Shown: piece after piece, positions 1-64,000 of the stretch | How the letters are laid out: every line of letters begins with the position of its first letter | How positions within the stretch are numbered: position 1 is the stretch's first letter | Origin: an uncultured virus (IMG/VR IMGVR_UViG_3300011474_000007) | Lineage: Duplodnaviria; Heunggongvirae; Uroviricota; Caudoviricetes | Direction: 5' to 3' (one strand) | Length of the DNA: 64,000 bases | IMG/VR virus record: IMGVR_UViG_3300011474_000007 | Location: 62,001-126,000 of that record | Translations under genes and position numbers: made by a program | The notes under the pieces: generated by a model | The model's input: the letters and a program-made list of their open reading frames with translations, nothing else | What the model was told of the DNA's origin: nothing | Database searches by the model: none

Positions 1-256
1 AATAAACCAATTTATTTTCAGAAAAAAAGAGTAAGTATTATATGTATATATGATGTATTTGGATTGGTAGATTAAAGGAAATGGATAGTGAGGATATATT
101 TGTAGTTGATGCTTTAACTCTATCAGATAGCCCATATAGTGAAAAAAGTATTTGCGTTAATAAATTATTAACAGACATAAAATGATAGGGTTTCTTAACA
201 AGAATTAAAATAGATATTAATATAAAATAATTTGTTGGAATGAAGGAGAATCGTGT

Positions 257-826
257 ATGAGATTAGATAATTATGATGAGTTCGTAGAGCATGTAGTGGA
301 TAAATTTTATGAAGAAGATAATATACAGGTGATTTGTGACTATGATTTAGCAGATTCATTAATGAATGAATTTGGAGATATGGATTATACAGATTATAAA
401 GGAATTGATCTGCAATCAGACGTTGATGAGTATTATGTTACTAAATTTGAGGAAAAGTGTTTCTGTATAGAGCCATTAAAAGTGAATAACAAGATAAAAA
501 CAACAACTAGTGATTATTTTATTATAGATAGTAGTATTCTAGAGGATAATCCAACTTTGTTAGAGTATCTAGAGGGCGATAATTTTGAAGTTGAAATTAT
601 AGATTATAATTTGGAATGTGATTGTAAAAATTGTTGTGAGTCTTGTAATTGTGAAGAGGAAATGGATGAAGAAGATTTTGTATATCTTCAATTAGCTGAT
701 TTAATTGAAGAATATGTAGGTTTGATATTGGATAACGAACGTAAAGAAGAAGTTCTAGGACATGCTTTAACTGAATTTGCAGGTAGGGTTTTAGAAGAAT
801 TTAGCCTAGAGAAGAGAGAAGAATAG
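257..826 (+). CDS. Acidic hypothetical phage protein with a Cys cluster
   Basis: 189-aa ORF with AAGGAG RBS; CDCKNCCESCNC motif; no recognised family. Confidence 0.7.
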   Translation: MRLDNYDEFVEHVVDKFYEEDNIQVICDYDLADSLMNEFGDMDYTDYKGIDLQSDVDEYYVTKFEEKCFCIEPLKVNNKIKTTTSDYFIIDSSILEDNPTLLEYLEGDNFEVEIIDYNLECDCKNCCESCNCEEEMDEEDFVYLQLADLIEEYVGLILDNERKEEVLGHALTEFAGRVLEEFSLEKREE

Positions 827-876
827 TCATAAAAGAGTGATTTTATTTAAAAGTAATTTAAAGAAAAATTAACTGA

Positions 877-1017
877 TTTTCATGGTGAAGACCAGATACC
901 TATAGGTAAAAGAGCGGCTAATCTAACTATTTTAGCTAAAAGAGTTATGTTAAGAATAGGTATATTGCCAACAACATTTTTTGTAGCAAAAAAGTTAGAA
1001 ATTATTTATCATGAAAA
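877..1017 (+). ncRNA. Putative structured RNA leader upstream of the terminase operon
   Basis: 13-bp closing stem 877-889/1005-1017 with two G-U pairs; inner stems 896-903/956-963, 916-921/932-937 and 965-989; loop 922-928 (TCTAACT) complementary to 993-999 (AGTTAGA). Confidence 0.4.
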
Positions 1018-1044
1018 AATATAGAAAGGAAGTGAAAATGAAAA

Positions 1045-2100
1045 ATGGCTAGTAAACCTAAGATGAAATGCCAAGGTAAATGCCAAGGCACAAAATCAGT
1101 AGATAAATTCTATCGTAGTCAATCTCCAAAACATGAAATATTCGGAGGCTATTGTCCTTATTGTAAAGATTGTTTACAAAAGCTTGTTTATGTAAATGGA
1201 GTTTTCGATATAGAAAAATTAAAATTTGTACTTAAAAATTATTTAGATAAGCCATTTTTCAATGATGTTGTAGATAGTATTATGACTACAAACACATCAA
1301 ATCCTTTAGGAATGTATTTGAAACAGTTAAATCTAAGAAAGCAAGTTGGAAATGACGTCATGACATGGAAAGATGGAGAAACTGGAGAATCTGAAAATGT
1401 AAGGGATAGTAAAGATAATAAATTTGAAAAGAAAAAAATAAGCAAAAAAGATAAAGAAAATATTAAAATCGCACAAAAAGATGTTCTTAAATTATTGGGG
1501 TATGACCCTTTTATTAATGAACCCGAAGATGATAAATACAAATTATATAATAGTTTAATTGATTATTTAGATGAATCTACCTTAGAAGATAGTTTTAAAA
1601 TTCCTACAGTTATACAAATAGTTAAGACTTTTAATCAAGTAGATAAAATAGATAATGCATTAACAGAATATATGAATGATAAATCTAATATAGTTGGAAA
1701 TGCTAGTTCTATTAATACCCTATTTGGAGCTAAAAAAAATATGTTGGCATCGATATTAAATATGGCAAAAGATAATGGAATAAGTGTAAATCATAGTTTA
1801 AATAAATCAAAAGGTGCAGGTACTTTAACAGGTTCAATTAAAAAACTGCAAGATTTAGGATTTAATGAAGCAGAAATTAATCTGTTTAATATTGAAACTT
1901 GCGATGGTATGCAACAAGTAGCAAATGCTAGTAATAAAAGTATTGTACAACAACTTATGTTTGACGAGAATGATTATACCGAAATGATAAAAGAACAACG
2001 AATATTGATTGAAAAGTTTAGAAGTAGTGTTGAAAAATTAGAGGAAGAGAATAGACAATTAAAAATACAGCTATCACAAATAAAAGTAGGTGATAGTTAA
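1045..2100 (+). CDS. Putative terminase small subunit (N-terminal Zn finger, C-terminal coiled coil)
   Basis: CxxxC...CPYCKDC motif; directly upstream of and coupled to the large terminase. Confidence 0.55.
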   Translation: MASKPKMKCQGKCQGTKSVDKFYRSQSPKHEIFGGYCPYCKDCLQKLVYVNGVFDIEKLKFVLKNYLDKPFFNDVVDSIMTTNTSNPLGMYLKQLNLRKQVGNDVMTWKDGETGESENVRDSKDNKFEKKKISKKDKENIKIAQKDVLKLLGYDPFINEPEDDKYKLYNSLIDYLDESTLEDSFKIPTVIQIVKTFNQVDKIDNALTEYMNDKSNIVGNASSINTLFGAKKNMLASILNMAKDNGISVNHSLNKSKGAGTLTGSIKKLQDLGFNEAEINLFNIETCDGMQQVANASNKSIVQQLMFDENDYTEMIKEQRILIEKFRSSVEKLEEENRQLKIQLSQIKVGDS

Positions 2101-2102
2101 GC

Positions 2103-3944
2103 ATGGAATATCAAGTAAAAAAAACTAAAATAGAAATGTCTGAAAGAAAGAAGGAAAACTATATTAAACTAGCTCAAGTAATACAATGGGGTAGAAAATA
2201 TCCTGTAAAGTTTGTAGATAGATTTTTTGGAATTGAGCTTTTAGACTATCAAAAATATGTATTTCTAAACAGTTGGACAACTCCATTTTGTGTATGGTGT
2301 CAATGTAGAAACAGTGGTAAATCTACATTAGGAAGTCCTTTTATAATGGCAAAGTCAATACTTGTTCCCAATTTTCAAGGGTATTTATTAGCTGGAGATG
2401 GCTCACAATCAAAAGAGTTGTTTCAAAAAATTGAGAAAATAGCAAAGAAAGAAATAGCCTCTTTTACTGGATTAACTGATATCTTTTATAATGAATTAGT
2501 AAAAAGTGTTAGTAATTCTGATGGTTTTATCCATAATCCGAATTCTTTTGAGTATAAATTATTTAATGGAAGTAAAGTTAATACTTTAAATAGTGTTGCT
2601 AATAACCTAAGAAGCAAAAGAAGTAACTGCAACTTTTATGATGAGGCTGGGTTTATACCAGATGAATTATTTGTTGCTACTGAACCTTTTACAACACAAA
2701 ATAGTGATTTTAGATTGGGTGGAGATTCAGATGTAACTTTATTACCAAGACAATTTCCAAATCAATTAATATATGCTTCATCAGCTTCAAGCGTAGACAC
2801 ATACTTTTTTAAAAAGTATAGGGAGTTTTCTAAAAGAATGTTTTTAGGAGATAAAAGATATTTTGTTGCGGATATAAATAGTGATATTGTTATGAACGCT
2901 ACATTCAATGGTAAAATTTATCCCGTTGCATTAATAACACAAGATAAAATAGATAATGCTACAAGGGAAAATCCTGAAAAAGCTAATCGAGAATATCGAA
3001 ACATATTCTCTAAAGAAGGTGGCGATAATCAAATAGTAAAAAGAGCAACAGTTATAAGAAACAGTTTCTCATATAAACCAGTTTTATTTAATGATACTAA
3101 TAGAAGAATAGTTATGGCTTATGACCCTGCACATGACTATGATAATTCTATAGTATTAATTGCGGAAGAGATTTTTAATGAAAATATAGGGTGGTATTTG
3201 AAAATTTTAAATTGTGTATGCTTTTTAGATATTAGTAAGAAAAGTAAAAAACAATTAAGAACACCTGAACAAATTGACTATATAAAACAATTATTATTAG
3301 ACTATAATGGAAGTCAAAAAGCAGATTATGAAAATATTGATTTATTAATGGTGGATTCTGGTGCTGGTGGTGGGGGACATATAATTGGAGATTATTTTAT
3401 GGAAGACTGGGAAGATAAAAACGGTATAAAACATAAAGGTTTAATAGATAAAGAAGTAAATGAAGAACATGTTTCTAAATTTCCAAATGCAGTAAATAAA
3501 ATAAAATTAGTTAGCCCTAAAAAATATAGAAATGAAATGTTTTCAGCGTTAGAAGAAATGGCAAATTTAGATTTAATAAAATTCACTAAAGATTATGATA
3601 TGAAAGGATATATATATTTAGATGAAGAAAATCAAATGGATGAAGATAATGATTTAAAACAATATAAATTGAGTATTGATGAAGAAGTTTCTTTAAAACA
3701 AATTGATTTATCAAAAGAAGAATTGGTAAACATATATAGATATGAAAATGGTGCATCTGTGAAATATAGTTTACCTCCTGAAAAAGAAAAGAAAATGCAT
3801 GATGACAGAGCTTATTGCTTGGCAATGTTAGCATGGAGATTACAACAATTAAGAAGGAATGAGATAGTAGGTAAACCAAGAAAATCTACTTTAAATATAT
3901 CAGATTTGTTTGGTTTTAGAGCACCTAATATAAGAAAAGTATAA
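2103..3944 (+). CDS. terL: Terminase large subunit
   Basis: Walker A-like CRNSGKST, Walker B FYDEAG, nuclease motifs AYDPA and HDDRAY. Confidence 0.9.
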   Translation: MEYQVKKTKIEMSERKKENYIKLAQVIQWGRKYPVKFVDRFFGIELLDYQKYVFLNSWTTPFCVWCQCRNSGKSTLGSPFIMAKSILVPNFQGYLLAGDGSQSKELFQKIEKIAKKEIASFTGLTDIFYNELVKSVSNSDGFIHNPNSFEYKLFNGSKVNTLNSVANNLRSKRSNCNFYDEAGFIPDELFVATEPFTTQNSDFRLGGDSDVTLLPRQFPNQLIYASSASSVDTYFFKKYREFSKRMFLGDKRYFVADINSDIVMNATFNGKIYPVALITQDKIDNATRENPEKANREYRNIFSKEGGDNQIVKRATVIRNSFSYKPVLFNDTNRRIVMAYDPAHDYDNSIVLIAEEIFNENIGWYLKILNCVCFLDISKKSKKQLRTPEQIDYIKQLLLDYNGSQKADYENIDLLMVDSGAGGGGHIIGDYFMEDWEDKNGIKHKGLIDKEVNEEHVSKFPNAVNKIKLVSPKKYRNEMFSALEEMANLDLIKFTKDYDMKGYIYLDEENQMDEDNDLKQYKLSIDEEVSLKQIDLSKEELVNIYRYENGASVKYSLPPEKEKKMHDDRAYCLAMLAWRLQQLRRNEIVGKPRKSTLNISDLFGFRAPNIRKV

Positions 3945-3967
3945 ATTAATATTTTATAGGAAAGAAG

Positions 3968-5485
3968 GTGAAAAGTTTGCCTGAAGTAAAAGTAACAGAA
4001 ATTACACAAGAAGAAAAACAACAACAAAAGATGCAGATGTTTTTTACAAGTTTGGCTTCATTAATAGTAAATGATTTAAATAAAAATAATAAGAAAAATA
4101 GTTTCTTTAAGAAATATAAAAAACAAGATGTTATAGATTATTTACAAAACCCACAGAAATACGAAATAGAATTAAGAAATATATCAAGGTTTTTATATAT
4201 TAACTCTGCTCATTATAAAAGGCTTATAAATTATTTTGCTAATATGGCTTTATTTTACTATGATTTAAAGCCTACAGGAATAGTAGATGTTGAAAAAATT
4301 AATCAAAAGAAATTTATAAAGGAATATTATACAATATGTAATAGAATTGATAAAATGAATCTTTCTCATGAGTTCTCAAAGATATTGACTATAGCATTTA
4401 AAGAAGATGTCTTTTATGGATATGAATATGAAACTGAAGCTTCATATTTTATTAAAAATTTAGACCCTGACTATTGTTCTATAAGCTCTATAGAAGACGG
4501 TGTTTATAATTATCAATTTGATTTTACGTTTTTTAATAATAAAAAAGAAAAGTTAAAAGAATATGGGAAAGAGTTTGAAATAAAATATAATAGATATTTA
4601 AAAGACAGAAAAAGAAATAGATATCAAGAATTAGATAGTAAAAAAACTATTTGCATTAAGATAAATGAAGAGATAGAATACCCTATACCTCCTTTTGCAA
4701 ATGTATTTGAAGCTTTATATGATATTAATGATTATAAAATGCTTAAAAAGGCAAAAGAGGAAATAGGAAATTATCAATTATTATCAATGAATATTCCTAT
4801 GAGTGATAAAACACCTGATGAACCAATGTTGGATTTTACTATAGCAAAAGAATTCTATGCACAAGCTTTAAATGTATTGCCTGACCAAATAGGTGCTATA
4901 TTATCGCCAATGAAGATTGATTCTATTAAGTTTGAAAGAGATACTCCTAATAATGATAAAGTTATTGAAGCCGAAGATTTATTTTGGTCTAGTGCAGGAG
5001 TAAATGGTAACTTATTTAATTCAAAAGGAAATAGTGGTTCAGTTGTAGATTTATCAATAAAAACAGATGAATCTATTGTGTTTAAAGTATTAAAACAAGG
5101 TGCTAGATGGGTTAATAGAAAAATTAAATTTGATAAAACTCAATTCATGTACAATTTTAGTTTTTTAGATGTTACCATCAATAATCAACAAAAAATGATA
5201 GATAAATATTTTAAATTAGCACAATATGGATTACCTGTAAAAACGAATTTATGCTCATTAGTAGGGCTTTCTCCTGTAGATATGCAGATAAATACGTGGT
5301 TAGAAAATGATGTATTAAAATTACATGAAAATTGGTTACCACTTAATAGTAGCCATACTCAAACAAACGAAACTGATGATGGTAATAAAAAAATTGGTAA
5401 ACCAAAAAAAGATATAGATGAATTGCAAGAGACAGGTGAGCAAACTAGAGAGAATGATTCTAATAATAATAGATTAAAACAATAA
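3968..5485 (+). CDS. Portal protein
   Basis: 505 aa directly after terL; SPbeta-like gene order; C-terminal GKP motif. Confidence 0.75.
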   Translation: MKSLPEVKVTEITQEEKQQQKMQMFFTSLASLIVNDLNKNNKKNSFFKKYKKQDVIDYLQNPQKYEIELRNISRFLYINSAHYKRLINYFANMALFYYDLKPTGIVDVEKINQKKFIKEYYTICNRIDKMNLSHEFSKILTIAFKEDVFYGYEYETEASYFIKNLDPDYCSISSIEDGVYNYQFDFTFFNNKKEKLKEYGKEFEIKYNRYLKDRKRNRYQELDSKKTICIKINEEIEYPIPPFANVFEALYDINDYKMLKKAKEEIGNYQLLSMNIPMSDKTPDEPMLDFTIAKEFYAQALNVLPDQIGAILSPMKIDSIKFERDTPNNDKVIEAEDLFWSSAGVNGNLFNSKGNSGSVVDLSIKTDESIVFKVLKQGARWVNRKIKFDKTQFMYNFSFLDVTINNQQKMIDKYFKLAQYGLPVKTNLCSLVGLSPVDMQINTWLENDVLKLHENWLPLNSSHTQTNETDDGNKKIGKPKKDIDELQETGEQTRENDSNNNRLKQ

Positions 5486-5505
5486 TCTGAAAGGGGGTGT
5501 GAAAA

Positions 5506-6744
5506 ATGAATAAAAAAGAAATTAATAAGAACATTCCAATTATGTTTCAAAAGTTAAAAGAATTTGATATCAAAGATACTAGGTTTACGAAAACCAAAAT
5601 TTGGCTCATGCATTTAGGTAAAAACTTAAATGGAAGTTTTTTTGAGAAAGAATCTACTGAAAAAGCTATTCCTTCATTAGCCAATACTCCTATATTAACA
5701 TATATAGAAGATAATAGCGATGGGGAAAAAGATTGTTCTGATCATAGAGAGATATTAGCCGTAGAAAATGGTGAATATAAAATTAAATATCTAGGACAAG
5801 CAGTAGGTGTTATTCCTGAAACAAATAATGCGAAATTTGAAAGTAGAATTTGTGATGATGGAATAGAAAGAGTATTTTTAACTTGTGAAGGACTTATATG
5901 GAATAAATGGGACGATATACAAGAAATTATGGATAGAGATATCAAGAAGCAACAATCTATGGAATTGCATGAGAATTATGAAGGTGTTTTTGATGAAGAT
6001 GGATTATTTCATTTTACAAAGTTTCAATTTTTTGGTGCTTGCATACTAGGAAAAGATGTACAACCTGCAATGCGTTCAGCGTCAATTGAATTACAAGAGT
6101 TTTCATATAGAAACTTTGCAAAAGAAATTAAGTCTAAGTTGGAAATGTTTAAAGAATATATGAAAGAAAGTGAGGAAGATGAAATGGAGAAAGAAAAGAA
6201 AAAAATAGGTGATGAAAAAATAGTAGAAGATAAGAATAAATCTACTGATGAAAAAGCAGTTGAAACTAAAAAACCTGCAGAAACAATTGTTGAAAGAGAG
6301 ATAGAATTAACAAAAGAAACTAATATTATTAGAGAAAAACAAAATTGTAATGTTGAAGAATATATAGAAAAAATAAACTCTTTACAACAAGAAATAGAAG
6401 AATTAAAAGAAGAAAATTCTGCTCTAAAAGAAGAAAATAAGGAATTATCTGAATTTAAATCTTTAAGATTAAAAGAAGATAGAAAAAAGGCAGAAGAGGA
6501 ATTATTTGCACAATATAAAGAATTAGAAAATTTAAAAGAATATCAAAAGCTAAAGAATACAGCTGATACATTTGAAAACCTAGAAGATTTAGAAAAAGAA
6601 TTAGCGTTATTATATGTTAAGAACAACAAGACTTTTTCTAAAAAGGTAGAATCAGAGAAACAAACCGTTAAATTTCAAATTGAAAAGACAGAACAAAAAG
6701 ATGATGGATATGGTGGTTTATTGAGTAAATATAGAGAGAAATAA
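5506..6744 (+). CDS. Prohead protease / scaffold protein
   Basis: N-terminal domain with H-x-G-x-N-x-N-G-S, QSMEL and GACILG motifs; charged coiled-coil C-terminal half; located between portal and capsid genes. Confidence 0.7.
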   Translation: MNKKEINKNIPIMFQKLKEFDIKDTRFTKTKIWLMHLGKNLNGSFFEKESTEKAIPSLANTPILTYIEDNSDGEKDCSDHREILAVENGEYKIKYLGQAVGVIPETNNAKFESRICDDGIERVFLTCEGLIWNKWDDIQEIMDRDIKKQQSMELHENYEGVFDEDGLFHFTKFQFFGACILGKDVQPAMRSASIELQEFSYRNFAKEIKSKLEMFKEYMKESEEDEMEKEKKKIGDEKIVEDKNKSTDEKAVETKKPAETIVEREIELTKETNIIREKQNCNVEEYIEKINSLQQEIEELKEENSALKEENKELSEFKSLRLKEDRKKAEEELFAQYKELENLKEYQKLKNTADTFENLEDLEKELALLYVKNNKTFSKKVESEKQTVKFQIEKTEQKDDGYGGLLSKYREK

Positions 6745-6802
6745 AGATATATTTACCCTAAATAATATAAAGAATTTATAAAATTTAAGGAGGAAAACAA
6801 AT

Positions 6803-7351
6803 ATGAAAGGTATAGTTAGATTAGACAAAGTTAAAAGTTGTTATGCAGGACATGTATACTCTGTTCAAGCAAATGAAGAACTACAAAATGGATTTATAGG
6901 ACATTTAGGAGATTTAATGGATGGTGAAAGAGAAGTACACTCTCTTGTAAAACCAACAACAGAAAGTATTAAGAAAGATACAGTAGTTCTTATAGCTAAT
7001 CCAGAGATAAGTTATGAAGGAAGAATAATGAGTGATTATGCGTTAGAAAATTATTCAATACCAGCAAATGAAGCTTGCAAAGCTTACGAATTAAATAGAA
7101 CAGATATATTTTCTGTAAGTGATGTGATAGTAGATGTTATTGATAAAGCTAATGGTGCAAAGAAAGGTAATTATGTTGTTGCACAAAATGGTTCATTTAA
7201 ATTAAAAGAAGTTGAAACTTTAGATGGAACAGAAGTTTTTGCAGCAAAAATATTACCTTTAGAAACAATGGGAACAACAACTGTAGTAGGTATGCCAGGA
7301 CATACAGGAAGATTAACTAAGTTTGTACCTGTACAAGTTGTAAAAGCTTAA
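6803..7351 (+). CDS. Capsid decoration / minor head protein
   Basis: 182 aa beta-rich ORF before the major capsid gene; strong RBS nearly identical to that of the capsid gene. Confidence 0.55.
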   Translation: MKGIVRLDKVKSCYAGHVYSVQANEELQNGFIGHLGDLMDGEREVHSLVKPTTESIKKDTVVLIANPEISYEGRIMSDYALENYSIPANEACKAYELNRTDIFSVSDVIVDVIDKANGAKKGNYVVAQNGSFKLKEVETLDGTEVFAAKILPLETMGTTTVVGMPGHTGRLTKFVPVQVVKA

Positions 7352-7399
7352 AACAAAATAATTTTAAAATTAACAGGGAATTTAAGGAGGAAAATAAAT

Positions 7400-8395
7400 A
7401 TGAAAGAGTTAGCAAAATTATGTTTAGACACTTATAAAGGACAAGTTCCAAATTTTTCAGCAAAGGATTCAAGTGAGATAATAAGAAATGCTTTTGTTGA
7501 TATGATAGGTACAGATAAAGTAGACTATAAAACATTTAGAAGACACAAGAATGAAATATTTGAGGTAATAGAAGAAACAATAGACCAGCTTATAGTAGAA
7601 GGTTGGGGAGAAAATGCATTTTTTGAGAGATTTGTTGAAAGAAAAGATTTAGACTTTGGAGATAAAAATGAATTCTATGTTGAAGATAGAAGTTTATTAA
7701 CTATAAGTAGATTCAGTGGAAGTCATTGGGATATAAGAAGACAAAAATTAAATGTTGGTGAAAGTTTCAATGTACCAACTCAATTCTATGGTGCTAAAAT
7801 ATATACAGACTTTGTAAGATTTTTATCTGGTAGAATAGATTGGATAGCTTTTATTGATAAAGTAAAAAAATCATATGATAATTTCATCAATGGAGAAATA
7901 TATACTTCATTTATGAATGCATCTTCTTATTTACCTTCTGCATTTAAAGAAACTGGTTCTTTTACAGAAAGCAGAATGTTAGAAATATGCGACCATGTTT
8001 CTGCTGCTTGTGGTAATGCTCCTATAACTATTGTTGGAACAAGAACAGCTTTAAATAAAATGACAGGAACAGTTAATAGTGAATGGATTTCTGATGGAAT
8101 GAAAGAAGCTAAAAATTTAAAAGGTGTTATATCACATTGGAATGGTATAGAATGTATGCCTATAAGTCAAGTACATAAAGGAAATACATTTGATTTCTTA
8201 TTAGATGATAAGAAATTATTAATCATACCAAATAACATAAAACCAATAAAATTAGTTAATGAAGGACAAACTATAATAAAAGAAGTTAATGATGGAACAA
8301 GTAATATGGATATGTCTATGGAATATGCTTTCCAAAAGAGATTAGGTGTTGGTGTAGTATTTAATGCTATGTATGGCTCTTTTGAAATAGCATAA
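7400..8395 (+). CDS. Major capsid protein
   Basis: 331 aa; strong RBS; position in head module; followed by a terminator. Confidence 0.8.
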   Translation: MKELAKLCLDTYKGQVPNFSAKDSSEIIRNAFVDMIGTDKVDYKTFRRHKNEIFEVIEETIDQLIVEGWGENAFFERFVERKDLDFGDKNEFYVEDRSLLTISRFSGSHWDIRRQKLNVGESFNVPTQFYGAKIYTDFVRFLSGRIDWIAFIDKVKKSYDNFINGEIYTSFMNASSYLPSAFKETGSFTESRMLEICDHVSAACGNAPITIVGTRTALNKMTGTVNSEWISDGMKEAKNLKGVISHWNGIECMPISQVHKGNTFDFLLDDKKLLIIPNNIKPIKLVNEGQTIIKEVNDGTSNMDMSMEYAFQKRLGVGVVFNAMYGSFEIA

Positions 8396-8409
8396 TATAA
8401 AATAATTTG

Positions 8410-8442
8410 GAAGGTTAGAATAAATACTAGCCTTCTTATTTT
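8410..8442 (+). terminator. Intrinsic terminator after the major capsid gene
   Basis: GAAGGTTAG...CTAGCCTTC stem followed by TTATTTT. Confidence 0.65.
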
Positions 8443-8470
8443 AATATTTTGAAAGGAGAAATTTTAAAGA

Positions 8471-9022
8471 ATGGCAACAAAAAAAGATGAAGTAAAAGAA
8501 ACAAAGCAAGTAAAGGAAACTAAAGAAGTAAAAAAAGAAGAAATTAGAGAAGCTGAAAAGAAGAAAGAACTAAAGATACCCAATAGAGATGAAATGATAT
8601 TATGTAGAAGTGTAGTAATAGGTGGTTTAACATATGTATCTGAAAGAAGTAAAGCGACATGGCGTTTTGATGATTATGGTTCAGAACAATATATTGAATA
8701 TGGAGAATTATTAAATATGAAAGCATCTAATCCAGATTTTCTATTTAAACCTTGGTTAGTAATAGATGACAATTCTGCCGCGATAAAATATTTAGGATTA
8801 GAAAGTCTTTATAATTCAATTGTACCTATAGAAGATTTAGAAGGATTCTTTAGACAACCTTTAGATGAAATATCTGAAAAATTAGAAAAACTTCCTTTGG
8901 GTGCAAGAAATATATTAGCTTCAAAAGCTAGAAAAATGATTGAAAGCAGAGAGTTATATGATATTAGAATTATAGAATTGTTAGAAAAGAAATTACAATT
9001 AGATTTAAGTGTGGTTGAATAA
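8471..9022 (+). CDS. Hypothetical head-module protein
   Basis: 183-aa ORF with RBS; position after the capsid gene. Confidence 0.65.
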   Translation: MATKKDEVKETKQVKETKEVKKEEIREAEKKKELKIPNRDEMILCRSVVIGGLTYVSERSKATWRFDDYGSEQYIEYGELLNMKASNPDFLFKPWLVIDDNSAAIKYLGLESLYNSIVPIEDLEGFFRQPLDEISEKLEKLPLGARNILASKARKMIESRELYDIRIIELLEKKLQLDLSVVE

Positions 9023-9037
9023 AGGAGGTGGCTTTGA

Positions 9038-9460
9038 ATGGCTACTTCATTTCAAAGAATTTACGATAAGTTTCTAGCACAAATAGACGATACTGATTTA
9101 TTGAAACTAGAAAATCAAGAAATAGAATCTTTTTTATTTAATTATTTAGAGAATTCAATAGTAGATTTCAAAAAATGTAAAAAGGATTTAATAAAGAATT
9201 TAAATAAAGAAAAACAACAATTTGAAATAGAGTTAGACTTAGAGGAAATCTATATACTTAGTTTAGGTATGGTATTGCATTGGTTACAACCACAAGTACA
9301 AAGATTACAACTTATAAGACAATCATTAGGGGATAGAGACTTCAAGTTAAGTTCAAATTGGCAAACATTAGACAAGTTGAATAATTTAGAAGAAAAAACT
9401 AGAAAAAACTTAAAAAACTATATTATTAGTTATACTTTTAATGATTTGAAATATAGATAG
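9038..9460 (+). CDS. Putative head-tail adaptor protein
   Basis: 140-aa helical ORF in neck position; AAGGAGG RBS. Confidence 0.5.
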   Translation: MATSFQRIYDKFLAQIDDTDLLKLENQEIESFLFNYLENSIVDFKKCKKDLIKNLNKEKQQFEIELDLEEIYILSLGMVLHWLQPQVQRLQLIRQSLGDRDFKLSSNWQTLDKLNNLEEKTRKNLKNYIISYTFNDLKYR

Positions 9461-9470
9461 GGGAGGTTTA

Positions 9471-10751
9471 GTGATGGATTTTTCTTATTTAAATAAGTAT
9501 AGAAAAAAATCAACAATATCAGGCACAACCTCTCAAGAACAATTAATACAACAGGAAAGAGAAAATTTTAATTATTATTTAAACAATGCACCTAATAAAT
9601 TTGTGATTGAGATATTTAAAGATGCAAATAGTTCTTCAAATGAGCATATCGTATGTACAATACAAGATCATCATTTTAATGATTCACAAAATATTGATGG
9701 CAAAATATTATGTTGTAAGTATGATGAAAAGCTTAATATAGGTGATTTAATTTTATGGAGTAATAAATTCTATATGGCATATTTTGAAGAAAAAAACACT
9801 ATACCATCTCACAAAACTCTATTGATTAAACCATGTAATAATGTTTTAACATTACAATATAATAAAAATATTTATAAATTTCCTTGTATTTTATCTAATG
9901 CAACATTGTATTCAGATGGTTTAGAGGAAAAGCAGATGATATTAAGTGATGACCAGAGGGGTTGCTTGATACCTTATAATCATATTACTAAACAGATACA
10001 GTTACAACAAAGATTTATTTTTAATCATAATAGTGTTTTCTCAGTTTCTTTAATAGATGATTTTACTTTTAAACAAGTAAATGGTAATAATGGATTATTG
10101 CAATTTAATATGATTAGAGAACAGAAAAAGACTAATCTTGATGATTTTAAAAACAACTTAGCAGACAATTCTCATCTTAAAAAAGAAGAACCTATAATAT
10201 TACAAATAGATAATAAAACTATTCAGCTAGAAATTAATAAAACTTATCAATTGAATCTTAAATTATTACAAGGAAATAAAGAAGTAAATACTCAAGAAGA
10301 ATTAAATAGAATTACCTATGAAATTGGTGATAATACAATTGCAAAAGTAGAAAGTGGATTGATAACAAGCCTACAAAAAGGTAATACGAATATACAGATT
10401 TGCTACTATGATCAGATTATTAATATTCCAATACAAGTTATAGATATAAGTGTACACAGTGGTACTTGTAATATTATTGGAAATGACTTTATTAAAATTG
10501 GCAAATTATCTAAGTGGACGGTAGAGTTATATGATAATCAAGGTAATAAGGTAGATGGAAAAGTTGAATGGGATATTATAGGTGAAAATATAGATGATTT
10601 AATTAAAATTAGAGAGAAAACATCTAATAGTATAGTTCTATTAGCTTATAAAGAACAAGAAAACATAGGTAAAAAGATTATTATTAAATGTAAAACTCTT
10701 GATGGACTAAGTTTTGACCAACAAGAAGTAACTTTAAAGAGTTTAATATAG
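9471..10751 (+). CDS. Putative head closure protein with C-terminal Ig-like domains
   Basis: Neck position; Big_2-like segment (IAKVESGLITSLQKGNTNIQI). Confidence 0.5.
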   Translation: MMDFSYLNKYRKKSTISGTTSQEQLIQQERENFNYYLNNAPNKFVIEIFKDANSSSNEHIVCTIQDHHFNDSQNIDGKILCCKYDEKLNIGDLILWSNKFYMAYFEEKNTIPSHKTLLIKPCNNVLTLQYNKNIYKFPCILSNATLYSDGLEEKQMILSDDQRGCLIPYNHITKQIQLQQRFIFNHNSVFSVSLIDDFTFKQVNGNNGLLQFNMIREQKKTNLDDFKNNLADNSHLKKEEPIILQIDNKTIQLEINKTYQLNLKLLQGNKEVNTQEELNRITYEIGDNTIAKVESGLITSLQKGNTNIQICYYDQIINIPIQVIDISVHSGTCNIIGNDFIKIGKLSKWTVELYDNQGNKVDGKVEWDIIGENIDDLIKIREKTSNSIVLLAYKEQENIGKKIIIKCKTLDGLSFDQQEVTLKSLI

Positions 10752-10828
10752 ATTTAGTATTTTATAAAAGAATTCATTAAAAATGAATTAAAATAAAAAA
10801 TAATAATAAATTAAGGGAGTGTTGATAC

Positions 10829-11341
10829 ATGGCAGTAAAATTAATTGATAAAATAGAATTTGATAATTTTGATAAGACTACATATACAAATGTGGCTGTG
10901 ATAAGAACAAAACAATTAGATGAGAATATGAGATTAAATACATCATTAGTTGATGGATTTATTGTTTTAACTAAAGATGGTATACAAGTTACAGAGATTG
11001 AAGATGGTGCGATTGATGATGAAAATAGCAAAGGTAAGTTCTGTTGTGGGTCTGATGGGAAATTAAAAATTATAGTAGATAAAGCTACTGTGGATACTGT
11101 AGAAAAAGCTAAAGCAGAATTAGCTAAATATCAAGCAGTTGTAGAAATGAAAGAGGATCTAGAATACGAGAATGATTTGTATGATATAACTATGATAGAC
11201 ATGGGATCTAACAAGAAAGTCTTTAATACCGTATTATTAAGTGGTGAAAAAATGATAGGTTACATGAAAAATAATGTAGAAACTATAGATTTAGTTACAA
11301 CTAATCCTATTAGATTTATAGTTGAGCCTAAACTAAGATAA
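10829..11341 (+). CDS. Hypothetical virion-module protein
   Basis: 170-aa ORF with RBS. Confidence 0.65.
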   Translation: MAVKLIDKIEFDNFDKTTYTNVAVIRTKQLDENMRLNTSLVDGFIVLTKDGIQVTEIEDGAIDDENSKGKFCCGSDGKLKIIVDKATVDTVEKAKAELAKYQAVVEMKEDLEYENDLYDITMIDMGSNKKVFNTVLLSGEKMIGYMKNNVETIDLVTTNPIRFIVEPKLR

Positions 11342-11354
11342 CTTTAAAAAGTAG

Positions 11355-11903
11355 TTGATGAATATGGATAAATACACAGGCAATAACAATTTAAATAACA
11401 TTTTCTATGAAATAGTTACTATTTTATTAGCTGATGATACTCAAGAAGCTATTGATTTAAAAAAACTTTTATATTATCAGAACAATAAGGACAAAAATGG
11501 GGATTTAATATATGTTAATCCTTATGAAAAAGATATAGTTTATGATGATTTGGATAATCAAAACATATACCAATATGATTATATTTTTGATATACAAAAA
11601 GAAACAAGAAATATAATAAACATCCATTTTGCAGGTTTAACTATTGATAAATATAATAATTATATAGAAGATGATTATTTCATGGTGGATATTTATATAC
11701 ATAAAGACATGGAAGCTATAGAAATGGATGGAAAAAGAATAGGTAGAAGTGTAGAAATTCTAAATAAAATTAGAAAATTATTAGATGGTAAGAGAATGTC
11801 AGATGGAATAACTTGTTTAGAATTAGAAGGTGTTAGAGGTGCTAAAGTACAAGATACCTATATAAAGCTTACTTGTGATTTTAAAATAAAGAATATTAGG
11901 TAG
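11355..11903 (+). CDS. Putative tail terminator-like protein
   Basis: 182 aa, upstream of the tail tube gene; function inferred from synteny only. Confidence 0.45.
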   Translation: MMNMDKYTGNNNLNNIFYEIVTILLADDTQEAIDLKKLLYYQNNKDKNGDLIYVNPYEKDIVYDDLDNQNIYQYDYIFDIQKETRNIINIHFAGLTIDKYNNYIEDDYFMVDIYIHKDMEAIEMDGKRIGRSVEILNKIRKLLDGKRMSDGITCLELEGVRGAKVQDTYIKLTCDFKIKNIR

Positions 11904-11911
11904 TTGATTAT

Positions 11912-12688
11912 ATGAGTGAGAGAATTGATTTAACAGATATAAGAGGGAAACCTAAAATATATAAAGGAATAGAAATTTATCCCGTGAAAATAAAAGAGTG
12001 TGAAGAATTCTATAAAAAATTATATGTATTACAATTTGATAAAAATAGTATACCAGATATACAAATCGTGAGGATGTCTTATTTAACATTTTTATATAAT
12101 CTTCAATTAATACAAGATGAAAAAGGAAACTTTCTTTATAAAACATTATTAGTAGATTTAATATCTTTATTAGAATTAGTTTTGCATAAGAAAAAAGAAG
12201 AAGACTTTTATTTAAAGCTAGATGAAAAAGGTATGCATTTAGTTTTTAAAACTAAAAATGGTGAGTTGAAATTTAAAAATAATGATTTTGAAGAATTAAA
12301 GAAAATAATTTTTAAGCAAAATGTTATACCTTATGATGACGAAGTCTTAAATCCTGAGTTAAAAAAGGCAGTTCAAGAAGCCAGAGAATTTATGTATAAC
12401 AAAAATAAAGATAAGCTACCAACTTTTGAAGAGCAAATATGTTGCTATCATTGTGCATTAGGGTTAACATACAAAGATATTGATGAATTAACAATTTACC
12501 AATTTACAAAAGGACTGGAAAGAAAAGAATTAATAATATCATATCAGGTATATGGTACTGCTATAGCTACTGGTATGGCTAGTGGTGAAATTCCAAACTG
12601 GTCATCACATATACCAGAAAGAGGACTATATGATGATGTAACAATTGATAGCAGTGAGCTAGAAAGAATTGCTTCACAAGTGAAGTAG
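11912..12688 (+). CDS. Putative tail assembly protein
   Basis: IDELTIYQF motif reminiscent of tail assembly chaperone C-termini; tail module position. Confidence 0.45.
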   Translation: MSERIDLTDIRGKPKIYKGIEIYPVKIKECEEFYKKLYVLQFDKNSIPDIQIVRMSYLTFLYNLQLIQDEKGNFLYKTLLVDLISLLELVLHKKKEEDFYLKLDEKGMHLVFKTKNGELKFKNNDFEELKKIIFKQNVIPYDDEVLNPELKKAVQEAREFMYNKNKDKLPTFEEQICCYHCALGLTYKDIDELTIYQFTKGLERKELIISYQVYGTAIATGMASGEIPNWSSHIPERGLYDDVTIDSSELERIASQVK

Positions 12689-12727
12689 TTTATATAAACA
12701 ATTTTAAAATTGAAGGAGGAAATAATT

Positions 12728-13729
12728 ATGGAAAATAATAAAGAATTTGCCGTATCCGTTGCGGATGCCATAATAAGAGATATCAAAACTAAGCAGATAG
12801 TTATGATTGGTAAAGCATTAATAGATACAGGCTTAAAACAAGCAGTACAAAATAAAGAAGTCAGAGGGGGATTCGGCAATGCATTGCAATATGAATTCTC
12901 ATATAATAAGGTTGTGTCTTGTGAAATAAGTTCAGCCAACTTTAAAGAAGAGTATATTGCGATGAACAATGGGGTTCCTATAGTCAATAAAATGGCTGAA
13001 TATTGGAATTACAGTGAAGAACATAAAGTTAAATCTAAAAAGATAACATTAGATGAATCTCCAGTTACAGGAACTAATGTTTATGTTGAATTACCAAATA
13101 AGACTATAGAAACTGTAGTTCCAGTAGGTAAAACTATTACATTAACAACACCTGTTGAAGATGATGCCAAGGTATTATGTACATATAGAGTTAAAAATGT
13201 AATTGATACTATAACTATTGATACAAAACACTATCCAATAGCGTATGAGTTAACTCTAATAGCTAAGGTATTTGATGCTAGTGGACAAACTAAAGAAATG
13301 CAAATAGAAATACCTGAATGGAAGGTTCAAGGTAACTTTGACCTTAATTTAAAAGCGGATGATGTTACTGTACCTAAAATATCTGGTAAAGCATTAGAGC
13401 ATAATGGAGATTATGCAGTAGTTAAATTGAAGAGAGTTGATGGTAAAGAGATTCCTATTCAACAAATAGCTGTTACTGAACCAGAAATAGAAATAGGAAA
13501 AGGTGAACAATACATTCCTCAAGTTATAGGAATAAGAGGCGGAGTATATGGTAATGTTCAAATACCTTTAGATAGACTTGATATAAAAACAAGTGATGCT
13601 TTAAAGATTAAAGTCAATTCAGATAATGCATTAGAAGGAGTAGCAGCAGGAAAGTCAGATATAACAATTGCTTTAAAAGATGACCCTTCCAAAAAAGATA
13701 TAATGAAAGTAGAATGCATTACAGTATAA
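12728..13729 (+). CDS. Major tail tube protein with C-terminal Ig-like domain
   Basis: AAGGAGG RBS before ATG 12728; beta-rich; Ig-like C-terminus (LEGVAAGKSDITI); followed by a terminator. Confidence 0.7.
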   Translation: MENNKEFAVSVADAIIRDIKTKQIVMIGKALIDTGLKQAVQNKEVRGGFGNALQYEFSYNKVVSCEISSANFKEEYIAMNNGVPIVNKMAEYWNYSEEHKVKSKKITLDESPVTGTNVYVELPNKTIETVVPVGKTITLTTPVEDDAKVLCTYRVKNVIDTITIDTKHYPIAYELTLIAKVFDASGQTKEMQIEIPEWKVQGNFDLNLKADDVTVPKISGKALEHNGDYAVVKLKRVDGKEIPIQQIAVTEPEIEIGKGEQYIPQVIGIRGGVYGNVQIPLDRLDIKTSDALKIKVNSDNALEGVAAGKSDITIALKDDPSKKDIMKVECITV

Positions 13730-13747
13730 AATAATTTGTGACTATAT

Positions 13748-13781
13748 AGGAGTGTAGAAAAATCTATGCTCCTTATTTTTT
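13748..13781 (+). terminator. Intrinsic terminator after the tail tube gene
   Basis: AGGAGTGTAGA...TCTATGCTCCT stem followed by T-run. Confidence 0.7.
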
Positions 13782-13800
13782 AAGGAGTGATTTTTTTAAG

Positions 13801-14421
13801 ATGATAAATTTTAGTGATTTGAAACAATCAAGAATAAGAAAAACTTTAGAGTTTAATGGTCAAGAAATAAATATATTAAATCCAACTAAAGAAATTAAAG
13901 AAAAAATAATTGATGTAGTTGGCAAATGTTCTAAAAGAGATAATAATAAGGTTGAAATAGATATAAGTTACGAAGATAATCCAGAATTTGTTAAAAATAT
14001 TTTTCAAACTTTAGTTGAAGGAATAGAGTTTCCAAATGATATTAAAGAATTTGAAATAGTAATGGAAGATCCAATGCCTATAGTAAAGGAAATTCAATAT
14101 GAAATTGCTGATATAATTAGAAGTATTGGAATGGAAAGAGCTTTAGAATTAAAAAATGAAATACATTCTGCAACGGATTTAGCTATGGTTAGCGATATAA
14201 TGAAAGAACTAGATGAGTTTGCAGAAAAGAATAGGGACTTTGAAATTCCTGAAATAGTTATTAAAAACAATGATGAAGTAACACCTAGACCAAAAGCTAA
14301 GCCTAAGAGAAAAGCAACAAAGAAGAAAGATGATAAGGCAGTTGACATAGAGAAAGTTAAAGAAGAAAATGAACAAGTAAAATCTGAAGATGTTGACGGT
14401 AAGGAAAATGGATTTCAATAG
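13801..14421 (+). CDS. Putative tail assembly chaperone
   Basis: 206 aa directly after the tail tube gene; synteny. Confidence 0.5.
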   Translation: MINFSDLKQSRIRKTLEFNGQEINILNPTKEIKEKIIDVVGKCSKRDNNKVEIDISYEDNPEFVKNIFQTLVEGIEFPNDIKEFEIVMEDPMPIVKEIQYEIADIIRSIGMERALELKNEIHSATDLAMVSDIMKELDEFAEKNRDFEIPEIVIKNNDEVTPRPKAKPKRKATKKKDDKAVDIEKVKEENEQVKSEDVDGKENGFQ

Positions 14422-14890
14422 TTTAGATGAATTATATAAATATGTTGAAAAAGCACATGAAGATGTGTCTTGTAATGATGTTCAAGAAGCAATAAAAGAA
14501 GTTGAAAGTGATGTTATAGATAAAGAAGTGTATAGTAAGTATAAACCATCAATATATAAAAGAAGAAAAAAAGAAGGTGGACTTAGCGATGCTAAGAATA
14601 TGAAAACTCATATAAGGAAAAATGGTAATAATATAGAAATAGAAATCACAAATGAAACTCCTTTAAATCCACCAAATGATGGAATAAGTAGAAACTATAG
14701 ATTAGATCAGGCTGTTGAGTATGCTGGAGATTACTACGAATATCCAATGTATAATAGAGATGAGAAAAATTATGCTTATCTTAAGCCTAGATCATTTACA
14801 AAAAAAACAGAAGAAAGATTATCTGTAACTAAAGAACATGAGAAAGCTTATAAAAATACTATGAAATCTAAGGGGATTGATGTAGATTAA
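14408..14890 (+). CDS. HK97 gp10-like tail component
   Basis: VYSKYKPSIYKRR and PRSFT motifs resemble gp10-like proteins; ATG 14408 follows AAGGA. Confidence 0.5.
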   Translation: MDFNSLDELYKYVEKAHEDVSCNDVQEAIKEVESDVIDKEVYSKYKPSIYKRRKKEGGLSDAKNMKTHIRKNGNNIEIEITNETPLNPPNDGISRNYRLDQAVEYAGDYYEYPMYNRDEKNYAYLKPRSFTKKTEERLSVTKEHEKAYKNTMKSKGIDVD

Positions 14891-15109
14891 AATGCCCCTA
14901 TTTTTCTTTAAATATATAGATGTAATAAATTATCAATTTTATTAAAATTCTAATTTGTATATTTAAAGAAAAATTAATTATGACTTTGGTAAATATAGGA
15001 TAAAAATCCTTGAACTTTAATCAACTTTGAGTTAGAAAGAAATCTCGCCACGCTATCTGCCAAGCATGGCTTGTGCAGTATAGTGGCGACTTAACATAAG
15101 GGATAATAA

Positions 15110-15148
15110 ATGAAAAAATATATTGAAAATCAGGGAAAATATAGTTGA
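15110..15148 (+). pseudogene. tnpA: Remnant of Y1 transposase tnpA
   Basis: Mini-ORF MKKYIENQGKYS* matches the C-terminal catalytic Tyr helix (YIENQ) of IS200-type TnpA; lies between the left-end hairpin and tnpB. Confidence 0.6.
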
Positions 15149-15173
15149 TTTATATAAAATAATTTGTTATAAT
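15145..15173 (+). promoter_or_regulatory. Sigma-A-type promoter for tnpB
   Basis: TTGATT-17bp-TATAAT with extended -10 TG. Confidence 0.6.
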
Positions 15174-15201
15174 ATACTTATGAAAAAGAGGTGATTAATT
15201 C

Positions 15202-16662
15202 ATGGCTAAATCAAAAACTCCAAGTTATACTTTAACATTACCATTAAAAATTGAACCTTATCAAGAATATATCTTAAATAAAAGATTTGAGAAGTGCAGA
15301 AAAATGTATAATTCCTGTTTAGGGGAAGCTCTTAAAAGATATAATCATATGATTGAATCTAAACAATATAAGAAGATCAAAAAAGTTAAAGATGAAAAAT
15401 TAAGAAATAAAAGATATGAAGAGTGTAATGAAGAGTATGGTTTAACTAAGAAATCATTTCAAAAATTTGTAAATTCTATGTATAACTATTTTGGATTAGA
15501 AAGCAAAACAGCACAAAATCAATCTCATAAAGCTTTTGCTACTATTCAAAAGTTAATGTTTCATAAAGCTAAAAGAGTTAATTTTATTAAATATAATGAA
15601 TTAATCTCAGTACAAGCTTTAGATAATAGACAAGGAGTGACTTATCGAGATGGTTATATTGTTTGGATGAAAACTAAATTTCCAGTAATAATTAAAAATA
15701 ATGACTTATATGCACAAAAAGCTATTCAAGATAGAGTTAAACTTTGTAGGATATTAAAAAAAGAAATAAAAGGTAAAACTAAATTTTATGCTCAATTAAT
15801 CCTAGAAGGTATACCACCTAAAAAAAATAATAAAGAAATTGGTGAAGTTAAAGGACGAACAGGAAATGGTAAAGTTGGTATTGATATTGGAACGAGAACT
15901 ATTGCTATATCAAGCAAATATGATGTTAAATTATTAGAGTTAGCACCTAATATTAATAATATAGATAAAGAAATTAAATTAATTCAACGTAAAATGGATA
16001 GATCAAAAAGAAGTATGAATCCTAGTAAATTCAATGAAGATGGAACTATTAAAAGAGGTAATAGAGATAGGTGGATATATAGCAATAAATATTTAAAAGC
16101 TAAGGCATTAAGAAAAGAACTATTTAGAAAACAAACTGAATTGAGGAAGCAAGACCATTATAATATGATTAATTGGTTGTTAGCTTTGGGCAATAAATTT
16201 TATGTTGAAGATATGAATTATCAAGGATTACAGAAACGTGTTAAGAAAACTACTATAAATGAAGAAACTAAGAGGTTTAATAAAAAGAAAAGATTTGGTA
16301 AGAGTTTAGCAAACAAAGCACCAAGTATGTTTTTAACTATGTTAGACAATAAATTAAAATATAACGATGAAAAATTGTATAAGATAGACACAAAGAAATG
16401 TAAATGTAGTCAATATAATCATTTTACAGATGAATTTAGCAAAAAAGAACTAAAAGATAGATGGAATAAAGACATAGTGATACAAAGAGATATGTATAGT
16501 TCATTTTTAATAATGAATGTAAATGAAGACTTAAAGAGTGTTAATAGGGAAAAATGTATTGAAACATATGATAATTTTAAAACATTACATGATAAGGAAA
16601 TAAATAGATTAAGAGAGTTAAAGAAAAATGGACATAAATTAATATCTAGTATGGGGATATAA
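15202..16662 (+). CDS. tnpB: TnpB-family RNA-guided endonuclease
   Basis: RuvC-I VGIDIG, RuvC-II YVEDM, RuvC-III QRDMYS; N-terminal R-x-x-YN helix; degenerate Zn ribbon. Confidence 0.85.
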   Translation: MAKSKTPSYTLTLPLKIEPYQEYILNKRFEKCRKMYNSCLGEALKRYNHMIESKQYKKIKKVKDEKLRNKRYEECNEEYGLTKKSFQKFVNSMYNYFGLESKTAQNQSHKAFATIQKLMFHKAKRVNFIKYNELISVQALDNRQGVTYRDGYIVWMKTKFPVIIKNNDLYAQKAIQDRVKLCRILKKEIKGKTKFYAQLILEGIPPKKNNKEIGEVKGRTGNGKVGIDIGTRTIAISSKYDVKLLELAPNINNIDKEIKLIQRKMDRSKRSMNPSKFNEDGTIKRGNRDRWIYSNKYLKAKALRKELFRKQTELRKQDHYNMINWLLALGNKFYVEDMNYQGLQKRVKKTTINEETKRFNKKKRFGKSLANKAPSMFLTMLDNKLKYNDEKLYKIDTKKCKCSQYNHFTDEFSKKELKDRWNKDIVIQRDMYSSFLIMNVNEDLKSVNREKCIETYDNFKTLHDKEINRLRELKKNGHKLISSMGI

Positions 16663-16877
16663 AAACTATATAGGTTTAGAATCGAGCCTTATACTAACGT
16701 TAATGGTGGCATTAGTTGCTTTGTTAGTGAAAGTCTTATTGAACTATAATTAGTGCTTATATGTTGTAATTTATAATGTATTTTATAAATGAGAGTATAA
16801 GAGAAAGTTATTTAGTAAATAAGAACCTGCCAAGCTTTAGCTTGTGCAGAGGTTCAGGTAATAATATATTTGAATTT
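16663..16877 (+). ncRNA. Putative omegaRNA (right-end RNA) scaffold plus flank-derived guide
   Basis: About 195 nt between tnpB stop and right-end hairpin GAACCT...AGGTTC; guide would be the ~20 nt after 16857, by analogy with TnpB systems. Confidence 0.55.
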
Positions 16878-17009
16878 ATAGTGCCAAAAGGGGATTTCAA
16901 TAATGTAGTTGAAAAGTTGGAAACTCCAAGATTAACTAAAGAAGATTTAGATGCATGTAAAAGAATTGCTAATTTATATAAGAAACCATGTAAAAATAAT
17001 TTGAAATAA
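16858..17009 (+). pseudogene. Small antitoxin-like ORF whose 5' end appears displaced by the IS insertion
   Basis: Open frame NNIFEFIVPKGDF...LYKKPCKNNLK begins at the IS right end; the track's ATG (16776) lies inside the omegaRNA region. Confidence 0.4.
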
Positions 17010-17058
17010 TTTGAAAAAGAAAAAGAGCTGTCAAAAGATTAAGAAGGAGGATATGTAG

Positions 17059-17244
17059 ATGCCTACAATATCATTTGATAGAGATATTATTTTAAACGAA
17101 CAAGCTGGTGATAAATTGTTGGATATGTTATCAGAAGAAAGAAAAGAAAGAAAAGAAAAAATAGAAATTGAAGATATAGATATAGGAAGGAAGTTAGCTA
17201 GAGGCAAGGAATTATTAGAATCTTTAATTAGGAGGGAGATATGA
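17059..17244 (+). CDS. Small antitoxin-like protein (61 aa)
   Basis: AAGGAGG RBS; MPTISFDRDIIL N-terminus resembles small partners of GNAT toxins (recognition by eye). Confidence 0.55.
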   Translation: MPTISFDRDIILNEQAGDKLLDMLSEERKERKEKIEIEDIDIGRKLARGKELLESLIRREI

Positions 17245-17441
17245 AAAAGATAATAGATTTCACAACATACTCTCAAAATATAAGAACACAAATAGAGTCA
17301 TATTCCTTATTAGATATGATTATTGACTCAAAAAAGAGAAAAGAAGTCTATGATTATTATGATAAAAACTATCAATCTACTCCAGAAGAAGATGATATAT
17401 GCACTGAAATGAGAGGAAAATATAAGAAGGAAGATTATTAG
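17241..17441 (+). CDS. Small hypothetical protein (66 aa)
   Basis: AGGAGG RBS; ATGA overlap with previous ORF. Confidence 0.6.
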   Translation: MKKIIDFTTYSQNIRTQIESYSLLDMIIDSKKRKEVYDYYDKNYQSTPEEDDICTEMRGKYKKEDY

Positions 17442-17452
17442 GAGGCTTTATT

Positions 17453-17614
17453 GTGAAAAAAATAAGTCAACGACCTAATAACGTATTAAAATCTATAGAG
17501 ATAAGTTCTAAAGAAATACAAGATTTTAAGAAGAGCAAGAAAAAATTCAAATCATTAAAAGAATCTCAACAATTATGGGATAAATGGGTAGAAGAATCAG
17601 AAGATGAGGTATGA
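17453..17614 (+). CDS. Small antitoxin-like protein (53 aa, not in ORF track)
   Basis: AGGAGG RBS then GTG; MKKISQRPNNVLKSIEISSKEIQDFKKSKKKFKSLKESQQLWDKWVEESEDEV; resembles 18302-18460. Confidence 0.6.
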   Translation: MKKISQRPNNVLKSIEISSKEIQDFKKSKKKFKSLKESQQLWDKWVEESEDEV

Positions 17615-17617
17615 TCT

Positions 17618-17869
17618 ATGAGTGACAGATTATCTGAGTTACAAAAAGAATTGCATAATAATCTATATAAGGCTACTGTGGCTGCTGAAGAAAATACTAA
17701 AAGAAATGAAATAGGACAGGTAGTATTCTCAGAGGACGATGAAAAAGATTATGAATGTGAATGGGATGCTATTGCAGGTATATTTAATAATATTGTCAAG
17801 AAGAAGGGCTTGACTAAAGAACAAGTTAAGGACATAGTCAATAATATCAAACAGGAGATAAAGGAGTAA
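17618..17869 (+). CDS. Small antitoxin-like protein (83 aa)
   Basis: GAGGT RBS; KRNEIGQVVFSEDD...EWD motif shared with 17874-18077. Confidence 0.55.
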   Translation: MSDRLSELQKELHNNLYKATVAAEENTKRNEIGQVVFSEDDEKDYECEWDAIAGIFNNIVKKKGLTKEQVKDIVNNIKQEIKE

Positions 17870-17873
17870 TAAT

Positions 17874-18077
17874 ATGTATATAAAAAGATGGATGTGGTGT
17901 AGTCAATCATTCCCGTTCACAAAAGATAAGAAAAAGATGTACATTAGAGATAATAAAGTAAAACTAAAAGATCTATTAATGAAAGATATAAGAACTGATG
18001 ATAAAGGTAGAGCTTTATTAACTAAAGATGATGAATGGATAAAAGAAAAGGAATGGGATGAGTTATATAGAGAATAA
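17874..18077 (+). CDS. Small antitoxin-like protein (67 aa)
   Basis: AAGGAG RBS; RTDDKGRALLTKDDEW..EKEWDELY acidic/Trp C-terminus. Confidence 0.55.
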   Translation: MYIKRWMWCSQSFPFTKDKKKMYIRDNKVKLKDLLMKDIRTDDKGRALLTKDDEWIKEKEWDELYRE

Positions 18078-18096
18078 AAAAGGGGAAAATTTAAAA

Positions 18097-18240
18097 ATGA
18101 CGACACAAATAGCTGCAACATCAACATTATACGGAGAAGAAGCAAAAAAGATTATTATGGAAGCAAAGACTACACCAAGCGAAAAATTTAAAGAAAATGG
18201 TAAAAAATTAATAAAATATTTTGAGAAATTCAAGGGCTAA
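18097..18240 (+). CDS. Small antitoxin-like protein (47 aa)
   Basis: AGGGG RBS before ATG 18097; MTTQIAATSTLYGEEAKK resembles small partners of GNAT toxins. Confidence 0.55.
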   Translation: MTTQIAATSTLYGEEAKKIIMEAKTTPSEKFKENGKKLIKYFEKFKG

Positions 18241-18301
18241 GCAGGAATATAAGTAAGTATAGTTTAGTATTGTAAAAAGTTATTAAAGAAGGATGATAAT
18301 T

Positions 18302-18460
18302 ATGAGAAATATAGTTCAGAGATACTGTCTTGTTTCCGAATCTCTTGAGGAAAGTTTAAAACAAATGAAAGCTATCCGAAGTGGAAAAATTAAAAAAAAG
18401 ACATGGAAAGAATTTAAAAGAGAACTTCAAGAAGAAGATGGAGTGAAAAATCATGGATAA
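18302..18460 (+). CDS. Small antitoxin-like protein (52 aa, not in ORF track)
   Basis: AAGGATG RBS; ESLEESLKQMKAIRSGKIKKKTWKEF resembles C-termini of RelE/ParE-associated antitoxins. Confidence 0.55.
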   Translation: MRNIVQRYCLVSESLEESLKQMKAIRSGKIKKKTWKEFKRELQEEDGVKNHG

Positions 18461-18620
18461 AGTGAATAAGAACATTATGGAGAAATTTTTTGGTATCGAT
18501 GACATATAGCCAATAAAGCTAACCTCATCAGATACAATGGATAAAAATAAGAAAGGTGATTGCTTTGCAGATTGGTATGAAGAAGAACTTGCAGAAAAGT
18601 ATAGGGAATATAATAAGTGA
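18453..18620 (+). pseudogene. Small ORF with an in-frame premature TAG
   Basis: GGAGTG RBS, ATG 18453, TAG at 18507-18509; frame stays open to TGA 18620. Confidence 0.45.
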
Positions 18621-18626
18621 ACTAAG

Positions 18627-18833
18627 ATGTATAACCCATCAAAATTTTATTATAAATATTTCGTACTAGGAGTGATGAATGCTGTGAAAAGATCACTAAA
18701 TATTAACAAATTAGCAACAAAAAATATGACTACTATGTCGTCAAAAGAGGCATTAAAAGATGTTATACCTTTTCAATGGAGTGCAGAAGTACTAAATGGT
18801 AATAAAAATATTATTGTTATAAAAGGTAGGTAG
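18627..18833 (+). CDS. Small antitoxin-like protein
   Basis: AGGAG at ~18668 suggests a later start (GTG 18684); MSSKEALKDVIPFQWS motif. Confidence 0.5.
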   Translation: MYNPSKFYYKYFVLGVMNAVKRSLNINKLATKNMTTMSSKEALKDVIPFQWSAEVLNGNKNIIVIKGR

Positions 18834-18838
18834 ATTCA

Positions 18839-18961
18839 ATGATGGGAAAAAATATCTCAGTCAAAGATAACACAAAAGTTAGCATTAAAGATAAAAGTTT
18901 CACCGATATTATTAAGTGTGGTAAAAAATTAAAAGAAATCGTTGAAAAGGAAGGTTTGTAA
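18839..18961 (+). CDS. Small hypothetical protein (40 aa, not in ORF track)
   Basis: AGGTAGG RBS; C-terminus LKEIVEKEGL resembles FNNIVKKKGL of 17618-17869. Confidence 0.4.
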   Translation: MMGKNISVKDNTKVSIKDKSFTDIIKCGKKLKEIVEKEGL

Positions 18962-19202
18962 AGTAATACATGTCTTTAATAATATGATTCGCTAAAATTC
19001 TCAACAAAACTTTGTATTTTAATATACAATTTATAACTTTTAATAGCTATTCTGTCCGTATTTTTGGTACGAATTATCATCAAGTATATACCAATTTATG
19101 GTAATATATAAATATACTAATTATTTATTATATATAAACGAAATAGATTATAAGCATATTTATTAAATATTATATTTTTATTAAAGAATATTTTGTAAAA
19201 TA

Positions 19203-19231
19203 TTGATATTTTGTACTGGGAGTGGTAAAAT
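19203..19231 (+). promoter_or_regulatory. Sigma-A-type promoter of the GNAT toxin-antitoxin pair
   Basis: TTGATA-17bp-TAAAAT with extended -10 TG. Confidence 0.55.
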
Positions 19232-19313
19232 TATGAATATAAAGAAATGGACAGGCTGTGAAAAGGCAAGGGTGTATACAGCTAAAATAGTTAAAAATAA
19301 GGGGGAAGGACAT

Positions 19314-19466
19314 ATGGCAGTATCTAAAGCATATTTATCTTGTTTAGATGAGGAGGCTACTCAATTATTTAAAAAAGATATAGAATCTGCTAATTTAACA
19401 CTCACTGTAGCAAAAAAGGGGTTAGAATTATTTAAAAAACTAACTTGTGACGAAAGAGATAGCTAA
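19314..19466 (+). CDS. Putative antitoxin of the GNAT toxin (50 aa)
   Basis: GGGGAAGGA RBS before ATG 19314; small ORF 1 nt upstream of the GNAT gene. Confidence 0.55.
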   Translation: MAVSKAYLSCLDEEATQLFKKDIESANLTLTVAKKGLELFKKLTCDERDS

Positions 19467-19467
19467 T

Positions 19468-20016
19468 ATGAAATTTTTTGAAGAAAAGCTGGATGAGGAT
19501 AAACACTTTAAAGAAATTAGTGATTTTGTATGTGGTGAAAATGAATCATTGGAAATATTTTTAAAATGTCATGCAATAAAATATCATAATAACTCTCAAG
19601 GTATGACTTACATAATAAAAATGGATAATAAAATTATTGCTTTTTATACATTAAAATGTAATGCTGTTCAAGTTAAAGATACTAATGGTAAAGAGTGTAT
19701 ACCTATGGTTGAATTAGCTCGACTTGCAGTAGATTCAGATTATCAATGTAAAGGCTATGGTACAGTAATATTTCTTGGATATATGCTACCTAAAATTTTG
19801 CATGTAAGGGATCTAGTAGCAGCAAAAGCCATTATGGTGTTTGTTGAAAAAGAAGATCAAAACGCTATTAATTTCTACAAAAAAATAGGTTTTAAGATGG
19901 CTGATGAAAAAGTTCAAAATCATATAGAGGAATGGTATTCTGAGGGATGTAGTATTATGGTATTGAATTTAGATACAGCAGAAGAAATATTAAGGCAAAT
20001 ACAAGAAGTAAATTGA
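19468..20016 (+). CDS. GNAT acetyltransferase, AtaT/TacT-like toxin type
   Basis: FxCG..LxxFL N-terminus, LARLAVDSDYQCKGYG acetyl-CoA motif, AINFYKKIGF. Confidence 0.8.
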   Translation: MKFFEEKLDEDKHFKEISDFVCGENESLEIFLKCHAIKYHNNSQGMTYIIKMDNKIIAFYTLKCNAVQVKDTNGKECIPMVELARLAVDSDYQCKGYGTVIFLGYMLPKILHVRDLVAAKAIMVFVEKEDQNAINFYKKIGFKMADEKVQNHIEEWYSEGCSIMVLNLDTAEEILRQIQEVN

Positions 20017-20017
20017 A

Positions 20018-20055
20018 GACTCTTAAATATTAAATTATTTAGGAGTTTTTATTTT
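20018..20055 (+). terminator. Intrinsic terminator after the GNAT gene
   Basis: ACTCTTAAATA...TATTTAGGAGT stem followed by T-run. Confidence 0.6.
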
Positions 20056-20266
20056 GCTTAAAATTAAGAAATAAAGATATATTCATAATGTCTTTTTATT
20101 TTATAAATTATAGTTACATATACATAATTATGTTAACTAAATTTAAAGTAAACTTTGAAAGGAGGATTTTTAAATGGGTTTAAGTATTTAAACCTTGTTT
20201 ATAGGGAGAAGCATAAGCACGTAATAATGTGGACAATGCCAAGGAAAGATTTCATATGAATTAATC
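20041..20266 (+). repeat. Degenerate duplicate of the tape-measure 5' region joined to an intron-3 5' remnant
   Basis: 20041-20204 resembles 20787-20941 (RBS and first codons, stop at codon 6); 20206-20266 resembles 24886-24966. Confidence 0.7.
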
Positions 20267-20282
20267 TCAATAATCATAAATA

Positions 20283-20750
20283 TTGTATGAAACTCCAATA
20301 TATGATAAAATTATACAAGAAAGACTATGGAATTGGAGGCATTTTTATGAAAAAAATAAGTTTTTAAAAGCGGTATTATTATGTTTAAGTATTATTTTTT
20401 GTTTAGGATTGTTTGTAGGGTGTGAATCCGCAGAAGAAGCAGGAATGAGACAATTTAAAGAAGAACAGGAGGAAGCTAAAAAACCTGAAAATAAGAAAAA
20501 GAGCATATATTATGGTGTTCAGAAAGAAGTTAAAAATAAATTAAAAGCACCATCTACCGCGGAATTTCCTATATATGATGAATCTTTTGTTGAACAGGTT
20601 GACGATACACATTATACGGTTAATTGTTATGTAGATGCTGAAAATGGTTTCGGTGCAAAACTTCGTTCTAACTATAGTTGTGATATAGAGTATGAATATG
20701 AAGATGATAGTTCTTATACTATAAAAAATCTTATAATAGATCAAAATTAA
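20283..20750 (+). CDS. Lipoprotein, paralog of the intron-3 cargo; natural start ATG 20347 is frameshifted by an A7 run
   Basis: Lipobox LFVGC; KLKAPSTAEFP...YVDAENGFGA; GGAGG RBS at 20335; A7 after ATG versus A8 in the paralog; the track's TTG start coincides with the -35 box. Confidence 0.65.
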   Translation: MYETPIYDKIIQERLWNWRHFYEKNKFLKAVLLCLSIIFCLGLFVGCESAEEAGMRQFKEEQEEAKKPENKKKSIYYGVQKEVKNKLKAPSTAEFPIYDESFVEQVDDTHYTVNCYVDAENGFGAKLRSNYSCDIEYEYEDDSSYTIKNLIIDQN

Positions 20751-20767
20751 AGAAAATATAGTGTAAA

Positions 20768-20803
20768 AGCTTCTAACAGAATAGTTAGGAGTTTTTTATT
20801 TTT
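20768..20803 (+). terminator. Intrinsic terminator after the lipoprotein gene
   Basis: GCTTCTAAC...GTTAGGAGT stem followed by T-run. Confidence 0.6.
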
Positions 20804-20912
20804 ACATAAAATTAATGTAAGAAAGGCATTTTTACAATGTCTTTTTTATTTTGTTTATTATAGGTTATATATATAAATTTAAAGTAAACTTTTTTGAAAG
20901 GAGGAATTTTAA

Positions 20913-22379
20913 ATGGCTTTAAGTATTCAAACCTCGTTTACACTGGAAGATTTTAATAGCTTAAATACTAAAGTCCAAAATCTTTTAAAACAAGTAAGTG
21001 AATCAAGTAAAATAAAACTAGATTTTTCAGATGGAATGTCATTAGATAAGATGCAACAACAAATAAATAAATTACAGCAGGAAATTATCAATGCTAGTAA
21101 ACAGTCAAGTAAAGCTGTTGCATCGTCATTTAGTAAAACAAATTCACAGTTTGAACAACAAATAAAAAATATAGAAAAATACTTAAAAACATTAGGCTCT
21201 AATGTAAATGTAAAAGCAATAACAAATGATTATGGTGGAATAACTGGTGCAATTGCTAAGTATAAAAATGAAGCAGGTAAGGTTATAGAAAAGAATTATG
21301 AATTAGGTGAGTCATTAAAAAAGGTTGATAAGGATGGAAAATACGTTCAGAAATTAAAACTAGTTAATGATTCAACTCTGAAAGATCAAGAGAAAATTAT
21401 ACAATTACTTGAAAAAGAAAGAAAAAAAATAGAGGAAGTTACAGGTGCTATAGCTAAATTAAAAACTCATAAAGATGGTAAAGGAATATTAAGAAGTGCA
21501 AGTATAAGTTATAGTGATGATGATAATAAAAAAATTCAGCAATTATATAAAATAAAAGATAATATTCAGGCTAAGGAAAATACTATAAATAAAGGTTTGT
21601 CTTTTGAAAGAACAGGAACTAATACTATAGATGATATAAAACAAAGTATAAAAACTTTGGAACAATATCAGAAAGCTATAGATAGACTCAACGAGAAGAA
21701 TATAAGTTTAGGTGATGGAAGTCAAAGTCAATTGTTTATTAAGAATCTTCAAGAGGCGCAAACATTAATAGATAGGACAAAATCTTCTGGTGAATCTATG
21801 AGCAGAAGTATCCAAAAGAATATTGATATTTTAATTAGAAAAATGAATCTGGAAAATAAGACAATTAAGCAAACAAGCGATGAAATGAAAAAGAAACAAA
21901 AAATAATGAAAGATGCTCCTGTAGCAATACAAAGCTATGAGAATAAAATAAACAAATTAAAAAATACATATGGAAAATTGGTTAAAGAAGCTAATTTGTC
22001 AAAGTTAAGGAAAGAAATGGCTAAGTTAGCTCATTCAAAAGATCCTGAAGAGTATTCTAGACAATTAAAAATCATAAAAAATGAATATGATAAATTAGAG
22101 AATTCTGTAAATGGTAGTAGTAAAAAAGGTAAGAATGGAATTTTATCGACTATTGGTGAAGCTATAACTAAAATACCTGTTTTGATAAGTGCAGCTGATG
22201 CTTGGATGGAAGCTATTAACAAGGTCAAAGAAGGGGTTAGTTTCATAGCTGATTTAGATAAAGCTCAGACCAATATCTCAATGATAACAGGTATGAATAA
22301 AAGCCAAGTTTCTGATTTAACTGATGAATATAGTAAACTAGCAGGGGAGTTACATACGACTACCAAAGAAATGATGGGT
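20913..22379 (+). CDS. Tail tape measure protein, exon 1
   Basis: AAGGAGG RBS; helical ORF entering a TP901-type core (LDKAQTNISMITG); ends in GGT at the predicted 5' splice site. Confidence 0.85.
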
Positions 22380-22691
22380 GAATAAAGCACTATCGCCCAT
22401 ATAAAACCTCGTGAACCTATAAATATAGGGTGTGCATTTAACATTAAGTTCAAATAGGAAATGATTTGTTAATAAATGTGCTAACAGGGAAAGAGAAATC
22501 TAATCCTGTGCGAAATTATATTTATTTTTAAATATATAATCGTCAAACGACTATCGAAACCATAGCTATAGTGTAAATAGGATTGCTATAGTGAGTAAGG
22601 AAGTAGAGTACATTTAAGGTGAAATTCCTTATTTGGAAGTGCGAGGGCTTAACCTAATAAGCATGATATAGTCTATTAATAATTATTAATG
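22380..22691 (+). ncRNA. Group I intron 1 (no ORF, 312 nt)
   Basis: P1 AUGGGU/GCCCAU with U-G at the splice site; P3 22407-22412/22641-22646; P7 GACUA (22549)/UAGUC (22669); P9 hairpin; terminal G 22691; P10 GCACU/GGUGC. Confidence 0.9.
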
Positions 22692-23077
22692 GGTGCAGAA
22701 GAATTCCTTAGAGCCGGTAGGAGCGTTGAAGAAACTAAAGGATTATTAAAAGCTTCAACTATAGGTGCAGCAATATCTGGACAAAGTAATGAGGCTGTAT
22801 CTGAACAATTAATTGCAATAACTAACGGTTTCAGTAACATGGTTGCAAAAGCACAGAAAGAAGGAAAAAGTTATGAGAGCGTTGTAATGCATGTTATAGA
22901 TACTATTTCAACATTAGATAATGCTTCTGCTACTTCATTCCAAGAAGTGGCAACTGCCATGATGAGAACATCATCTTCAGCACAAATGGCAGGAGTAAGC
23001 TTTGAGACTTTAGCGTCTTATGTAGCTACAGTTAGTGCTACAACAAGGCGGTCTAGCGAAAGCATTGGTGAATCCTT
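22692..23077 (+). CDS. Tail tape measure protein, exon 2
   Basis: GAEEFLRAG...VIDTISTLDN...SIGESF tape-measure core motifs; in frame after splicing. Confidence 0.85.
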
Positions 23078-23191
23078 TAATGGTGGAGGCTTAGTGGCAT
23101 AATACATAAACCACTATAGAAAATTTTCTCTAATATACGGCGAAACTCCAGAGATGGACAACGCCTTGGAAGACAATTAATATAAAATAAT

Positions 23192-23219
23192 TTGACAAAA
23201 TAAGAAAAAGTGTTAAAAT
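23192..23219 (+). promoter_or_regulatory. Internal promoter for the intron endonuclease
   Basis: TTGACA-16bp-TAAAAT with extended -10 TG. Confidence 0.6.
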
Positions 23220-23270
23220 AAAGATAGTTAATATAAAATAATTTAAAAAAGTAAGAAAGGCGGATCTATT

Positions 23271-24389
23271 GTGTATAAAATAAAAAAGGATAACCCCACA
23301 CAATTTAAGATATCATCTGATGAATCTTATTGGATAGGTATAACATCAAAAGGAGATGAGTTTTTCTTTAATGGAGATAATGATGTAATATCATATGTAA
23401 AATCTTGCAATTGGAGAAAAAGAAAAGATGGATATTTTCAAAACTATAAAGGAGAAAGGATAAATAGGGTTGTAGCTAAAGTTATTGATTCTTCTTATGT
23501 AGTAGACCATATAAATAACAATCCTTCAGACAATAGGGTTCAGAATCTAAGAGTAATAACGAGAGCGAAGAACACTAGAAATAAATCCACTAATAAAACA
23601 CATGGTATAGTAGGGTTATATAAAAAAGGTAATAAGTATTATGGAATATTAATGGTCGAAGGTATCAATATTTGTACAAAATTTAAAAATAAAAATGAAG
23701 CTTTAATAGATTTATTAATAGCACAAAAACATTTTGGATATTTGCATAATGAAAACTTATATTATTTAATAGAAAACATAGATAAAAAAACACAATGTAA
23801 AGTAATTGAATGTGTGGAAGAAAAATTAAAAAAATATAAGGCTAGAAAGCCAAAAAAAAATAAATATATTTTATCAGAGGACGGTAAATATTATGTAGTT
23901 TTATGTAATGAAATTGATAATAAAAATAGTTTTAAAATATCTGTAGAAGATAAAGAACTGGTTGAAGAATATTGTTGGAGTATGCATAAATTAAAAAATA
24001 ACAAATATTATATTCATCAATCAAAAGGAGGATGTTTTTATATTCATAGATATTTATATGGGTTGAGAGATGAAAAATATATGAATTATTATGTTGACCA
24101 TATAAATGGAGATAGTTTAGATAATAGAAGAGAGAACTTGATTATCACAGATAAAAAAGGCAATAATACAAATATAATAAGTAAAAAAGGGTATCATAAA
24201 ACAAAAAATGGAAAATATCGAGCTGCCATATCTATAGGAGAATATAATAATAGGTTGTCAAAGGTATGTGATATAGAAGAAGAAGCTAGAAAATGGTATC
24301 TTGATAAAAAACAAGAACAAATGAAAAAAAGAAAGACATGGAAAAGTAAAGAAGAATTAGATTTATATTTATTATCAAAAACAGGTTAG
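23271..24389 (+). CDS. HNH homing endonuclease with two HNH plus AP2-like units
   Basis: VDHINNNPSDNRVQNL and VDHINGDSLDNRRENL motifs, each followed by an AP2-like segment. Confidence 0.85.
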   Translation: MYKIKKDNPTQFKISSDESYWIGITSKGDEFFFNGDNDVISYVKSCNWRKRKDGYFQNYKGERINRVVAKVIDSSYVVDHINNNPSDNRVQNLRVITRAKNTRNKSTNKTHGIVGLYKKGNKYYGILMVEGINICTKFKNKNEALIDLLIAQKHFGYLHNENLYYLIENIDKKTQCKVIECVEEKLKKYKARKPKKNKYILSEDGKYYVVLCNEIDNKNSFKISVEDKELVEEYCWSMHKLKNNKYYIHQSKGGCFYIHRYLYGLRDEKYMNYYVDHINGDSLDNRRENLIITDKKGNNTNIISKKGYHKTKNGKYRAAISIGEYNNRLSKVCDIEEEARKWYLDKKQEQMKKRKTWKSKEELDLYLLSKTG

Positions 24390-24627
24390 TTTTAACACTT
24401 CTAATTTGTTTTTATTTGTTAATTGTCACCAACAACGACTTAACGAGAAAAGTTTATTTTTTATAAGATAAACATGTACAAGTCTAAACGTCACGCTATA
24501 ATCTAATAATGAAACGTGAGAATTTTGGTCGGTGTGAAATAATCACCTAAAGAAGTACCAAAATCGCTATAACAGAATAATTTGTTATAGTCAGTAGCTT
24601 GTTTTTGCAAGTGAAAGTAATAGTAAG

Positions 24628-24850
24628 CAAAACCATATTTGCTAGATTCCAAGATATAAAACAAGGTGTAGATGTCCAAGATGGAGGAAGCATATCTAAT
24701 GTTGAAGAATCGCTAAACAAAGTTGGAATAGCAATAAGAAAAGATAAGACTCATTTTAAGGAATTTTCACAAATTGTTGATGAACTTAAACCGAAATGGA
24801 AGGAATTGGATGATTTATCTAAAGCCGATATCTCTAAAAGTCTGGCAGGT
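24628..24850 (+). CDS. Tail tape measure protein, exon 3
   Basis: KTIFARFQD...VEESLNKVGI...IVDELKPKW...SLAG motifs; in frame after splicing. Confidence 0.85.
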
Positions 24851-25010
24851 AAAATATGTGCCTGAGTATACAGTAATGTATACCTGAGAAGCAAACCATA
24901 TCGGGGGAACCCTGACCATGTAATGATGAAGGCAATCCCGAGGAAAGATTTTATGTGAATTAATTTGATAAAATTATATATTTATAATTATATTTTAATA
25001 ATCATAAATA

Positions 25011-25039
25011 TTGTATAAAACTCCAAAATATGATAAAAT
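25011..25039 (+). promoter_or_regulatory. Promoter of the intron-borne lipoprotein gene
   Basis: TTGTAT-17bp-TAAAAT with extended -10 TG; conserved in the copy at 20283-20311. Confidence 0.6.
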
Positions 25040-25074
25040 CATAATAGCAAAGCTATGGAATTGGAGGCATTTTT

Positions 25075-25437
25075 ATGAAAAAAAATAAGTTTTTAAAAAC
25101 GGTATTATTATGTGTAAGTATTATTTTTTGTTTAGGAATTTTTGTTGGTTGTAGCGAATCAGAAGAAGATAAAGCTAGAGCATATAAGTTTGGCATTTAT
25201 AAAAATACAACAAAACTAATAGAAGGTAAGTTAAAATCTCCATCAACAGCTAAATTTCAAGAGTTCGATGAAAAGTTGGTTAAAGATTTAGGTGGAAATC
25301 AATATAAAGTTTCAGGATATGTCGATTCTGAGAACGGGTTTGGTGCAAATATTCGTTCTAATTGGCATTGTACTGTTACAATAGAAGGAGAAGGAGAAGA
25401 TAAAACAATTGAAAGTAATGATATAGTTATTGAATAA
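25075..25437 (+). CDS. Lipoprotein of unknown function encoded inside intron 3
   Basis: Signal peptide with lipobox IFVGC; KLKSPSTAKF...GYVDSENGFGA; GGAGG RBS. Confidence 0.8.
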   Translation: MKKNKFLKTVLLCVSIIFCLGIFVGCSESEEDKARAYKFGIYKNTTKLIEGKLKSPSTAKFQEFDEKLVKDLGGNQYKVSGYVDSENGFGANIRSNWHCTVTIEGEGEDKTIESNDIVIE

Positions 25438-25458
25438 AATATATAATATATACGTCTT

Positions 25459-25497
25459 AAACTCTTAACAAGTTAAAGTTAAGAGTTTTTATTTTTT
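25459..25497 (+). terminator. Intrinsic terminator inside intron 3
   Basis: AAACTCTTAAC...GTTAAGAGTTT stem followed by TTATTTTTT. Confidence 0.65.
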
Positions 25498-25708
25498 AAA
25501 AAATTAATTCATATAGAATATCCGTAACGACTAGTACGTTTGCCATCCTATATAAATAATAGGATGAACATAGAGTCTAAACTATATGGAAACATATAGA
25601 GAAGTGGTCGGTGTGAAATAATCACCTAAAGAAGTACCATTTCCGCTATAGCAAAATAATTTGTTATAGTCAGTAGCCTTGTTATTATAGGTGAAAGTAA
25701 TAGAGTTG

Positions 25709-28700
25709 ACAGATCAAAGGGAAAACTTTTTGGTTTTAATGAATAATTTAGAAACAACAAGTGATTTATTACAAAAAGTAAAAGAATCAGCAGGCAATTC
25801 TAAAATAAAATTTGATGATAATGCTAGTGAATCTCTTGATGCAAAAGTTAAAAATTTTAAACATGCTTGGGAAGAACTCTATAGGACTTTAATCTCTAGT
25901 GATGCTTTAAAAGCAATAGTAGCAACAGGAACAAAATTAATAGGTGTTCTAGATACAATTGTTAATTCAAGTAAAGGAGTTAAATTAAGCTTTTTAGTAT
26001 TACTTCCTATAATTTTACATATGGTTAAAAATTTTAAACTTTTGATGTTAACAATAATGTCAGGAGAAAAAATAAAATTAGTTGATGTGATTTTTGGAGA
26101 TTTATTTGGCAGAATGTCAAGTGGTATCACAATTGTAGATAGACTCAAAAGTTCATTTAAGGTTCTTAAGTTAGCACTATCTTCATTATTAACAACGCCA
26201 CAAGGTTTAATGTTTTTAGCTGTAGCAACAGCAATAGGTGTAGCAACAGCGGCAGTAATTAAACATGCAAACCATCAAAAGAAACTAAGAGAAGAGAATG
26301 ACAAACTAAAGCAAAGTTATGATGATTTGAAGGCTGCAATGTCATCAAATGACAAAGAAGGTATAAAAAATGCTTCAGAAAATCCACAAAAAGCACAAAG
26401 TGAACTCCAAGAATTGATAAAGAAAAGAGCAAAACTAAATAAGGAAATGGAAAGCGCACCTACTATGAGAGAGGGCGCAACTATACATATTAATTCACAA
26501 TTTAAAGAAACTGAACAAAGAATAAAAGAAATAACCAAAGCTCTCAAAGATAATGGTTACACAGTTGATGAAATCACTGGAAAGGTAAAAGAATTAACGG
26601 AAGCTAGTTTAAGAGCAACAAATCTTGATATGATAGATACTATTAAAGAAACAGGAGAGTCTGAAATAAAGAATAAAGATTCTATTGTGGAATTAGGAGA
26701 TGAATATTTTAGATTAGCTTCGATTCAAAATAAAAATAAAGAAGTAAACCAAAAGTTAACCGATGTCTCAAATGAGCTAAATGGTAAAGTGAAAGGGCTA
26801 ATTGTAACAAAGGATAAGGATGGAAATGTAACAGTTAAAAATACTGGTTTGTTAGCTAAGGAGATAGAAGTCCTTCAAACAGAGGGATTAACTGTAAATA
26901 AGCTAACTCAAATTAAGTTAGAAGCTGGAAAAAGTTCAGCAGAAGTTCAAATCGGTATGACAAAGGTTACTTACCAAGAAGCAAGAAGAAGAATGCAAAT
27001 ATTAGATGAAGAAGCAAAGACCTTAGAAAAAGTTAGTAATCTAACTGATCCAAATGGTACTATGGAAAAAATTACTGGAATGAAAAATCCATTTGGAAAA
27101 GCATATGATTTTAATAGAAGTGAAGCAGCAGAAATAAAAAGTCAAATTGAGGCTATAGATAAAATATATAATGAAGCAAAATCTTCACTTGATGACTTAC
27201 CAGACAAAAATTCTGTACCAAATTTTGCACCTAATCCTGATGAAACAAAGAAAAGTACAGAAGCTACAAAAGAAAACACAGGGGAGACAGACAAGAATAG
27301 AGAAGCCGTAAATAAAGCTAGAGAATCCATAAAACAATATGAATTAGCATTAAAATCACTAGAAATGCAAATGACAAAAAATAATATTGCACTAGGAAGA
27401 CTTTACGAACATAGTGATAGTTATATAAATAAACTAAAAGAAAAACAAAATTTAATTAAACAAGAAATTGCATTAAATAAACAACAAATAGCTACTAATG
27501 GAAAATTAGCTAATTCATTAGGCGCAGTAGGTGGAAGTTATGCAAGTGGTATGGGTAATAGTATTGGTGAACAAGTTGTAAGAAATGCACAACAATATTT
27601 AGGAAGACCATATAAATGGGGAGGAAGTAGCCCAGCTGAAAATTTTGACTGTTCTGGATTAGTTCAATATGTATATAAGCAAGTAGGAATTTCCTTGAAT
27701 AGGACTACATATGACCAAGTAAAACAAGGAACAGCTGTATCTAAAAATCAATTACAAGTAGGCGATGCTGTTTTCTTCGGTAGCCCATCAGCACCACATC
27801 ATGTAGGAATATATATGGGGAATGGAAAGTATATACATTCACCAAAAACAGGTGATGTTATAAAAGTTTCTAACTTAAATAGTAGAAGTGATTATGCTAC
27901 TGCCAGAAGGTATGCAAGTGGAGGAAGTAGTTATCGAACAACTTCATCTAATTATAGTGGAAAATATGCTAGTTATATAAATGACGCAGCTAGTAAATAT
28001 GGTGTATCTTCTGCTTTAATTGCAGCAATCATAAAAGCAGAATCAGATTTTAATCCTAATGCTCGTTCTAATGAAGGAGCTATGGGACTAATGCAACTTA
28101 TGCCAGTTAATGTAAGAGAATTTGGAGTAAGAAATCCTTATGACCCACAACAAAGTATTATGGGTGGAACACAAGAAATATCTAAATACTTAAAGAAATA
28201 TAATGGTAATTTAGATTTAGCTTTAGCCGCTTATAATGCAGGTATGGGTAGTGTAGCTAAAGCGGGTGGAGTCCCAAATTACACCAAGGATTATATATCC
28301 AAAGTTAAAAAGTACATGAAAGGCTATGGTGGAAGCGAATCCTCTATCCATTCAACAATAGATGAACAAATGGACTTAATTGGAAAGTCAATGGATTTAG
28401 AAAAGAAAAACCTTGAACTCCAAGAAGAATTAAACAAGATAAATATTCAAATTCTTGAAGCCAAATTGGGTCAATATGATGATAGAGTTAAATCCATTGA
28501 TAGAACGTTAACTCAATTAAGAACAGATGTTGATTTAGCAGGAAAGAATGATACAACATATATAAATTACTTGTTAAGAATAGATGAATATAGTAATAAG
28601 AAACTTAATACTTTGAAAGAAAAAAGAGCATTTTTAGAAAAAGAAATGAAATCTAATATTTATGACGCAAAAACTTTACAAATGATGCGAGAAAAGAATT

Positions 28701-30877
28701 CAGATTTAGGTACCGAAATGCTTAATATGTTAAAAAGTATTAAAGAATTAGGATATGAAATAGCTACAGCAAGATATGAAGCCGTACAACAAATTTATAA
28801 AGACAATATTGAACTACTTAATAATGAATTAGAACGGCTTTCAACTGAAGAAAATAAAAATCTTAAATCAATGATTGCTTTAAGACAACAAATGATTGGA
28901 CAAGATGAAGAAAATATTAAAAGATTGACTAATCTAATAAAAGAATTAAATGCAGAATCTTATAAGGGTAATAAACCTTACTTATTAGATAAAATAGAGG
29001 AATACACTAAAGAATTAGATAGAGCAAATACGGAATTGACTAAACACAAGAAAGAACTTGAAAGCGTAAAAGATACTTTTAATAGTTTAATAGAATCTAT
29101 AGAAGATAAAGTTAAACAAGCCATTCAAAAAGTCAATGAAGAATACAAGAAAAATTCAGAGAAAAGAAGAAAGCTATTTGATGAAGCTATTGATAAGCAA
29201 GTAGAAAAAATAGAAGAAGCCCGAAGAAAGCTCGATAAAAACGAAACCGCACAGAATGATTATGAAAAAATTATGGAGATTCAAGAAAAGATAAATAGAC
29301 TTGATTTAAATGATTCCATAGAAGCAAAAAAACAAAGATCTGAATTAGAAAAAGAATTAAGAAATGCACAAAAAGACCAACGTTCTCATGAATTGAATTA
29401 TGAAATTGAAGAAAGAAAGAAAAGACTAACTAATGCAAAAGATGAATACGGAAAACTTAGTAGTGAATATGACAATAAATTAAGTGAAAGTTTTGAAGAT
29501 GATAAGCTGACTCTTGAAGCTAAACAAGCTTTACTAAATGGCTTTATTGTTGATTTGAATGGAAATGTTATTAACTTAGAAAAAGCATTAACTACATTAG
29601 AAGATAAGACAGGAAAAGGATTAAGCAGCACAGGTAATAAAATAAAAAAAGAATTAATTGATAATTTACATACAGTACAAGATATATTAAAAGAATTTGG
29701 AACTTTAGATACTACAAAAATAGAGTTTCAAAAGAAACCAATTATCAATGTATATGGTGCTGGAATAGACATAGAAAATGCTAAAAACATATTAGGAATA
29801 GATGGATATAACTACATTGATACAAAGATGATAGACCATAGTAAAATCAAATTAGGAGAAAATGATATAGTTCTAGGTGCAAAAGGCACTCATAATGGTA
29901 TTAGTAGAGATGATTTAGGTGGTGCTACTAGGTTGGGTGGCAGCAACAGATATGATACTGCCGCTATTATTCAATTATATAAAGATATACAAGATGGTAA
30001 AGTAACTCCAGTAAATGGAGTGGTGTATGGTAGTGGGCAAGATTTAGAGAATGCAATGAAATGGTTAGCTCCTTTAGGTTATAAGTTTGTTGATACAAGT
30101 AAAATAAACCCTAGAACAATTAGATTTACTCAAAACGACTTAATAGTTGGAGGAACTGGCGCTAGAGGTGGCGTTCCTTTTGATGTTAACGGTGTTAAAA
30201 GATTAGGTGGAATAACAAGATTTGATACAGATAAAATCATAGGAGATTATGCAAAAGCACAATTAGAAACAAGAATAAATGAAGCTTACCGTCAAACAGA
30301 TAAAAGAGTTGGTAGAGTATATGGAACAGGTATAGATTTAATAAATGCTAAGAAATATTTAAGTAAACAAGGATATGATTTTGTTGATACCGATTCTGTA
30401 ATTGATAAAGTTTTAAGCACAAATGATATTGTTGTAGGCGGTCAAATGAAAGGCAAGGAAAATATCTATAATAGCGGTGCTAGATGGCTATACGGAAAAG
30501 ATAGACATGAAACTGCTAACTTGATAAATGAATTTGCTAGATATAATAACATTAGAGGGTTTAGTACAGGCGGCGTGGTAGATTATACAGGTCTGGCAAT
30601 GGTTCATGGTAGCAACAATCCTGAATTAGTATTAAATAATCAACAAGTAGTACAATTACATAACTTTATTAAAGGACTTCCAAACACTGCTTATAATCCT
30701 AATATGAGAAGATTTGGGAATTCAAGTGTAAAAAATATTAGTAACAAGAATACAGAATCTAATCAAGTATATAATCAGTATGATATAAAACTAATAGTTG
30801 AGGGTAATTTACAAGGAAATGAAAGAGAAGCTAATATGTTTGCCAATAAGATAGTAGATATAATGAAAAGAAAATAA
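25709..30877 (+). CDS. Tail tape measure protein, exon 4 (NlpC/P60 peptidase, lytic transglycosylase, three CWB2-like repeats)
   Basis: YKWGG...FDCSGL...HVGIY (NlpC/P60); KAESDFNPNA...GAMGLMQLMP...AAYNAG (SLT); hydrophobic helices; RLGGxxR(Y/F)DT repeats. Confidence 0.9.
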   Translation, partial: TDQRENFLVLMNNLETTSDLLQKVKESAGNSKIKFDDNASESLDAKVKNFKHAWEELYRTLISSDALKAIVATGTKLIGVLDTIVNSSKGVKLSFLVLLPIILHMVKNFKLLMLTIMSGEKIKLVDVIFGDLFGRMSSGITIVDRLKSSFKVLKLALSSLLTTPQGLMFLAVATAIGVATAAVIKHANHQKKLREENDKLKQSYDDLKAAMSSNDKEGIKNASENPQKAQSELQELIKKRAKLNKEMESAPTMREGATIHINSQFKETEQRIKEITKALKDNGYTVDEITGKVKELTEASLRATNLDMIDTIKETGESEIKNKDSIVELGDEYFRLASIQNKNKEVNQKLTDVSNELNGKVKGLIVTKDKDGNVTVKNTGLLAKEIEVLQTEGLTVNKLTQIKLEAGKSSAEVQIGMTKVTYQEARRRMQILDEEAKTLEKVSNLTDPNGTMEKITGMKNPFGKAYDFNRSEAAEIKSQIEAIDKIYNEAKSSLDDLPDKNSVPNFAPNPDETKKSTEATKENTGETDKNREAVNKARESIKQYELALKSLEMQMTKNNIALGRLYEHSDSYINKLKEKQNLIKQEIALNKQQIATNGKLANSLGAVGGSYASGMGNSIGEQVVRNAQQYLGRPYKWGGSSPAENFDCSGLVQYVYKQVGISLNRTTYDQVKQGTAVSKNQLQVGDAVFFGSPSAPHHVGIYMGNGKYIHSPKTGDVIKVSNLNSRSDYATARRYASGGSSYRTTSSNYSGKYASYINDAASKYGVSSALIAAIIKAESDFNPNARSNEGAMGLMQLMPVNVREFGVRNPYDPQQSIMGGTQEISKYLKKYNGNLDLALAAYNAGMGSVAKAGGVPNYTKDYISKVKKYMKGYGGSESSIHSTIDEQMDLIGKSMDLEKKNLELQEELNKINIQILEAKLGQYDDRVKSIDRTLTQLRTDVDLAGKNDTTYINYLLRIDEYSNKKLNTLKEKRAFLEKEMKSNIYDAKTLQMMREKNSDLGTEMLNMLKSIKELGYEIATARYEAVQQIYKDNIELLNNELERLSTEENKNLKSMIALRQQMIGQDEENIKRLTNLIKELNAESYKGNKPYLLDKIEEYTKELDRANTELTKHKKELESVKDTFNSLIESIEDKVKQAIQKVNEEYKKNSEKRRKLFDEAIDKQVEKIEEARRKLDKNETAQNDYEKIMEIQEKINRLDLNDSIEAKKQRSELEKELRNAQKDQRSHELNYEIEERKKRLTNAKDEYGKLSSEYDNKLSESFEDDKLTLEAKQALLNGFIVDLNGNVINLEKALTTLEDKTGKGLSSTGNKIKKELIDNLHTVQDILKEFGTLDTTKIEFQKKPIINVYGAGIDIENAKNILGIDGYNYIDTKMIDHSKIKLGENDIVLGAKGTHNGISRDDLGGATRLGGSNRYDTAAIIQLYKDIQDGKVTPVNGVVYGSGQDLENAMKWLAPLGYKFVDTSKINPRTIRFTQNDLIVGGTGARGGVPFDVNGVKRLGGITRFDTDKIIGDYAKAQLETRINEAYRQTDKRVGRVYGTGIDLINAKKYLSKQGYDFVDTDSVIDKVLSTNDIVVGGQMKGKENIYNSGARWLYGKDRHETANLINEFARYNNIRGFSTGGVVDYTGLAMVHGSNNPELVLNNQQVVQLHNFIKGLPNTAYNPNMRRFGNSSVKNISNKNTESNQVYNQYDIKLIVEGNLQGNEREANMFANKIVDIMKRK

Positions 30878-30885
30878 TTTGTTAA

Positions 30886-30920
30886 AGACACTATGGAGAA
30901 TTCTATAGTGTCTTACTTTT
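30886..30920 (+). terminator. Hairpin / terminator after the tape measure gene
   Basis: AAGACACTATGGA...TCTATAGTGTCTT inverted repeat followed by ACTTTT. Confidence 0.55.
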
Positions 30921-30934
30921 AAGGTGGTGATTTT

Positions 30935-33900
30935 TTGATTAGAGCAAGTGAAATAATATGGTTTAATGGTCATAGCAGTGAAGAGTTTGGATTAATAAAC
31001 GCCAATATTGACAATGATGGATTCTTAGACGAACCTTTTTTAGCAGAGAGAAAGTTAAATGTAGAAAGAATTAAATATCAACCTAAAGCTTATTTTGATA
31101 GCGTTGAAGAACAAGAAAAGATATTTGAATTAAAATTAGTTTTTAAAGATAGAGTTAATATGAATAAACAAAAGCTAAGAGATGTAGCTAAATGGTTAAA
31201 TGCAACAGATGGATACAAGGAATTATGGTTTAGTGAAGATTGTGAACTAGATGAGAATGGTGGTTATGATATTAATAAACCAACTAGAATATATTTTGCA
31301 ATTGTTGAGGGTACTTCTAATTTACATCATGCTTGTTTACCACAAGGATATATAACAATTAGATTCAAAACTAACTCACCATATTGTTATTCTCCTTTAA
31401 AAACAACTGTAAAATATAAATTGGGTGAAGGTGATAGAGTTGTCGTATTTAATGAGGGAGATTTGATTTATCGCCCAGAAGTTAGTATAAAAAGTCTAGT
31501 AGAAAATCAAACTATTCAATTGAAAAGCAATACTTTTGAACCTGATAATTATATAGATTACATTAATAATGAAAGTAAAAATAAATTTGATTTCATATTT
31601 AAACAAGGAGAAAAGGCAAAAGGAAGCTTTGATTTAGATGGAACCGCTTATGATGGTGAAACATTTAAATTAGGGAATAAAACTTATGAGTTTGATTTAG
31701 GAGATAATAAAACTAAAAACAAATATGATGTAAATAACATATTAGTTCCTGTTAAGGGAGGATCGAAAGCTCATAATACATTAAATTTTGAAAAAGCTAT
31801 CGTAACGGATGGAAGTACGGTAACTATAGGTGATCAAATTTTTGAATTCGATAATAATAATATTTATGCTCCATCAAATGTGCAAGTAGACGTTTCAGAT
31901 TATTGTGATAGGGCAAAAGGTACTTTACATTTAAATTCTAATTTAATGCCTAATCAAACAATGAAAATAGATGAAACAACTTATACTATGGTAGGTGGCA
32001 CTAATGAATTTATTATAAAAATGACAGATCATTTATTAAGCGATGGATTAGAAACAAATATAGTTGTTAAAAATGACAAGATTAATACAAAACAAGATAA
32101 TGTAGTAGTTACCACTCCTAAATTTAAGAATATAGATAAATGTTTAGTAAGAAATGTAACTAAGAATCCTTCAGATCTAGGTATAAGAAAAGTGAAATAC
32201 TTAGATAAAGATTTTGTTATGGTTTTATGGGACGGTGAAAGTGATGAAGATTATCAAGATTTAATAGAAGATGTAGGTATAAATGATAGGGTTATTATTA
32301 AGTTTGATAAAGCCATAGATAAGAATACAGTTACCGAAGATACAATTGTAGTAAAAGATTTAGAAGGTAATAAAATACCTGTTTTATTTGATTTCGGACA
32401 AGCATCTGATATGGGTAAAATAGTAGGTGTAATACCTAAAAATAGTTATGACTATGACTCAGAATATACAATACACATAACAAAGGGAGTTAAGAATGAA
32501 AAAGGAGTAAATATTAAAAACATCAGAAAGATAAAAATACATACACGAAAAGAACATTATGAAACAGAAAATGAAGTTTTTAATAATATAAGTCCAGTAA
32601 AAGCGTTTACTTTTAATTCCCCACATAAATTTAAAAAGGAAACTGTAACAAAAGAAAATATTTATGTATTAGATGATAAAAATGAAAAAGTAGAGATAAA
32701 TTTAACGGTAACTGATGCAGGTAAATCATTGATAGTTCAGCCTGTAACAAAATATGAACAAGGAAAAACTTATAAATTATATTTTACAACAAAAGTATTA
32801 GATATAAATAATATGAGTGTCGTAAGAAATGAGAAGGTAGTGACATTTACAACATCTACAAAAAATAATGTAGGAGTTATAGATACGGATTGTGATGATT
32901 ATTATAATGATGTACCTATAGATAAGCCTTTTACTATACCATTTCCTAAAAGATTAAATTTAAATCAAATAAATTATAATTATGGATTGGTAGATTTAAG
33001 AGATAGGGATAATAAACAAATTGCTGTTTTTTATTGTTATAAAACTAATAATACAAAATTATTAGAAATTACGCCGAGCGAAAATTTAAAATATGGTACT
33101 ACATATTTCTTATATATTAGTAAAATGGTTCAATATGATGACCAAAGTGGCTATATTGATGAGCCATTAAAAATAAGAATTAACACTATGAAAGATCCAG
33201 CTTTACAAAATAATAAGAGTAACAATGATGTAGAAGAAAGCCAAGAAAACACTGTGAATACTAATTTTTATAATGTAGCTACTAACAAAGAATTTAATGT
33301 TTCTTTTAATGCATCTGTTGTAGATATAAGAAATGGTATATATATCAAAAATTCTAAAGAACAATTCGTAGATTGTTTTACTAAAATAAGTCAAACTGGA
33401 AATGGAATAGATATTTTCCCTAGTCCTGTTTGGGAAATGGATGAAAAGTATTATGTATACGGAAATGAGAATATAAAATTATCTAAGAAACCTAGAATTT
33501 TTGCAGGAGATTCTCCACCAGATGGAAACGGTAATAAAGGTGATTATGCTAATGCAAAAGAGATATTTGAACCTTTAGGATTGCAGGTAATTAAAATTGA
33601 TGGATGGAAAATATATGGTGGCGATATATATGATAAAGAAGGAAAGAAAATTTTTATAGATAAACGAGATATTCTTGTAGGCGGAAATTTTAGAATAACT
33701 AAAGATGATTATAATGATGATGGAACTCTTAAAGATGGTACTATAATTTATAATATTCCATTATCTGTTTTTGCCAACGGAGCAACAAGGATTTCAGGGG
33801 TAAATAGAGTAGAAACTAAGAAAAAAATGTTAGAATATAAGGAAACTATTAAGGATAGATCTTATGTAAAAAGAAGCATGTATAAAACAGATACTTTAAT

Positions 33901-36154
33901 TATGACATTTAGTGTAGACCATAGAAATAATAGTATAGAAATAGACGTAGATAGAAATATAAGTTTATCTGATAATAGATTACTATTAAATAAATATGAA
34001 ATTCCTAAAAAGATTAAAAATATGAGAGCAAAAGATGATATTTATATATATGAAGAATCAGAAATGGATTTTACTGTTGATATAAATATGCTTATACCTA
34101 ATAAAGTTCCTATAGGGGCTAAAGTATATGCTGGAGTTATAGGAAATGTAGTCAATGGAGTTCATGATGACTTTACAAATGCAACTAATATATTATCTGA
34201 ATTTGGATACAAAATAATAGATACAAATCAAATGACATTTCAAGAAAAACAAAATATTACTTTCAAAGTTGGCGATTTAGTAATCGGAGGATTGTTAGCA
34301 GGTATAAAACCTAGTGATTTAGATTCTAATGGGAATGTAAAAGCTACTCCACCTCAAGCAGATGATCCTAATGATAGAAGAAAAGAAAGAATGGTAGGTA
34401 TCCCTAGGGGAATAAATATTTATCCAGCTAAAAGGTTGCAAGGAGACGTAAATCACCCTAATAGAGATGGTACAAAAAAAGCAATAGAGGACTGGGCTAT
34501 GCTGCTAAAAAGAGTTCAAAATAATGAAGCTTTAGGGGATGGATACGAAACTAATATAGCATTAAATGGCATAACCGTTAAATATAAAGTTCCTAAAAAT
34601 GCAAAAATATATGGTACTGGTGTAGATATTTTTAATGCAATAAGATATTTAGGGGATATGGGGTATATCTTTGTAAATGTTGGAGACATGTCATTTGAAG
34701 AAAAGTTAGCATTGCCTTTTAAAAAAGGTGATATTGTAGTAGGAGGAGTAGGTGCTGCTGATATTGTAGTAGAAGGTAATGTTAAGAAAAAAGTATATGG
34801 AATTCCTAATATACCGATTAACGGTGCGTTGAGATTAGGCGGTGTAACAAGATTTGACACTGAAAAAAAGATAAAAGACTTTGCAGAAAAGCTAAAAGTA
34901 AAAGCTATAGAAGCAGGAGATATAGTAAAGATAAAGATGACTATAAGTACTCCAGACAATGATATAATTAACTCGGATGAAGATTTTGAAAAATTAAATG
35001 AGACTATATCTAATGATGTTAGAATTGAATATCATAGGGTTAAAAGTACTAAAGAATTAAGCAGAAATAGAATTTATATAGAATTTGAAGAAAATATAAG
35101 AACTATAAATTATATTTCTACTATAGAAATCACTGATTTATATAAAATATTTAATAGCAGAGAAGCTGAAGACTATCTATTTACTGCCCCTAATCAAATT
35201 AGAATAGGATATACCAAAAATGAAACATTACAAAACATAGTCATGGCAATAAATGATACAGGAACTGCAGGAATTGAATATAGTCAAAGAACATTTAAAC
35301 ATAAAACTGTTTCTTGCCAAAGACAAAATGATGATGAGAATCAATTTTTAGCGTTAGAAATGGGTGAAAAAGGTAATGTAGTAACTCATTTAGTTGACAA
35401 ACTAGATGTAGCAAACAAGTTCTTAGCACCAACTTTGACAGGAGGTAAGGATTGTGAGCAAAGCAATGCTATAAAAACATTAGCAAAAACTATTGAAGAA
35501 CAGAATGAGAAGCCTGAAAGATATAATAAAGATAAATATACTTGTTATTATGATACTAATAAATTAGTTGTTACTCATATGTTATATGGGGAGAAATATA
35601 ATAATATAATTTGTCTTTCAAATGTTACAAAATTAGTACAAACTCCTTATTTAATAAACGAAAAAGATATAGGAAAACTTGAAGAATTTTTAAATAGAGA
35701 AAAACAAATAGCCAAATGGGAAAACCCAACATTTGTAGGTGGAATAGACCCAACATCAAAAGATTGTATTTTAGCTTTATATAATAAGATATTAGAAAAT
35801 CAAAATAGTATTAATCTAAATATAATAGATAAAACTAAATATGGAAGAAGCTATAGTGGTATTGATATGGAATATAAAAATATAGGTGAAGAAGGAAATA
35901 TCTTGATGAAAACAACTTGTGTAAATGGTATATTAAGTGGCAAGAAATTAAAAGGTGGACTAGATGGGTTGGAGGAAAATGAATTCTTATATATAAATTG
36001 TGATAAAGAAGAGATTATAAGTAGTCTTGATAAAGATAGGTATAAGAATTTTAATCATGATTGGGTTAGAATACCTCCAGATAAAATCACAATTATGGTA
36101 GTACAAGGTAAAATTGAATTGCAATTCAGGTATAGAGAAGTATTTTTAATATAA
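30935..36154 (+). CDS. Distal tail (Dit)-like protein with a very large insertion of Ig-like and CWB2-like domains
   Basis: Dit-like N-terminus (WFNGHSSEEFGL, VAKWL, FKTNSPYCYS) and C-terminus; SbsA/Big_5-like repeats; position after the tape measure gene. Confidence 0.75.
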   Translation: MIRASEIIWFNGHSSEEFGLINANIDNDGFLDEPFLAERKLNVERIKYQPKAYFDSVEEQEKIFELKLVFKDRVNMNKQKLRDVAKWLNATDGYKELWFSEDCELDENGGYDINKPTRIYFAIVEGTSNLHHACLPQGYITIRFKTNSPYCYSPLKTTVKYKLGEGDRVVVFNEGDLIYRPEVSIKSLVENQTIQLKSNTFEPDNYIDYINNESKNKFDFIFKQGEKAKGSFDLDGTAYDGETFKLGNKTYEFDLGDNKTKNKYDVNNILVPVKGGSKAHNTLNFEKAIVTDGSTVTIGDQIFEFDNNNIYAPSNVQVDVSDYCDRAKGTLHLNSNLMPNQTMKIDETTYTMVGGTNEFIIKMTDHLLSDGLETNIVVKNDKINTKQDNVVVTTPKFKNIDKCLVRNVTKNPSDLGIRKVKYLDKDFVMVLWDGESDEDYQDLIEDVGINDRVIIKFDKAIDKNTVTEDTIVVKDLEGNKIPVLFDFGQASDMGKIVGVIPKNSYDYDSEYTIHITKGVKNEKGVNIKNIRKIKIHTRKEHYETENEVFNNISPVKAFTFNSPHKFKKETVTKENIYVLDDKNEKVEINLTVTDAGKSLIVQPVTKYEQGKTYKLYFTTKVLDINNMSVVRNEKVVTFTTSTKNNVGVIDTDCDDYYNDVPIDKPFTIPFPKRLNLNQINYNYGLVDLRDRDNKQIAVFYCYKTNNTKLLEITPSENLKYGTTYFLYISKMVQYDDQSGYIDEPLKIRINTMKDPALQNNKSNNDVEESQENTVNTNFYNVATNKEFNVSFNASVVDIRNGIYIKNSKEQFVDCFTKISQTGNGIDIFPSPVWEMDEKYYVYGNENIKLSKKPRIFAGDSPPDGNGNKGDYANAKEIFEPLGLQVIKIDGWKIYGGDIYDKEGKKIFIDKRDILVGGNFRITKDDYNDDGTLKDGTIIYNIPLSVFANGATRISGVNRVETKKKMLEYKETIKDRSYVKRSMYKTDTLIMTFSVDHRNNSIEIDVDRNISLSDNRLLLNKYEIPKKIKNMRAKDDIYIYEESEMDFTVDINMLIPNKVPIGAKVYAGVIGNVVNGVHDDFTNATNILSEFGYKIIDTNQMTFQEKQNITFKVGDLVIGGLLAGIKPSDLDSNGNVKATPPQADDPNDRRKERMVGIPRGINIYPAKRLQGDVNHPNRDGTKKAIEDWAMLLKRVQNNEALGDGYETNIALNGITVKYKVPKNAKIYGTGVDIFNAIRYLGDMGYIFVNVGDMSFEEKLALPFKKGDIVVGGVGAADIVVEGNVKKKVYGIPNIPINGALRLGGVTRFDTEKKIKDFAEKLKVKAIEAGDIVKIKMTISTPDNDIINSDEDFEKLNETISNDVRIEYHRVKSTKELSRNRIYIEFEENIRTINYISTIEITDLYKIFNSREAEDYLFTAPNQIRIGYTKNETLQNIVMAINDTGTAGIEYSQRTFKHKTVSCQRQNDDENQFLALEMGEKGNVVTHLVDKLDVANKFLAPTLTGGKDCEQSNAIKTLAKTIEEQNEKPERYNKDKYTCYYDTNKLVVTHMLYGEKYNNIICLSNVTKLVQTPYLINEKDIGKLEEFLNREKQIAKWENPTFVGGIDPTSKDCILALYNKILENQNSINLNIIDKTKYGRSYSGIDMEYKNIGEEGNILMKTTCVNGILSGKKLKGGLDGLEENEFLYINCDKEEIISSLDKDRYKNFNHDWVRIPPDKITIMVVQGKIELQFRYREVFLI

Positions 36155-36168
36155 AGGAAGGTGGTAAT

Positions 36169-37677
36169 TTGTTTGTAGATTTAGATTATAATAAAGAAAT
36201 ACCAAGACCTAAATTATTTCTTGCTAAGCCTAATAAAAAAATAATAGCACCAATTCCAAATGTCGAACCAGATTTAAAAATATTTCTAAATGTACCTAAT
36301 GAATTAAACTTTAAAATACCATTATTTATAGAGGACGATTCTAAGTCCTCTATAAATGAATCACCTAAACTATTAAAGAATCCATTGTTAACTAAGATTA
36401 AAGAAAGATATTTAATCTTAGTTAAATTTATGGATGAAAATAATTGGTATATGATTTTAAATCCTAAATCTGATTCGTCTTCCTCTGAACATGATAACAT
36501 GAGTGTAAAATGCTATAGTTTAGAATACGAACTAAAAGATAAACTAATAAATTTTAATACAGAATCTTCTACAATTTCTCAAATATTAAAAGGAAATTAT
36601 TTAGATAAAATTCCTCATGGAGCGTTAAATGATACTAGCTGGTCAGTGGGATATATTGACCCTTATTATAATGATGTTTATAGAGAATTTTCTTATACAG
36701 GGAATGTATTGCAATTATTAGAAAGCTTAGCAGAAAAGTTTGATGCAATTATTAAATATAACACGGAAGATAGAACTATAGATATTTATTATAAATACAA
36801 TTATGGTAAGAATTCAGGAATAATCTTTAATTATAGAAAGTATTTAAAATCTATAACAAAAGATAGGGATTCTGATTCATCAGTTATGTGCACAAGACTT
36901 ATTTGTATAGGTAAAGATGGTCTTAGTATAGAAAATATAAATCCTACAGGTAAAAATTATATTGATGATTTCTCTTATTTCATGTATCCTTTTACAATAG
37001 AAAATGGATTTGTTACTAAACACAGTGATTATATGAGTGATAATTTATGTATAGCTATTACAAAATATAAAGCTAAAATTATGCAATATCAAAATAGATT
37101 CAAGCAATTAATAGCTACAAAGAACACATACAATAAATTAATGTTATACAAAGAAGGAGAATTAAGAAGCCTGAAACATGAACTAGAAATTTTTGCAGAT
37201 AATTATAGCGTTGCTATGATGTCAGGAAACAATATTCAACCGATTATAACAATAAAAAAAGAAATTGAAAGTGAAATAAAAGCAAAGGAATTAGAAATTG
37301 AAAGTTATAAAATTAAATTAAAAAGTGTAGAAGATAGCATTTATAATATTAGAGTAGATTTAGAGGAAGAAAATAATTTTACAAATGAGGAATTAGATGA
37401 ATTAGATAAATATATAATATGGGATAAATGGGAAATGCAAGAATATATAGATGAAGAAGATCTATATAGGGACGGAATGAAAAAGTTGAAAGAAAAGTGT
37501 AAACCAAAAGTTTCTATAACTTTAGATTATGTAGATTTTATAAAATATGTAGAAGAGCAACATATGTGGAATAGCTTAAAAATCGGTGATAAAATTGGTG
37601 TTAAATATCCGTTATTAGATATAGATGAGAAAATAGAATATGGGAAAGATACATTTGTAGTAGAGGAAGGTGATTAA
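36169..37677 (+). CDS. Tail tip protein (prophage tail endopeptidase/Tal-like)
   Basis: Follows Dit; CYSLEYEL, YRKYLKSITK, TRLICIGKDGLSI motifs of SPbeta YomG-like proteins. Confidence 0.7.
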   Translation: MFVDLDYNKEIPRPKLFLAKPNKKIIAPIPNVEPDLKIFLNVPNELNFKIPLFIEDDSKSSINESPKLLKNPLLTKIKERYLILVKFMDENNWYMILNPKSDSSSSEHDNMSVKCYSLEYELKDKLINFNTESSTISQILKGNYLDKIPHGALNDTSWSVGYIDPYYNDVYREFSYTGNVLQLLESLAEKFDAIIKYNTEDRTIDIYYKYNYGKNSGIIFNYRKYLKSITKDRDSDSSVMCTRLICIGKDGLSIENINPTGKNYIDDFSYFMYPFTIENGFVTKHSDYMSDNLCIAITKYKAKIMQYQNRFKQLIATKNTYNKLMLYKEGELRSLKHELEIFADNYSVAMMSGNNIQPIITIKKEIESEIKAKELEIESYKIKLKSVEDSIYNIRVDLEEENNFTNEELDELDKYIIWDKWEMQEYIDEEDLYRDGMKKLKEKCKPKVSITLDYVDFIKYVEEQHMWNSLKIGDKIGVKYPLLDIDEKIEYGKDTFVVEEGD

Positions 37678-37679
37678 TT

Positions 37680-38543
37680 ATGGCTTACGTAAACCTTCCT
37701 TTTGATTTTAATGAAATTATTCAATATGACAGTTTAAAATCAATTGATTGTAGATTACTAGGATATAACTATAATACAAAAAATAATGATTTTAAATTAA
37801 CAATTAGTAGTATTGATAAAAAAATTGATGATATTGATGTATATGAAAGAATAGCAGGTGCTTTAAAAACATCTGAAAATAATGAAAATGATATACAAGA
37901 CTTAAAACAAAAATTAAATAGGTTAGAAAATAAAATTAACACTCCTAATAAAATTCAAGAAATAAACACTAAAGATACAAGTATTATAGCTGGTGCTAGT
38001 AATACGGTAAAAATAAATGAAAGTGGTTTATCTACACATGAAGTAAATAATCCAGATAGGGGCTTAATATGGAATGCTGGAGCTTTAGGATTAAAGGATG
38101 GTGACGACTTTGAACCTATTATAACGGCAGATGGAATTATGCCTAAGTTTTTACCTAATGCAGTAAATTTACAATTAGAAAAAGCTTTAGATAACGTTGG
38201 AAATATAGAAAGAAATAATAATGAAAATAGGCAGGAACAAAGACCTCCAACAATGATTAAGAATCCACCAATAAGATATATGGATTTAACTTGTAAATTA
38301 ATAAGAAATGAAAATAATCAAGTTGAACAAATTAGTTATTATAATTTACAAGGTGACATTGAATATATAGAAAAAATAATAAGAAATGAAAATGGTAAGA
38401 TAGAAAAAGTAGAAAAAGAGCACTTAGATGCAGAAACACAAATTACTACAATTATAAGAGATGAAGAGACAAATTTAGTTACAGATGTTTCTGTTGAATA
38501 TGAAAATGATACTGAAGATTATGAATTTGGTGGAATGTTGTAA
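37680..38543 (+). CDS. Putative tail tip protein, C-terminal partner of the preceding gene
   Basis: GGAAGG RBS; CRLLGYNYN...KLTIS and IITADGI motifs typical of the distal part of tail tip proteins. Confidence 0.5.
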   Translation: MAYVNLPFDFNEIIQYDSLKSIDCRLLGYNYNTKNNDFKLTISSIDKKIDDIDVYERIAGALKTSENNENDIQDLKQKLNRLENKINTPNKIQEINTKDTSIIAGASNTVKINESGLSTHEVNNPDRGLIWNAGALGLKDGDDFEPIITADGIMPKFLPNAVNLQLEKALDNVGNIERNNNENRQEQRPPTMIKNPPIRYMDLTCKLIRNENNQVEQISYYNLQGDIEYIEKIIRNENGKIEKVEKEHLDAETQITTIIRDEETNLVTDVSVEYENDTEDYEFGGML

Positions 38544-38560
38544 GAAAGGAGTGATTTATT

Positions 38561-39136
38561 TTGGGATTGCCATCATACATATTGAACTGGGATGAATTAG
38601 ATCCAATACTAAAAGATTATTTAGAAAATAAAATAGATGTAGATATAGAAAGCTTATCTATTGATACATCTAAAATTGAAGAATTATTAGAGAACATAAA
38701 GGATCAAATGCCAGAGATCGATTATACAAATTTAATAGCATCTCTAGATAATTTAGCAAAACAATTAGAAAGTTTATCAAACAATATAGGAATATCAGGT
38801 ACTCAGAAAGTATATGGTAAAATGATAGAAATACCTGCAATAAACAAAAATTATCCTGTAACTTTTAAGGTACCGAAAAAAGGTAAGATAACTGGTATTA
38901 CTTACTCTTTGAGTGCATGGCATTTTTTAGATACAATAGATATGACCATTATTAAAGGAGATAATACATTAGAAGTATTATTTGACAATATGAGAACAAA
39001 AAATTTTGGAGAAAATAAAGTTTTTAATGTATTCTACAGTATAAATAAAGATGAGGAAATTATATTTAATTTTAAGAATAATAGTGGAACAAGTAAAGTT
39101 TTATGGATCGATTTTAATATATTAGAGGATGATTAA
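38561..39136 (+). CDS. Hypothetical structural protein
   Basis: AAGGAG RBS; paralogous to 39142-39684 (LPxYIxN...NxSGxSK). Confidence 0.65.
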   Translation: MGLPSYILNWDELDPILKDYLENKIDVDIESLSIDTSKIEELLENIKDQMPEIDYTNLIASLDNLAKQLESLSNNIGISGTQKVYGKMIEIPAINKNYPVTFKVPKKGKITGITYSLSAWHFLDTIDMTIIKGDNTLEVLFDNMRTKNFGENKVFNVFYSINKDEEIIFNFKNNSGTSKVLWIDFNILEDD

Positions 39137-39141
39137 AATAT

Positions 39142-39684
39142 ATGTTACCAAGATATATAATTAATTTAGAAGAATCGAATTTAAAGGGTGTATTTTTAGA
39201 AGTTATAAAACAAAAATTAGCAGAAAAAATACCAAGTTTAAATAAAGAAAAAATAGAAGATATCTTAAAAAATTTACTGGGAATACTTCCACAACAATTA
39301 ATCAATTTCAAAGTTATAGTTGATGATGTTGTGGATTTTATAATGTTTAAATTAAATGGTATACAACAGGTAAAAAGTATTATGTTAGATGTACCACCAT
39401 TAAAAAACAATGTAATCCAACAAGAAATAATTTGTGATAATCAATACTTTTTGACAGGGATATTGGCTACACAGTCAGGATGGAAAAAAACCGATAAATT
39501 TACTGTTAAACTTAACAATGAAGCTCTTTTAAATGATATATATTTGAAAGAAGTTGGACAATTTAATTATCTTAATGGTGTTTGTAAATTGAAAGAAGGT
39601 GATAAAATTACAATTTTATACAATAATCAAGAAGGAAATAGTAAGCAATTTATAATGGATTTTGAGTATTTAACACTAAAATAA
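39142..39684 (+). CDS. Hypothetical structural protein
   Basis: Paralogous to 38561-39136. Confidence 0.65.
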   Translation: MLPRYIINLEESNLKGVFLEVIKQKLAEKIPSLNKEKIEDILKNLLGILPQQLINFKVIVDDVVDFIMFKLNGIQQVKSIMLDVPPLKNNVIQQEIICDNQYFLTGILATQSGWKKTDKFTVKLNNEALLNDIYLKEVGQFNYLNGVCKLKEGDKITILYNNQEGNSKQFIMDFEYLTLK

Positions 39685-39751
39685 TAAAAAACAAAGAAGC
39701 TCTTATCAATATATTTGATAAGGGATTTTATATTTTAAGGAGGAATTTTAA

Positions 39752-40796
39752 ATGGCAGAAAAAGGACTAAGTTTATTTGAAAATGATAAATTTTATTATA
39801 ACGAAGGTAGCACAAATGTTAAAAACATTATTAAATGCAACAGACGCATATAAGTGGACATTAGTATATCCAGCAAAGTTAGAAGATATAACTAATTTCG
39901 CTTTAATAAAAGCAACAACAACTTTCGGTAAAGAATTTCATGTAAGATTTTTCAGGGAAAAAGATTGTATTACTCACATGGAGATGGCAATTGGTAATGA
40001 AACCGTAAAAGTAAATAAAGAAATAATAGATAAAAGTACAGGAGAATCGAAGAAAGTAGAAGTTACGGATTTAAATGAAGAAACTTGTAATACTGCTTGT
40101 AGATTATCATGGTATAAGAAGCCAATGAAAGGAGTCAAAGATTGGTTACCAATTCAATATTGGTTAAATGTTACTAAAGATGTTGTAAATATAGTATTAC
40201 GTGGTGATCCATCACCTGATGTATATCCTTATACAAATTATTTAACTGGATATGCTTATTTAGGTTCTTTATCTAAAATAGAAGAAGATAGTGATGATGA
40301 TAAAGAATATAACTTTGGTATAACTACATCATCAAATATAGAGCCTGTTTTTGAAAAGAAATTTGGAGACAGAACAGCAACAGGAATAACAGATGTTTGT
40401 ATGATAGCTAATAAAATAGGAATGCCTATGCAGCCACATGTTCCAGCATTTTATACAACACATGAATTTATGGATAAGTGTAATGTTGATGGTGGTAGTA
40501 GATGGAATAATAAAAAGTATCAATTCTCTGATATTACATTAGTGCACCCAGTTGAAATGGAAAGAGGAAAAATGCAAAATATTTTAGTTGGAGATGGTTA
40601 CGGTGTGTTTGATGCTGATAGACTAGTATTAAAGAGAAACACAGAGAAAGAGGAAAACTATAAGAAGTTTAAAATAACTGCTCCATATAATTTCTTGAAC
40701 AATTCAGCTAACAATAATTATTGCATAGCTATTAGATGTTATAAAGATTCAGGAGATTTCTATTGTCCAATGCCACCAGAAAAGCAAGAACCATAA
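39752..40796 (+). CDS. Putative virion structural protein, apparently frameshifted near its 5' end
   Basis: Strong AAGGAGG RBS and ATG 39752 give a 33-aa frame ending at 39853; the long frame (39777-40796) has no good RBS. Confidence 0.6.
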
Positions 40797-40817
40797 AATA
40801 TATAATGAGGTGATGTA

Positions 40818-43800
40818 ATGCCCCTACATAAAATTCCCCTATGTAATTTAAAATATGTGGGGGATATTTATTCAAGTGGAACTTTTATATATAAAAATCA
40901 ACAGGAGATATCTAAGAGTTCCCCTACGTTCTTATCAAATAAAGAGGATAAAATTATAGAGATAGAAAAACTAAAATGTTTAAAAATGAGTGATAATTTA
41001 AAAATAAATTCAAATATTAAATATTTTAATCTATCCAAAAGTCAAATAAAAATTACTAATTTAAATCATAATAATTTAATTAAGGTTTTTGAACAATGGG
41101 GGAATATATATGAAAGAAATAAACTAATACAAAAGATAGAATATATATGTAAAGAAAATGAATTTTTAGATTATAACCTTAATAGAATCACAAGGGAAAT
41201 AAGTAAAGAAAAAAATAGTTTACTATCAAAAGAACGTTTTAATATATCTAAAAATAAGAATAATAAATTATTTAATAAGATAATCGAAGATGATTTTTTT
41301 GTATATGAATCATACTATTATTTAGATAACATTATTAAAAATATGACTTTACAACATATTCAGAACCTATCAAAGAATTATTGGAATATTAAAATAAAAA
41401 ATAATATATTTTTATCTGAGCAAAGAAAAATTATAAACAAGATAGATGTATTAAATAGTTATTTAGATAGAAATAAATACTCAATAGATAAAAGCGTAAA
41501 TCATTTAATAACTAAAAGATTAAGTACAATATTAAATTTACAATGTAGAAAAAATACGACTAAAATTAATTCATTTAATTTAAATCTTTTTAAAATTGGA
41601 TTTGTTAGTGGATACAAAACCAATATAAGACTATATGAGTTTAATAAATTTTTAGATACTAGATATAAAAATATTGAAAATAATATAAATGAAGAATTTT
41701 TAAATAGAACTTATATGAATATTGATAAAGTAGATACTAATGACTTTTTAGAAAGATATATAAGTTTGATATATTTAAATAATAATATCGAATTCTTAAA
41801 TTCTTATAAGAGACCTATTTATCATAAATTGGATTTAATATTTTTAGACAGCAGTATAAAAAATTTATATTTAAACAAATTAAAAGAATTATTTTTAGAA
41901 ATTAAAAGTAAGGATTTAATTGATAATAAGACTAATTTATTTTTTAATAAAACCTATAATAATATTATTAAAGATGAACTTTTACATCTAGTTGATAAAA
42001 GATATAAAAAAATGAATTTTAATGATATTTCAAAAAGGATTAGTATAGTATCTAATGATATTTTTAGCTACAACAATATATATATAATCGAAAAAAGTAA
42101 AAATTTAATTACAAATTATATAAATGATAATTTATTAAACAAATCTTATGTAGATTTTACTAAGAACAACAATAAAATGATTGGTAAACCTTATAAAAAT
42201 TTCAGTGTTAACATCCATAATAGTTTATCAAATCAGGTTTATAAAAATATAACTATAAATAATGAAAAAGATTTATTACAAAATCTTTCTAATGGACAAG
42301 AAGTGTTTGTAAAAGAAAACATACTTATGCTAAATAAAAATAATAAAACAAAAGAAATGAATATATTAAAATATAATGAAATTTTAGAAGCATATATTAA
42401 GCAAATAAATAAAATTAATATATCTAACAATCTTGAAATTGGTATTGGTGAAGCCAATAAAATTAATATATCCAAACATCTTAAAGTTGCTATTGATGAA
42501 GTTAATAATATTAAAACATACAAAGAATTAACTAAACATGCAGAAGAGATGAATAACATAAAAGAAAAATTAGTAGATAAATATTATAAATCAATATGTA
42601 AAGATGAATTACAGTTGTTCAGTAAAAGGAAAAAAGGAATTGAAAAACATAATAAAAATACATTAGTCAATAAATCATATACAAAAGTAAATATTCAAAG
42701 ATATAAGAAACTTATAGGAAAGACTTATATAAAAATAAATAAAGATATAAATGACAACAATATTCAAAGAATAAGACCTAACAATATGAACAAGAATGAA
42801 AACAAAGAGCTACAACATATTTATATTAATGAAATGAGTAATAATCTATATGATAATATGCTTGAAAAAGTCATGCCTGTTGCAGAAATCTTTAAAGAAA
42901 ATAATGTATTTTTGGATAAAATAATTCAAAGAAGACATCTTTTTAAACAAACAAATTACCTATTACAGCATATATATCAAAATGATGCAGTTAAGCACAC
43001 ATTTAATATATTGGAACATTTAAAACAAATGAATATATCTAAAGAAGAGTGTGACCTTTTAGGTAAGTACAATAAAGATTTAATTTATATCAATAATAAT
43101 AATAATTTAAAGAAGTATAAAAAAGATATCGATAAAGAAAATCAAAAATATACAGAAGTAACAGAAAGATGGTGGGTATTAAATCCAAGTGCACCTTTTG
43201 ATAGAAAAATACTTCCATTTGATTATGATTACTCCAAAATGCCTTTAGTATCAAATAATAACATTATAAATACAAGTAAAATAATTAGTCAACATCCTAT
43301 TTCATTTGCTCCATATATGATAGACAGTGGAAATGGAGGAAAAGATTTAAATTATGGCACTAAAGAAATAGATGTAAGTATAGAAATAATGTTAGATATG
43401 GTTAATATAGTTGGAATGGTCATATTGCAAGATTTAGCTAAATTTAAGAACTGTACAGGACAAGAATCATTAGAATTTATTGTAGAATTAATATTTGATT
43501 GGCTTAATATGGATTCGACAATAAGAAAAATGGAACAAAATAATTCAAGAGAACATTATTTAAGATGCTATAGATGGATTAGATGGGAAGCTGAACAACT
43601 ATGGTTTGAAGCTGATCAAGATCATACAATTTATAAAAATTTAGGAATAAAATTTGCAGGTGCATTGCTAGGTAAATTAATAGAATATATGAAGTATCAT
43701 CATTTTGATGTAGTACCTTTATGGAGAAATCTAAAATTTATGGATATTGAAAGACAATTTAATAAAGCAAAAAATAAAGATATTTTTAAAGGTATTGATA

Positions 43801-43871
43801 AGATTAAATCATATAGACATTATATGATTAATACTCAAATACCAACAAAACAACATTTATTTCAAAAATAA
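40818..43871 (+). CDS. Large hypothetical protein with low-complexity N/K/I-rich centre
   Basis: 1017-aa ORF with GAGGTG RBS; complex C-terminal domain (RWIRWEAE). Confidence 0.7.
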   Translation: MPLHKIPLCNLKYVGDIYSSGTFIYKNQQEISKSSPTFLSNKEDKIIEIEKLKCLKMSDNLKINSNIKYFNLSKSQIKITNLNHNNLIKVFEQWGNIYERNKLIQKIEYICKENEFLDYNLNRITREISKEKNSLLSKERFNISKNKNNKLFNKIIEDDFFVYESYYYLDNIIKNMTLQHIQNLSKNYWNIKIKNNIFLSEQRKIINKIDVLNSYLDRNKYSIDKSVNHLITKRLSTILNLQCRKNTTKINSFNLNLFKIGFVSGYKTNIRLYEFNKFLDTRYKNIENNINEEFLNRTYMNIDKVDTNDFLERYISLIYLNNNIEFLNSYKRPIYHKLDLIFLDSSIKNLYLNKLKELFLEIKSKDLIDNKTNLFFNKTYNNIIKDELLHLVDKRYKKMNFNDISKRISIVSNDIFSYNNIYIIEKSKNLITNYINDNLLNKSYVDFTKNNNKMIGKPYKNFSVNIHNSLSNQVYKNITINNEKDLLQNLSNGQEVFVKENILMLNKNNKTKEMNILKYNEILEAYIKQINKINISNNLEIGIGEANKINISKHLKVAIDEVNNIKTYKELTKHAEEMNNIKEKLVDKYYKSICKDELQLFSKRKKGIEKHNKNTLVNKSYTKVNIQRYKKLIGKTYIKINKDINDNNIQRIRPNNMNKNENKELQHIYINEMSNNLYDNMLEKVMPVAEIFKENNVFLDKIIQRRHLFKQTNYLLQHIYQNDAVKHTFNILEHLKQMNISKEECDLLGKYNKDLIYINNNNNLKKYKKDIDKENQKYTEVTERWWVLNPSAPFDRKILPFDYDYSKMPLVSNNNIINTSKIISQHPISFAPYMIDSGNGGKDLNYGTKEIDVSIEIMLDMVNIVGMVILQDLAKFKNCTGQESLEFIVELIFDWLNMDSTIRKMEQNNSREHYLRCYRWIRWEAEQLWFEADQDHTIYKNLGIKFAGALLGKLIEYMKYHHFDVVPLWRNLKFMDIERQFNKAKNKDIFKGIDKIKSYRHYMINTQIPTKQHLFQK

Positions 43872-43892
43872 AAATATTAAGGAGGAGTCTAT

Positions 43893-44153
43893 ATGGCAGT
43901 AACACAATATAAATCAGTCTATAATGAAAATCAAGGTATCTTTAATAATCCTAGACAAAAGATGTGGGGAGTTTTTCACAATTGGGATGGATCATATTGG
44001 AGACCAGAAATATTTACCAATAATTTTGATGAGGCAAAAGAAAAATTTAGAGAAATATTACATGGGAATAGAGAAAAAAGTGGTATAGATAATATTATTT
44101 TATGCGAAATAGTACCAACAGATACAATCTTAATTCCACCTGCAAGATTCTAG
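43893..44153 (+). CDS. Hypothetical protein
   Basis: 86 aa; AGGAGG RBS. Confidence 0.65.
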   Translation: MAVTQYKSVYNENQGIFNNPRQKMWGVFHNWDGSYWRPEIFTNNFDEAKEKFREILHGNREKSGIDNIILCEIVPTDTILIPPARF

Positions 44154-44163
44154 GTATTATAAT

Positions 44164-45171
44164 ATGACATTATTAAAAATAAGTGATGGCTTACTAGAGG
44201 TAGATAATTTTTATCTTACCTCTAGTTTTAGTGATTTTGTAGGAAAATCCTTAGTTAATAGAGATGTTGGTACAGGTAAAGTAAAATTATTATCTAATAG
44301 TATAATAGAAAGAAAATTTAATTATAATGAGTTTATAATAGACTGTCATAAGAGTAATTTTAAGAATATGGAAATAGGGGATTACGCTATGATATACCTA
44401 GGTAATAAAGAATATACCTTTGGTATAAAAGACGAAAAGAAAAAAGAAAAAGTTGATGAGCAAAATGAATATTGGAGAATATTAAAGAGAAGCAACTATG
44501 TTCAAGCGTATTCTAGTGCAGATGGAATAAACTATAAAAATATTGGTGGCGTAGAATATAGTGAAAGTATAACTAAGCAAGGTTTTCAAAAATATTGCAA
44601 TGAAGATCTTATTTTGGACGAGTATAAAGTTTATAAAAATCCATATGTAACAATATTAAATTACAATGAAGATTATATGTGTGAATTGTATGATAAATAC
44701 AATAATTTGATACAAGTTAGAAAATTTAATTCTGATATGGAATGTAAATTCTTTATAGAATATATTTTTATAGGATATATAATAATTAAAGATTTAGATG
44801 ATAATATTGTATTTCAAAGTGACTTAATGAAATTTTCATTTGGAGATGTTTATATAAATTCCCCTTATAATTTTGAGATTAGATATAATAATAAAATTGT
44901 AACAGATAAGCAATATGGTATTTTAGAAAGTTATAAAGAAGTAGTAACAATTAAAAATAAAGATACTAAAGATTATAAAGATATAGTTATTAGTACCGAA
45001 AGTATTTCAAATGATTTAATCGAATTAAGTTTAGATGATAAGTCTTATAATAAAGAATCAAAAATCGAAAATTTTCAATCTCAAGAAGTTAAAAAAATTT
45101 ATATAAGAATTACAAGAAAAGGTTCAGATATTAATTATTATATTAGAAATTTTCAACTACTTGTTAATTAG
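44164..45171 (+). CDS. Putative tail/baseplate beta-sandwich protein
   Basis: ConA/lectin-like segment (WRILKRSNYVQAYSSADGINY). Confidence 0.55.
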   Translation: MTLLKISDGLLEVDNFYLTSSFSDFVGKSLVNRDVGTGKVKLLSNSIIERKFNYNEFIIDCHKSNFKNMEIGDYAMIYLGNKEYTFGIKDEKKKEKVDEQNEYWRILKRSNYVQAYSSADGINYKNIGGVEYSESITKQGFQKYCNEDLILDEYKVYKNPYVTILNYNEDYMCELYDKYNNLIQVRKFNSDMECKFFIEYIFIGYIIIKDLDDNIVFQSDLMKFSFGDVYINSPYNFEIRYNNKIVTDKQYGILESYKEVVTIKNKDTKDYKDIVISTESISNDLIELSLDDKSYNKESKIENFQSQEVKKIYIRITRKGSDINYYIRNFQLLVN

Positions 45172-45184
45172 GTAGGTGTTTTAA

Positions 45185-46615
45185 ATGAGCGAATTTTTTA
45201 ACGTTACATTAAAGAATGATGTAATTATGGATGACGGAGGGATTTCTAGTAACACAACATGGAGCAGTGAAAAAATACAAAAAGAAATTATATCAAAAAG
45301 AATTACAAAATTTGAAGAACTTGAAGATGTTGATGTTATAAATAGAAAAGATAATCAAGTAGTAGCTTATTCAAATGATACAGGTAAATTTACAACTATA
45401 AATTTAGAAACATTAAGAGAAGCTACAGGTCTAAGTGTACAACAAATATCCAAGAATGATGTAAAAGGAACTTTAGATAATCCAGAAAGTATAGATATTC
45501 CTATAAACACTTTGAAATTTAGAGTACTTCCCGTTGATGTATTAAAATATAGCACAGAAAATGCAAATGATATAGTAGAAGTTAAAAATGATTTTAAAAG
45601 TGTTGAATATACAAAATTTAAAAAAGATGAGAATATCTTATTTGATGACAAAGCACATATGAAAACTGAATATGACTATACATTTAATTTGGTTAAAAAA
45701 TTCGATGATGATAGTCTTGAATATTCGGTAAAATTTAAAAAATCGGACTATAAAAAAATTGAAAGATTTGAGACATACAGAGATGGTGTTTTACAAAAAT
45801 TAAAAGTAACGGCAGTTCCACATGATAGGTTATTAATTCCTACAGATAATATAAACTTGAGTAATCTTAGACATATTGATTGTTTTAAAATTCAAGGGTT
45901 AGGGGATAAATTAAAAGTTGTTTGTAGTATTGATGACGGGAAAACATGGAAAACTTTTGAAGATCAATCATGGCAAAATATTGATTTAGACATAGAATCT
46001 GTGAACAATAAAGGAATGACTATAGAATTATTTAATTCTATTAACTCTATCTTTTGGAATGAATTAATTACTACTAATAAAATTAGATTTGCTTATTTAT
46101 TTGTTATGGATAATACCCAAGATGTTCAAGAAATAGATAAATTACTTTTCCAATATGATAAAAATGGTAGTTGGGTTCAATGTGATTGCAATGAATTTAA
46201 AGCTACTTATATATCAAATAGTTTATTAAGAGTAGATTTATATTTTTCAGGAAATGTAAAAATTAATTATGGTACAAGTAGTGAAATGAATACATATGAA
46301 GAACATTGGGAAAATGAAAACTTCAAAGATATAAAATTATTAGCCAATGTTAAAGATATTTTTAACTCTAACAAATATTATGCTATTTCTAATAGTGAAA
46401 TTGTTATTAGAAATAATATAGCTAGTATAAATAAGAATATAGATATGAAAGAAGAAAATCAATTACATTTAATAGTAATGGATAATAATATTAAAGTTTT
46501 AGATACTTTTATATCACCAGAAGATACTCAAAAATATCTATTAGGGATAAGCCCTAATATAAAAATTTTAGTAAAAGGACGTTTTGATGCAAATCTCTAT
46601 ATGACAGTATCTTAA
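45185..46615 (+). CDS. Putative tail fibre/baseplate protein
   Basis: TTWSSEKI and ELEDVDV fibre-like motifs; SIDDGKTW Asp-box. Confidence 0.55.
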   Translation: MSEFFNVTLKNDVIMDDGGISSNTTWSSEKIQKEIISKRITKFEELEDVDVINRKDNQVVAYSNDTGKFTTINLETLREATGLSVQQISKNDVKGTLDNPESIDIPINTLKFRVLPVDVLKYSTENANDIVEVKNDFKSVEYTKFKKDENILFDDKAHMKTEYDYTFNLVKKFDDDSLEYSVKFKKSDYKKIERFETYRDGVLQKLKVTAVPHDRLLIPTDNINLSNLRHIDCFKIQGLGDKLKVVCSIDDGKTWKTFEDQSWQNIDLDIESVNNKGMTIELFNSINSIFWNELITTNKIRFAYLFVMDNTQDVQEIDKLLFQYDKNGSWVQCDCNEFKATYISNSLLRVDLYFSGNVKINYGTSSEMNTYEEHWENENFKDIKLLANVKDIFNSNKYYAISNSEIVIRNNIASINKNIDMKEENQLHLIVMDNNIKVLDTFISPEDTQKYLLGISPNIKILVKGRFDANLYMTVS

Positions 46616-46644
46616 AACTTAATATAAACGAAAGGGGATAAATT

Positions 46645-48201
46645 ATGGCAAAAATTCTTAATTCAGATTTTATAAGCGGAACAATCCAAAGAGTAGTTGA
46701 AACACCATTGGGGTATATAATAAATGGAATTTATTATGACAAGAAGACAATGACTCCAAAAGCAGTACAACCATTTCCTACAATTGGTGGAACGACTTAT
46801 TTAGGTATGAACCAAAATTGTCTAGTTAATAACCCTGCTAGAAAAATACACGATAAAACTATGATGAATACTATCATAAATGATAGGTATAATCCTAATA
46901 TAAGTTATGTTTTTACTACAGGAGATAATGAAGCAAAAACAATTTTAAAAATTGAAGAATATAATGGCAAAGTTAATATTTTAAAGTATGGTACTTTTAA
47001 CTTTTCCAATGTATATGATGATACTAAAGATATTGATTATATGATAATCAATTCTTATTTGGGACAGGATAAAGAAAATTTATATGTAATAATTAGTGGA
47101 AATAATAACTATGGTGGATATTGTTTTCAAGATGTTTTTTGTAAAATAAATAAAGAAACATTCTCATTTAATTTTTTATTTTTTAATAGGAATTGTTGGG
47201 TTAATCCACTGAAGGAAACTAATGAATATATTTATTATGGTATAACTACACATAATAGTCATATTATAAAAAGATATAATAAAATAACACAAATAGATGA
47301 AAATATACCTTTAGAAAAAAGAACAGAGAGCAGTAAATGTAGTACTAGCTATTCAAACCTATTATCATCTTCTGATTCAAATTTTTATACATATTCAGTA
47401 TTTTATGATTCTGAATCCAAACATATCAAGATAATTAGATATCATTTTGATACAACTGCATTGGAAATAAAAGATGTTTGTACAGAAAAAGTTTATGAAA
47501 TAGAAGATAAAGAAGAATTTATGACAAAAATTATGATGAATGGTACTGATGATATACATTATGAACCATTTATAACTACTACAGATAATAAATCATATTT
47601 AAATATTGCAGTTTATGAAAAATATACTTCAACTAGCAATAATACAACTTATTATGGTATATATACTTTTGAAATAGATAATTTAACAAAAGATATTACT
47701 TATAAGAGCTTTTTAAATATAAATGATTATTTTAGAGGATTTATAGGAGTTAGAAATAATACATTCTTAATAGGAGCTTCTAATGGGAAATGCTACTTTA
47801 TAAATTTTGAAAAAGATAAATTTATTATAACAAATGTTTTAGCTAATCAACCTAAATATATAGGGGCAGATTTAGCAGAAAATATTTGGATAGTTAATGG
47901 ACTAAATGAAGTGGAAATGTATTCTTCTTATGTTCCACTCCATGTTAATATTGAGTATGAATTTGAAAATTATGATTATGAAGGGGAAAATATAAATACA
48001 TATATTACTGTAGAAGCCAAAAACTATTCAAATTTAAATATTTCTTCAAAATTAAAATTTACTATAGAAGGTAATGCAGTATTTTCAAGTAATGGTGAAA
48101 ATGTATTAATTGACACTACCTTAGCAACAGGGAAAAAGCGTATCCCAATCACTATAAATGGATTTGGTGCTATAACTATAAATGCAGAAATGGTACTTTA
48201 A
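46645..48201 (+). CDS. Hypothetical beta-rich protein (possible propeller plus Ig domain)
   Basis: 518-aa ORF with RBS. Confidence 0.6.
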   Translation: MAKILNSDFISGTIQRVVETPLGYIINGIYYDKKTMTPKAVQPFPTIGGTTYLGMNQNCLVNNPARKIHDKTMMNTIINDRYNPNISYVFTTGDNEAKTILKIEEYNGKVNILKYGTFNFSNVYDDTKDIDYMIINSYLGQDKENLYVIISGNNNYGGYCFQDVFCKINKETFSFNFLFFNRNCWVNPLKETNEYIYYGITTHNSHIIKRYNKITQIDENIPLEKRTESSKCSTSYSNLLSSSDSNFYTYSVFYDSESKHIKIIRYHFDTTALEIKDVCTEKVYEIEDKEEFMTKIMMNGTDDIHYEPFITTTDNKSYLNIAVYEKYTSTSNNTTYYGIYTFEIDNLTKDITYKSFLNINDYFRGFIGVRNNTFLIGASNGKCYFINFEKDKFIITNVLANQPKYIGADLAENIWIVNGLNEVEMYSSYVPLHVNIEYEFENYDYEGENINTYITVEAKNYSNLNISSKLKFTIEGNAVFSSNGENVLIDTTLATGKKRIPITINGFGAITINAEMVL

Positions 48202-48222
48202 ACGAAATGAGATGATGTTTAT

Positions 48223-48885
48223 ATGTCTATTAATAATAAAAATTATAACTTTGAGAAAAGCATTTTTGTAAGAAAAAAAAGTAATATAAAAATAATACAA
48301 AATGGTAGCACTATTATAATAAGAAATACATCAAAAATACCTAAGTCTTTTGTATTAACTAATGATGATTTTAAAAAAGAAAAAACAATTTATGTATTAA
48401 ATAAAAATTCATATAATATAAAAAATTTTATTAACAAGTCAATTTGTAATGTTAGTAAAAAAGATGACAATAACAGTATATTAAGATTTCTAAGAATGAA
48501 TAGTAATTATATAAAACAATCTGTTTTTGTACATAAAGAATATCGTAACAAAATAATTATTAGTAATAATACAAAAATAGTTAGATATCACACTCCTTAT
48601 TCTGGAAGTGTATTTGAACCTGAGAATAAAGATTTAGATTACCAGATGAGAATCAAAGATTTCAGCATTGTAGCACAAAAATATTCTTATATTGAATACT
48701 ATATTGGATTTAATAAAAATACTATAAAAAATGTAACAGGATTACCACAAGGAATGGTATTTAATAAAGATTGTTTAAAAGGAACTCCAATGATATCTGG
48801 GGATCATTTAATAACTATTGAATTAGATAGTAAAACAATAATAAGAGGAATATTAAAAGTACCTAGATTACCTAGACAATTATAA
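48223..48885 (+). CDS. Hypothetical protein with C-terminal He_PIG-like Ig motif
   Basis: TGLPQGMVF...LKGTPMISG. Confidence 0.55.
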   Translation: MSINNKNYNFEKSIFVRKKSNIKIIQNGSTIIIRNTSKIPKSFVLTNDDFKKEKTIYVLNKNSYNIKNFINKSICNVSKKDDNNSILRFLRMNSNYIKQSVFVHKEYRNKIIISNNTKIVRYHTPYSGSVFEPENKDLDYQMRIKDFSIVAQKYSYIEYYIGFNKNTIKNVTGLPQGMVFNKDCLKGTPMISGDHLITIELDSKTIIRGILKVPRLPRQL

Positions 48886-49044
48886 TATTGGTCTAATAAC
48901 TAAATATAGATATAAAAAGAGGATTTATTACATCTATTATGTTAAACAAATTTAATATATTTGATATTAGAGGATAGATAAAAAATGAAATATAATAAAA
49001 TGTTAATTTTAAGCTTATTTATAATATAAGAAATACAAATTTGA

Positions 49045-49071
49045 AAAACACTCAGTACTGGGTGTTTTTTC
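49045..49071 (+). terminator. Intrinsic terminator (copy also at 57149-57173)
   Basis: AAAAACACTCAG...CTGGGTGTTTTT. Confidence 0.65.
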
Positions 49072-49097
49072 ATATAAAAATTAGAGGAGTGATTTAA

Positions 49098-50168
49098 ATG
49101 GCAGAATATTTAGGAACAATTAAATTAGGTACATTTTATCATAATGGAGAAGCTTTGCCTTTACCAACTAGACCTTGGCAGTCAAATAGTTGTCCCAATA
49201 ATTTATCAGAAAGAGGTAAAGGAGATATTCCTGAATTTTCAGGAAATATAGAAGATTGGACTATAGGGGATACATCTTCTGATGATGATAAAAAGTTAAA
49301 GTGGGTAAAGATTAAAGATGGAAATAAAACATTATTAATTTGTACTGTAAATATCTTAAGTAAAATTCCTTGGTATAAATTAAACAATGCTGGATATGTA
49401 GATGGTACTAAAATAACTATTGACGGAAATGAATATTTATGTAGATTATTAACTGGTGGTAATAACTTTAGAAATGGAATTGATTTGTACTCAGGAGGAA
49501 CTCCTATAGATAATGAATGGGATAGATTTATATGTAATGAGGATAATATAAATGGTTTACCTAAACCTACTACTGGTGATTTAGATTCTACAATGGATTA
49601 TAGTGATTTAGATGGTGAAAATAATCAATTATGGAATTGGTGGGGATTTCGTTCTTGGTGTATAGAAACACTTAAAGGAGATTCTTCTGCTTCTATTTCT
49701 CGTGGTTATAAGTCCGCTCGCTTTTTAGGTGTGGTTACTAATGCTAATAGTTACATTGATCTTGGGTGGCGACCTGTCCTTGAAGTTTTAAATTCTGACT
49801 CTGAAGATTCTAACACTAAGAAATTTTTAATAAAACAAAATGATAACTATTATACAATAGATAATGGATATATAGATTTAGGACAAGTAAATACTAAAGA
49901 AGATTTAAACAATTTATTCGATAAATATGGTTTTGAGGATTTATCTCTGATAACTAAAGAATTTGATGGTAAAAAGGTTCATATGACTAAAGATAAAGAT
50001 GATATTTGGGAAACTGATTCTGAAATAGATGTAAATAAAGTTGAAGGTGATGTACAATTAGTTGAAGAAAATAATGAAAAATATATAAAATATGGATTCG
50101 GGAAATGCAACATTCCTGATGAAATAAATAAAATTAATGATGGTAAATTTAAAATCTTAATGAAATAA
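49098..50168 (+). CDS. Putative adhesin / receptor-binding protein with C-type-lectin-like domain
   Basis: SWC...RG...GWRPVLE motif of CLec-fold proteins; C-terminal module nearly identical to that of 57200-58333. Confidence 0.6.
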   Translation: MAEYLGTIKLGTFYHNGEALPLPTRPWQSNSCPNNLSERGKGDIPEFSGNIEDWTIGDTSSDDDKKLKWVKIKDGNKTLLICTVNILSKIPWYKLNNAGYVDGTKITIDGNEYLCRLLTGGNNFRNGIDLYSGGTPIDNEWDRFICNEDNINGLPKPTTGDLDSTMDYSDLDGENNQLWNWWGFRSWCIETLKGDSSASISRGYKSARFLGVVTNANSYIDLGWRPVLEVLNSDSEDSNTKKFLIKQNDNYYTIDNGYIDLGQVNTKEDLNNLFDKYGFEDLSLITKEFDGKKVHMTKDKDDIWETDSEIDVNKVEGDVQLVEENNEKYIKYGFGKCNIPDEINKINDGKFKILMK

Positions 50169-50227
50169 GTAGCAATATTTATGTACATAGCACAGGTAAA
50201 TACAATGGTGTTTCAAGTGTTGAGGGT

Positions 50228-50400
50228 GAAAATGGAATATGGGGAACTGATTTTCAGTTGCATATTAATGAGATTAAAAACAATATTGAGTTAGTTAATA
50301 TAGATGAGGAGAATAAATCTATTAAATATAATTGCAATGATTATAGGATAATAGATTTATGTGATGATAAATTCCATATCATGCAATATAAAAGAAAATA
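50228..50400 (+). pseudogene. 3' fragment of a gene paralogous to 53819-54766
   Basis: DNA aligns by eye with 54590-54750 (ENGIWxTDF...IIDLCDD); no start. Confidence 0.7.
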
Positions 50401-50504
50401 TATTATTAAAGAGAATATACTAAAAAATAATTGTTAACGAAGAGGAGTTTAAAGCTATAGATAGATCTGGCAAGTTTAACTCGCTAACAAAGAGGTGATG
50501 TATA

Positions 50505-52406
50505 ATGTATATAAAAAAAATATTAGAGGCGTATGATCTAAAGTTAGTGGAATATGCTTGTTGTAATGATAATAATTATATCTATATATTTGGTGGTGAA
50601 TATGGTAATAATCGTATTCATACCAATGATACTTATAAATATGATATAAAAAATAATTCTTTAATAAAATTAAATACTATAAATACTCCAGAAAAACGGC
50701 GTGGTATGCAATCTATAATTTATAATAATAAGATGTATATATTTGGTGGTCAATTTTATGATGGTAATACTTCTATTAGATATAATGATGTTTGGTATTT
50801 AGATTTATTTACACTAAGATGGACGAAGATAAACACTACAATTCCTGAAACATCACAGCATAATTATAGCTTAGTAGTTAATAATGATACTGTTTATATT
50901 ATAAATTTAGGTTGGTATAGTGGGCATTGTTGGAAGTATAATATTTCAAAAAATAGTTGGGAGAGACTAGCTGATATACCAGATAAGCTTTTATATTCTG
51001 GTGCTGTTATTTATAATAATAAAATTTATGTTATATGCGGATATCATTGGACATCAAATAATGATCAGTATTATGTAAATAAACTATTTGTTTATGATAT
51101 TTTAAAAAACAATTGGGTTACAAAAAATCTTCCATCTGATTGTAAGAGTACATACTACCACGGTAATGGTGGGTTTATCTTAAATGATAAATTATATTTT
51201 GGTGCTAAATCAACTAGTAAAGATTCTTTAGATTATAAACATTTATGGTATTATGATATACAAAATGATATATTTGTAAAAACAGAAACACATGAGTATG
51301 ATGTGTTAATAGAACATATGATTAACATAGATAACTGTATTTATTGCTTGACAACTAGTAAAAATAAGAATATTACAATATATAAGATATATAATTTATC
51401 ATTTTTGTTAAAACAAAATAATAAATATTATACACTAAAATCTGACTTTTATAAGAACAATGAGTATAAACCCATTGCAGAATTAGAAGGAAAAGAAATA
51501 TTGACACAAAGTGATTTTGAAACTTATGGGATAGATGATTTAAATTTATTAACTAAAACTATAGATATGGATACTGAAATTGTTAATGGACTTGATAAAG
51601 GGAATTTAGGTAATGGAAAATATTTTGAGGTTCCATTAAATAATAATTTTAAAAATTTAATAAATGATAATATAAATAAAACACAATTAAAAGATTTAAT
51701 TCCACTGCTAACAAGTAACAACTCCAACGGATTTACAATATCAACGAATTCTGAATATGATAAGGATTTAGTATATAAATTGTTTGATAAAAATCTTTCA
51801 ACAACAGTGCGTTTTTATCGAAATTATGGTGCTGGAGGAGATATATTTATAAAATTTCCATACTCCGTTAAGATAAAAAAAGTACAAATTTCAGACGGTA
51901 CTATTAGGTATGCAGGGCTAGGCAATTTAAAATATTACACAAATAATTCAAGTGTTCAGTTTAATTATACTAACAACAACAATAATAACTATATTATAAA
52001 TAGTGATGTTAATGTTGACTATATTAGCTTAAATGTTTATTCGGGAAATCAAGGAGATCCAATTTATATTCCTGAAATTTATATATATGGCGAATATTTT
52101 TATAAATTCTTAATTAAATATAATTCTCAATTATATACATTTGACGGTACAAACATAGCTTTATCACCATCACAAATATTAGATGAGAACAACTTTATAA
52201 ATAATGGCTTTATAGATGTAACATCAATCGCAGAAGAACAATGGAATATTACTTTCCCAAATAAATCTGATTTAAAACTATTAATGTGGACAGATGATAT
52301 GGGTAAAACCGATGTTAGTATAGAAATAGGTGTAATACCATTTAGACCAATAGATAAATTGAAAAAGAATAGTGATATTTGCAATATATTATTTAATGAA
52401 GCATAG
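50505..52406 (+). CDS. Kelch-repeat and discoidin (F5/8)-like adhesin
   Basis: YIYIFGG, MYIFGG, IYVICG Kelch repeats; LIPLLTSNNS...YKLFD discoidin-like segment. Confidence 0.75.
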   Translation: MYIKKILEAYDLKLVEYACCNDNNYIYIFGGEYGNNRIHTNDTYKYDIKNNSLIKLNTINTPEKRRGMQSIIYNNKMYIFGGQFYDGNTSIRYNDVWYLDLFTLRWTKINTTIPETSQHNYSLVVNNDTVYIINLGWYSGHCWKYNISKNSWERLADIPDKLLYSGAVIYNNKIYVICGYHWTSNNDQYYVNKLFVYDILKNNWVTKNLPSDCKSTYYHGNGGFILNDKLYFGAKSTSKDSLDYKHLWYYDIQNDIFVKTETHEYDVLIEHMINIDNCIYCLTTSKNKNITIYKIYNLSFLLKQNNKYYTLKSDFYKNNEYKPIAELEGKEILTQSDFETYGIDDLNLLTKTIDMDTEIVNGLDKGNLGNGKYFEVPLNNNFKNLINDNINKTQLKDLIPLLTSNNSNGFTISTNSEYDKDLVYKLFDKNLSTTVRFYRNYGAGGDIFIKFPYSVKIKKVQISDGTIRYAGLGNLKYYTNNSSVQFNYTNNNNNNYIINSDVNVDYISLNVYSGNQGDPIYIPEIYIYGEYFYKFLIKYNSQLYTFDGTNIALSPSQILDENNFINNGFIDVTSIAEEQWNITFPNKSDLKLLMWTDDMGKTDVSIEIGVIPFRPIDKLKKNSDICNILFNEA

Positions 52407-52419
52407 GGGGTGATACAAG

Positions 52420-53766
52420 ATGCCCAAAATAGGAGAAGAATTACTTCAGCCTGAAAGTGGTTGGAAAAGATTTGAAGATACTGACCCTAATATTAGTTAT
52501 ATTGGACAATTATATGATTATCGACCATATTACCACACCTTTTTTCCAGCATTAAATAAAAAGATATTATTTAATTTTGTTGGTACAAAATTAAGATTAT
52601 ATTTTGAAACAAATAATAATGGAAACTATTCAAATGGAAATATTACTATAGATAATAAAATAAGTGAATTATTTAGAACAAATTATCCTAGCTCTAGTTA
52701 TAGTCCCAATAGATATACTCTAGTGTATGAAATAGATAATTTATCATTTAAGGAGCATTATATAGAAATAGACGGTCTAAATACAAATTACCTTATATTT
52801 AATGCAGTAGATATAGATGAAAATGGGGAATTAAAACCATATAATCCTAATGTATCATCAATAATAGCATGGAGTCCTAGTGATAAAACAGTTAATTATA
52901 CTTTAAGTAATAATAATTTAACAGCTTCTCTTTCAAAAGATCCTCCCTATGGATATTATGGGATAAAAGCAACAAAATATATTACTAATGGTAAGTTTTA
53001 TGCAGAATTTTTAGTAAATGATATGCCAAATGTATGTGCATTAGGGTTGGCTACTTATGAAGCTAGTTTATCAGGGTATACTTCTATAACTCAATTCCCA
53101 AATAATATTAAAACTAGAGTAATTAATGCTCAGAAAAATACATTTATAGGAATGGCATTTGATTTAGATAATCATTTTATAAATTTTTATATTAATGGAG
53201 TATTAGATGTTAAGTCTACTATTACACTGGAAAATAAGGAATATACAGTTATTATGATGAACAACAATGGAGAAAACAAAGGGGGAACTATAACAGCAAA
53301 TTTCGGAGAAACTCCCTTTAATATTATCACCTCTAACAAAAGTACATGGGATAAGTTAATAACTGAAGGCTATAGACCATATGATTTTTTTAATGCTAAT
53401 TGGGATTGGAAAATTTCAAAATATTTATTAAAACAAGACAATAATTATTACTCAATAAATAATAATTATATAAATTTAGGAGAGATAAATAATAATAAAG
53501 AATTAGATAATTTAATAAATGAATATGGCTATAATGATTTATCAATTGTTATTAAAGAATTAAATACTAAAAAAGTACCTACAACGATAAAAGACAATTA
53601 TTATAAATCTTTTAATATTAACTTAAATGATATAAAAGACAATATAAACATTATAGAAGAAAATGATAAAAAATATATTGAATATGATTGCAATAATTAT
53701 AGAATATCAAGTGAAATTAAAAAAATTAATGATGGAAAATTTAAAGTATTAATGAAAAAGATTTAA
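52420..53766 (+). CDS. SPRY-domain putative adhesin
   Basis: WSPSDK...GKFYAEF...GMAFDLD...ANFG; shared C-terminal module. Confidence 0.7.
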   Translation: MPKIGEELLQPESGWKRFEDTDPNISYIGQLYDYRPYYHTFFPALNKKILFNFVGTKLRLYFETNNNGNYSNGNITIDNKISELFRTNYPSSSYSPNRYTLVYEIDNLSFKEHYIEIDGLNTNYLIFNAVDIDENGELKPYNPNVSSIIAWSPSDKTVNYTLSNNNLTASLSKDPPYGYYGIKATKYITNGKFYAEFLVNDMPNVCALGLATYEASLSGYTSITQFPNNIKTRVINAQKNTFIGMAFDLDNHFINFYINGVLDVKSTITLENKEYTVIMMNNNGENKGGTITANFGETPFNIITSNKSTWDKLITEGYRPYDFFNANWDWKISKYLLKQDNNYYSINNNYINLGEINNNKELDNLINEYGYNDLSIVIKELNTKKVPTTIKDNYYKSFNINLNDIKDNINIIEENDKKYIEYDCNNYRISSEIKKINDGKFKVLMKKI

Positions 53767-53818
53767 TAAATACCTATTTTAAATAATATAATTTTAAAAA
53801 TAGATTGGAAGTGATTAA

Positions 53819-54766
53819 ATGAGTTTAATAACATGGAATCCTAGCGATAAAGGTAATAGTGTAACATTAAGTAATAACGATTTTACAGCTAAGTTAGATG
53901 GTTTGTATAGTGGAGTAAGAGCTACTGAAGGTAAAACAAATGGGAAATTTTATTTTGAATTTAATTTAAACGAGGTGGTTTATCCAATGCTCGGTGTGTG
54001 CAATAAAAATGCACCTAAAGAATGGATTTATAATGGTGCTTACGGTGATAATGCACGATTATATTCAATAGAGGGAATAAAATATCCTAGCAGGATAGAT
54101 TATGGGATACCGTATACAACAGGTTCAGTGATTGGAGTTGCATTAGATTTAGATAATGGAATAATAGAATTTTTTAATAATTGTATTTCTCAAGGTATTG
54201 CTTTTACTGATCTAACAAAATTAACTAAACCTATTTATCCTTATATTGTTCATTCAGGATCACGCTTTGCTAGTACAATAACAGCGAATTTTGGAGCAAC
54301 TCCATTTTATATTAGTAAATATGCTAAAGATATATGGGAACAATTAATAAAAAAGGGATATGAGCCTTATGACTTAAAAAATGCTAATTGGGATTGGAGA
54401 AAATTATATGATTCTAAATATTTAATAAAACAAGACAATAGTTATTACTCAACAAAATCGAATTTCATAAACCTTGGTAAGCCTGTAGATAATACACAAT
54501 TAAAAGATTGGTATCATAAATACGGCACAGATGATGTAGATATCTTAAATCAAAATCTAAACAATAAAGAATTCCCTATGACTATCTCTGAAAATGGAAT
54601 ATGGGAAACTGATTTTCGATTAGATATTAATGAAATTAAAGACAATATTGAATTAATTAATATAGATGAGAACAACAAATCAATCAAATATGATTGTAAT
54701 GATTATAAAATAATAGATTTATGTGATGATGAATTTAATATTATGCAGAATGCTTTTACACATTAA
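53819..54766 (+). CDS. SPRY-domain putative adhesin
   Basis: WNPSDK...VRAT...GKFYFEF...IGVALDLDNG...ANFG. Confidence 0.75.
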   Translation: MSLITWNPSDKGNSVTLSNNDFTAKLDGLYSGVRATEGKTNGKFYFEFNLNEVVYPMLGVCNKNAPKEWIYNGAYGDNARLYSIEGIKYPSRIDYGIPYTTGSVIGVALDLDNGIIEFFNNCISQGIAFTDLTKLTKPIYPYIVHSGSRFASTITANFGATPFYISKYAKDIWEQLIKKGYEPYDLKNANWDWRKLYDSKYLIKQDNSYYSTKSNFINLGKPVDNTQLKDWYHKYGTDDVDILNQNLNNKEFPMTISENGIWETDFRLDINEIKDNIELINIDENNKSIKYDCNDYKIIDLCDDEFNIMQNAFTH

Positions 54767-54844
54767 ATTTCTAACTAATATGGTTTAGAAATTTTTTTTA
54801 TATGTCTAGATTTAAATAAATAAAAAGAGAAAGAGGTGTATTTT

Positions 54845-55066
54845 ATGGAACAAGAAATGATGAAGTATATGATAAGTCAAGGAGCTTTTGCAGCTTTATT
54901 TTGTTATTTATTATATTTTGTACTTAAAACTTCAAAAGAAAGGGAAGAAAAGATGCAAAGTACAATTGATAAGAATCAAGAAGTTATAGGTGATTTAGCT
55001 AGAAAATTTGATGTATTAGAAGATGTCAAAAAAAGTGTAGATAAAATAGAAGAAAAATTAAATTAA
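54845..55066 (+). CDS. BhlA/UviB-family holin-like protein
   Basis: SQGAFAALFCYLLYFVLKTSKEREEK signature; single TM plus coiled coil; precedes the endolysin. Confidence 0.8.
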   Translation: MEQEMMKYMISQGAFAALFCYLLYFVLKTSKEREEKMQSTIDKNQEVIGDLARKFDVLEDVKKSVDKIEEKLN

Positions 55067-55103
55067 AAAGAAATCTGATTATATTAAAGTAGGTGATGAC
55101 AAT

Positions 55104-56678
55104 ATGTCTACTCTCATAATAGGTAATTCTGAAACAACAACAGATCAATGTGAATTATTTTTACATAATATTAATCCTAACGCACCATATTTAGCTAATA
55201 TTTATAAAAAATATTGTGACATTTATAGTATTAGATTGGAGATTGCATGGGTACAAATGTGCTTAGAAAGTAATTTTCTTAGATATTCAGATACAAGTAT
55301 AACAACATTAGATATGCATAATTATGCCGGATTAGGTGCTTTAGATGGTAATGGAAAAAACCAAGCATTAAAATTTAATACAGAGGAAGACGGTGTTGAG
55401 TGTCATATTCAGCATCTTTTTGCTTATTGTAGTAAAAACAATTTACCACAAGGTCAGAACTTAATTGACCCTAGATTTAAATATGTAGATAGAGGTTCTG
55501 CTATGAATATTGAAGATTTAGGAAATGGTAAGTGGGCTAGTGATAAACAATATGCACATAAATTATTAAGTTTATTAAACAAACTTATGAACACAAAAGC
55601 AGAAAAGAAAGGGGATAATGTAATGAAAATAGGGTTAAGAGGAGGACATTCTCCAAATTGTAAGGGTGCAAGTGGCTATTTAGACGAACAAAGTTGTGTA
55701 AGAGAATTATATTATAGATTGAAACCATTATTAGAAGCACAAGGACATACAGTAATTGACTGTAATAGTAATGCTAGTAGTGTAAATGGAGAATTAAGCG
55801 AAGGAACAAATAAATGTAATGCTAATAATTGTGATCTATATATTCCATTACATATGAATGCATCTAATGGACAAGGTAATGGCGTAGAATGCTGGACTTA
55901 TAGCTCTAGTAGTAGTAATGCTAATGCAATAGGTAGTAGAATATGTTCTAACTTAGCAAGTTTAGGCTTACAAAACAGAGGAGTGAAACATAGTACAGGA
56001 TTACATGATACTAGAGCTGTTAAGGGACAAACTTGTTTAATTGAGGTTTTGTTTTGTGATAATAAACATGATTGTGATATATGGAACAATACAGGAATTA
56101 ATAAAATGGCTAGTCTTATAGCTAGTGCTATATGTAATAAAGCTATAAATACTAGTAGTTCAAATGGCAACTCCACACTTTCTAAACCAATCGCAGTTGT
56201 TACGGCTAGTGGCTTAAATGTTAGAGAAAAAAAATCAACGTCTTCTAAAATATTAGGTATTCTATCTAATGGGAAATCAGTTGATGTATATAGAGTTGAG
56301 GGAGATTGGGTACATATTTATTATCCACCACATGGTGGCTTTATTAGTAAACAATATGTAAAATTATATAATATACCAGACTCTATGGTTCAAAAACCTA
56401 ATAAACCAGTAGAAAAAAAGGAGGAAAAAAAAATGGATATAATATTATACTTTGGACATGTTGATGAATATGGTGCTAATTTATTGAGGGATAAATTAAA
56501 ATTGCCAGTATTAAGTTTAGCTGACTTTAAAACAAATACAAATTTAAAGAATAATGTAGGAAGAATTTATATGGTAGGTGGAAGTGAAAAACCTGTTGTA
56601 GATACAGTTTTAATTTCACAAAGTAGTAGATATGATACTGCACAAGCTGTAATAAACTATATAAAAAATTTAAAGTAA
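55104..56678 (+). CDS. Endolysin: glucosaminidase-like, Amidase_3, SH3b and C-terminal domain
   Basis: QMCLES...HNYAGLG...WASD; GGH...E...LHMNA...LIEVLFCDN; LNVR...W...GGFISKQYV. Confidence 0.9.
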   Translation: MSTLIIGNSETTTDQCELFLHNINPNAPYLANIYKKYCDIYSIRLEIAWVQMCLESNFLRYSDTSITTLDMHNYAGLGALDGNGKNQALKFNTEEDGVECHIQHLFAYCSKNNLPQGQNLIDPRFKYVDRGSAMNIEDLGNGKWASDKQYAHKLLSLLNKLMNTKAEKKGDNVMKIGLRGGHSPNCKGASGYLDEQSCVRELYYRLKPLLEAQGHTVIDCNSNASSVNGELSEGTNKCNANNCDLYIPLHMNASNGQGNGVECWTYSSSSSNANAIGSRICSNLASLGLQNRGVKHSTGLHDTRAVKGQTCLIEVLFCDNKHDCDIWNNTGINKMASLIASAICNKAINTSSSNGNSTLSKPIAVVTASGLNVREKKSTSSKILGILSNGKSVDVYRVEGDWVHIYYPPHGGFISKQYVKLYNIPDSMVQKPNKPVEKKEEKKMDIILYFGHVDEYGANLLRDKLKLPVLSLADFKTNTNLKNNVGRIYMVGGSEKPVVDTVLISQSSRYDTAQAVINYIKNLK

Positions 56679-56711
56679 TATAAAATAATTTCAAAATAAA
56701 GGAGTGATATT

Positions 56712-57110
56712 ATGTCAATTAATGATTTTATGAAATTAGACCAACTAGCTACATTTACTGGCTCTGTATTAGTAGTTTTTATGATTGTACAGGTACTAAA
56801 AGATTTAAAACCACTTAAACAATTACCTACTAAATATTTGTCTATAATAATAGGTATATTAAATGTTATTATGGTTGCAGTTATGCAAGGAAAATTTGAT
56901 GTTACTCAATTATATTTAATGATTATAAATGGAACATTAGTCGGACTTGTTGCCACAGGTACATACGATTTTAGCCCTAAAAACAAAAAAGAAGAAACTG
57001 AGACTATAAACAATCTTTATAAAACACCAATGGCAGAAAATACAAATGTGGCTACATATACAAAGGAATTTGATAATGTTATAGAAAATCAAAATGAAAT
57101 AAAAGGTTAA
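56712..57110 (+). CDS. Holin
   Basis: Three hydrophobic segments, charged C-terminus, follows the endolysin. Confidence 0.7.
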   Translation: MSINDFMKLDQLATFTGSVLVVFMIVQVLKDLKPLKQLPTKYLSIIIGILNVIMVAVMQGKFDVTQLYLMIINGTLVGLVATGTYDFSPKNKKEETETINNLYKTPMAENTNVATYTKEFDNVIENQNEIKG

Positions 57111-57199
57111 TTTTAAACTCATTTATAATATAAAAATACAAACTTAAGAAACACTCAGTAATGGGTGTTTTTTATATAAAAATTAAAGGAGTGATTTAA

Positions 57200-58333
57200 G
57201 TGGCAGAATATTTAGGAACAGTTAAATTAGGTACATTTTATCATAATGGAGAAGCATTATCCTTATCAATTAGACCTTGGATTTCAAGTAGTCACCCAAG
57301 TACATACTCTGAAAGAGGTAATGGAGATATACCTCAATTTTCTGGTAATGATAATATAAGTGATTGGACTATAGGTGACACATCTTCAGATGATAATAAA
57401 AAATTAAAGTGGATAAAAATTAAGGATGGTAATAAAACATTATTAATTTGTGATAGAAATATTTTAAATTGGGTTTCTTGGGATACATTAAATGAAGCTG
57501 GATATGTAGATGGTACTAAGATAACTATCGATGGAAATGATTACCTATGTAGATTGCTTAGTGGTGGTAATAAGGATCGCAGGGGAGGCGGAGCTATTCC
57601 TATAGACAATGAATGGGATAGATTTATATGCAATGAGGATAGTATAAAAGATTTACCTATACCGCAGGATTATGATTTGGTAAAAATAGATACTTATAAA
57701 TCATTGGATGGAGAACATAATCAATTATGGAATTGGTGGGGGAATTCTTCTTGGTGTAAAGAAATATATAGAACAAACTCTAAAGAACGTGTTTATCGTG
57801 GTTTCGATAATGCCCAAAAATTCACTGGCCTTAATAGTAGTAATAGAAGTGATAGTACTGGTTGGCGACCAGTTCTTGAAGTTCTACATTCTGATAATAC
57901 AAATTCAGAAGGTAATACCTCTAAAGATTCTAATAATAAAGATACAAATACCGAAGACAATGATCCTAAGGATTCTAACACTAAAAAATTCTTAATAAAA
58001 CAAAACGATAACTATTATACAATAGATAATGGATATATAGATTTAGGACGAGTAAATACTAAAGAAGATTTAAACAATTTATTCAATAAATATGGTTTTG
58101 AAGATTTATCTTTAATAACTAAAGAATTTGATGGCAAAAAAGTTCATATGACTAAAGATAAAGATGATATTTGGGAAACTGATTCTGAAATAGATGTAAA
58201 TAAAGTTGAAGGCGATGTACAATTAGTTGAAGAAAATAATGAAAAATATATAAAATATGGATTCGGAAAATGCAATATTCCTGATGAAATAAATAAAATC
58301 AATAATGGTAAATTCAAAATTTTAATGAAATAA
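57200..58333 (+). CDS. Putative adhesin / receptor-binding protein with C-type-lectin-like domain (paralog of 49098-50168)
   Basis: Colinear with 49098-50168 apart from small indels; near-identical C-terminal ~120 aa and upstream region. Confidence 0.65.
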   Translation: MAEYLGTVKLGTFYHNGEALSLSIRPWISSSHPSTYSERGNGDIPQFSGNDNISDWTIGDTSSDDNKKLKWIKIKDGNKTLLICDRNILNWVSWDTLNEAGYVDGTKITIDGNDYLCRLLSGGNKDRRGGGAIPIDNEWDRFICNEDSIKDLPIPQDYDLVKIDTYKSLDGEHNQLWNWWGNSSWCKEIYRTNSKERVYRGFDNAQKFTGLNSSNRSDSTGWRPVLEVLHSDNTNSEGNTSKDSNNKDTNTEDNDPKDSNTKKFLIKQNDNYYTIDNGYIDLGRVNTKEDLNNLFNKYGFEDLSLITKEFDGKKVHMTKDKDDIWETDSEIDVNKVEGDVQLVEENNEKYIKYGFGKCNIPDEINKINNGKFKILMK

Positions 58334-58416
58334 ATATATAATCTATTATTTTAAAATTATACAGATTATTCATTTAAAATATTATGAAACACAAATAATA
58401 AAATTTCAACAAATTT

Positions 58417-58452
58417 AGGGGTTAGTATATTTTACTAATCCTTTTATTTTTA
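58417..58452 (+). terminator. Intrinsic terminator
   Basis: AGGGGTTAGTA...TACTAATCCTT followed by T-run. Confidence 0.6.
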
Positions 58453-58472
58453 ATTAAAGGAGGTCATTTCTT

Positions 58473-58793
58473 ATGGTAAGTTTAATACAAAAATTTAAAA
58501 CTATTGAGCCTAATCAATGTATATTGCATACTCCTGAAATACTAGATGCAATAAAAAAAACATTTGGTGAAACTAAATATGAGGAATTACAAAATCATGA
58601 ATCAACTTTTATAGAAGTATCAACGTTATTATGTGATAATCCTACTAAAATTGAAATAAGGTATTCTTATGACAAACCTGCATTACAACAAGATTTAATA
58701 GAGGATTGTGTGTTTACTTATCCACAAAGTAATATTGCAAGTATTGTAGCTACAGAGCCAACAACAGGAACTATTTATTTAACAATTGAATAA
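58473..58793 (+). CDS. Hypothetical protein
   Basis: 106 aa; AAGGAGG RBS. Confidence 0.65.
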   Translation: MVSLIQKFKTIEPNQCILHTPEILDAIKKTFGETKYEELQNHESTFIEVSTLLCDNPTKIEIRYSYDKPALQQDLIEDCVFTYPQSNIASIVATEPTTGTIYLTIE

Positions 58794-58809
58794 AAAAGGA
58801 GTAGTTATT

Positions 58810-61158
58810 ATGGATGGACAAATCTTATCATTAATACTTGCGTTATCAAAAAAACAAGCACTCAAATACGGTAATACAGGCATTATTAATATAAATGCTA
58901 ATACAACAAATGATGGGATAACTTTTGAATTAGCAAATGGAACTAAACATGATATAAAATTAAATAATTTAAATCTCATGAAATTATCACAGTATGATAA
59001 AAATAATGATGGTATAGTTGATTTTGCAGAAGATAGTAACAAATTAGGTGGTAAATTAGCTAATGAATACGCTTTAAAGTCAGAAGTATCAAGTAATGTA
59101 AATATAAAACCATTTAAAAATATCATAGTTTTACAGGAAGAATCTAATAAAGTTAAAATAGGAATATCAGAATTTAATATGCAAATAGATGAATTATTAG
59201 TCTATCAAAATGGCATTTATATTGAAAAAAATAAAGAATATAAAATTTCATTAGATGGATTGTATATAGAAAAGATAAGTGGAAATTGGAACAAAGATAC
59301 CATTTTTAATTTTGTTATGTATAAAGGAGTAAAAGATAAGATTGAATATGAAGATGGTTCTTTAATTCTTAATGGAAGTATTACATTTGATAAATTAAAT
59401 TTAGATATACAAAACAGAATTAATAATATTAACAACAATAATGTTGAAAGAAAAACATATGAAGAACTAACAACACTAATGGCAGACAACAAACTAGAAA
59501 CTGGAGGTATTTACATTCTAACAGACTACCAAACAAAATACAGGATATTGAGAACTGATGAATGGTGTGTGGGGAAAACAGAAGAATTATATTTAACAGC
59601 AACATCAACTAATACACTAAGCCCAATAGCATACAGTAAACAATACCCTCAAGATATAATATACTATGATATAACACTAAATGAAACAGAAGGTCAACAA
59701 AGAACTGGATTTATAATTAGAAGAGAAGATACCAAAACAGGAAACTCAGCACCTTTTGATTTTAGAACAGCTCAATGGGCAAGGTTTAGATTACACCCAA
59801 CCAGTTATAAGTTCAAGGGAAACATAATACCCTATGACATTATGGAGATTGGGGGAACAGTAGAAGAAGGAAGAATATATAAAGTTGACAATCAACTATA
59901 CTTAGCATATACAACAGGAGCACCAACAAATATGAACGATAAACGCTACCTAGAACTATTATCTAATAATATATATGAGTTTTGGATAGAGGATTATTCT
60001 GGAATGTATGTGTACAAACTAGAAACTCAGATTATAGGAGATAACACTCAAATAGATTTATTTAACACCTTTAATGATAACAGCGTCCATAATAGACTTG
60101 AAGGATTTAACAACCTCTCAAGATGTGTGTTTATTAATAGTAGTTATAATACTATAGAAGCTAATTGTGCAAGACTTACATTCTACAACTCTAATAGTAA
60201 CGTACTAGATACCTCATGTGGTGATATTATTATGCAAGGAAGCTATTCAAATAAGTTAGGTAGGTTTGTAGCTAATTGTATTATGCTCAATGGTTGCTCA
60301 TACAATACGATAGAAGGAGCGTCAACACATATACACCTAAATATGGATAGTAAATCCAATACCATAGGAGTAAACAACAGTGTTATTAACTTGATATCTG
60401 ATTGTAAGAATATTCAAACAGAAGCTAGTTGTGAAACAATTATATTTGGATATCACTGTTCTGAGATAGTATTAAGTAGTCGCTGTATAAACAATGGATT
60501 TGGATTTGGGTGTCGAGCAATAAATATTGGGGCTCAATGTGAAAATAACAATTTTGGAAGTAGTTGTTACAATATTATATTAGGAGATTCATGCTCTATT
60601 AATACATTTACCTATGCTTGTTCAAATATAGAACTTAATACGAACTGTGACTTAAACTCATTCCAAGACAGTTGTAACTATATAGATTTGAGTGTTGGAT
60701 GTTCGGGCAATAAATTTGATAAACAATGTTCGTACGTTAGCTTAGGAAATACTAATAGCCAGAACACACTCGGCGAACAATGTAAGGGTATCACCTTCTC
60801 TACAGCATGTTTTAATACTACTCTAGGAGAATATTGTTCCAACATTGCAATGGGAAACAGTTGTAGGGATAACAAAATAGGTCATCATGTAACAGAGTTA
60901 CAGCTAGCATCTAAAAGTAGTAATAATACTATAGGTGAAAACTGTACTCTTATAAATATCCAGACTTCAAGTGGTTCAAATATTATACCTATAGGAACAA
61001 AGCTTTTGAACATACAAGGACTAAAAGACAAAGACTTAACTACCATACCTTACTTGCCAAATGCGTTCACTAAGCATATAACAATAAATGGAGATAACAA
61101 ACCAGTAATGTCTTACATTAAATCAGATAGGACTATTGAGACAATATTAATACCTTAG
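58810..61158 (+). CDS. Tail fibre/spike protein with Cys/Asn-rich beta-helix repeats
   Basis: AAGGAG RBS before ATG 58810; YDKNNDGIVD motif; ~11-residue repeats (N-x-F/L-G-x-x-C) in the C-terminal third. Confidence 0.65.
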   Translation: MDGQILSLILALSKKQALKYGNTGIININANTTNDGITFELANGTKHDIKLNNLNLMKLSQYDKNNDGIVDFAEDSNKLGGKLANEYALKSEVSSNVNIKPFKNIIVLQEESNKVKIGISEFNMQIDELLVYQNGIYIEKNKEYKISLDGLYIEKISGNWNKDTIFNFVMYKGVKDKIEYEDGSLILNGSITFDKLNLDIQNRINNINNNNVERKTYEELTTLMADNKLETGGIYILTDYQTKYRILRTDEWCVGKTEELYLTATSTNTLSPIAYSKQYPQDIIYYDITLNETEGQQRTGFIIRREDTKTGNSAPFDFRTAQWARFRLHPTSYKFKGNIIPYDIMEIGGTVEEGRIYKVDNQLYLAYTTGAPTNMNDKRYLELLSNNIYEFWIEDYSGMYVYKLETQIIGDNTQIDLFNTFNDNSVHNRLEGFNNLSRCVFINSSYNTIEANCARLTFYNSNSNVLDTSCGDIIMQGSYSNKLGRFVANCIMLNGCSYNTIEGASTHIHLNMDSKSNTIGVNNSVINLISDCKNIQTEASCETIIFGYHCSEIVLSSRCINNGFGFGCRAINIGAQCENNNFGSSCYNIILGDSCSINTFTYACSNIELNTNCDLNSFQDSCNYIDLSVGCSGNKFDKQCSYVSLGNTNSQNTLGEQCKGITFSTACFNTTLGEYCSNIAMGNSCRDNKIGHHVTELQLASKSSNNTIGENCTLINIQTSSGSNIIPIGTKLLNIQGLKDKDLTTIPYLPNAFTKHITINGDNKPVMSYIKSDRTIETILIP

Positions 61159-61168
61159 GAGGGTAATT

Positions 61169-61555
61169 ATGAAACTAATAAAATATTATAACCAAATCAT
61201 GGTCGGGGAAGAAACAAAATATAAAATAGAAAAATATATAGACTATGAGTTCATAGATGGGGAAATCAAAGAAGTTATCAAAGAAAGAAAAGTTCCTTAT
61301 ACAGAATACCAATTCGAAATACAACCACAAGAACTCACCTGTGAAAACGAAGAACTTGACTTTTATTTAGAACAGATAAATACCACATACAGCAAGTATG
61401 GCGAGGTCACATATGAGGACAAGCCAGAAGAACCAAAACCACCAGATTTAAAAGAGCAAATAGAACAACAAAGTAAAAGATTAGACGAGCAAAACAAGGC
61501 TATGGCTGAAATAATGAATTTAATAGCAATACAAGGAACAACGCCTATAGGATAA
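61169..61555 (+). CDS. Putative tail fibre assembly protein (XkdW-like position)
   Basis: Follows the fibre gene; PEEPKPP linker and coiled-coil end. Confidence 0.5.
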   Translation: MKLIKYYNQIMVGEETKYKIEKYIDYEFIDGEIKEVIKERKVPYTEYQFEIQPQELTCENEELDFYLEQINTTYSKYGEVTYEDKPEEPKPPDLKEQIEQQSKRLDEQNKAMAEIMNLIAIQGTTPIG

Positions 61556-61570
61556 AGAGGTGTATTTTTT

Positions 61571-61789
61571 ATGTTTAAAATAATTAATAAAATAAAGAGG
61601 AGAGTGTTAAATATGTTTAGTTTTAATAAAGAAAGTGGATGCGTAAAGGTATGGATAACTTTAATTCTTAATGGTACTTATAAAGTAGAGCAAGTGCCGC
61701 CATTGCTAAATTTACAGGAATGTGTTAAAGAGGTTCTTAAAGATGTTGGATTTGTAGAAGAAAAGAAAGAAGACGTTACTACACAATAG
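61571..61789 (+). CDS. Small CD1375/XkdX-like protein
   Basis: VKVWITLILNGTYKVEQVP...VKEVL motif; alternative start at 61613. Confidence 0.55.
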   Translation: MFKIINKIKRRVLNMFSFNKESGCVKVWITLILNGTYKVEQVPPLLNLQECVKEVLKDVGFVEEKKEDVTTQ

Positions 61790-61843
61790 ATAAAAATTAT
61801 GACTTAACATAAAATAATTTTAAAATCACAATATAATAAAACT

Positions 61844-62194
61844 GTGATTTTATGAAATTAGAACAATTGGCTACATTTACAGGGTGTATGATGGTAACTT
61901 TTATGATTGTACAAGTATTAAAGGATTTGAAGTCTTTTAAACAAATTCCTAGTTATAGGTATATTAAATGTCATTATGGTTTCTGTTATGCAGAATCAAT
62001 TTGATATTACACAATTATATTTAATGATTATTAATGGCATATTAGTAAGACTTATAGCAACAGGTACATATGATTTTAAAGGGAGAAAGAAAGATGATGA
62101 TATACAAACTATAAATAATTTTTATGAAAAATTAATAAAAGATACAAATGTAGCTACGTATACAAAAAAATTTAATAATATAATAAAAGGTTAA
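61844..62194 (+). pseudogene. Degenerate holin copy
   Basis: Aligns with 56723-57110 but lacks the RBS and first codons and has a frameshifting deletion near 61950. Confidence 0.75.
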
Positions 62195-62217
62195 TTTTTA
62201 ATAAAGGAGGAATTATT

Positions 62218-63438
62218 ATGGATGGACAAATTTTATCATTAATACTTGCCTTATCAAAAAAACAAGCACTAAAATACGGTAATATAAGCATTATTAATAT
62301 AAATGCTAATACAACAAATGATGGAATAACTTTTGAATTAGCAAATGGAACTAAACATGATATAAAATTAAATAATTTAAATTTTATGAAATTATCAGAG
62401 TTTGATAAAAATAATGATGGAGTTATAGATTTAGCTCAGCTTGCTAAAGAATCTAATATGTCAAAAGATAGTAAGAAATTAAATGGTAAAGATTCGAGTT
62501 TTTATTTTCAAAAAGATATACATACTACTGATGATATTATAGAAGGAACTAATAATAGATTCTTTAAACAATCTGATAAAGATAAAATTAATAATATATC
62601 TGCTCAAATAAATGCTAATCAAAATAATATTAACCAATTAAAATCAGATTTAAATAACAAAAAAGATGAATTAGTAAAATTAAATTCTTCAGATACAGCA
62701 GATTACTTAGAAAATAAAATCGATAACAACTCTGTTCAAATAAAGAATAATAAATTAATTGCAAAGTCATTAGATGGCTTAGAAGTTACTATTGCAGAAC
62801 TTAATATGCTAAAAGGAATTAAAGATAATATTCAGAAAATGATGGATTTAACTCAAAAGGGTATGCAATTTCGAGGATTTGTAAATACATATGAAGAGTT
62901 ATTACAAACCTCTAATGCTAAAACAGGATATACATCAATCGTTAGAGCTGATGAGAATAGTGAAAGTAAACAAATGTTTTATATCTATGATGGTTCAAAT
63001 TGGCAACCAACCTATGAGGTTTCTTCTAAAAATATGGGAAGAGATTTTACTATAGAACCTTTGAATTTGATGGTAGAGACCAAAGGGGTATTATCAGAAA
63101 ATCAAATAGACAAGAGTATAGCAAGAAAAATTGATATAAAAAATAAATTAGATAAAATTGTTAGTGCAACTCAAGATAATATAGTTATATTAAATAAAGA
63201 TGGAACAATAAAAGATAGTGGTAATAATTTAAATGATTATGCTAAAGTTAATCATACACATAAAGAATTAGAAGACAAAATGGCCTTAAAAGAAGACTTA
63301 CACAATCATAATAATAAGGATACTTTAGATAAACTAAGCATAAGTGAAGACGGGAAGTTATTGTTTAATGGCAATTTAATCGAAGGAAATTCTAGTGGTG
63401 GAACAGGAATATCTACATGGAATAAATTTGAATTATAG
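62218..63438 (+). CDS. Tail fibre-like protein sharing its N-terminus with 58810-61158
   Basis: First ~70 aa nearly identical; HTH/HNHNN and TTDDIIEGTNNRFF fibre motifs. Confidence 0.65.
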   Translation: MDGQILSLILALSKKQALKYGNISIININANTTNDGITFELANGTKHDIKLNNLNFMKLSEFDKNNDGVIDLAQLAKESNMSKDSKKLNGKDSSFYFQKDIHTTDDIIEGTNNRFFKQSDKDKINNISAQINANQNNINQLKSDLNNKKDELVKLNSSDTADYLENKIDNNSVQIKNNKLIAKSLDGLEVTIAELNMLKGIKDNIQKMMDLTQKGMQFRGFVNTYEELLQTSNAKTGYTSIVRADENSESKQMFYIYDGSNWQPTYEVSSKNMGRDFTIEPLNLMVETKGVLSENQIDKSIARKIDIKNKLDKIVSATQDNIVILNKDGTIKDSGNNLNDYAKVNHTHKELEDKMALKEDLHNHNNKDTLDKLSISEDGKLLFNGNLIEGNSSGGTGISTWNKFEL

Positions 63439-63450
63439 GAGGTGTAGTTT

Positions 63451-64000
63451 ATGAATATTACTTTTGAAGCTTTATTAGAAAAACCTATAGAAATAGTTTC
63501 AGGTAGGATATATTTCGTAAAAGAGGATAATGATATTAATTTATATTTAGGTAAAAGTGATAAGACATTACAGTATATAGGTAAGCAATTGGGTGATTCT
63601 TCGGTATTACCAACAGAGCTACAAGGGAAATCTATAATGGAAATGTTTGCCTACCTTTTTCAATATGCCAATAGAAATAAGAACAACTTAAAAGTTTTAG
63701 TAGGAAATTCTATTGGCATGGATTATACTACTAAAACAGATGAAGAAATATCAAATGATATTATAAATAGAAAAGATTTAATCTGCAAAGCTTTATCAAA
63801 TAAAGGTGTCATTGCTACAAAATCAGATGAATTATCTACCTATGCAAATAAAATAAATTCAATAGTACAAAACTCTCAAATCAAAAATACAAAATTAAAT
63901 ATAAAAAAAGGAGAAACTAAACAAATTGTATTAACCAATCCTACAGATATTCAAAATGTATGTACAAGTGTACTAGAATATAAAGAAGGTCAAGATAATA
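63451..64000 (+). CDS. Partial tail-fibre-associated protein (runs off the window)
   Basis: AGGAGG RBS and ATG 63451; frame open to the end; ALSNKGV...LSTYANKINSI motif. Confidence 0.6.
   Translation, partial: MNITFEALLEKPIEIVSGRIYFVKEDNDINLYLGKSDKTLQYIGKQLGDSSVLPTELQGKSIMEMFAYLFQYANRNKNNLKVLVGNSIGMDYTTKTDEEISNDIINRKDLICKALSNKGVIATKSDELSTYANKINSIVQNSQIKNTKLNIKKGETKQIVLTNPTDIQNVCTSVLEYKEGQDN

Follow-up and report, generated by a model that had tools for sequence, protein, structure and literature searches.

A tandem array of toxin-less antitoxin homologues in a Clostridium phage as a candidate anti-toxin arsenal

Results and Discussion

A large Clostridium (C. botulinum-type) phage carries, between its tail-assembly genes and its tape-measure gene, a row of small genes (m01-m11) that, to judge by their homologues, very probably constitute a collection of type II antitoxin modules without their toxins, in other words orphan antitoxin homologues. 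Gene neighbourhoods were inspected, the check proposed with the sequence-only reading of this DNA, and homologues of seven of the 11 members (m02, m04, m05, m06, m08, m10 and m11) were indeed found elsewhere directly upstream of or overlapping a toxin gene on the same strand, a count that includes m10, whose partner is of sub-threshold toxin class, and leaves m01, m03, m07 and m09 outside. The overall explanation that we favour, as somewhat better than an even bet, is that these orphan modules form a candidate anti-toxin arsenal. That the proteins act as neutralisers of toxins from co-resident or competing elements or from the host has, in our estimate, about even chances. All coordinates refer to the window, the whole stretch of 64,000 nucleotides that was analysed.

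Organization and conservation of the array

16776-18961, + strand: antitoxin-like array m01-m11, 11 co-oriented ORFs of 27-83 aa (ORF list)

The array had been read as about 11 co-oriented mini-genes in tandem, most with their own ribosome-binding site and with no toxin-sized ORF among them, and this description is borne out in each respect. Since the largest + strand ORF between 16858 and 18961 is 83 aa long, no ORF of toxin size is present in the array. A strict SD core (GGAG, GAGG or AGGA, 4-17 nt upstream of the start) precedes m02, m03, m04, m05, m06 and m08, thus six of the nine starts tested (m09 and m10 are omitted from this count), against a background of 181 of 1745 ATGs (10.4%). SD-like sequences outside the strict core precede m07 (AAGGGG) and m11 (GGTAGG), and stop and start overlap at m02/m03 and m08/m09. 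A sister phage locus (L003) keeps nine of the 11 members in unchanged order with 57-83% amino-acid identity, as measured over the best local segment, the match of m02 spanning only 33 residues. Pooled dN/dS between the window and L003 is 0.28 (bootstrap 0.21-0.38, 478 codons) and out-of-frame reading of the same DNA gives 0.64 and 1.15; the array genes evolve under purifying selection. The composition of the array is K/E-rich and its modules are visibly shuffled among relatives. P0008 is a fusion of m03 and m05 (m03::m05), and L007 has a PIN-like start (MRVVVDT) joined to the middle of m09 directly after m05.

Two of the three internal motif pairs noticed from the sequence reflect real paralogy. 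The score of the m05/m06 pair (..EWD) was reached by one of 500 shuffles and the two proteins are bridged by metagenome homologues (E 1e-8 to 2e-10), while the score of the m04/m08 pair was reached by none of 500 shuffles and both proteins match one profile (E 7e-9 and 6e-22, respectively). The third pair, NNIVKKKGL/KEIVEKEGL of m05 and m11, is a 7-residue match and does not rank among the 14 best when all 66 pairs are compared.

Searches of m01-m11 in Pfam, NCBIfam and PADLOC yielded no convincing family match. None of the 11 members rises above the Pfam/NCBIfam cut-off for the named antitoxin families RelB, ParD, MazE, VapB, DUF1778/TacA, HigA and Phd, and no DNA-binding domain (RHH, AbrB, HTH or Phd) was found in any of them in Pfam at E<=1, chance-level rows aside. 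The rows returned by PADLOC are weak, with LmuA for m05 (E 5.8e-4 and 1.2e-3) and one for m07 (E 0.0056), and the PHROG matches are 28524, of function not known, for m02 (E 7.2e-16) and two weak rows for m05. The absence of DNA-binding domains had been anticipated, and the window copies do lack the N-terminal part of the toxin-linked copies, which fits that expectation only loosely.

Toxin partners of homologues of the array members

The four toxin classes suggested at the outset from resemblance, GNAT, RelE/ParE, MazF/PemK and PIN, were all found beside homologues of the seven members, to which the members are 35-87% identical. The suggestion does not extend to the whole array, as four members are unplaced and the PemK class of the m10 partner is sub-threshold. 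The first group comprises m08 and m04.

17453..17614, + strand: m04, 53 aa, divergent member of the antitoxin family partnering RelE/HigB2-like toxins
18302..18460, + strand: m08, 52 aa, clear member of the RelE/HigB2-like toxin partner family, toxin absent

An ORF of L007 (2957-3103) that is 85-87% identical to m08 is followed by the gene for a 120-aa toxin (L007:3130-3492), and a homologue of the same identity (85-87%) in pRSJ19_2 also lies upstream of a 120-aa gene. Among 80 bacterial loci carrying the RelE-like toxin, an ORF of 30 aa or more lies upstream in 75. These upstream partners are matched by m08 in 72 of the 75 cases (best E 2.9e-18, phmmer) and by m04 in 18 at E<=1e-3 (best E 5.2e-14, with L058, phmmer), while the other 10 mini-proteins match none; against the profile of the 75 partners m04 scores E 7.3e-9. 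In two of the 75 partners a MazE/AbrB DNA-binding domain precedes the m08-like C-terminal module. The 120-aa toxin has 97 homologues, of which several are named RelE by their sources and some carry PF05016, and itself matches Pfam ParE_toxin at E 0.0036, below the cut-off, and HigB-2 of the PDB at E 0.002. Its model (pLDDT 75) retrieves HigB2 in Foldseek (3.7e-4, TM 0.53-0.59), then YafQ, RelE and YoeB. By fold and by family the partner toxin of the m08 and m04 relatives belongs to the RelE/ParE superfamily.

The second group of members is related to partners of PemK/MazF-type toxins, tentatively so in the case of m10.

17618..17869, + strand: m05, 83 aa, N-terminal two thirds homologous to a PemK/MazF partner
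17874..18077, + strand: m06, 67 aa, m05 paralogue of the PemK-partner family
18627..18833, + strand: m10, longest ORF 68 aa, conserved core from about 18672-18684

The partners in L099, L100 and L101 are matched by m05 at E 8e-9 to 3e-8 and by m06 at E 2e-10 to 1.5e-9 (phmmer). Genes of the m05/m06 type overlap PemK_toxin genes in two of three metagenome loci, and the downstream genes of L099 and L100 belong to PF02452 (E 1.7e-7 and 4.7e-8, above the cut-off). In addition to the homologous region m05 has a C-terminal helix-rich tail; its dN/dS is 0.13, the eight homologues found in databases are all from the window or from elements of C. botulinum type, and its Atlas model (pLDDT 0.5) gave no usable match. 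The start of m06 is MNIKRW-like, as is common to cassette leaders. Homologues of m10 lie upstream of a conserved gene of 132-133 aa in two phages, c-st (CST145/CST144) and L106. CST145 matches m10 at E 4.3e-12 (phmmer), and the match of CST144 to PemK_toxin (E 0.0022) does not reach the cut-off; for the PemK class of this partner there was no PDB profile match and hhalign gave 0.7%.

The third group leads to GNAT and PIN toxins.

17059..17244, + strand: m02, 61 aa, strong SD, homologue of a small gene immediately preceding that of a TacT/AtaT-like GNAT
18842..18961, + strand: m11, 39 aa, recombinant with a PIN_3-partner start and a GNAT-partner end

The identity of m02 is 61% with CST141 of phage c-st and 46% with L108. 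The m02-type GNAT partner of L108 (2713-3279) was modelled with pLDDT 89.4 and, among the Foldseek matches listed, ranks 1-34 are occupied by GmvT, AtaT, TacT, KacT or untitled 'bacterial toxin' entries (E 2e-8 to 3e-6), with Naa60 behind at 2e-5; its close homologues are named acetyltransferase by NCBI. As modelled, the predicted GNAT partner of the m02 relatives is closest to TacT/AtaT/KacT and not to housekeeping GNATs. In m11 the first 33 residues are homologous to the PIN_3 toxin partner of the sister phages L004 and L014, where the m11-like gene lies upstream of PIN_3 (PF13470, 3e-14; TIGR00305 above the cut-off). The 14 residues that end the PIN partner are missing, the last ~14 residues and the stop of m11 derive from the L003-type GNAT partner, and behind the stop come a few bases similar to the beginning of the GNAT gene of L003 type.

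The four unplaced members include the two damaged genes of the array, one of them adjoining an insertion sequence.

15202..16857, + strand: TnpB-type insertion sequence, ORF 15202-16662 plus right-end segment
16776..17009, + strand: m01, 77-aa ORF, 5' part derived from the insertion sequence, without SD
17241..17441, + strand: m03, 66 aa, start overlapping the m02 stop
18097..18240, + strand: m07, 47 aa (60 aa from ATG 18058)
18453..18620, + strand: m09, intact 55-aa gene on plasmids, broken in the window

The insertion-sequence ORF matches the transposase PHROG 506 (E 5.5e-49) and NCBIfam guided_TnpB (E 8e-15, below the cut-off), and the right end (16709-16858) resembles DNA of other Clostridium and Clostridioides phages. 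The element replaced the start of m01 and whatever stood upstream of the array; relatives have an XRE regulator at the head of the array, and here this XRE-headed upstream part was removed by the insertion sequence. The member said to be cut by the element is m01, of which residues 28-73 alone are homologous to the m01 of relatives (53-74 aa), plasmid homology likewise beginning at 16858, just past the TnpB element. Similarly, the member said to have a premature stop is m09, interrupted by TAG at 18507-18509 in a frame that opens with the ATG at 18453, overlapping the m08 stop, and that is intact in the plasmid copies. In some relatives m03 is fused to m02. No relatives of m07 were found in viral contigs and the gene is present on plasmids pCB111 and pCBH; it has a weak likeness to the L003 GNAT partner (tblastn 36% over 56 aa, E 0.002; hhalign probability 4%).

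Orphan state and distribution

Searches of the 157.5-kb phage record with single toxin proteins (tblastn) gave no significant match for RelE-like, PIN, HicA and CptIN toxins, the best rows covering 35 residues for the RelE-like toxin (E 0.028) and 24 residues for HicA (E 0.037); the record is 79% complete, so a toxin could sit in the missing part. Profile searches of the phage record and of four array-carrying plasmids found RelE-like, PemK_toxin and PIN_3 genes in none of them. Neither toxin fragments between the array genes nor a GNAT-toxin match on the array-carrying plasmids were found. A complete pair and its leader follow the array.

19090..19330, + strand: conserved cassette leader, promoter-like site at 19203-19231, then ATG AAT ATA AAG (MNIKKW)
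19233..20016, + strand: a12 + GNAT, the sole complete pair next to the array
19233 or 19314 to 19466, + strand: a12, small gene overlapping GNAT
19447-20016, + strand: window GNAT, 189 aa, Pfam GNAT, predicted to be most similar to tRNA-acetylating toxins

Among PDB sequences the window GNAT best matches AtaT, TacT and KacT entries (6gts, 2.8e-9; 5fvj, 2.3e-8; 5zgn, 2.5e-6) and it matches A15, the GNAT-toxin profile of the m02 partner family, at E 1.5e-8, being a distant member of the toxin class of m02 located 2.2 kb downstream of m02. In sister phages the leader precedes GNAT, PIN, RelE-like and PHD-like/HicA pairs. The array site is best explained as a hot spot for toxin-antitoxin (TA) cassettes and illustrates the swapping of such cassettes with a common leader.

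The array is also found on Clostridium botulinum conjugative plasmids. On pCLJ, pCBH and pRSJ10_1 it comes after, and is co-oriented with, genes annotated as methyltransferase, PAPS-reductase-family and NADAR, with an SSB gene ~24 kb away on the same strand and, on pCBH, a replication-relaxation gene at ~2 kb. Phage-plasmids and conjugative plasmids share the array as one mobile unit.

Proposed function and alternative explanations

In the explanation that we favour, the array proteins would be made together from one transcript and each would bind and block its toxin class, supplied by a co-resident or competing phage-plasmid, by a plasmid or by the host. The phage would thereby avoid abortive infection set off by toxins, or the cell would outlive the displacement of a rival element (anti-addiction). 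Toxin-linked copies bear an extra conserved lysine-rich N-terminal leader (MNIKRW...) behind a shared promoter-like sequence; being without this leader, most orphan copies would be bare neutralising modules devoid of the regulation of the pair. Against such neutralisation speaks that identity to the toxin-linked homologues is no more than 35-87%, antitoxin specificity usually being narrow. We put forward more tentatively, and as rather short of an even chance, that the array is a portable multi-antidote cassette, covering RelE-like, MazF-like, GNAT and PIN toxins at once and mobile in the C. botulinum/sporogenes group. If true, an incoming element would survive the TA defences and the addiction modules of resident rivals, and the array would represent a broad-spectrum anti-TA arsenal and a new type of anti-defence island, composed entirely of captured antitoxins.

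The main rival to the arsenal is erosion, in which former complete cassettes would have lost their toxins, a tolerated kind of deletion, and the antitoxin genes would remain as neutral passengers. Signs of decay and recombination are present in the premature stop of m09, the truncation of m01, the recombinant m11 with the L003-type GNAT-start-like bases behind it, the PIN-like start fused into m09 in L007 and the P0008 fusion, and complete pairs occupy the same site in sister phages; according to a review, many orphan antitoxins of Klebsiella resemble remnants of degraded pairs (PMC7354431). Neutral passengers would not, however, be expected to show a dN/dS of 0.28 over 478 codons in a comparison of two lineages that both lack toxins for m04, m05, m06, m10 and m11, nor to retain SD sites and coupled stop-start overlaps. 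Toxin fragments are absent between the genes, and the array travels as a unit among phage-plasmids and conjugative plasmids on which toxins are absent too. We consider erosion unlikely, while giving it more weight than the remaining alternatives.

It is improbable that the members are unrelated small accessory proteins, with another role or none, whose antitoxin likeness stems from their being short, helical, charged and freely recombining peptides. The failure of all 11 to reach a curated Pfam/NCBIfam cut-off, the weak PADLOC rows of m05 and m07, the low-confidence Atlas model of m05, the four members outside any toxin-class assignment and the K/E-rich, shuffled modules would all agree with such an origin, but the matches are specific (m08 with 72 of 75 partners versus 0 of 75 for 10 other mini-proteins; m05/m06 with PemK partners at 1e-8 to 2e-10; m10 with CST145 at 4e-12) and each of them is to a gene that occupies the same place with respect to a toxin gene. 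A role as in-house regulators, serving as spare antitoxins or transcription modulators for the GNAT pair of the phage itself or for other functions and not against foreign toxins, seems very improbable. Such a role draws on the complete a12 + GNAT pair 250 bp downstream of the array, the match of the window GNAT to the m02 partner-family profile (1.5e-8), the 14 C-terminal residues of a GNAT partner in m11 and the XRE regulator heading the array in relatives. The relation to GNAT partners is nevertheless confined to m02 and the tail of m11, whereas the partner families of m04, m05, m06, m08 and m10 go with other toxin classes, which the record lacks; the plasmid arrays have no GNAT-toxin match, and no member has a DNA-binding domain in Pfam.

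Comparison with known systems

Toxin-antitoxin pairs are today reckoned among the commonest anti-phage and plasmid-addiction devices, and the known counter-measures are, to our knowledge, single proteins such as Dmd and AdfN. A tandem array of the present sort was not found described in a limited literature search, which is no proof of absence.

Plasmid leading regions are enriched for orphan antitoxins, and inhibition of competing elements or of the TA defence of the host has been proposed as their role (Samuel et al. 2024, PMC11541004). The array resembles these islands, in the portions of that study that describe them, in consisting of toxin-less antitoxins on a mobile element; theirs are co-oriented with orphan methyltransferase and SSB genes, as the plasmid array is with methyltransferase, PAPS-reductase-family and NADAR genes, a likeness in co-orientation as annotated. 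In contrast, the antitoxins described there are single and of known families (e.g. hipB), whereas the array has at least seven in tandem, for four toxin classes and of no Pfam antitoxin family, and is also located inside a phage tail-gene module. Phage NADAR orphan antitoxins counter DarTG1, and AdfN, the orphan DarG1-like NADAR antitoxin of T-even phages, is as described there likewise the phage-borne antitoxin half of a pair whose toxin is absent (Johannesman et al. 2025, PMC11825919). The counter-defence use belongs to AdfN, which is one enzyme reversing the DNA modification made by the toxin (type IV logic), unlike the many small, predicted non-enzymatic type II-style modules of the array.

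Neutralisation of the toxin of one element by the protein of another is exemplified, in the sections of the review concerned, by T4 Dmd, which acts against RnlA/LsoA, and by the chromosomal CcdA of Erwinia, an example of the anti-addiction idea; anti-addiction is also the role ascribed to the four orphan antitoxins that accompany 14 TA pairs on the large conjugative Bartonella plasmid pVbh (PMC7354431). Dmd has no sequence relationship to the cognate antitoxins, while the array genes are homologues of genes in antitoxin position, and the pVbh orphans are not described in those sections as one tandem array common to phages. The same sections consider the role of orphan type II antitoxins still undemonstrated (PMC7354431), and the array would provide a natural, directly testable case for their anti-addiction or anti-defence role.

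The array members are small and have relatives upstream of, and often overlapping, a toxin gene, as do canonical type II antitoxins (RelB/ParD, MazE/PemI, VapB and TacA/AtaR with DUF1778), from which they differ in having no Pfam family match, no recognised DNA-binding domain and no adjacent toxin. Three small antitoxin families absent from Pfam emerge from the comparison, m08/m04 for HigB2-like RelE, m05/m06 for PemK and m02 for GNAT toxins, and these would improve TA annotation in Firmicutes.

A conserved array of small coding sequences among tail genes

The virus record is 157,535 bases long and 79% complete (CheckV); the window, bases 62001-126000, has a GC content of ~27% and carries nearly all of its long ORFs on the + strand. 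The flanks of the array are phage tail genes, with the tail-assembly genes (to 14890) on one side and the tape-measure gene on the other. The main features are:

16776-18961, co-oriented, m01-m11: the array of 11 ORFs of 27-83 aa
20913-22385: N-terminal part of the tape measure (PHROG 4211)
22689-23102: PhageMin_Tail
array flank: NlpC/P60 + SLT protein, 1728 aa
array flank: Prophage_tail

The tape-measure function is apparently divided over the ORFs at 20913-22385, 22689-23102 and 25691-30877. An HNH endonuclease gene (23271-24389) sits among them and suggests mobile insertions in the tape-measure gene. Two paralogous small lipoprotein-like genes, 45% identical, lie after the GNAT pair (20283-20750) and inside the tape-measure region (25075-25437), and their relatives occur inside the cassette island of sister phages.

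The mini-genes are real coding sequences and are conserved as such. In the sister phage contig L003, nine of the 11 are found again, in unchanged order, with 57-83% identity over the best local segment, that of m02 spanning 33 residues only. Values of dN/dS range from 0.07 to 0.52 per mini-gene, against 0.11-0.27 for three flanking genes, and the pooled value of 0.28 (bootstrap 0.21-0.38; 478 codons) rises to 0.64 and 1.15 when the same alignments are shifted one or two bases out of frame. As the sequence-only reading had described, the array holds no toxin-sized ORF, all + strand ORFs being ≤83 aa. Its further claim that most members have their own ribosome-binding site is upheld: a strict SD core, counted 4-17 nt upstream of the start, is present at 6 of the 9 starts tested (m02-m06 and m08; m09 and m10 left out) against a background of 181/1745 ATGs (10.4%), while m07 and m11 display weaker G-rich sites. 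Stops and starts overlap at m02/m03 and m08/m09. Of the three proposed internal motif pairs, two reflect true paralogy (m04/m08 and m05/m06); the third, m05/m11, is a 7-residue match of no weight. Paralogues of the mini-genes were not found elsewhere in the virus record.

Family libraries contribute little to the recognition of these proteins. Pfam yields a credible match for 0 of the 11 and NCBIfam no match for any of m01-m11. PADLOC returns weak rows for m05 and m07 only, and PHROGs places m02 in family 28524 (unknown function) with two weak rows for m05. Databases hold few homologues of m05: each of the 8 is either the protein of the window itself or the product of a C. botulinum-type element, and the ESM Atlas gave no usable hit for m05.

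Relatives of the array members accompany toxin genes

As judged by homology, most array members are related to genes that occupy the antitoxin position beside toxins of four classes, and stand here without toxins. The proposed resemblance of the mini-genes to toxin partners holds for most members; m01, m03, m07 and m09 have no assignment. Relatives of m02, m04, m05, m06, m08, m10 and m11 precede or overlap toxin or candidate toxin genes, several of these class assignments resting on two or three loci and the class of the m10 partner being sub-threshold.

In the related locus L007 the small gene corresponds to m08 preceded by a leader (85-87% identity over 47 residues). The 120-aa gene that follows it (L007:3130-3492) has homologues in 97 database entries; JGI or NCBI call several of these RelE, and PF05016 is present in some. 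By sequence the 120-aa protein matches HigB-2 in the PDB (E 0.002), and its model (pLDDT 75) is closest to HigB2, then YafQ, RelE and YoeB. A search of representative genomes with a profile of this toxin gave 120 loci. Among the 80 retained, 75 have an upstream partner, taken as any ORF ≥30 aa long whose end falls between -120 and +40 relative to the start of the toxin gene. At E≤1e-3, m08 matches 72 of these 75 partners (best 2.9e-18) and m04 matches 18 (best 5.2e-14, at L058), while the remaining ten small proteins match none. Similarly, an HMM of the 75 partners recognizes m08 at 6e-22 and m04 at 7e-9. Two of the 75 partners carry a MazE/AbrB DNA-binding domain (PF04014) ahead of the m08-like part; a DNA-binding domain ahead of the toxin-partner part is the usual antitoxin build. 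A pattern scan of genome contigs with the m08 alignment gave 0 relatives, and the family was found via the toxin profile instead.

One metagenome scan revealed three m05/m06-like loci. At two of these loci the homologue is 65 aa long and overlaps a PemK_toxin gene (PF02452, E 1.7e-7 and 4.7e-8, both above cut-off), and at the third the homologue stands alone; m05 and m06 match the three partners at E 8e-9 to 2e-10, the partners bridging both paralogues. For m02, gene CST141 of phage c-st comprises part of the leader followed by an m02 homologue (61% identity). The open frame after CST141 has no Pfam or PDB sequence match, and its homologue at locus L108 was modelled instead. There a 78-aa m02 homologue is followed by a 188-aa gene (L108:2713-3279) whose close relatives are named acetyltransferase by NCBI (24 hits). 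The model (pLDDT 89.4) is closest to GmvT, AtaT2, AtaT, TacT1-3 and KacT (E 2e-8 to 3e-6, TM 0.6-0.77), toxin GNATs ranking above housekeeping GNATs. The m10 protein matches c-st CST145 (E 4.3e-12), which has the leader upstream and is followed by CST144 (132 aa), and the same pair occurs in L106 (CST144-like gene at L106:2669-3070). CST144 itself matches PemK_toxin at a sub-threshold E of 0.0022, and its family has 161 representatives at E≤1e-3. A MazF-like class for the CST144-like protein was supported neither by a PDB profile search, which gave no hit, nor by hhalign to two PemK toxins (0.7%).

The first 33 residues of m11 match the partner of a PIN_3 gene in L004 (toxin gene at L004:14292-14747) and L014 (58%). 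Aligned at the DNA level, the window copy leaves this homology at the shared stretch TGTGGTAAAAAA.TAAAA and continues as the 3' end of an L003-type GNAT partner. In the alignment of window 18917-19000 with L003 16737-16830, a few bases after the m11 end resemble the start of the L003 GNAT gene (ATGTC.TTA). Together, the 3' end of m11 and these bases suggest loss, by deletion, of a second GNAT toxin gene from the window lineage. A relationship between the families of m11 and a12, the small gene upstream of the window's own GNAT gene, was discarded (hhalign 8%; the shared part is the recombinant 3' end only). A PIN toxin query gave 0 matches at 1e-6 in 399 scored Clostridia genomes, a sample too small for rare families. 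Among the unassigned members, m07 has 0 relatives in viral contigs, and its reading as an orphan GNAT partner was dropped at an hhalign probability of 4%; searches with m03 and m09 returned the same phages and plasmids and nothing else.

Complete pairs behind a shared leader at the array site

A neighbouring tail gene as query retrieved two ~200-kb phage contigs, L003 and L004, and m05 retrieved three further loci (L006-L008). A DNA search gave 25 Clostridium plasmid records, none reaching 80% query coverage. Related elements hold complete pairs at the site of the array, between tail-assembly and tape-measure genes:

tandem repeats + CptIN-like type III toxin (NF047359, E 3.4e-15, below cut-off)
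PHD_like antitoxin (PF12910, E 2.1e-13) + 72-aa gene, HicA per NCBI annotation in L014
small gene + PIN_3 (PF13470, E 3e-14; TIGR00305, 46.9 bits against a cut-off of 29.15)
small gene + GNAT
small gene + 120-aa gene, in L007 and pRSJ19_2

The CptIN-like ORF (188 aa) follows tandem direct repeats in L003 (10539-11348) and L004 (10673-11307) and is missing from the window; repeats and ORF are likely a type III toxin-antitoxin system.

Each complete pair at the site, whatever its toxin class, is preceded by the same leader of ~130-200 nt (mean column identity 74%). The leader displays a promoter-like TTGATA-17-TAAAAT followed, in the reading frame of the small gene, by ATG AAT ATA .. (MNI[KER][KR]W) and a run rich in lysine. 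Its copies are:

window: 19090-19330
L003: 11650-11900 and 16440-16640
L004: 11610-11860 and 13880-14125
L007: 2840-2965

Three further genes open with these codons: m06, an array gene of 51 aa, and CST141. Leader DNA is found immediately 5' of CST145 as well. The element GGGAGTGG-N7-ATG of the leader may be a promoter -10 region or a ribosome-binding site, and the leader as a whole could serve as a promoter/operator common to the pairs, as an N-terminal module that they share, or as a handle through which cassettes are exchanged by recombination.

The array lacks its toxins and lies next to one complete GNAT pair

The whole record was searched by tblastn with RelE-like, PIN, HicA and CptIN proteins without a significant match, the best rows being short segments at E 0.028 (RelE-like) and 0.037 (HicA). 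Similarly, profile and family searches of the record (79% complete) and of four array-bearing plasmids found no RelE-like, PemK_toxin or PIN_3 genes. The GNAT-toxin profile matches a single gene of the record, the GNAT of the window at 19447-20016 (E 1.5e-8), and none on the plasmids. This gene forms the one complete pair with a12 (window 19233-20016), and its best PDB sequence matches are AtaT, TacT and KacT entries. The a12 protein (50-77 aa) matches neither DUF1778 nor another Pfam family, and may represent an undescribed antitoxin type for TacT/AtaT-like toxins.

Erosion and protection as possible readings of the array

The array proteins would bind toxins made elsewhere. Matching toxins are encoded by L004, L007 and c-st, sister phage-plasmids that share the host group, the elements being of the C. 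botulinum group, and this makes protection from the addiction or abortive-infection modules of rivals a natural use of such proteins. A serious rival is that the array represents the eroded remains of former toxin-antitoxin pairs. Three array members are damaged or recombinant. Plasmid homology to the array starts at window 16858, immediately 3' of the TnpB-type element (ORF 15202-16662), and relatives match m01 from residue 28 only, thus identifying m01 as the member previously suspected to be cut by the IS. The member with a premature stop, also foreseen, is m09, whose frame from ATG 18453 is broken by TAG 18507-18509 and which is a 55-aa gene on plasmids. The recombinant is m11. Modules are also visibly shuffled, P0008 being an m03/m05 fusion and L007 carrying a PIN-like start fused to m09, and the XRE-headed part upstream of the array in relatives was removed here by the IS. 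Erosion and an arsenal of toxin partners are compatible readings, since toxin loss may create orphans among which selection may keep the useful ones.

Around the IS, window 16709-16858, 3' of the TnpB ORF, shares 73-85% identity with DNA of Enterocloster phage CB457P1, Clostridioides phage CD1801 and C. tagluense plasmids, and may be the guide-RNA/right-end region of the element; an Rfam scan of window 14500-21000 gave 0 matches. In relatives, a 63-72 aa gene (72b) precedes and overlaps m01 (L003 13860-14226; L010 3794-4143). It is annotated as spermidine acetyltransferase by NCBI, may be a GNAT gene fragment and was lost from the window to the IS.

Array versions on plasmids

Four ~260-kb plasmids typed MPF_T (pCB111, pCBH, pCLJ and pRSJ10_1) carry overlapping versions of the array, comprising, with variations, 72b, m01, m02, m03, m07, m08, an intact m09 and a long m11. 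Upstream and on the same strand come a methyltransferase gene of 2.3 kb, PspC, a gene of the PAPS-reductase family and two small genes, joined on pCLJ and pRSJ10_1 by a NADAR gene. This arrangement resembles the anti-defence islands known from plasmid leading regions. Orphan antitoxins are reported to be enriched in such regions (PMC11541004), and PMC11825919 establishes phage orphan antitoxins of the NADAR type as a counter-defence, directed against DarTG1. The NADAR-domain gene stands alone, ~330 bp (pCLJ, L012 3153-3458) to 500 bp (pRSJ10_1, L013 2985-3476) upstream of the array.

What the first reader, a model, noticed from the sequence alone, without database searches (positions are those of the whole stretch)
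20913..30877. Tape measure gene interrupted by three group I introns
Seen: four exons (20913-22379, 22692-23077, 24628-24850, 25709-30877) join in frame to 7245 nt, or 2414 aa. Junctions read KEMMG|GAEEF, GESF|KTIFAR and SLAG|TDQRENF. Each intron has a U-G P1, P3, P7, P10 and a terminal G. All three lie within about 610 nt of the conserved core. Known: phage group I introns are mostly described in DNA-metabolism genes and less often in structural genes. Inference: tail assembly needs three splicing events, and annotation pipelines will report fragments.
Basis: partly seen in the sequence, partly recalled or inferred. Interest (0 to 1): 0.8.

Follow-up and report, generated by a model that had tools for sequence, protein, structure and literature searches.

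The report
Tail-gene intron carries swappable lipoprotein
The tail-length gene of this large Clostridium phage is split by three introns that are predicted to cut themselves out of the RNA, a layout already proven in another phage, but here the third intron carries a small surface-lipoprotein gene where its relatives carry a predicted DNA-cutting mobility gene, so the intron likely serves as a parking place for an accessory gene.

Summary
The four exons join to 7245 nt / 2414 aa. 16 of 25 homologues are contiguous across all three junctions. Close relatives lack intron 1 (P0001) or intron 2 (L003-L009) at exactly these sites. Each intron has a U-G P1, core helices and a terminal G, and P3/P4/P7 show compensatory changes. 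Splicing itself is not shown here. The headline is not new: Vibrio phage ICP1 TMP has four exons and three introns, confirmed by RT-PCR (PMC10448857), and B. cereus-group prophage TMPs carry group I introns at three sites (PMC2504315). Close homologues of the gene stand free upstream of TMP in relatives. A second allele sits in intron 3 of a divergent phage. I found no such cargo in print, but this scan has logged similar cases elsewhere. Closest named relatives are C. botulinum phage-plasmids. Verdict: new variant of a known kind, interest 0.5.

The parts
20913..22379 (+). TMP exon 1 (489 codons)
   Evidence: P0001 is contiguous from here into exon 2
22380..22691 (+). Intron 1, 312 nt, no ORF; has P3.1, P7.1 and P7.2 (IA2-like layout, subclass name recalled)
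   Evidence: helices; fold z -3.2; orthologue in L003-L009, absent in P0001-P0003
22692..23077 (+). TMP exon 2 (PhageMin_Tail core)
   Evidence: PF10145, E 1e-11
23078..24627 (+). Intron 2, 1550 nt, phase 2, no P7.1/P7.2; long P9 extension
   Evidence: absent in L003-L009; a form without the HNH gene is in run X3
23192..23219 (+). sigma70-like promoter match (11/12, TG extension) before the HNH gene
   Evidence: matches overall are at chance level (43 found vs 38.5 expected)
23271..24389 (+). HNH endonuclease gene, 372 aa, two HNH stretches, in the P6a loop of intron 2
   Evidence: PF13392, E 1e-15; phrog_99; P6a 23172-23180/24419-24427
24628..24850 (+). TMP exon 3
24851..25708 (+). Intron 3, 858 nt, cargo-bearing
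   Evidence: orthologues L003 and L045 hold an endonuclease-type ORF in the same loop
24948..24973 (+). P6a 5' arm; pairs with 25494-25519 across the 520-nt cargo loop
   Evidence: I9; duplex -18.5 kcal/mol, 0 of 1000 shuffles as good
24965..24994 (+). promoter-like match (10/12) upstream of the lipoprotein gene
   Evidence: weak, chance-level scan
25075..25437 (+). Lipoprotein gene, 120 aa: GGAGG RBS, signal peptide, lipobox-like FVGC, predicted cystatin/NTF2-like domain
   Evidence: family of 12,669 representatives; no Pfam family
25459..25488 (+). Intrinsic-terminator-like hairpin plus U tract, homologous to terminators of the upstream accessory cluster in relatives
25494..25519 (+). P6a 3' arm
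24526..24598 (+). P9.1-P9.2 extension of intron 2, 92% identical to 25605-25677 in intron 3
   Evidence: D4
25709..30877 (+). TMP exon 4, with NlpC/P60 (about 27600-27890) and SLT (about 27970-28270) domains
20154..20265 (+). Relic: copy of the TMP RBS/start (20154-20201) fused to a copy of intron-3 P4-P6 (20200-20265); no P7/P9 follows
   Evidence: D8 92%, D6 77%
20347..20750 (+). Second lipoprotein allele (49% aa identity to the intron cargo), frameshifted near its start in this record; terminator-like hairpin at 20765-20796
   Evidence: an uninterrupted allele is in run X2

Best explanation
The tape-measure gene of this SPbeta-like Clostridium phage is interrupted by three insertions with group I intron anatomy that are predicted to self-splice from the late transcript, and the third carries a lipoprotein gene with its own terminator in the loop where its orthologues carry an endonuclease-type gene, likely a captured accessory gene (moron) that likely serves superinfection exclusion. 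Shown: exact boundaries, natural intron-minus alleles for introns 1 and 2, core helices with compensatory changes, and the cargo in L6a. Also shown: free-standing homologues of the cargo and its terminator upstream of TMP in relatives, and a second cargo allele in a divergent intron 3. Inferred: (1) the standard two-step guanosine-initiated splicing of each intron gives a 2414-aa TMP. (2) The HNH of intron 2 spreads intron 2 by homing and may carry the ORF-less intron 1, 386 nt away, by co-conversion. (3) A moron from the adjacent cluster replaced the homing gene in L6a, where a long P6a stem isolates it from the ribozyme core. (4) In the lysogen, host polymerase transcribes the cargo and stops at its terminator. 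In the lytic cycle the phage's YonO-type polymerase reads through, the intron folds and is excised. (5) The lipoprotein acts at the cell surface against related phages, and its alleles are exchanged by recombination in the conserved promoter/signal-peptide part.
For: In-frame join. Contiguous homologues, 16 of 25, and 17 of 34 loci with zero gap at all three sites. Nucleotide-exact empty site 2. Helices. P3 reads GCAAAC/GUUUGC in the window, GCGAAC/GUUCGC in L003 and GUUGGC/GCCAAC in an L034 intron; the fifth P7 pair varies U-A, A-U, G-C in site-2-like introns. P6a arms differ in sequence between the window, L003 and L045 yet pair in each. The L003 loop ORF carries the Pfam homing-endonuclease-associated repeat. 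Cargo DNA is 79% identical to free-standing genes in L004/L006/L008/L009, with no intron core around those copies in 6 of 6 loci tested. Run X3 (a different study from the likely source run) has a contig identical to 25361-25545, bridging ORF end, terminator and P7. It also has a divergent contig running from intron-3 P1 into the signal peptide and then into a different mature domain that reads like P0049. Accession order puts P0049 two entries behind the HNH fragment on a C. botulinum contig. RdRP-family (YonO-type) 874-aa gene with a DxDGD motif in the genome; YonO transcribes SPbeta late genes as one operon and pauses little (PMC5467207). Precedent for TMP-adjacent exclusion morons (HK97 gp15, PMC3594210) and for a TMP-targeting lipoprotein (Ltp, PMC3952083).
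Against: No spliced RNA was observed. Rfam gives no group I hit. The fifth P7 pair of intron 3 is an A-G mismatch and P10 of intron 1 is weak. A sense-strand terminator inside intron 3 could truncate the late transcript, and read-through by a YonO-type enzyme is not documented in the passages read. Promoter matches are at chance level. The lipoprotein has no Pfam, PADLOC or named PHROG match and only generic cystatin/NTF2-type fold matches (best Z 8.6, to a designed protein), so its function is a guess by position and analogy. None of the 14 site-3 pattern hits in public collections carries the lipoprotein (one hit was false and two were truncated), so the cargo form is rare.
Confidence: 0.8

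Rival explanations
1. The introns are real, but the lipoprotein is a neutral passenger: it fell into a tolerant loop by recombination between the adjacent moron cluster and intron 3, and has no exclusion role or link to TMP.
For: The moron cluster lies a few kb upstream and shares terminator and signal-peptide sequence. Most site-3 introns found carry an endonuclease-type ORF or nothing. The upstream paralogue is frameshifted in this record.
Against: Two intact alleles only 44% identical appear to occupy the same loop. The upstream relic kept the lipoprotein gene while almost all of a duplicated TMP/intron was lost. Both point to retention of the gene.
Confidence: 0.3
2. Gene in pieces: one or more introns are dead and TMP is made as separate polypeptides; exon 2 has an in-frame AUG at the end of intron 1 and exon 4 an in-frame GUG at 25691.
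For: These in-frame starts exist. The terminator lies inside intron 3. There is no direct splicing data.
Against: The breaks cut through the conserved PhageMin_Tail core, and site 2 is phase 2. Ribozyme helices are intact and co-vary. Intron-minus relatives encode the same contiguous peptide. ICP1 TMP is spliced.
Confidence: 0.06
3. The lipoprotein inside intron 3 is a mis-assembly caused by the repeats shared with the upstream copy.
For: 115-nt and 74-nt repeats link 20255-20423 and 24983-25152. The exact protein is recorded on one contig only. No single contig spans the whole stretch.
Against: Contigs of runs X1, X3 and X5 bridge cargo or terminator to the 3' core, and an X3 contig bridges a divergent 5' core to a lipoprotein start. 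The P6a arms pair across the cargo.
Confidence: 0.03

Closest known systems
Vibrio phage ICP1 tape-measure gene (PMC10448857; section 21 read)
   Same: TMP in four exons and three introns, the middle intron with an HNH-3 endonuclease; loop content varies between isolates; splicing shown by RNA-seq and RT-PCR.
   Different: Unrelated host. Only endonuclease cargo is reported in the section read. Here intron 3 carries a lipoprotein moron.
TMP-IVS1/2/3a/3b group I introns of Bacillus cereus-group prophages (PMC2504315; passages read)
   Same: Group I introns at three TMP positions in Firmicutes prophages; different cores at one site sharing P1 (here, the 371-nt site-3 intron of L004 vs the window's); endonuclease gain and loss.
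   Different: In the passages read, the phages named carry up to two TMP introns each, and ORFs are endonucleases or their remains. Whether the sites are homologous to the ones here was not tested.
Multi-intron genes of Bastillevirinae and Twort orf142 (PMC11878797; passages and section 15 read)
   Same: Two or three group I introns per gene; poor detection by RF00028; exon skipping reported.
   Different: DNA polymerase, terminase, RNR and tail tube genes; every loop protein tabulated is a nuclease.
Tail-operon morons and exclusion lipoproteins: HK97 gp15 (PMC3594210), Ltp of TP-J34 (PMC3952083); passages read
   Same: Own promoter and terminator; position by the TMP gene (gp15); surface lipoprotein (Ltp, which targets the TMP of incoming phage).
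   Different: Those genes are free-standing, not intron-nested. The cargo here has no Pfam match and a predicted one-helix/beta-sheet fold.

Membership tests
Group I intron | U at the 5' splice site paired with G of the internal guide (P1) | tested here: met
   for intron 2 the register is U23077-G23086, read from the sequence
Group I intron | terminal G | tested here: met
   all three
Group I intron | core P3, P4, P6, P7, P8 in order, with the P7 G-C guanosine site | tested here: met
   one A-G mismatch at the end of P7 in intron 3
Group I intron | compensatory change in core helices | tested here: met
   5 site-2-like and 4 site-3-like introns, hand-anchored, no formal statistic
Group I intron | exact empty-site alleles | tested here: met
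Group I intron | match to the RF00028 covariance model | tested here: not met
   the model is known to miss phage introns (PMC11878797)
Group I intron | guanosine-dependent self-splicing | not testable with these tools
   no splicing data
Moron | own RBS and terminator inside a late operon | tested here: met
Moron | own promoter | tested here: inconclusive
   10/12 match at 24965-24994, but the scan is at chance level
Moron | expression from the repressed prophage | not testable with these tools
   no expression data
Ltp-type superinfection-exclusion lipoprotein | sequence match to a curated Ltp family | tested here: not met
   no Pfam family at E<=0.01
Ltp-type superinfection-exclusion lipoprotein | Ltp repeat-domain fold (recalled as helical) | tested here: inconclusive
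   model is one helix plus four strands, pLDDT 88.6; fold searches list cystatin/NTF2-like chains
Mobile (homing) intron, intron 2 | intact endonuclease ORF in a loop | tested here: met
Mobile (homing) intron, intron 2 | cleavage of the empty allele | not testable with these tools
   none

The most novel reading that the evidence does not exclude
Intron 3 is a domesticated, allele-swappable cassette slot: it locks a superinfection-exclusion lipoprotein inside the very TMP allele it must be compatible with. Host polymerase makes the defence protein in the lysogen, and the phage's YonO-type polymerase reads through and splices the cassette away in the lytic cycle. The relic upstream records such a cassette being exported from the intron to the free moron cluster.
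Probability: 0.3. Interest if true: 0.75.

Novelty: new variant of a known kind. Interest (0 to 1): 0.5.

Why it matters
The three-intron TMP itself adds a Clostridium example to a known pattern and explains broken annotation of a whole group of about 200-kb phage-plasmids. The cargo matters more. Phage group I intron loops are described as holding nucleases or nothing. A loop that trades its homing gene for exchangeable surface-protein alleles would make introns safe insertion sites inside essential genes, invisible to Rfam and to gene callers. This locus is a good test case because natural relatives show several states of one intron: endonuclease, lipoprotein allele A, lipoprotein allele C, and an exported relic.

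Tried and rejected
Rfam at gathering score and at E<=10: no group I hit, four chance matches. Genome-collection scans with exon 2 and with the site-3 pattern found nothing. Search of GenBank phages with exon 2 gave only about 33% identical TMPs. Sequencing-run search: no RNA holder listed, which says nothing about expression. One metagenome pattern hit (L053) is unrelated sequence and was dropped. Lipoprotein: no Pfam, PADLOC or solved-structure sequence match; ESM Atlas hits under 0.9 only; no PDB Foldseek hit at E<=0.001; Ltp was not listed among fold matches, which does not exclude it. The phage-structure library gave unnamed small phage lipoproteins (best TM 0.72). The promoter scan is at chance level. 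In-frame skipping of exons 2+3 (609 nt, 203 aa) is arithmetically possible and has a precedent in Twort, but it would remove the conserved core; not pursued. Literature searches for non-nuclease cargo in phage group I introns listed no such report. The library lacks most subscription papers. No supplements were opened; Table S1 of PMC11878797 (known split phage genes) could bear on this.
Full report
Setting. The window is part of a 157,535-nt virus record, 25.5% G+C, with terminase, portal/head, tail, TMP, Dit, YomG-like, amidase and holin genes in SPbeta-like order. The closest named proteins are from Clostridium botulinum (P0001, 99% identical over exon 2). The closest annotated records are circular elements of about 200 kb filed as C. 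botulinum plasmids. The host is therefore inferred to be the C. botulinum/C. sporogenes group.

Check of the observation. Boundaries were tested against natural empty alleles. All 25 homologues run through site 1, 16 of 25 run through all three sites, and 5 of 25 read into the start of an intron-2-type element. Of 34 related loci, 17 have zero gap at all three sites, 16 have insertions, and 1 was unresolved by tblastn but reads through. The seven closest loci have introns 1 and 3 and an empty site 2 that matches to the nucleotide, whereas P0001-P0003 lack intron 1 and have intron 2. The window thus combines introns that segregate among close relatives. Each intron follows a U, ends in G, and shows P1, P3, P4, P6, P7, P8 and P9. 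Compensatory changes appear in P3, P4 and P7 across 5 site-2-like and 4 site-3-like introns (hand-anchored, no formal statistic). Intron 1 and the 3' parts of introns 2 and 3 fold better than shuffles (z -3.2, -2.3, -3.3). Against: Rfam finds nothing, P10 of intron 1 is weak, and intron 3 has an A-G mismatch at the end of P7, shared with L003. Splicing was not observed.

What the loops hold. Intron 1 is ORF-less. Intron 2 holds a 372-aa HNH gene in L6a; a version without it exists in run X3. Intron 3 holds a 120-aa ORF with a GGAGG RBS, signal peptide and lipobox-like FVGC, followed by one of only two terminator-like sites in 6 kb. The 520-nt cargo is enclosed by 26-nt arms that pair at -18.5 kcal/mol, better than 1000 of 1000 shuffles and than any other 26-mer in the loop. 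The orthologous intron in L003 and L045 has an ORF of about 310-320 aa in the same loop; the L003 ORF carries a homing-endonuclease-associated repeat, and both are closed by arms of other sequence that also pair. The cargo gene is 79% identical in DNA to genes that stand free upstream of TMP in L004, L006, L008 and L009. Its terminator resembles terminators repeated in that accessory cluster, and no intron core flanks those copies in 6 of 6 loci tested. The direction 'moron entered the intron, replacing the endonuclease' is inferred from this.

Is the cargo real and recurrent? The exact protein is recorded on one contig, and none of the 14 site-3 pattern hits carries it, so it is rare. But contigs from runs X1 (possibly the source), X3 and X5 bridge the cargo or its terminator to the 3' core. 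X3 also holds a divergent contig that runs from intron-3 P1 into the signal peptide and on into a different mature domain whose first residues read like P0049. P0049 is 44% identical to the window's cargo, and its accession lies two entries behind the HNH fragment on a C. botulinum contig, while an 82% identical gene lies three entries before that contig's TMP. This order is indirect evidence; I did not see that DNA. Upstream of TMP in the window, a copy of the TMP start is fused to a copy of intron-3 P4-P6 and a third allele, with no P7 behind it. The simplest reading is a duplication that kept only the cargo.

The protein. It belongs to a very large unnamed family (12,669 representatives at E<=0.001) without Pfam or PADLOC match. 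The model (pLDDT 88.6) is one helix on a four-strand sheet, with generic cystatin/NTF2-type matches (best Z 8.6, rmsd 2.3, 73 aligned, a designed protein) and matches to small unnamed phage lipoproteins. The fold gives no function. Superinfection exclusion is my committed guess (about 40%), from surface location, allele diversity, position at the TMP gene, and the precedents of HK97 gp15 and Ltp (passages read).

How it likely works. The genome encodes a YonO-type polymerase. [quoted passage not shown] I infer that host polymerase makes a short cargo mRNA in the lysogen and stops at 25488, while the phage polymerase reads through in the lytic cycle, letting P6a close, the core fold and three excisions yield full-length TMP. 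Terminator read-through is an inference; the passages read do not test it.

Comparison with what is known. A TMP with four exons and three introns, the middle one with an HNH, is established by RNA-seq and RT-PCR in ICP1 (PMC10448857, section 21 read). Group I introns at three TMP sites are described in B. cereus-group prophages (PMC2504315, passages). Three introns per gene occur in Bastillevirinae, and all loop proteins tabulated there are nucleases (PMC11878797, section 15 and passages). Non-nuclease cargo in such introns was not found in five searches (open-licence papers only, no supplements opened). This scan's own unchecked notes list eight cargo-bearing TMP introns in other genomes. 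They are not evidence, but they make this an instance of a recurring pattern rather than a one-off.

Verdict. Observation confirmed; interpretation supported but not novel as stated. Three functional group I introns: about 0.92. The lipoprotein cargo inside intron 3 being genuine: about 0.95. The full mechanism as stated: 0.8 for splicing plus captured moron, lower for the exclusion role. Novelty: new variant of a known kind. Interest 0.5; 0.75 if the exclusion-cassette reading holds (probability about 0.3).

Noticed in passing
window 20154-20796: Relic of a duplicated TMP start fused directly to intron-3 P4-P6 and a second lipoprotein allele; it looks like a TMP duplication that lost everything but the cargo.
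   Followed up: partly
window 24526-24627 and 25605-25708; also L033, L034, L035, L045, L048: A conserved 3' P9 extension ending in GUCAGUA...GAAAGUAA is shared by introns with different cores and sites; its AGUA/GAA part recalls a loop-E motif (recalled, untested).
   Followed up: no
L021, L025, L030-L036, around locus positions 6200-8500: The TMP core is an intron hotspot in this phage family: 16 of 34 loci have insertions, and about seven further positions (approximate mapping) carry P7-type motifs; L034/L045 has three introns.
   Followed up: partly
L004 6613-6983 vs window 24851-25708: A different, ORF-less 371-nt intron core occupies site 3 with the same P1/P2 and 3' end, as with TMP-IVS3a/b in B. 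cereus.
   Followed up: partly
G000:C1 54431-57055 (outside the window): 874-aa RdRP-family gene with a DxDGD motif, a YonO-type phage RNA polymerase.
   Followed up: partly
window 17000-20020: Run of many very short ORFs ending in a small ORF overlapping a GNAT gene (19203-20016), like a toxin-antitoxin pair; relatives have HicA and PIN genes in the same slot.
   Followed up: no
window 15202-16662: 486-aa transposase-family (phrog_506; TnpB-like by recall) gene inserted in the tail region.
   Followed up: no
G000:C1 near 17258 and 3730, minus strand: Two further P7-like motif pairs elsewhere in the genome; possibly more introns, possibly chance.
   Followed up: no
window 50505-54766: Kelch-repeat and SPRY-domain proteins among the distal tail genes.
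   Followed up: no

Follow-up and report, generated by a model that had tools for sequence, protein, structure and literature searches.

A predicted group I intron in a Clostridium phage-plasmid tape measure gene probably carries a lipoprotein cassette in its endonuclease slot

The interrupted tape measure gene and its third intron

We analysed a window of 64,000 nucleotides, positions 62,001 to 126,000 of the IMG/VR record IMGVR_UViG_3300011474_000007, a linear genome record that is 79% complete, and focus here on its tape measure protein (TMP) gene, which is interrupted by three predicted group I introns. Joined, the four exons form 7,245 nt that encode a 2,414-aa open reading frame with no internal stop. 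The parts of the gene, in order, are as follows.

20913-22379, plus strand: TMP exon 1 (open reading frame; phrog_4211 positions 179-648)
22380-22691, plus strand: intron 1, a group I intron without an ORF (P1 AUGGGU/GCCCAU, P7 GACUA/UAGUC)
22692-23077, plus strand: TMP exon 2, PhageMin_Tail (Pfam PF10145, E 1.1e-11)
23078-24627, plus strand: intron 2, group I, its P6 loop occupied by an HNH ORF (23271-24389)
24628-24850, plus strand: TMP exon 3 (phrog_4211 positions 788-840; Perkons nt 901-1122)
24851-25708, plus strand: intron 3, group I (exact exon contiguity, helices, seven compensatory pairs relative to pNPD1_1, Rfam on the 3' half)
25709-30877, plus strand: TMP exon 4, with NlpC/P60 and SLT domains (Pfam; phrog_4211 positions 1938-2621; Perkons from nt 1123)

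Intron 1 matches the Rfam family Intron_gpI at 20.5 bits (E 0.004). In intron 2, helices P1 to P8 are found in the expected order, and its ORF has an HNH_3 match in Pfam (E 1.3e-15). This second intron sits 223 bp upstream of intron 3, with which its 3' part shares 92% identity across 73 nt. Elsewhere in this genome, an intron of nrdD likewise holds an endonuclease-type gene, a GIY-YIG ORF, at the loop equivalent to the P6 slot.

The boundaries of intron 3 are fixed by an uninterrupted homolog, the TMP gene of Psychrobacillus phage Perkons. Residues 1-74 of exon 3 correspond to its nt 901-1122 and residues 1-282 of exon 4 to nt 1123-1920, with zero gap after the exon 3 match; the two exons thus abut exactly, and the intron boundaries are exact. 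A tblastn search of phages with the N-terminus of exon 4 matched nothing. Within these boundaries, the ribozyme elements are arranged as follows.

24846-24864, plus strand: P1, exon CAGGU with the guide GCCUG (5/5 pairs, U.G at the 5' splice site; kept in the minimum free energy fold)
24865-24964, plus strand: 5' half of the ribozyme core (P2, 5' strand of P3, P4-P5, 5' strand of P6)
24965-25502, plus strand: P6 loop of 538 nt, enclosed by 19 bp, with the cassette
25503-25708, plus strand: 3' half of the ribozyme (3' strand of P6, P7, P3', P8, P7', P9, P9.1, P9.2, terminal G)

Scripted pairing of the core gave complete helices for P2 (6/6), P3 (6/6), P4 (6/6) and P8 (7/7), together with P7 as GACU/AGUC. 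P10 (ACA/UGU) forms 3/3 pairs, the UGU partner lying at 24857-24859, and the last nucleotide of the intron is the G at 25708. The loop is closed by a P6 stem of 19 bp (24942-24964 with 25503-25523), and all 19 of these pairs are retained in an unconstrained minimum free energy fold of the 869-nt precursor. That fold lacks P3 and P4; since P3 and P7 cross, P3 is excluded from a fold that contains P7.

Further support comes from comparison with the intron of pNPD1_1, a phage-plasmid of C. botulinum, to which the two core halves are 86% identical over 312 aligned positions. Each of the 78 pairs tested is canonical in the window; 75 of them remain paired in pNPD1_1 (64 unchanged, four changed on one side and seven on both), with one broken and two gapped. 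The same comparison with six shifted controls gave zero to one double changes; because the structure tested came from the window sequence itself, it has an advantage over the shifted controls on pairing but not on the double-change count. The 3' half matches Rfam Intron_gpI at 30.8 bits (E 7.8e-6; gathering score 50), the model being divided here because of the 538-nt loop. The ORF-less intron of a relative at the same site reaches 32.5 bits across the full model, again below the gathering score of 50. These sub-threshold matches came from short-range scans only: the gathering-score scan of the window returned no matches, and Intron_gpI was not found in a scan of 19000-32000 at E <= 10. A blastn search of the phage collection with 24400-26300 matched nothing. 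Among viral contigs, the pattern GGTCGGTGTGAAATAATCACC had no match and a 20-nt P7 pattern matched a single record; the one match of a 19-nt P7 pattern among metagenome contigs was an unrelated GC-rich contig, and we discarded it as chance. The initial annotation had proposed a group I intron at this position, and the exact exon contiguity, the full set of core helices and the compensated changes relative to pNPD1_1 bear this out. Judged from its sequence, 24851-25708 is a group I intron, predicted to be self-splicing.

The cassette in the P6 loop and its product

The 538-nt loop holds what reads as a complete expression unit.

25011-25039, plus strand: promoter-like element, TTGTAT, 17 nt, TGaTAAAAT (read from the sequence; function putative)
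25063-25067, plus strand: GGAGG ribosome-binding site, 7 nt before the ATG (read from the sequence)
25075-25437, plus strand: lipoprotein gene, 120 aa, lipobox Cys26 (phrog_13160, E 1.2e-17)
25459-25497, plus strand: intrinsic terminator, an 11-bp stem at 25459-25488 followed by a T run (-11.9 kcal/mol)

The lipoprotein gene is the sole ORF of at least 60 aa within 24851-25708; intron 3 has no homing endonuclease. Of the parts that had been claimed for the cassette, its place in the P6 loop, the GGAGG, the lipobox ORF and the terminator (one observed in the scan versus 0.3 expected) all stand. The promoter stands in part: it is present in the sequence and three cassette copies from differing contexts share its hexamers unchanged, yet a consensus promoter scan, which listed nine sites versus 7.3 +/- 2.8 expected, left 25011-25039 below its threshold. 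Expression of the cassette in the carrier state is plausible. A search for RNA runs containing the locus listed none, and the metatranscriptome run from the sample of run X1 (below) gave no matching contig; neither result bears on expression. Two further descriptions in the initial annotation are not supported. One is that of a neutral landing pad, because the intrinsic terminator runs in sense inside the TMP pre-mRNA and part of that pre-mRNA should thus be truncated, so that the site is not cost-free. The other is that of a vehicle, as intron 3 has no endonuclease and the layout was seen at only one of the eight related TMP loci read at sequence level.

A paralogous cassette lies 4.7 kb from that of intron 3, just upstream of the TMP gene.

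20200-20830, plus strand: paralogous lipoprotein cassette (repeats D1, D3 and D6; 51% amino acid identity)

It is preceded by a decayed copy of the 5' half of intron 3 from P3 to P6 (20200-20265), and an A7 tract puts its ATG out of frame.

The protein encoded within intron 3 begins with MKKNKFLK, followed by a hydrophobic helix (residues 4-21) and then FVGC with Cys26, a signal peptide that ends in a lipobox; in all 12 family members compared, neither G25 nor C26 varies. Its orthologs are 75-82% identical, the closest two at 82% and 79%, and dN/dS values of 0.15-0.33 indicate that the gene is under purifying selection. The family is very large, a search at E <= 0.001 giving 4,529 representative clusters, and it is common in phages: phrog_13160 and three other PHROGs belong to it, as do 13 phage records and, at E <= 0.001, seven BFVD models. 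An AF2 model (pLDDT 89) consists of one helix and a four-stranded sheet. The structure search that had been proposed for the protein returned cystatin/NTF2-like matches at Z 7-8, a level that, by the tool's own note, is typical of best matches arising by chance, and no nuclease fold. Foldseek against the PDB gave no matches at E <= 0.001 and a PDB profile search none at E <= 1. The protein matched no Pfam family and no PADLOC family, had sub-cutoff lipoprotein-type matches only in NCBIfam and no named family in Atlas (scores 0.84-0.87), and a search of genome contigs returned just two loci, both weak and unrelated-looking. A nuclease, maturase or transposase identity was considered and rejected, given the lack of a Pfam or PADLOC match and the cystatin/NTF2-like model; the earlier reading of the ORF as a lipoprotein rather than any of these is supported by the Pfam search, the model and the structure searches. 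On the model, the product is a predicted lipid-anchored helix-plus-sheet domain of a large, uncharacterised family.

The same site in relatives and in known systems

Eight TMP loci were read at sequence level: that of this phage, those of six IMG/VR relatives, and pNPD1_1. The relatives are ~200-kb plasmids of C. botulinum isolates. Intron 1 is found in all six IMG/VR relatives and intron 2 in none of them, the exon 2 junction ESF|KTIF being unbroken where intron 2 is missing. At the third site, the six relatives uniformly have an ORF-less intron of 371 nt; compared with the window, its core differs and P1 and peripheral parts are conserved. In pNPD1_1, the same P6 loop holds a 306-aa ORF of the HNH_repeat endonuclease type. 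The survey of homologous introns for other P6 cargo, suggested at the outset, thus found an endonuclease-type ORF in one case and no ORF in the others, and a lipoprotein gene lies inside intron 3 in this phage only. This pNPD1_1 ORF and that of intron 2 are unrelated (E 0.5), and the idea of a single endonuclease moving between introns was therefore dropped.

The lipoprotein gene itself is not peculiar to this phage. In all five IMG/VR relatives found to have the protein, it is free-standing and upstream of the TMP gene, and the free-standing gene of CP022401 is 82.6% identical to window positions 24987-25438. In the relatives, toxin-antitoxin genes accompany it in an accessory island. The cassette position thus varies among otherwise syntenic relatives, being upstream of the TMP gene or, here only, in intron 3.

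The usual description of group I introns in phages is of selfish elements whose sole cargo is their own homing endonuclease. In the td, nrdB and sunY-type introns of phage T4, the endonuclease ORF lies in a peripheral loop with its own expression signals, and the intron is mobile. The arrangement here is similar in that the ORF, with predicted expression signals inside the intron, is looped out from a peripheral stem and the core can still fold, and differs in that the cargo is a predicted membrane lipoprotein and no mobility gene is present. A second point of reference is the moron of the HK97 gp15 type, a small gene upstream of the tape measure gene that has its own promoter and terminator, encodes an envelope protein and varies by presence and absence. 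In this phage's relatives, that upstream slot is where the same lipoprotein gene lies; one copy here, on the other hand, is inside the TMP coding sequence, where it can be tolerated only if the intron splices.

A close published parallel is provided by the introns TMP-IVS1/2/3 in prophage TMP genes of the Bacillus cereus group, which carry HNH or GIY-YIG genes or none, as described in sections of Tourasse and Kolsto 2008 (PMC2504315). As in those sections, several group I introns occupy different sites of one TMP gene, introns at the same site have differing cores with conserved P1 and peripheral parts, and homologous introns have unrelated endonuclease genes or none; unlike the introns described there, the loop here holds a lipoprotein expression cassette (PMC2504315). 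Group I introns that house a gene other than an endonuclease are known from organelles, where, according to excerpts of PMC8393795, they encode rps3, aminotransferases or N-acetyltransferases. That organellar cargo is expressed from the host transcript, whereas the phage cassette has its own promoter-like and terminator elements (same excerpts of PMC8393795). The intron endonuclease gp210 of PhiPA3 offers a likeness of another kind, since intron cargo may help its carrier against rival phages; in the passages of PMC11620839 concerned, it is the endonuclease that confers the benefit, whereas the cargo here is unrelated to DNA cleavage. Finally, in IStrons, which combine a group I intron with an IS200/IS605 element (part of PMC4227781), a ribozyme likewise makes a foreign gene in a coding sequence harmless. 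The passenger described there is a transposase that gives mobility (PMC4227781, in part), whereas 24851-25708 holds only the lipoprotein ORF and no transposase ORF of the IS200/IS605 type. The TnpB-like ORF of the window is 8 kb away, at 15202-16662.

Proposed explanation and its alternatives

We consider it probable, with some reservation, that intron 3 is a self-splicing group I intron in the TMP gene of a ~200-kb Clostridium (botulinum/sporogenes-group) phage-plasmid, and that its P6 endonuclease slot has been filled by a self-contained lipoprotein cassette. During late transcription, the ribozyme would fold around the loop, as it can because the 19-bp P6 stem joins its two halves, and would excise the insert, so that the 2,414-aa TMP would still be made. 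In carrier cells, the cassette would be transcribed separately, from the sigma-A-like promoter to the terminator. The product, as its in silico signal peptide and fold suggest, would be exported and lipid-anchored on the membrane's outer face, exposing a small helix-plus-sheet domain. An envelope-acting accessory role is our best guess for this domain; exclusion or defence specifically is a possibility that we regard as somewhat unlikely. Most likely, recombination put the cassette in the place of an endonuclease gene, and intron 3 itself would now be immobile. It is conceivable, if rather doubtful, that the HNH enzyme of intron 2 cuts the intron-2-less TMP gene of a co-resident or co-infecting relative and that repair co-converts exon 3 and the loaded intron 3. 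If so, the two introns together would form a gene drive, carrying an accessory envelope gene from one phage-plasmid to another.

A well-formed intron appears to hold, where an endonuclease gene would be expected, a selectively maintained accessory gene with predicted expression signals. Among the publications listed in literature searches, none describes a phage group I intron that carries a lipoprotein cassette or an accessory cassette of another kind. One TMP codon provides a natural comparison set, with an intron that is empty in six relatives, endonuclease-loaded in pNPD1_1 and lipoprotein-loaded here. If the intron splices, ribozymes would let accessory genes reside inside essential, highly conserved genes, where they would be hard to delete and would be overlooked by annotators, the TMPs being given as fragments in RefSeq. 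The case also draws attention to this uncharacterised family of small surface domains, with its 4,529 representative clusters, as recurrent phage cargo.

The alternative that survives best concerns the function of the protein. It holds that the lipoprotein acts in superinfection exclusion on the incoming TMP, as Ltp does, and that its location ties a gene for exclusion to the TMP allele of the same phage. A phage-borne protein with a predicted surface anchor, a family common among phages (PHROGs, phage records and BFVD) and the toxin-antitoxin genes beside the relatives' gene would all be in keeping with such a role. However, Ltp is all-helical, and the model here has one helix and a four-stranded sheet. 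No search detected similarity to Ltp, which is absent among the structure matches listed and from the PDB profile search (no matches at E <= 1), and PADLOC gave no match. Furthermore, the relatives' gene lies outside the TMP gene, and linkage to TMP is thus not a family trait. The tie to Ltp and tape measure exclusion that the initial annotation had suggested therefore finds no backing in sequence or fold, and only position connects the protein with TMP; we regard this reading as improbable. Ltp of Streptococcus thermophilus phage TP-J34 is a prophage-encoded surface lipoprotein reported to target TMP (Bebeacua et al. 2013, cited in PMC3952083, of which part is drawn on here), and the present protein resembles it in being a phage-borne predicted surface lipoprotein and differs in having no detectable sequence or fold relation to it.

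A second alternative, that the element is defective and intron 3 a relic in decay, with splicing impaired or transcription ending at the terminator so that no full-length TMP is made, appears less probable still. The sense-strand terminator within the intron, the missing endonuclease, the linear and incomplete genome record and the frameshifted upstream paralog are what decay would lead one to expect. They have to be set against four exons that are open and in frame across all 7,245 nt, a core in which 78 of 78 pairs are canonical and differences from pNPD1_1 are compensated, and the recurrence of the same sequence in three runs from three studies.

It is very improbable that there is no intron at all, with TMP truly split into separate genes and the lipoprotein gene an ordinary intergenic moron. 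RefSeq does give the exons of CP022401 and pNPD1_1 as separate CDSs, but the exon ends meet to the codon on the uninterrupted homolog, neither exon 3 (74 codons) nor the junction-proximal part of exon 4 has its own start codon or ribosome-binding site at the junction, and core covariation and the sub-threshold Rfam matches speak for a ribozyme.

Weakest of all is an assembly chimera in which the cassette was misjoined to the intron across AT-rich repeats: the 5' cassette junction (24968-25007) is of low complexity and bridged by none of the contigs compared, and the paralogous cassette upstream could mislead assemblers, but the P6 strands on either side of the cassette are complementary across 19 bp and contigs from runs X1 to X3 cross the stretch from terminator to 3' core without errors, which leaves a misjoin with hardly any likelihood. 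These contigs, from three runs of three studies, carry identical pieces of the intron 3 locus and span 25361-25545 (X2), 25451-25682 (X3) and 25494-25820 (X1), those of X2 and X3 joining the cassette terminator to the 3' core of the intron.

Borders and anatomy of the third intron

The tape measure gene (TMP) is divided into four exons (E1–E4) that fall in order along a single TMP profile, phrog_4211, in a profile search, and joined they form a stop-free ORF of 7,245 nt (2,414 aa). Three group I introns (I1–I3) lie between them. The source IMG/VR record, of which the window covers bases 62001–126000, is 157.5 kb long with an estimated completeness of 79%.

TMP exons and introns, in window positions
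20913–22379: E1, matching phrog_4211 179–648
22380–22691: I1, ORF-less
22692–23077: E2, matching phrog_4211 659–773
23078–24627: I2, containing an HNH_3 ORF of 372 aa
24628–24850: E3, matching phrog_4211 788–840
24851–25708: I3, with a lipoprotein cassette inside
25709–30877: E4, matching phrog_4211 1938–2621

The TMP of Psychrobacillus phage Perkons is uninterrupted, and on it E3 residues 1–74 correspond to nt 901–1122 and E4 residues 1–282 to nt 1123–1920; the two exons thus abut, and the I3 coordinates proposed in the initial annotation are therefore exact to the base. The E2/E3 junction (ESF/KTIF) is unbroken in relatives without I2. Error-free pieces of the locus occur in contigs from three sequencing runs of three studies. 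Contigs of X2 (25361–25545), X3 (25451–25682) and X1 (25494–25820) span from the 3' end of the cassette into the intron core, and contigs of X1, which may be the source sample, and of X2 span from E3 into I3; no contig among the three runs bridges the AT-rich 5' junction at 24968–25007.

The curated Rfam threshold for Intron_gpI (gathering score 50 bits) is never reached and window-wide Rfam scans are empty for this family: the 3' half of I3 scores 30.8 bits (E 7.8e-6 in a short search), I1 20.5 bits, and the ORF-less intron that the relative G005 carries at this TMP position 32.5 bits across the whole model, all below 50. Despite these scores, the group I anatomy of I3 is complete. It comprises P1 (CAGGU/GCCUG, placing a U.G pair at the splice site), P10 (ACA/UGU, the last intron base being G), P2, P3 (GCAAAC/GUUUGC), P4 (UCGGGG/UCCCGA; five pairs tested in a first check, six in a second), a short P5, a P6 of 19 bp, P7 (GACU/AGUC, inside the classical ACGACUA...GAGUCU elements), a P8 of 7 bp, and P9 with two further 3' hairpins. 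An unconstrained minimum free energy fold of the 869-nt precursor retains P1, P2, P7, P8, the terminator hairpin and all 19 P6 pairs over a 538-nt loop; P3 and P4 are missing from it, P3 because it crosses P7, which such folds do not permit.

The strongest test of I3 as a group I intron comes from comparison with pNPD1_1 (CP013295), a C. botulinum phage-plasmid with an I3-type core at the identical TMP site (86% identity over 312 aligned positions), and it argues for that assignment. Among 78 I3 pairs, 64 are unchanged, four are altered on one side and seven on both sides with pairing kept, one is broken and two are gapped; because the tested structure was built on the sequence of the window, the percentage of pairs kept is biased, but the count of compensatory changes is not. 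The seven double changes sit in P3, P5, P6, P9, both P9.1 helices and P9.2, compared with 0–1 in six shifted controls.

The P6-loop cassette and its lipoprotein

The loop closed by P6 holds a putative expression cassette.

Features of the I3 P6 loop, in window positions
24965–25502: P6 loop
25011–25039: promoter-like element (TTGTAT, 17 nt, TGaTAAAAT)
25063–25067: GGAGG
25075–25437: lipoprotein ORF, 120 aa
25459–25497: terminator, an 11-bp hairpin and T run

Its limits are set by a free-standing copy on the related RefSeq plasmid CP022401, which matches 24987–25438 at 82.6% identity; on the 5' side only ~22 nt of the loop lie outside this match. The terminator (−11.9 kcal/mol) is the one found, with 0.3 expected. 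As for the sigma-A promoter proposed initially, the call is weaker: a consensus scan (9 sites; 7.3 ± 2.8 expected) did not pick the element. Three copies of the cassette, each in a different context, nevertheless agree in both hexamers and in most of the surrounding ~50 nt.

The protein begins with a basic N-terminus and a hydrophobic helix followed by FVGC with Cys26, and G25 and C26 are invariant in all 12 aligned family members. It matches phrog_13160 (function unknown) and nothing in Pfam or PADLOC. An HMMER search of 1.84 billion representatives yielded 4,529 clusters at E ≤ 0.001, a number that falls to 121 at E ≤ 1e-10 and to zero at E ≤ 1e-30. When 21 longer homologs were scanned, eight carried zinc-ribbon families, five other N-terminal modules and eight nothing known, and on this survey the conserved C-terminal 70 residues are taken to mark a widespread, putatively anchored surface domain. 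The AlphaFold model (pLDDT 89, pTM 0.72) packs a long helix against a four-stranded sheet; its best structural matches are cystatin-fold (Z 8.3) and NTF2/VirB8-like (Z 7.8) proteins, scores that the search tool's own scale places near chance level. Foldseek found no PDB match at E ≤ 0.001, and its seven matches among viral models are all uncharacterised phage proteins, one named lipoprotein. The lipobox, the lack of a Pfam family and the helix-plus-sheet model bear out the earlier reading of a lipoprotein and not a nuclease or maturase, whereas nothing in sequence, profile or structure searches connects it to Ltp, the exclusion lipoprotein type suggested at the same time. Pairwise dN/dS among three orthologs is 0.15–0.33, so purifying selection acts on the gene, also on the copy inside the intron.

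Cargo at TMP site 3

The nearest homologs (75–82% identity), annotated as hypothetical, belong to C. botulinum and C. sporogenes and are encoded by contigs of 130–220 kb. Homologs also occur on five C. botulinum plasmids of 197–215 kb, so the element is a phage-plasmid. The lipoprotein gene is free-standing, 2–4 kb upstream of the TMP, in all five IMG/VR relatives in which the protein was found, and on CP022401 its neighbours are a second paralog and toxin genes of the HicA and PIN types. All six IMG/VR loci have I1 but not I2, and their site-3 intron is 371 nt long and free of ORFs; the ends of this intron resemble those of I3 and its core does not, a pattern also described for B. cereus prophage TMP introns by Tourasse and Kolsto (PMC2504315). 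In pNPD1_1 the site-3 intron, with its I3-type core, is 1,293 nt long, and its P6 stem-loop (22 bp) houses a 306-aa ORF with matches to HNH_repeat (E 2e-12) and to an HNH-endonuclease PHROG. Direct comparison found no relationship between this ORF and that of I2, so a single loop position in the I3 lineage holds three unrelated cargoes.

Ribozyme architecture, cassette, signal peptide and selective constraint on the lipoprotein gene are demonstrated in silico. Splicing of I3 would make the insertion in the TMP tolerable, and in carrier cells the cassette would be transcribed independently. The initial annotation saw I3 as a neutral landing pad and a cargo vehicle, and neither term is supported. 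Against the first, the terminator lies in sense orientation within the pre-mRNA, so part of the late transcripts should end before E4; each tail needs only a few copies of the TMP, and early termination may therefore be affordable. Against the second, I3 has no endonuclease, and of eight TMP loci compared as sequence (those of this phage, pNPD1_1 and six IMG/VR relatives) this phage's alone has the loaded layout. In a bolder, improbable reading, co-conversion of I3 together with its cargo might be driven by the HNH gene of I2, which lies 223 bp upstream and is lacking in relatives. No paper listed by literature searches describes a group I intron of a phage that carries an accessory cassette, for a lipoprotein or otherwise; non-endonuclease cargo is already known from organellar introns (PMC8393795) and IStrons (PMC4227781).

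Other introns and the region upstream of the TMP

The genome is intron-rich: its 157 kb contain at least seven introns, and every cargo in them other than the lipoprotein is an endonuclease. Outside the window, I1-like introns lie on the minus strand of L029 (G000:C1:1-19000) at ~2330–3265, 3603–3754, 9282–9689 and 17132–17442, two in nrdD, another in a PolIII-alpha/PHP gene and the last beside an AAA_24 gene; one nrdD intron holds a 223-aa GIY-YIG ORF (L029 2400–3071) in the P6-equivalent loop. I2 and I3 have a common 3' domain (24526–24598 in I2, 25605–25677 in I3) at 92% identity, with different 5' halves and P6 cargo, and the relatives' site-3 intron has only its extreme ends in common with the window introns. 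These introns are mosaics made by recombination.

In CP022401 and CP013295 the introns are unannotated and the TMP exons have protein entries of their own ('hypothetical protein', 'phage tail tape measure protein', 'NlpC/P60 family protein', 'transglycosylase SLT domain-containing protein'). The TMP of Clostridium phage c-st (NC_007581) is split into separately annotated CDSs, 'N-ter part' and 'middle part'. The ~370-nt gap directly ahead of the E3-matching stretch probably represents an intron at site 2 that the annotation misses.

A lipoprotein paralog at 20347–20750 has an A7 tract after its start codon (20350–20356) in place of the A8 of the intron copy, which puts it out of frame with its own ATG (MKKISF-stop). 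The tract shows a 1-nt gap in X2 and X3 contigs and none in X1 contigs and therefore differs in length between samples, which could reflect phase variation or homopolymer error. About 115 nt of TMP upstream region and the first nine codons are duplicated on either side of the paralog cassette (20087–20201, 20836–20940), and ahead of it 20200–20265 is a decayed 5' half of I3 P3–P6 (77% identity, P4 complementarity lost); together these imply that a past recombination would have joined an intron-borne cassette and the TMP start. Amid virion genes, 15202–16662 encodes a TnpB/IS605 OrfB-like protein of 486 aa (phrog_506, E 5.5e-49; below cutoff for NCBIfam guided_TnpB). Just upstream of the paralog cassette, at 19203–20016, a small ORF and the gene for a 189-aa GNAT acetyltransferase overlap, in a layout resembling GNAT-type toxin-antitoxin pairs, and relatives carry HicA and PIN toxin genes in the matching island.
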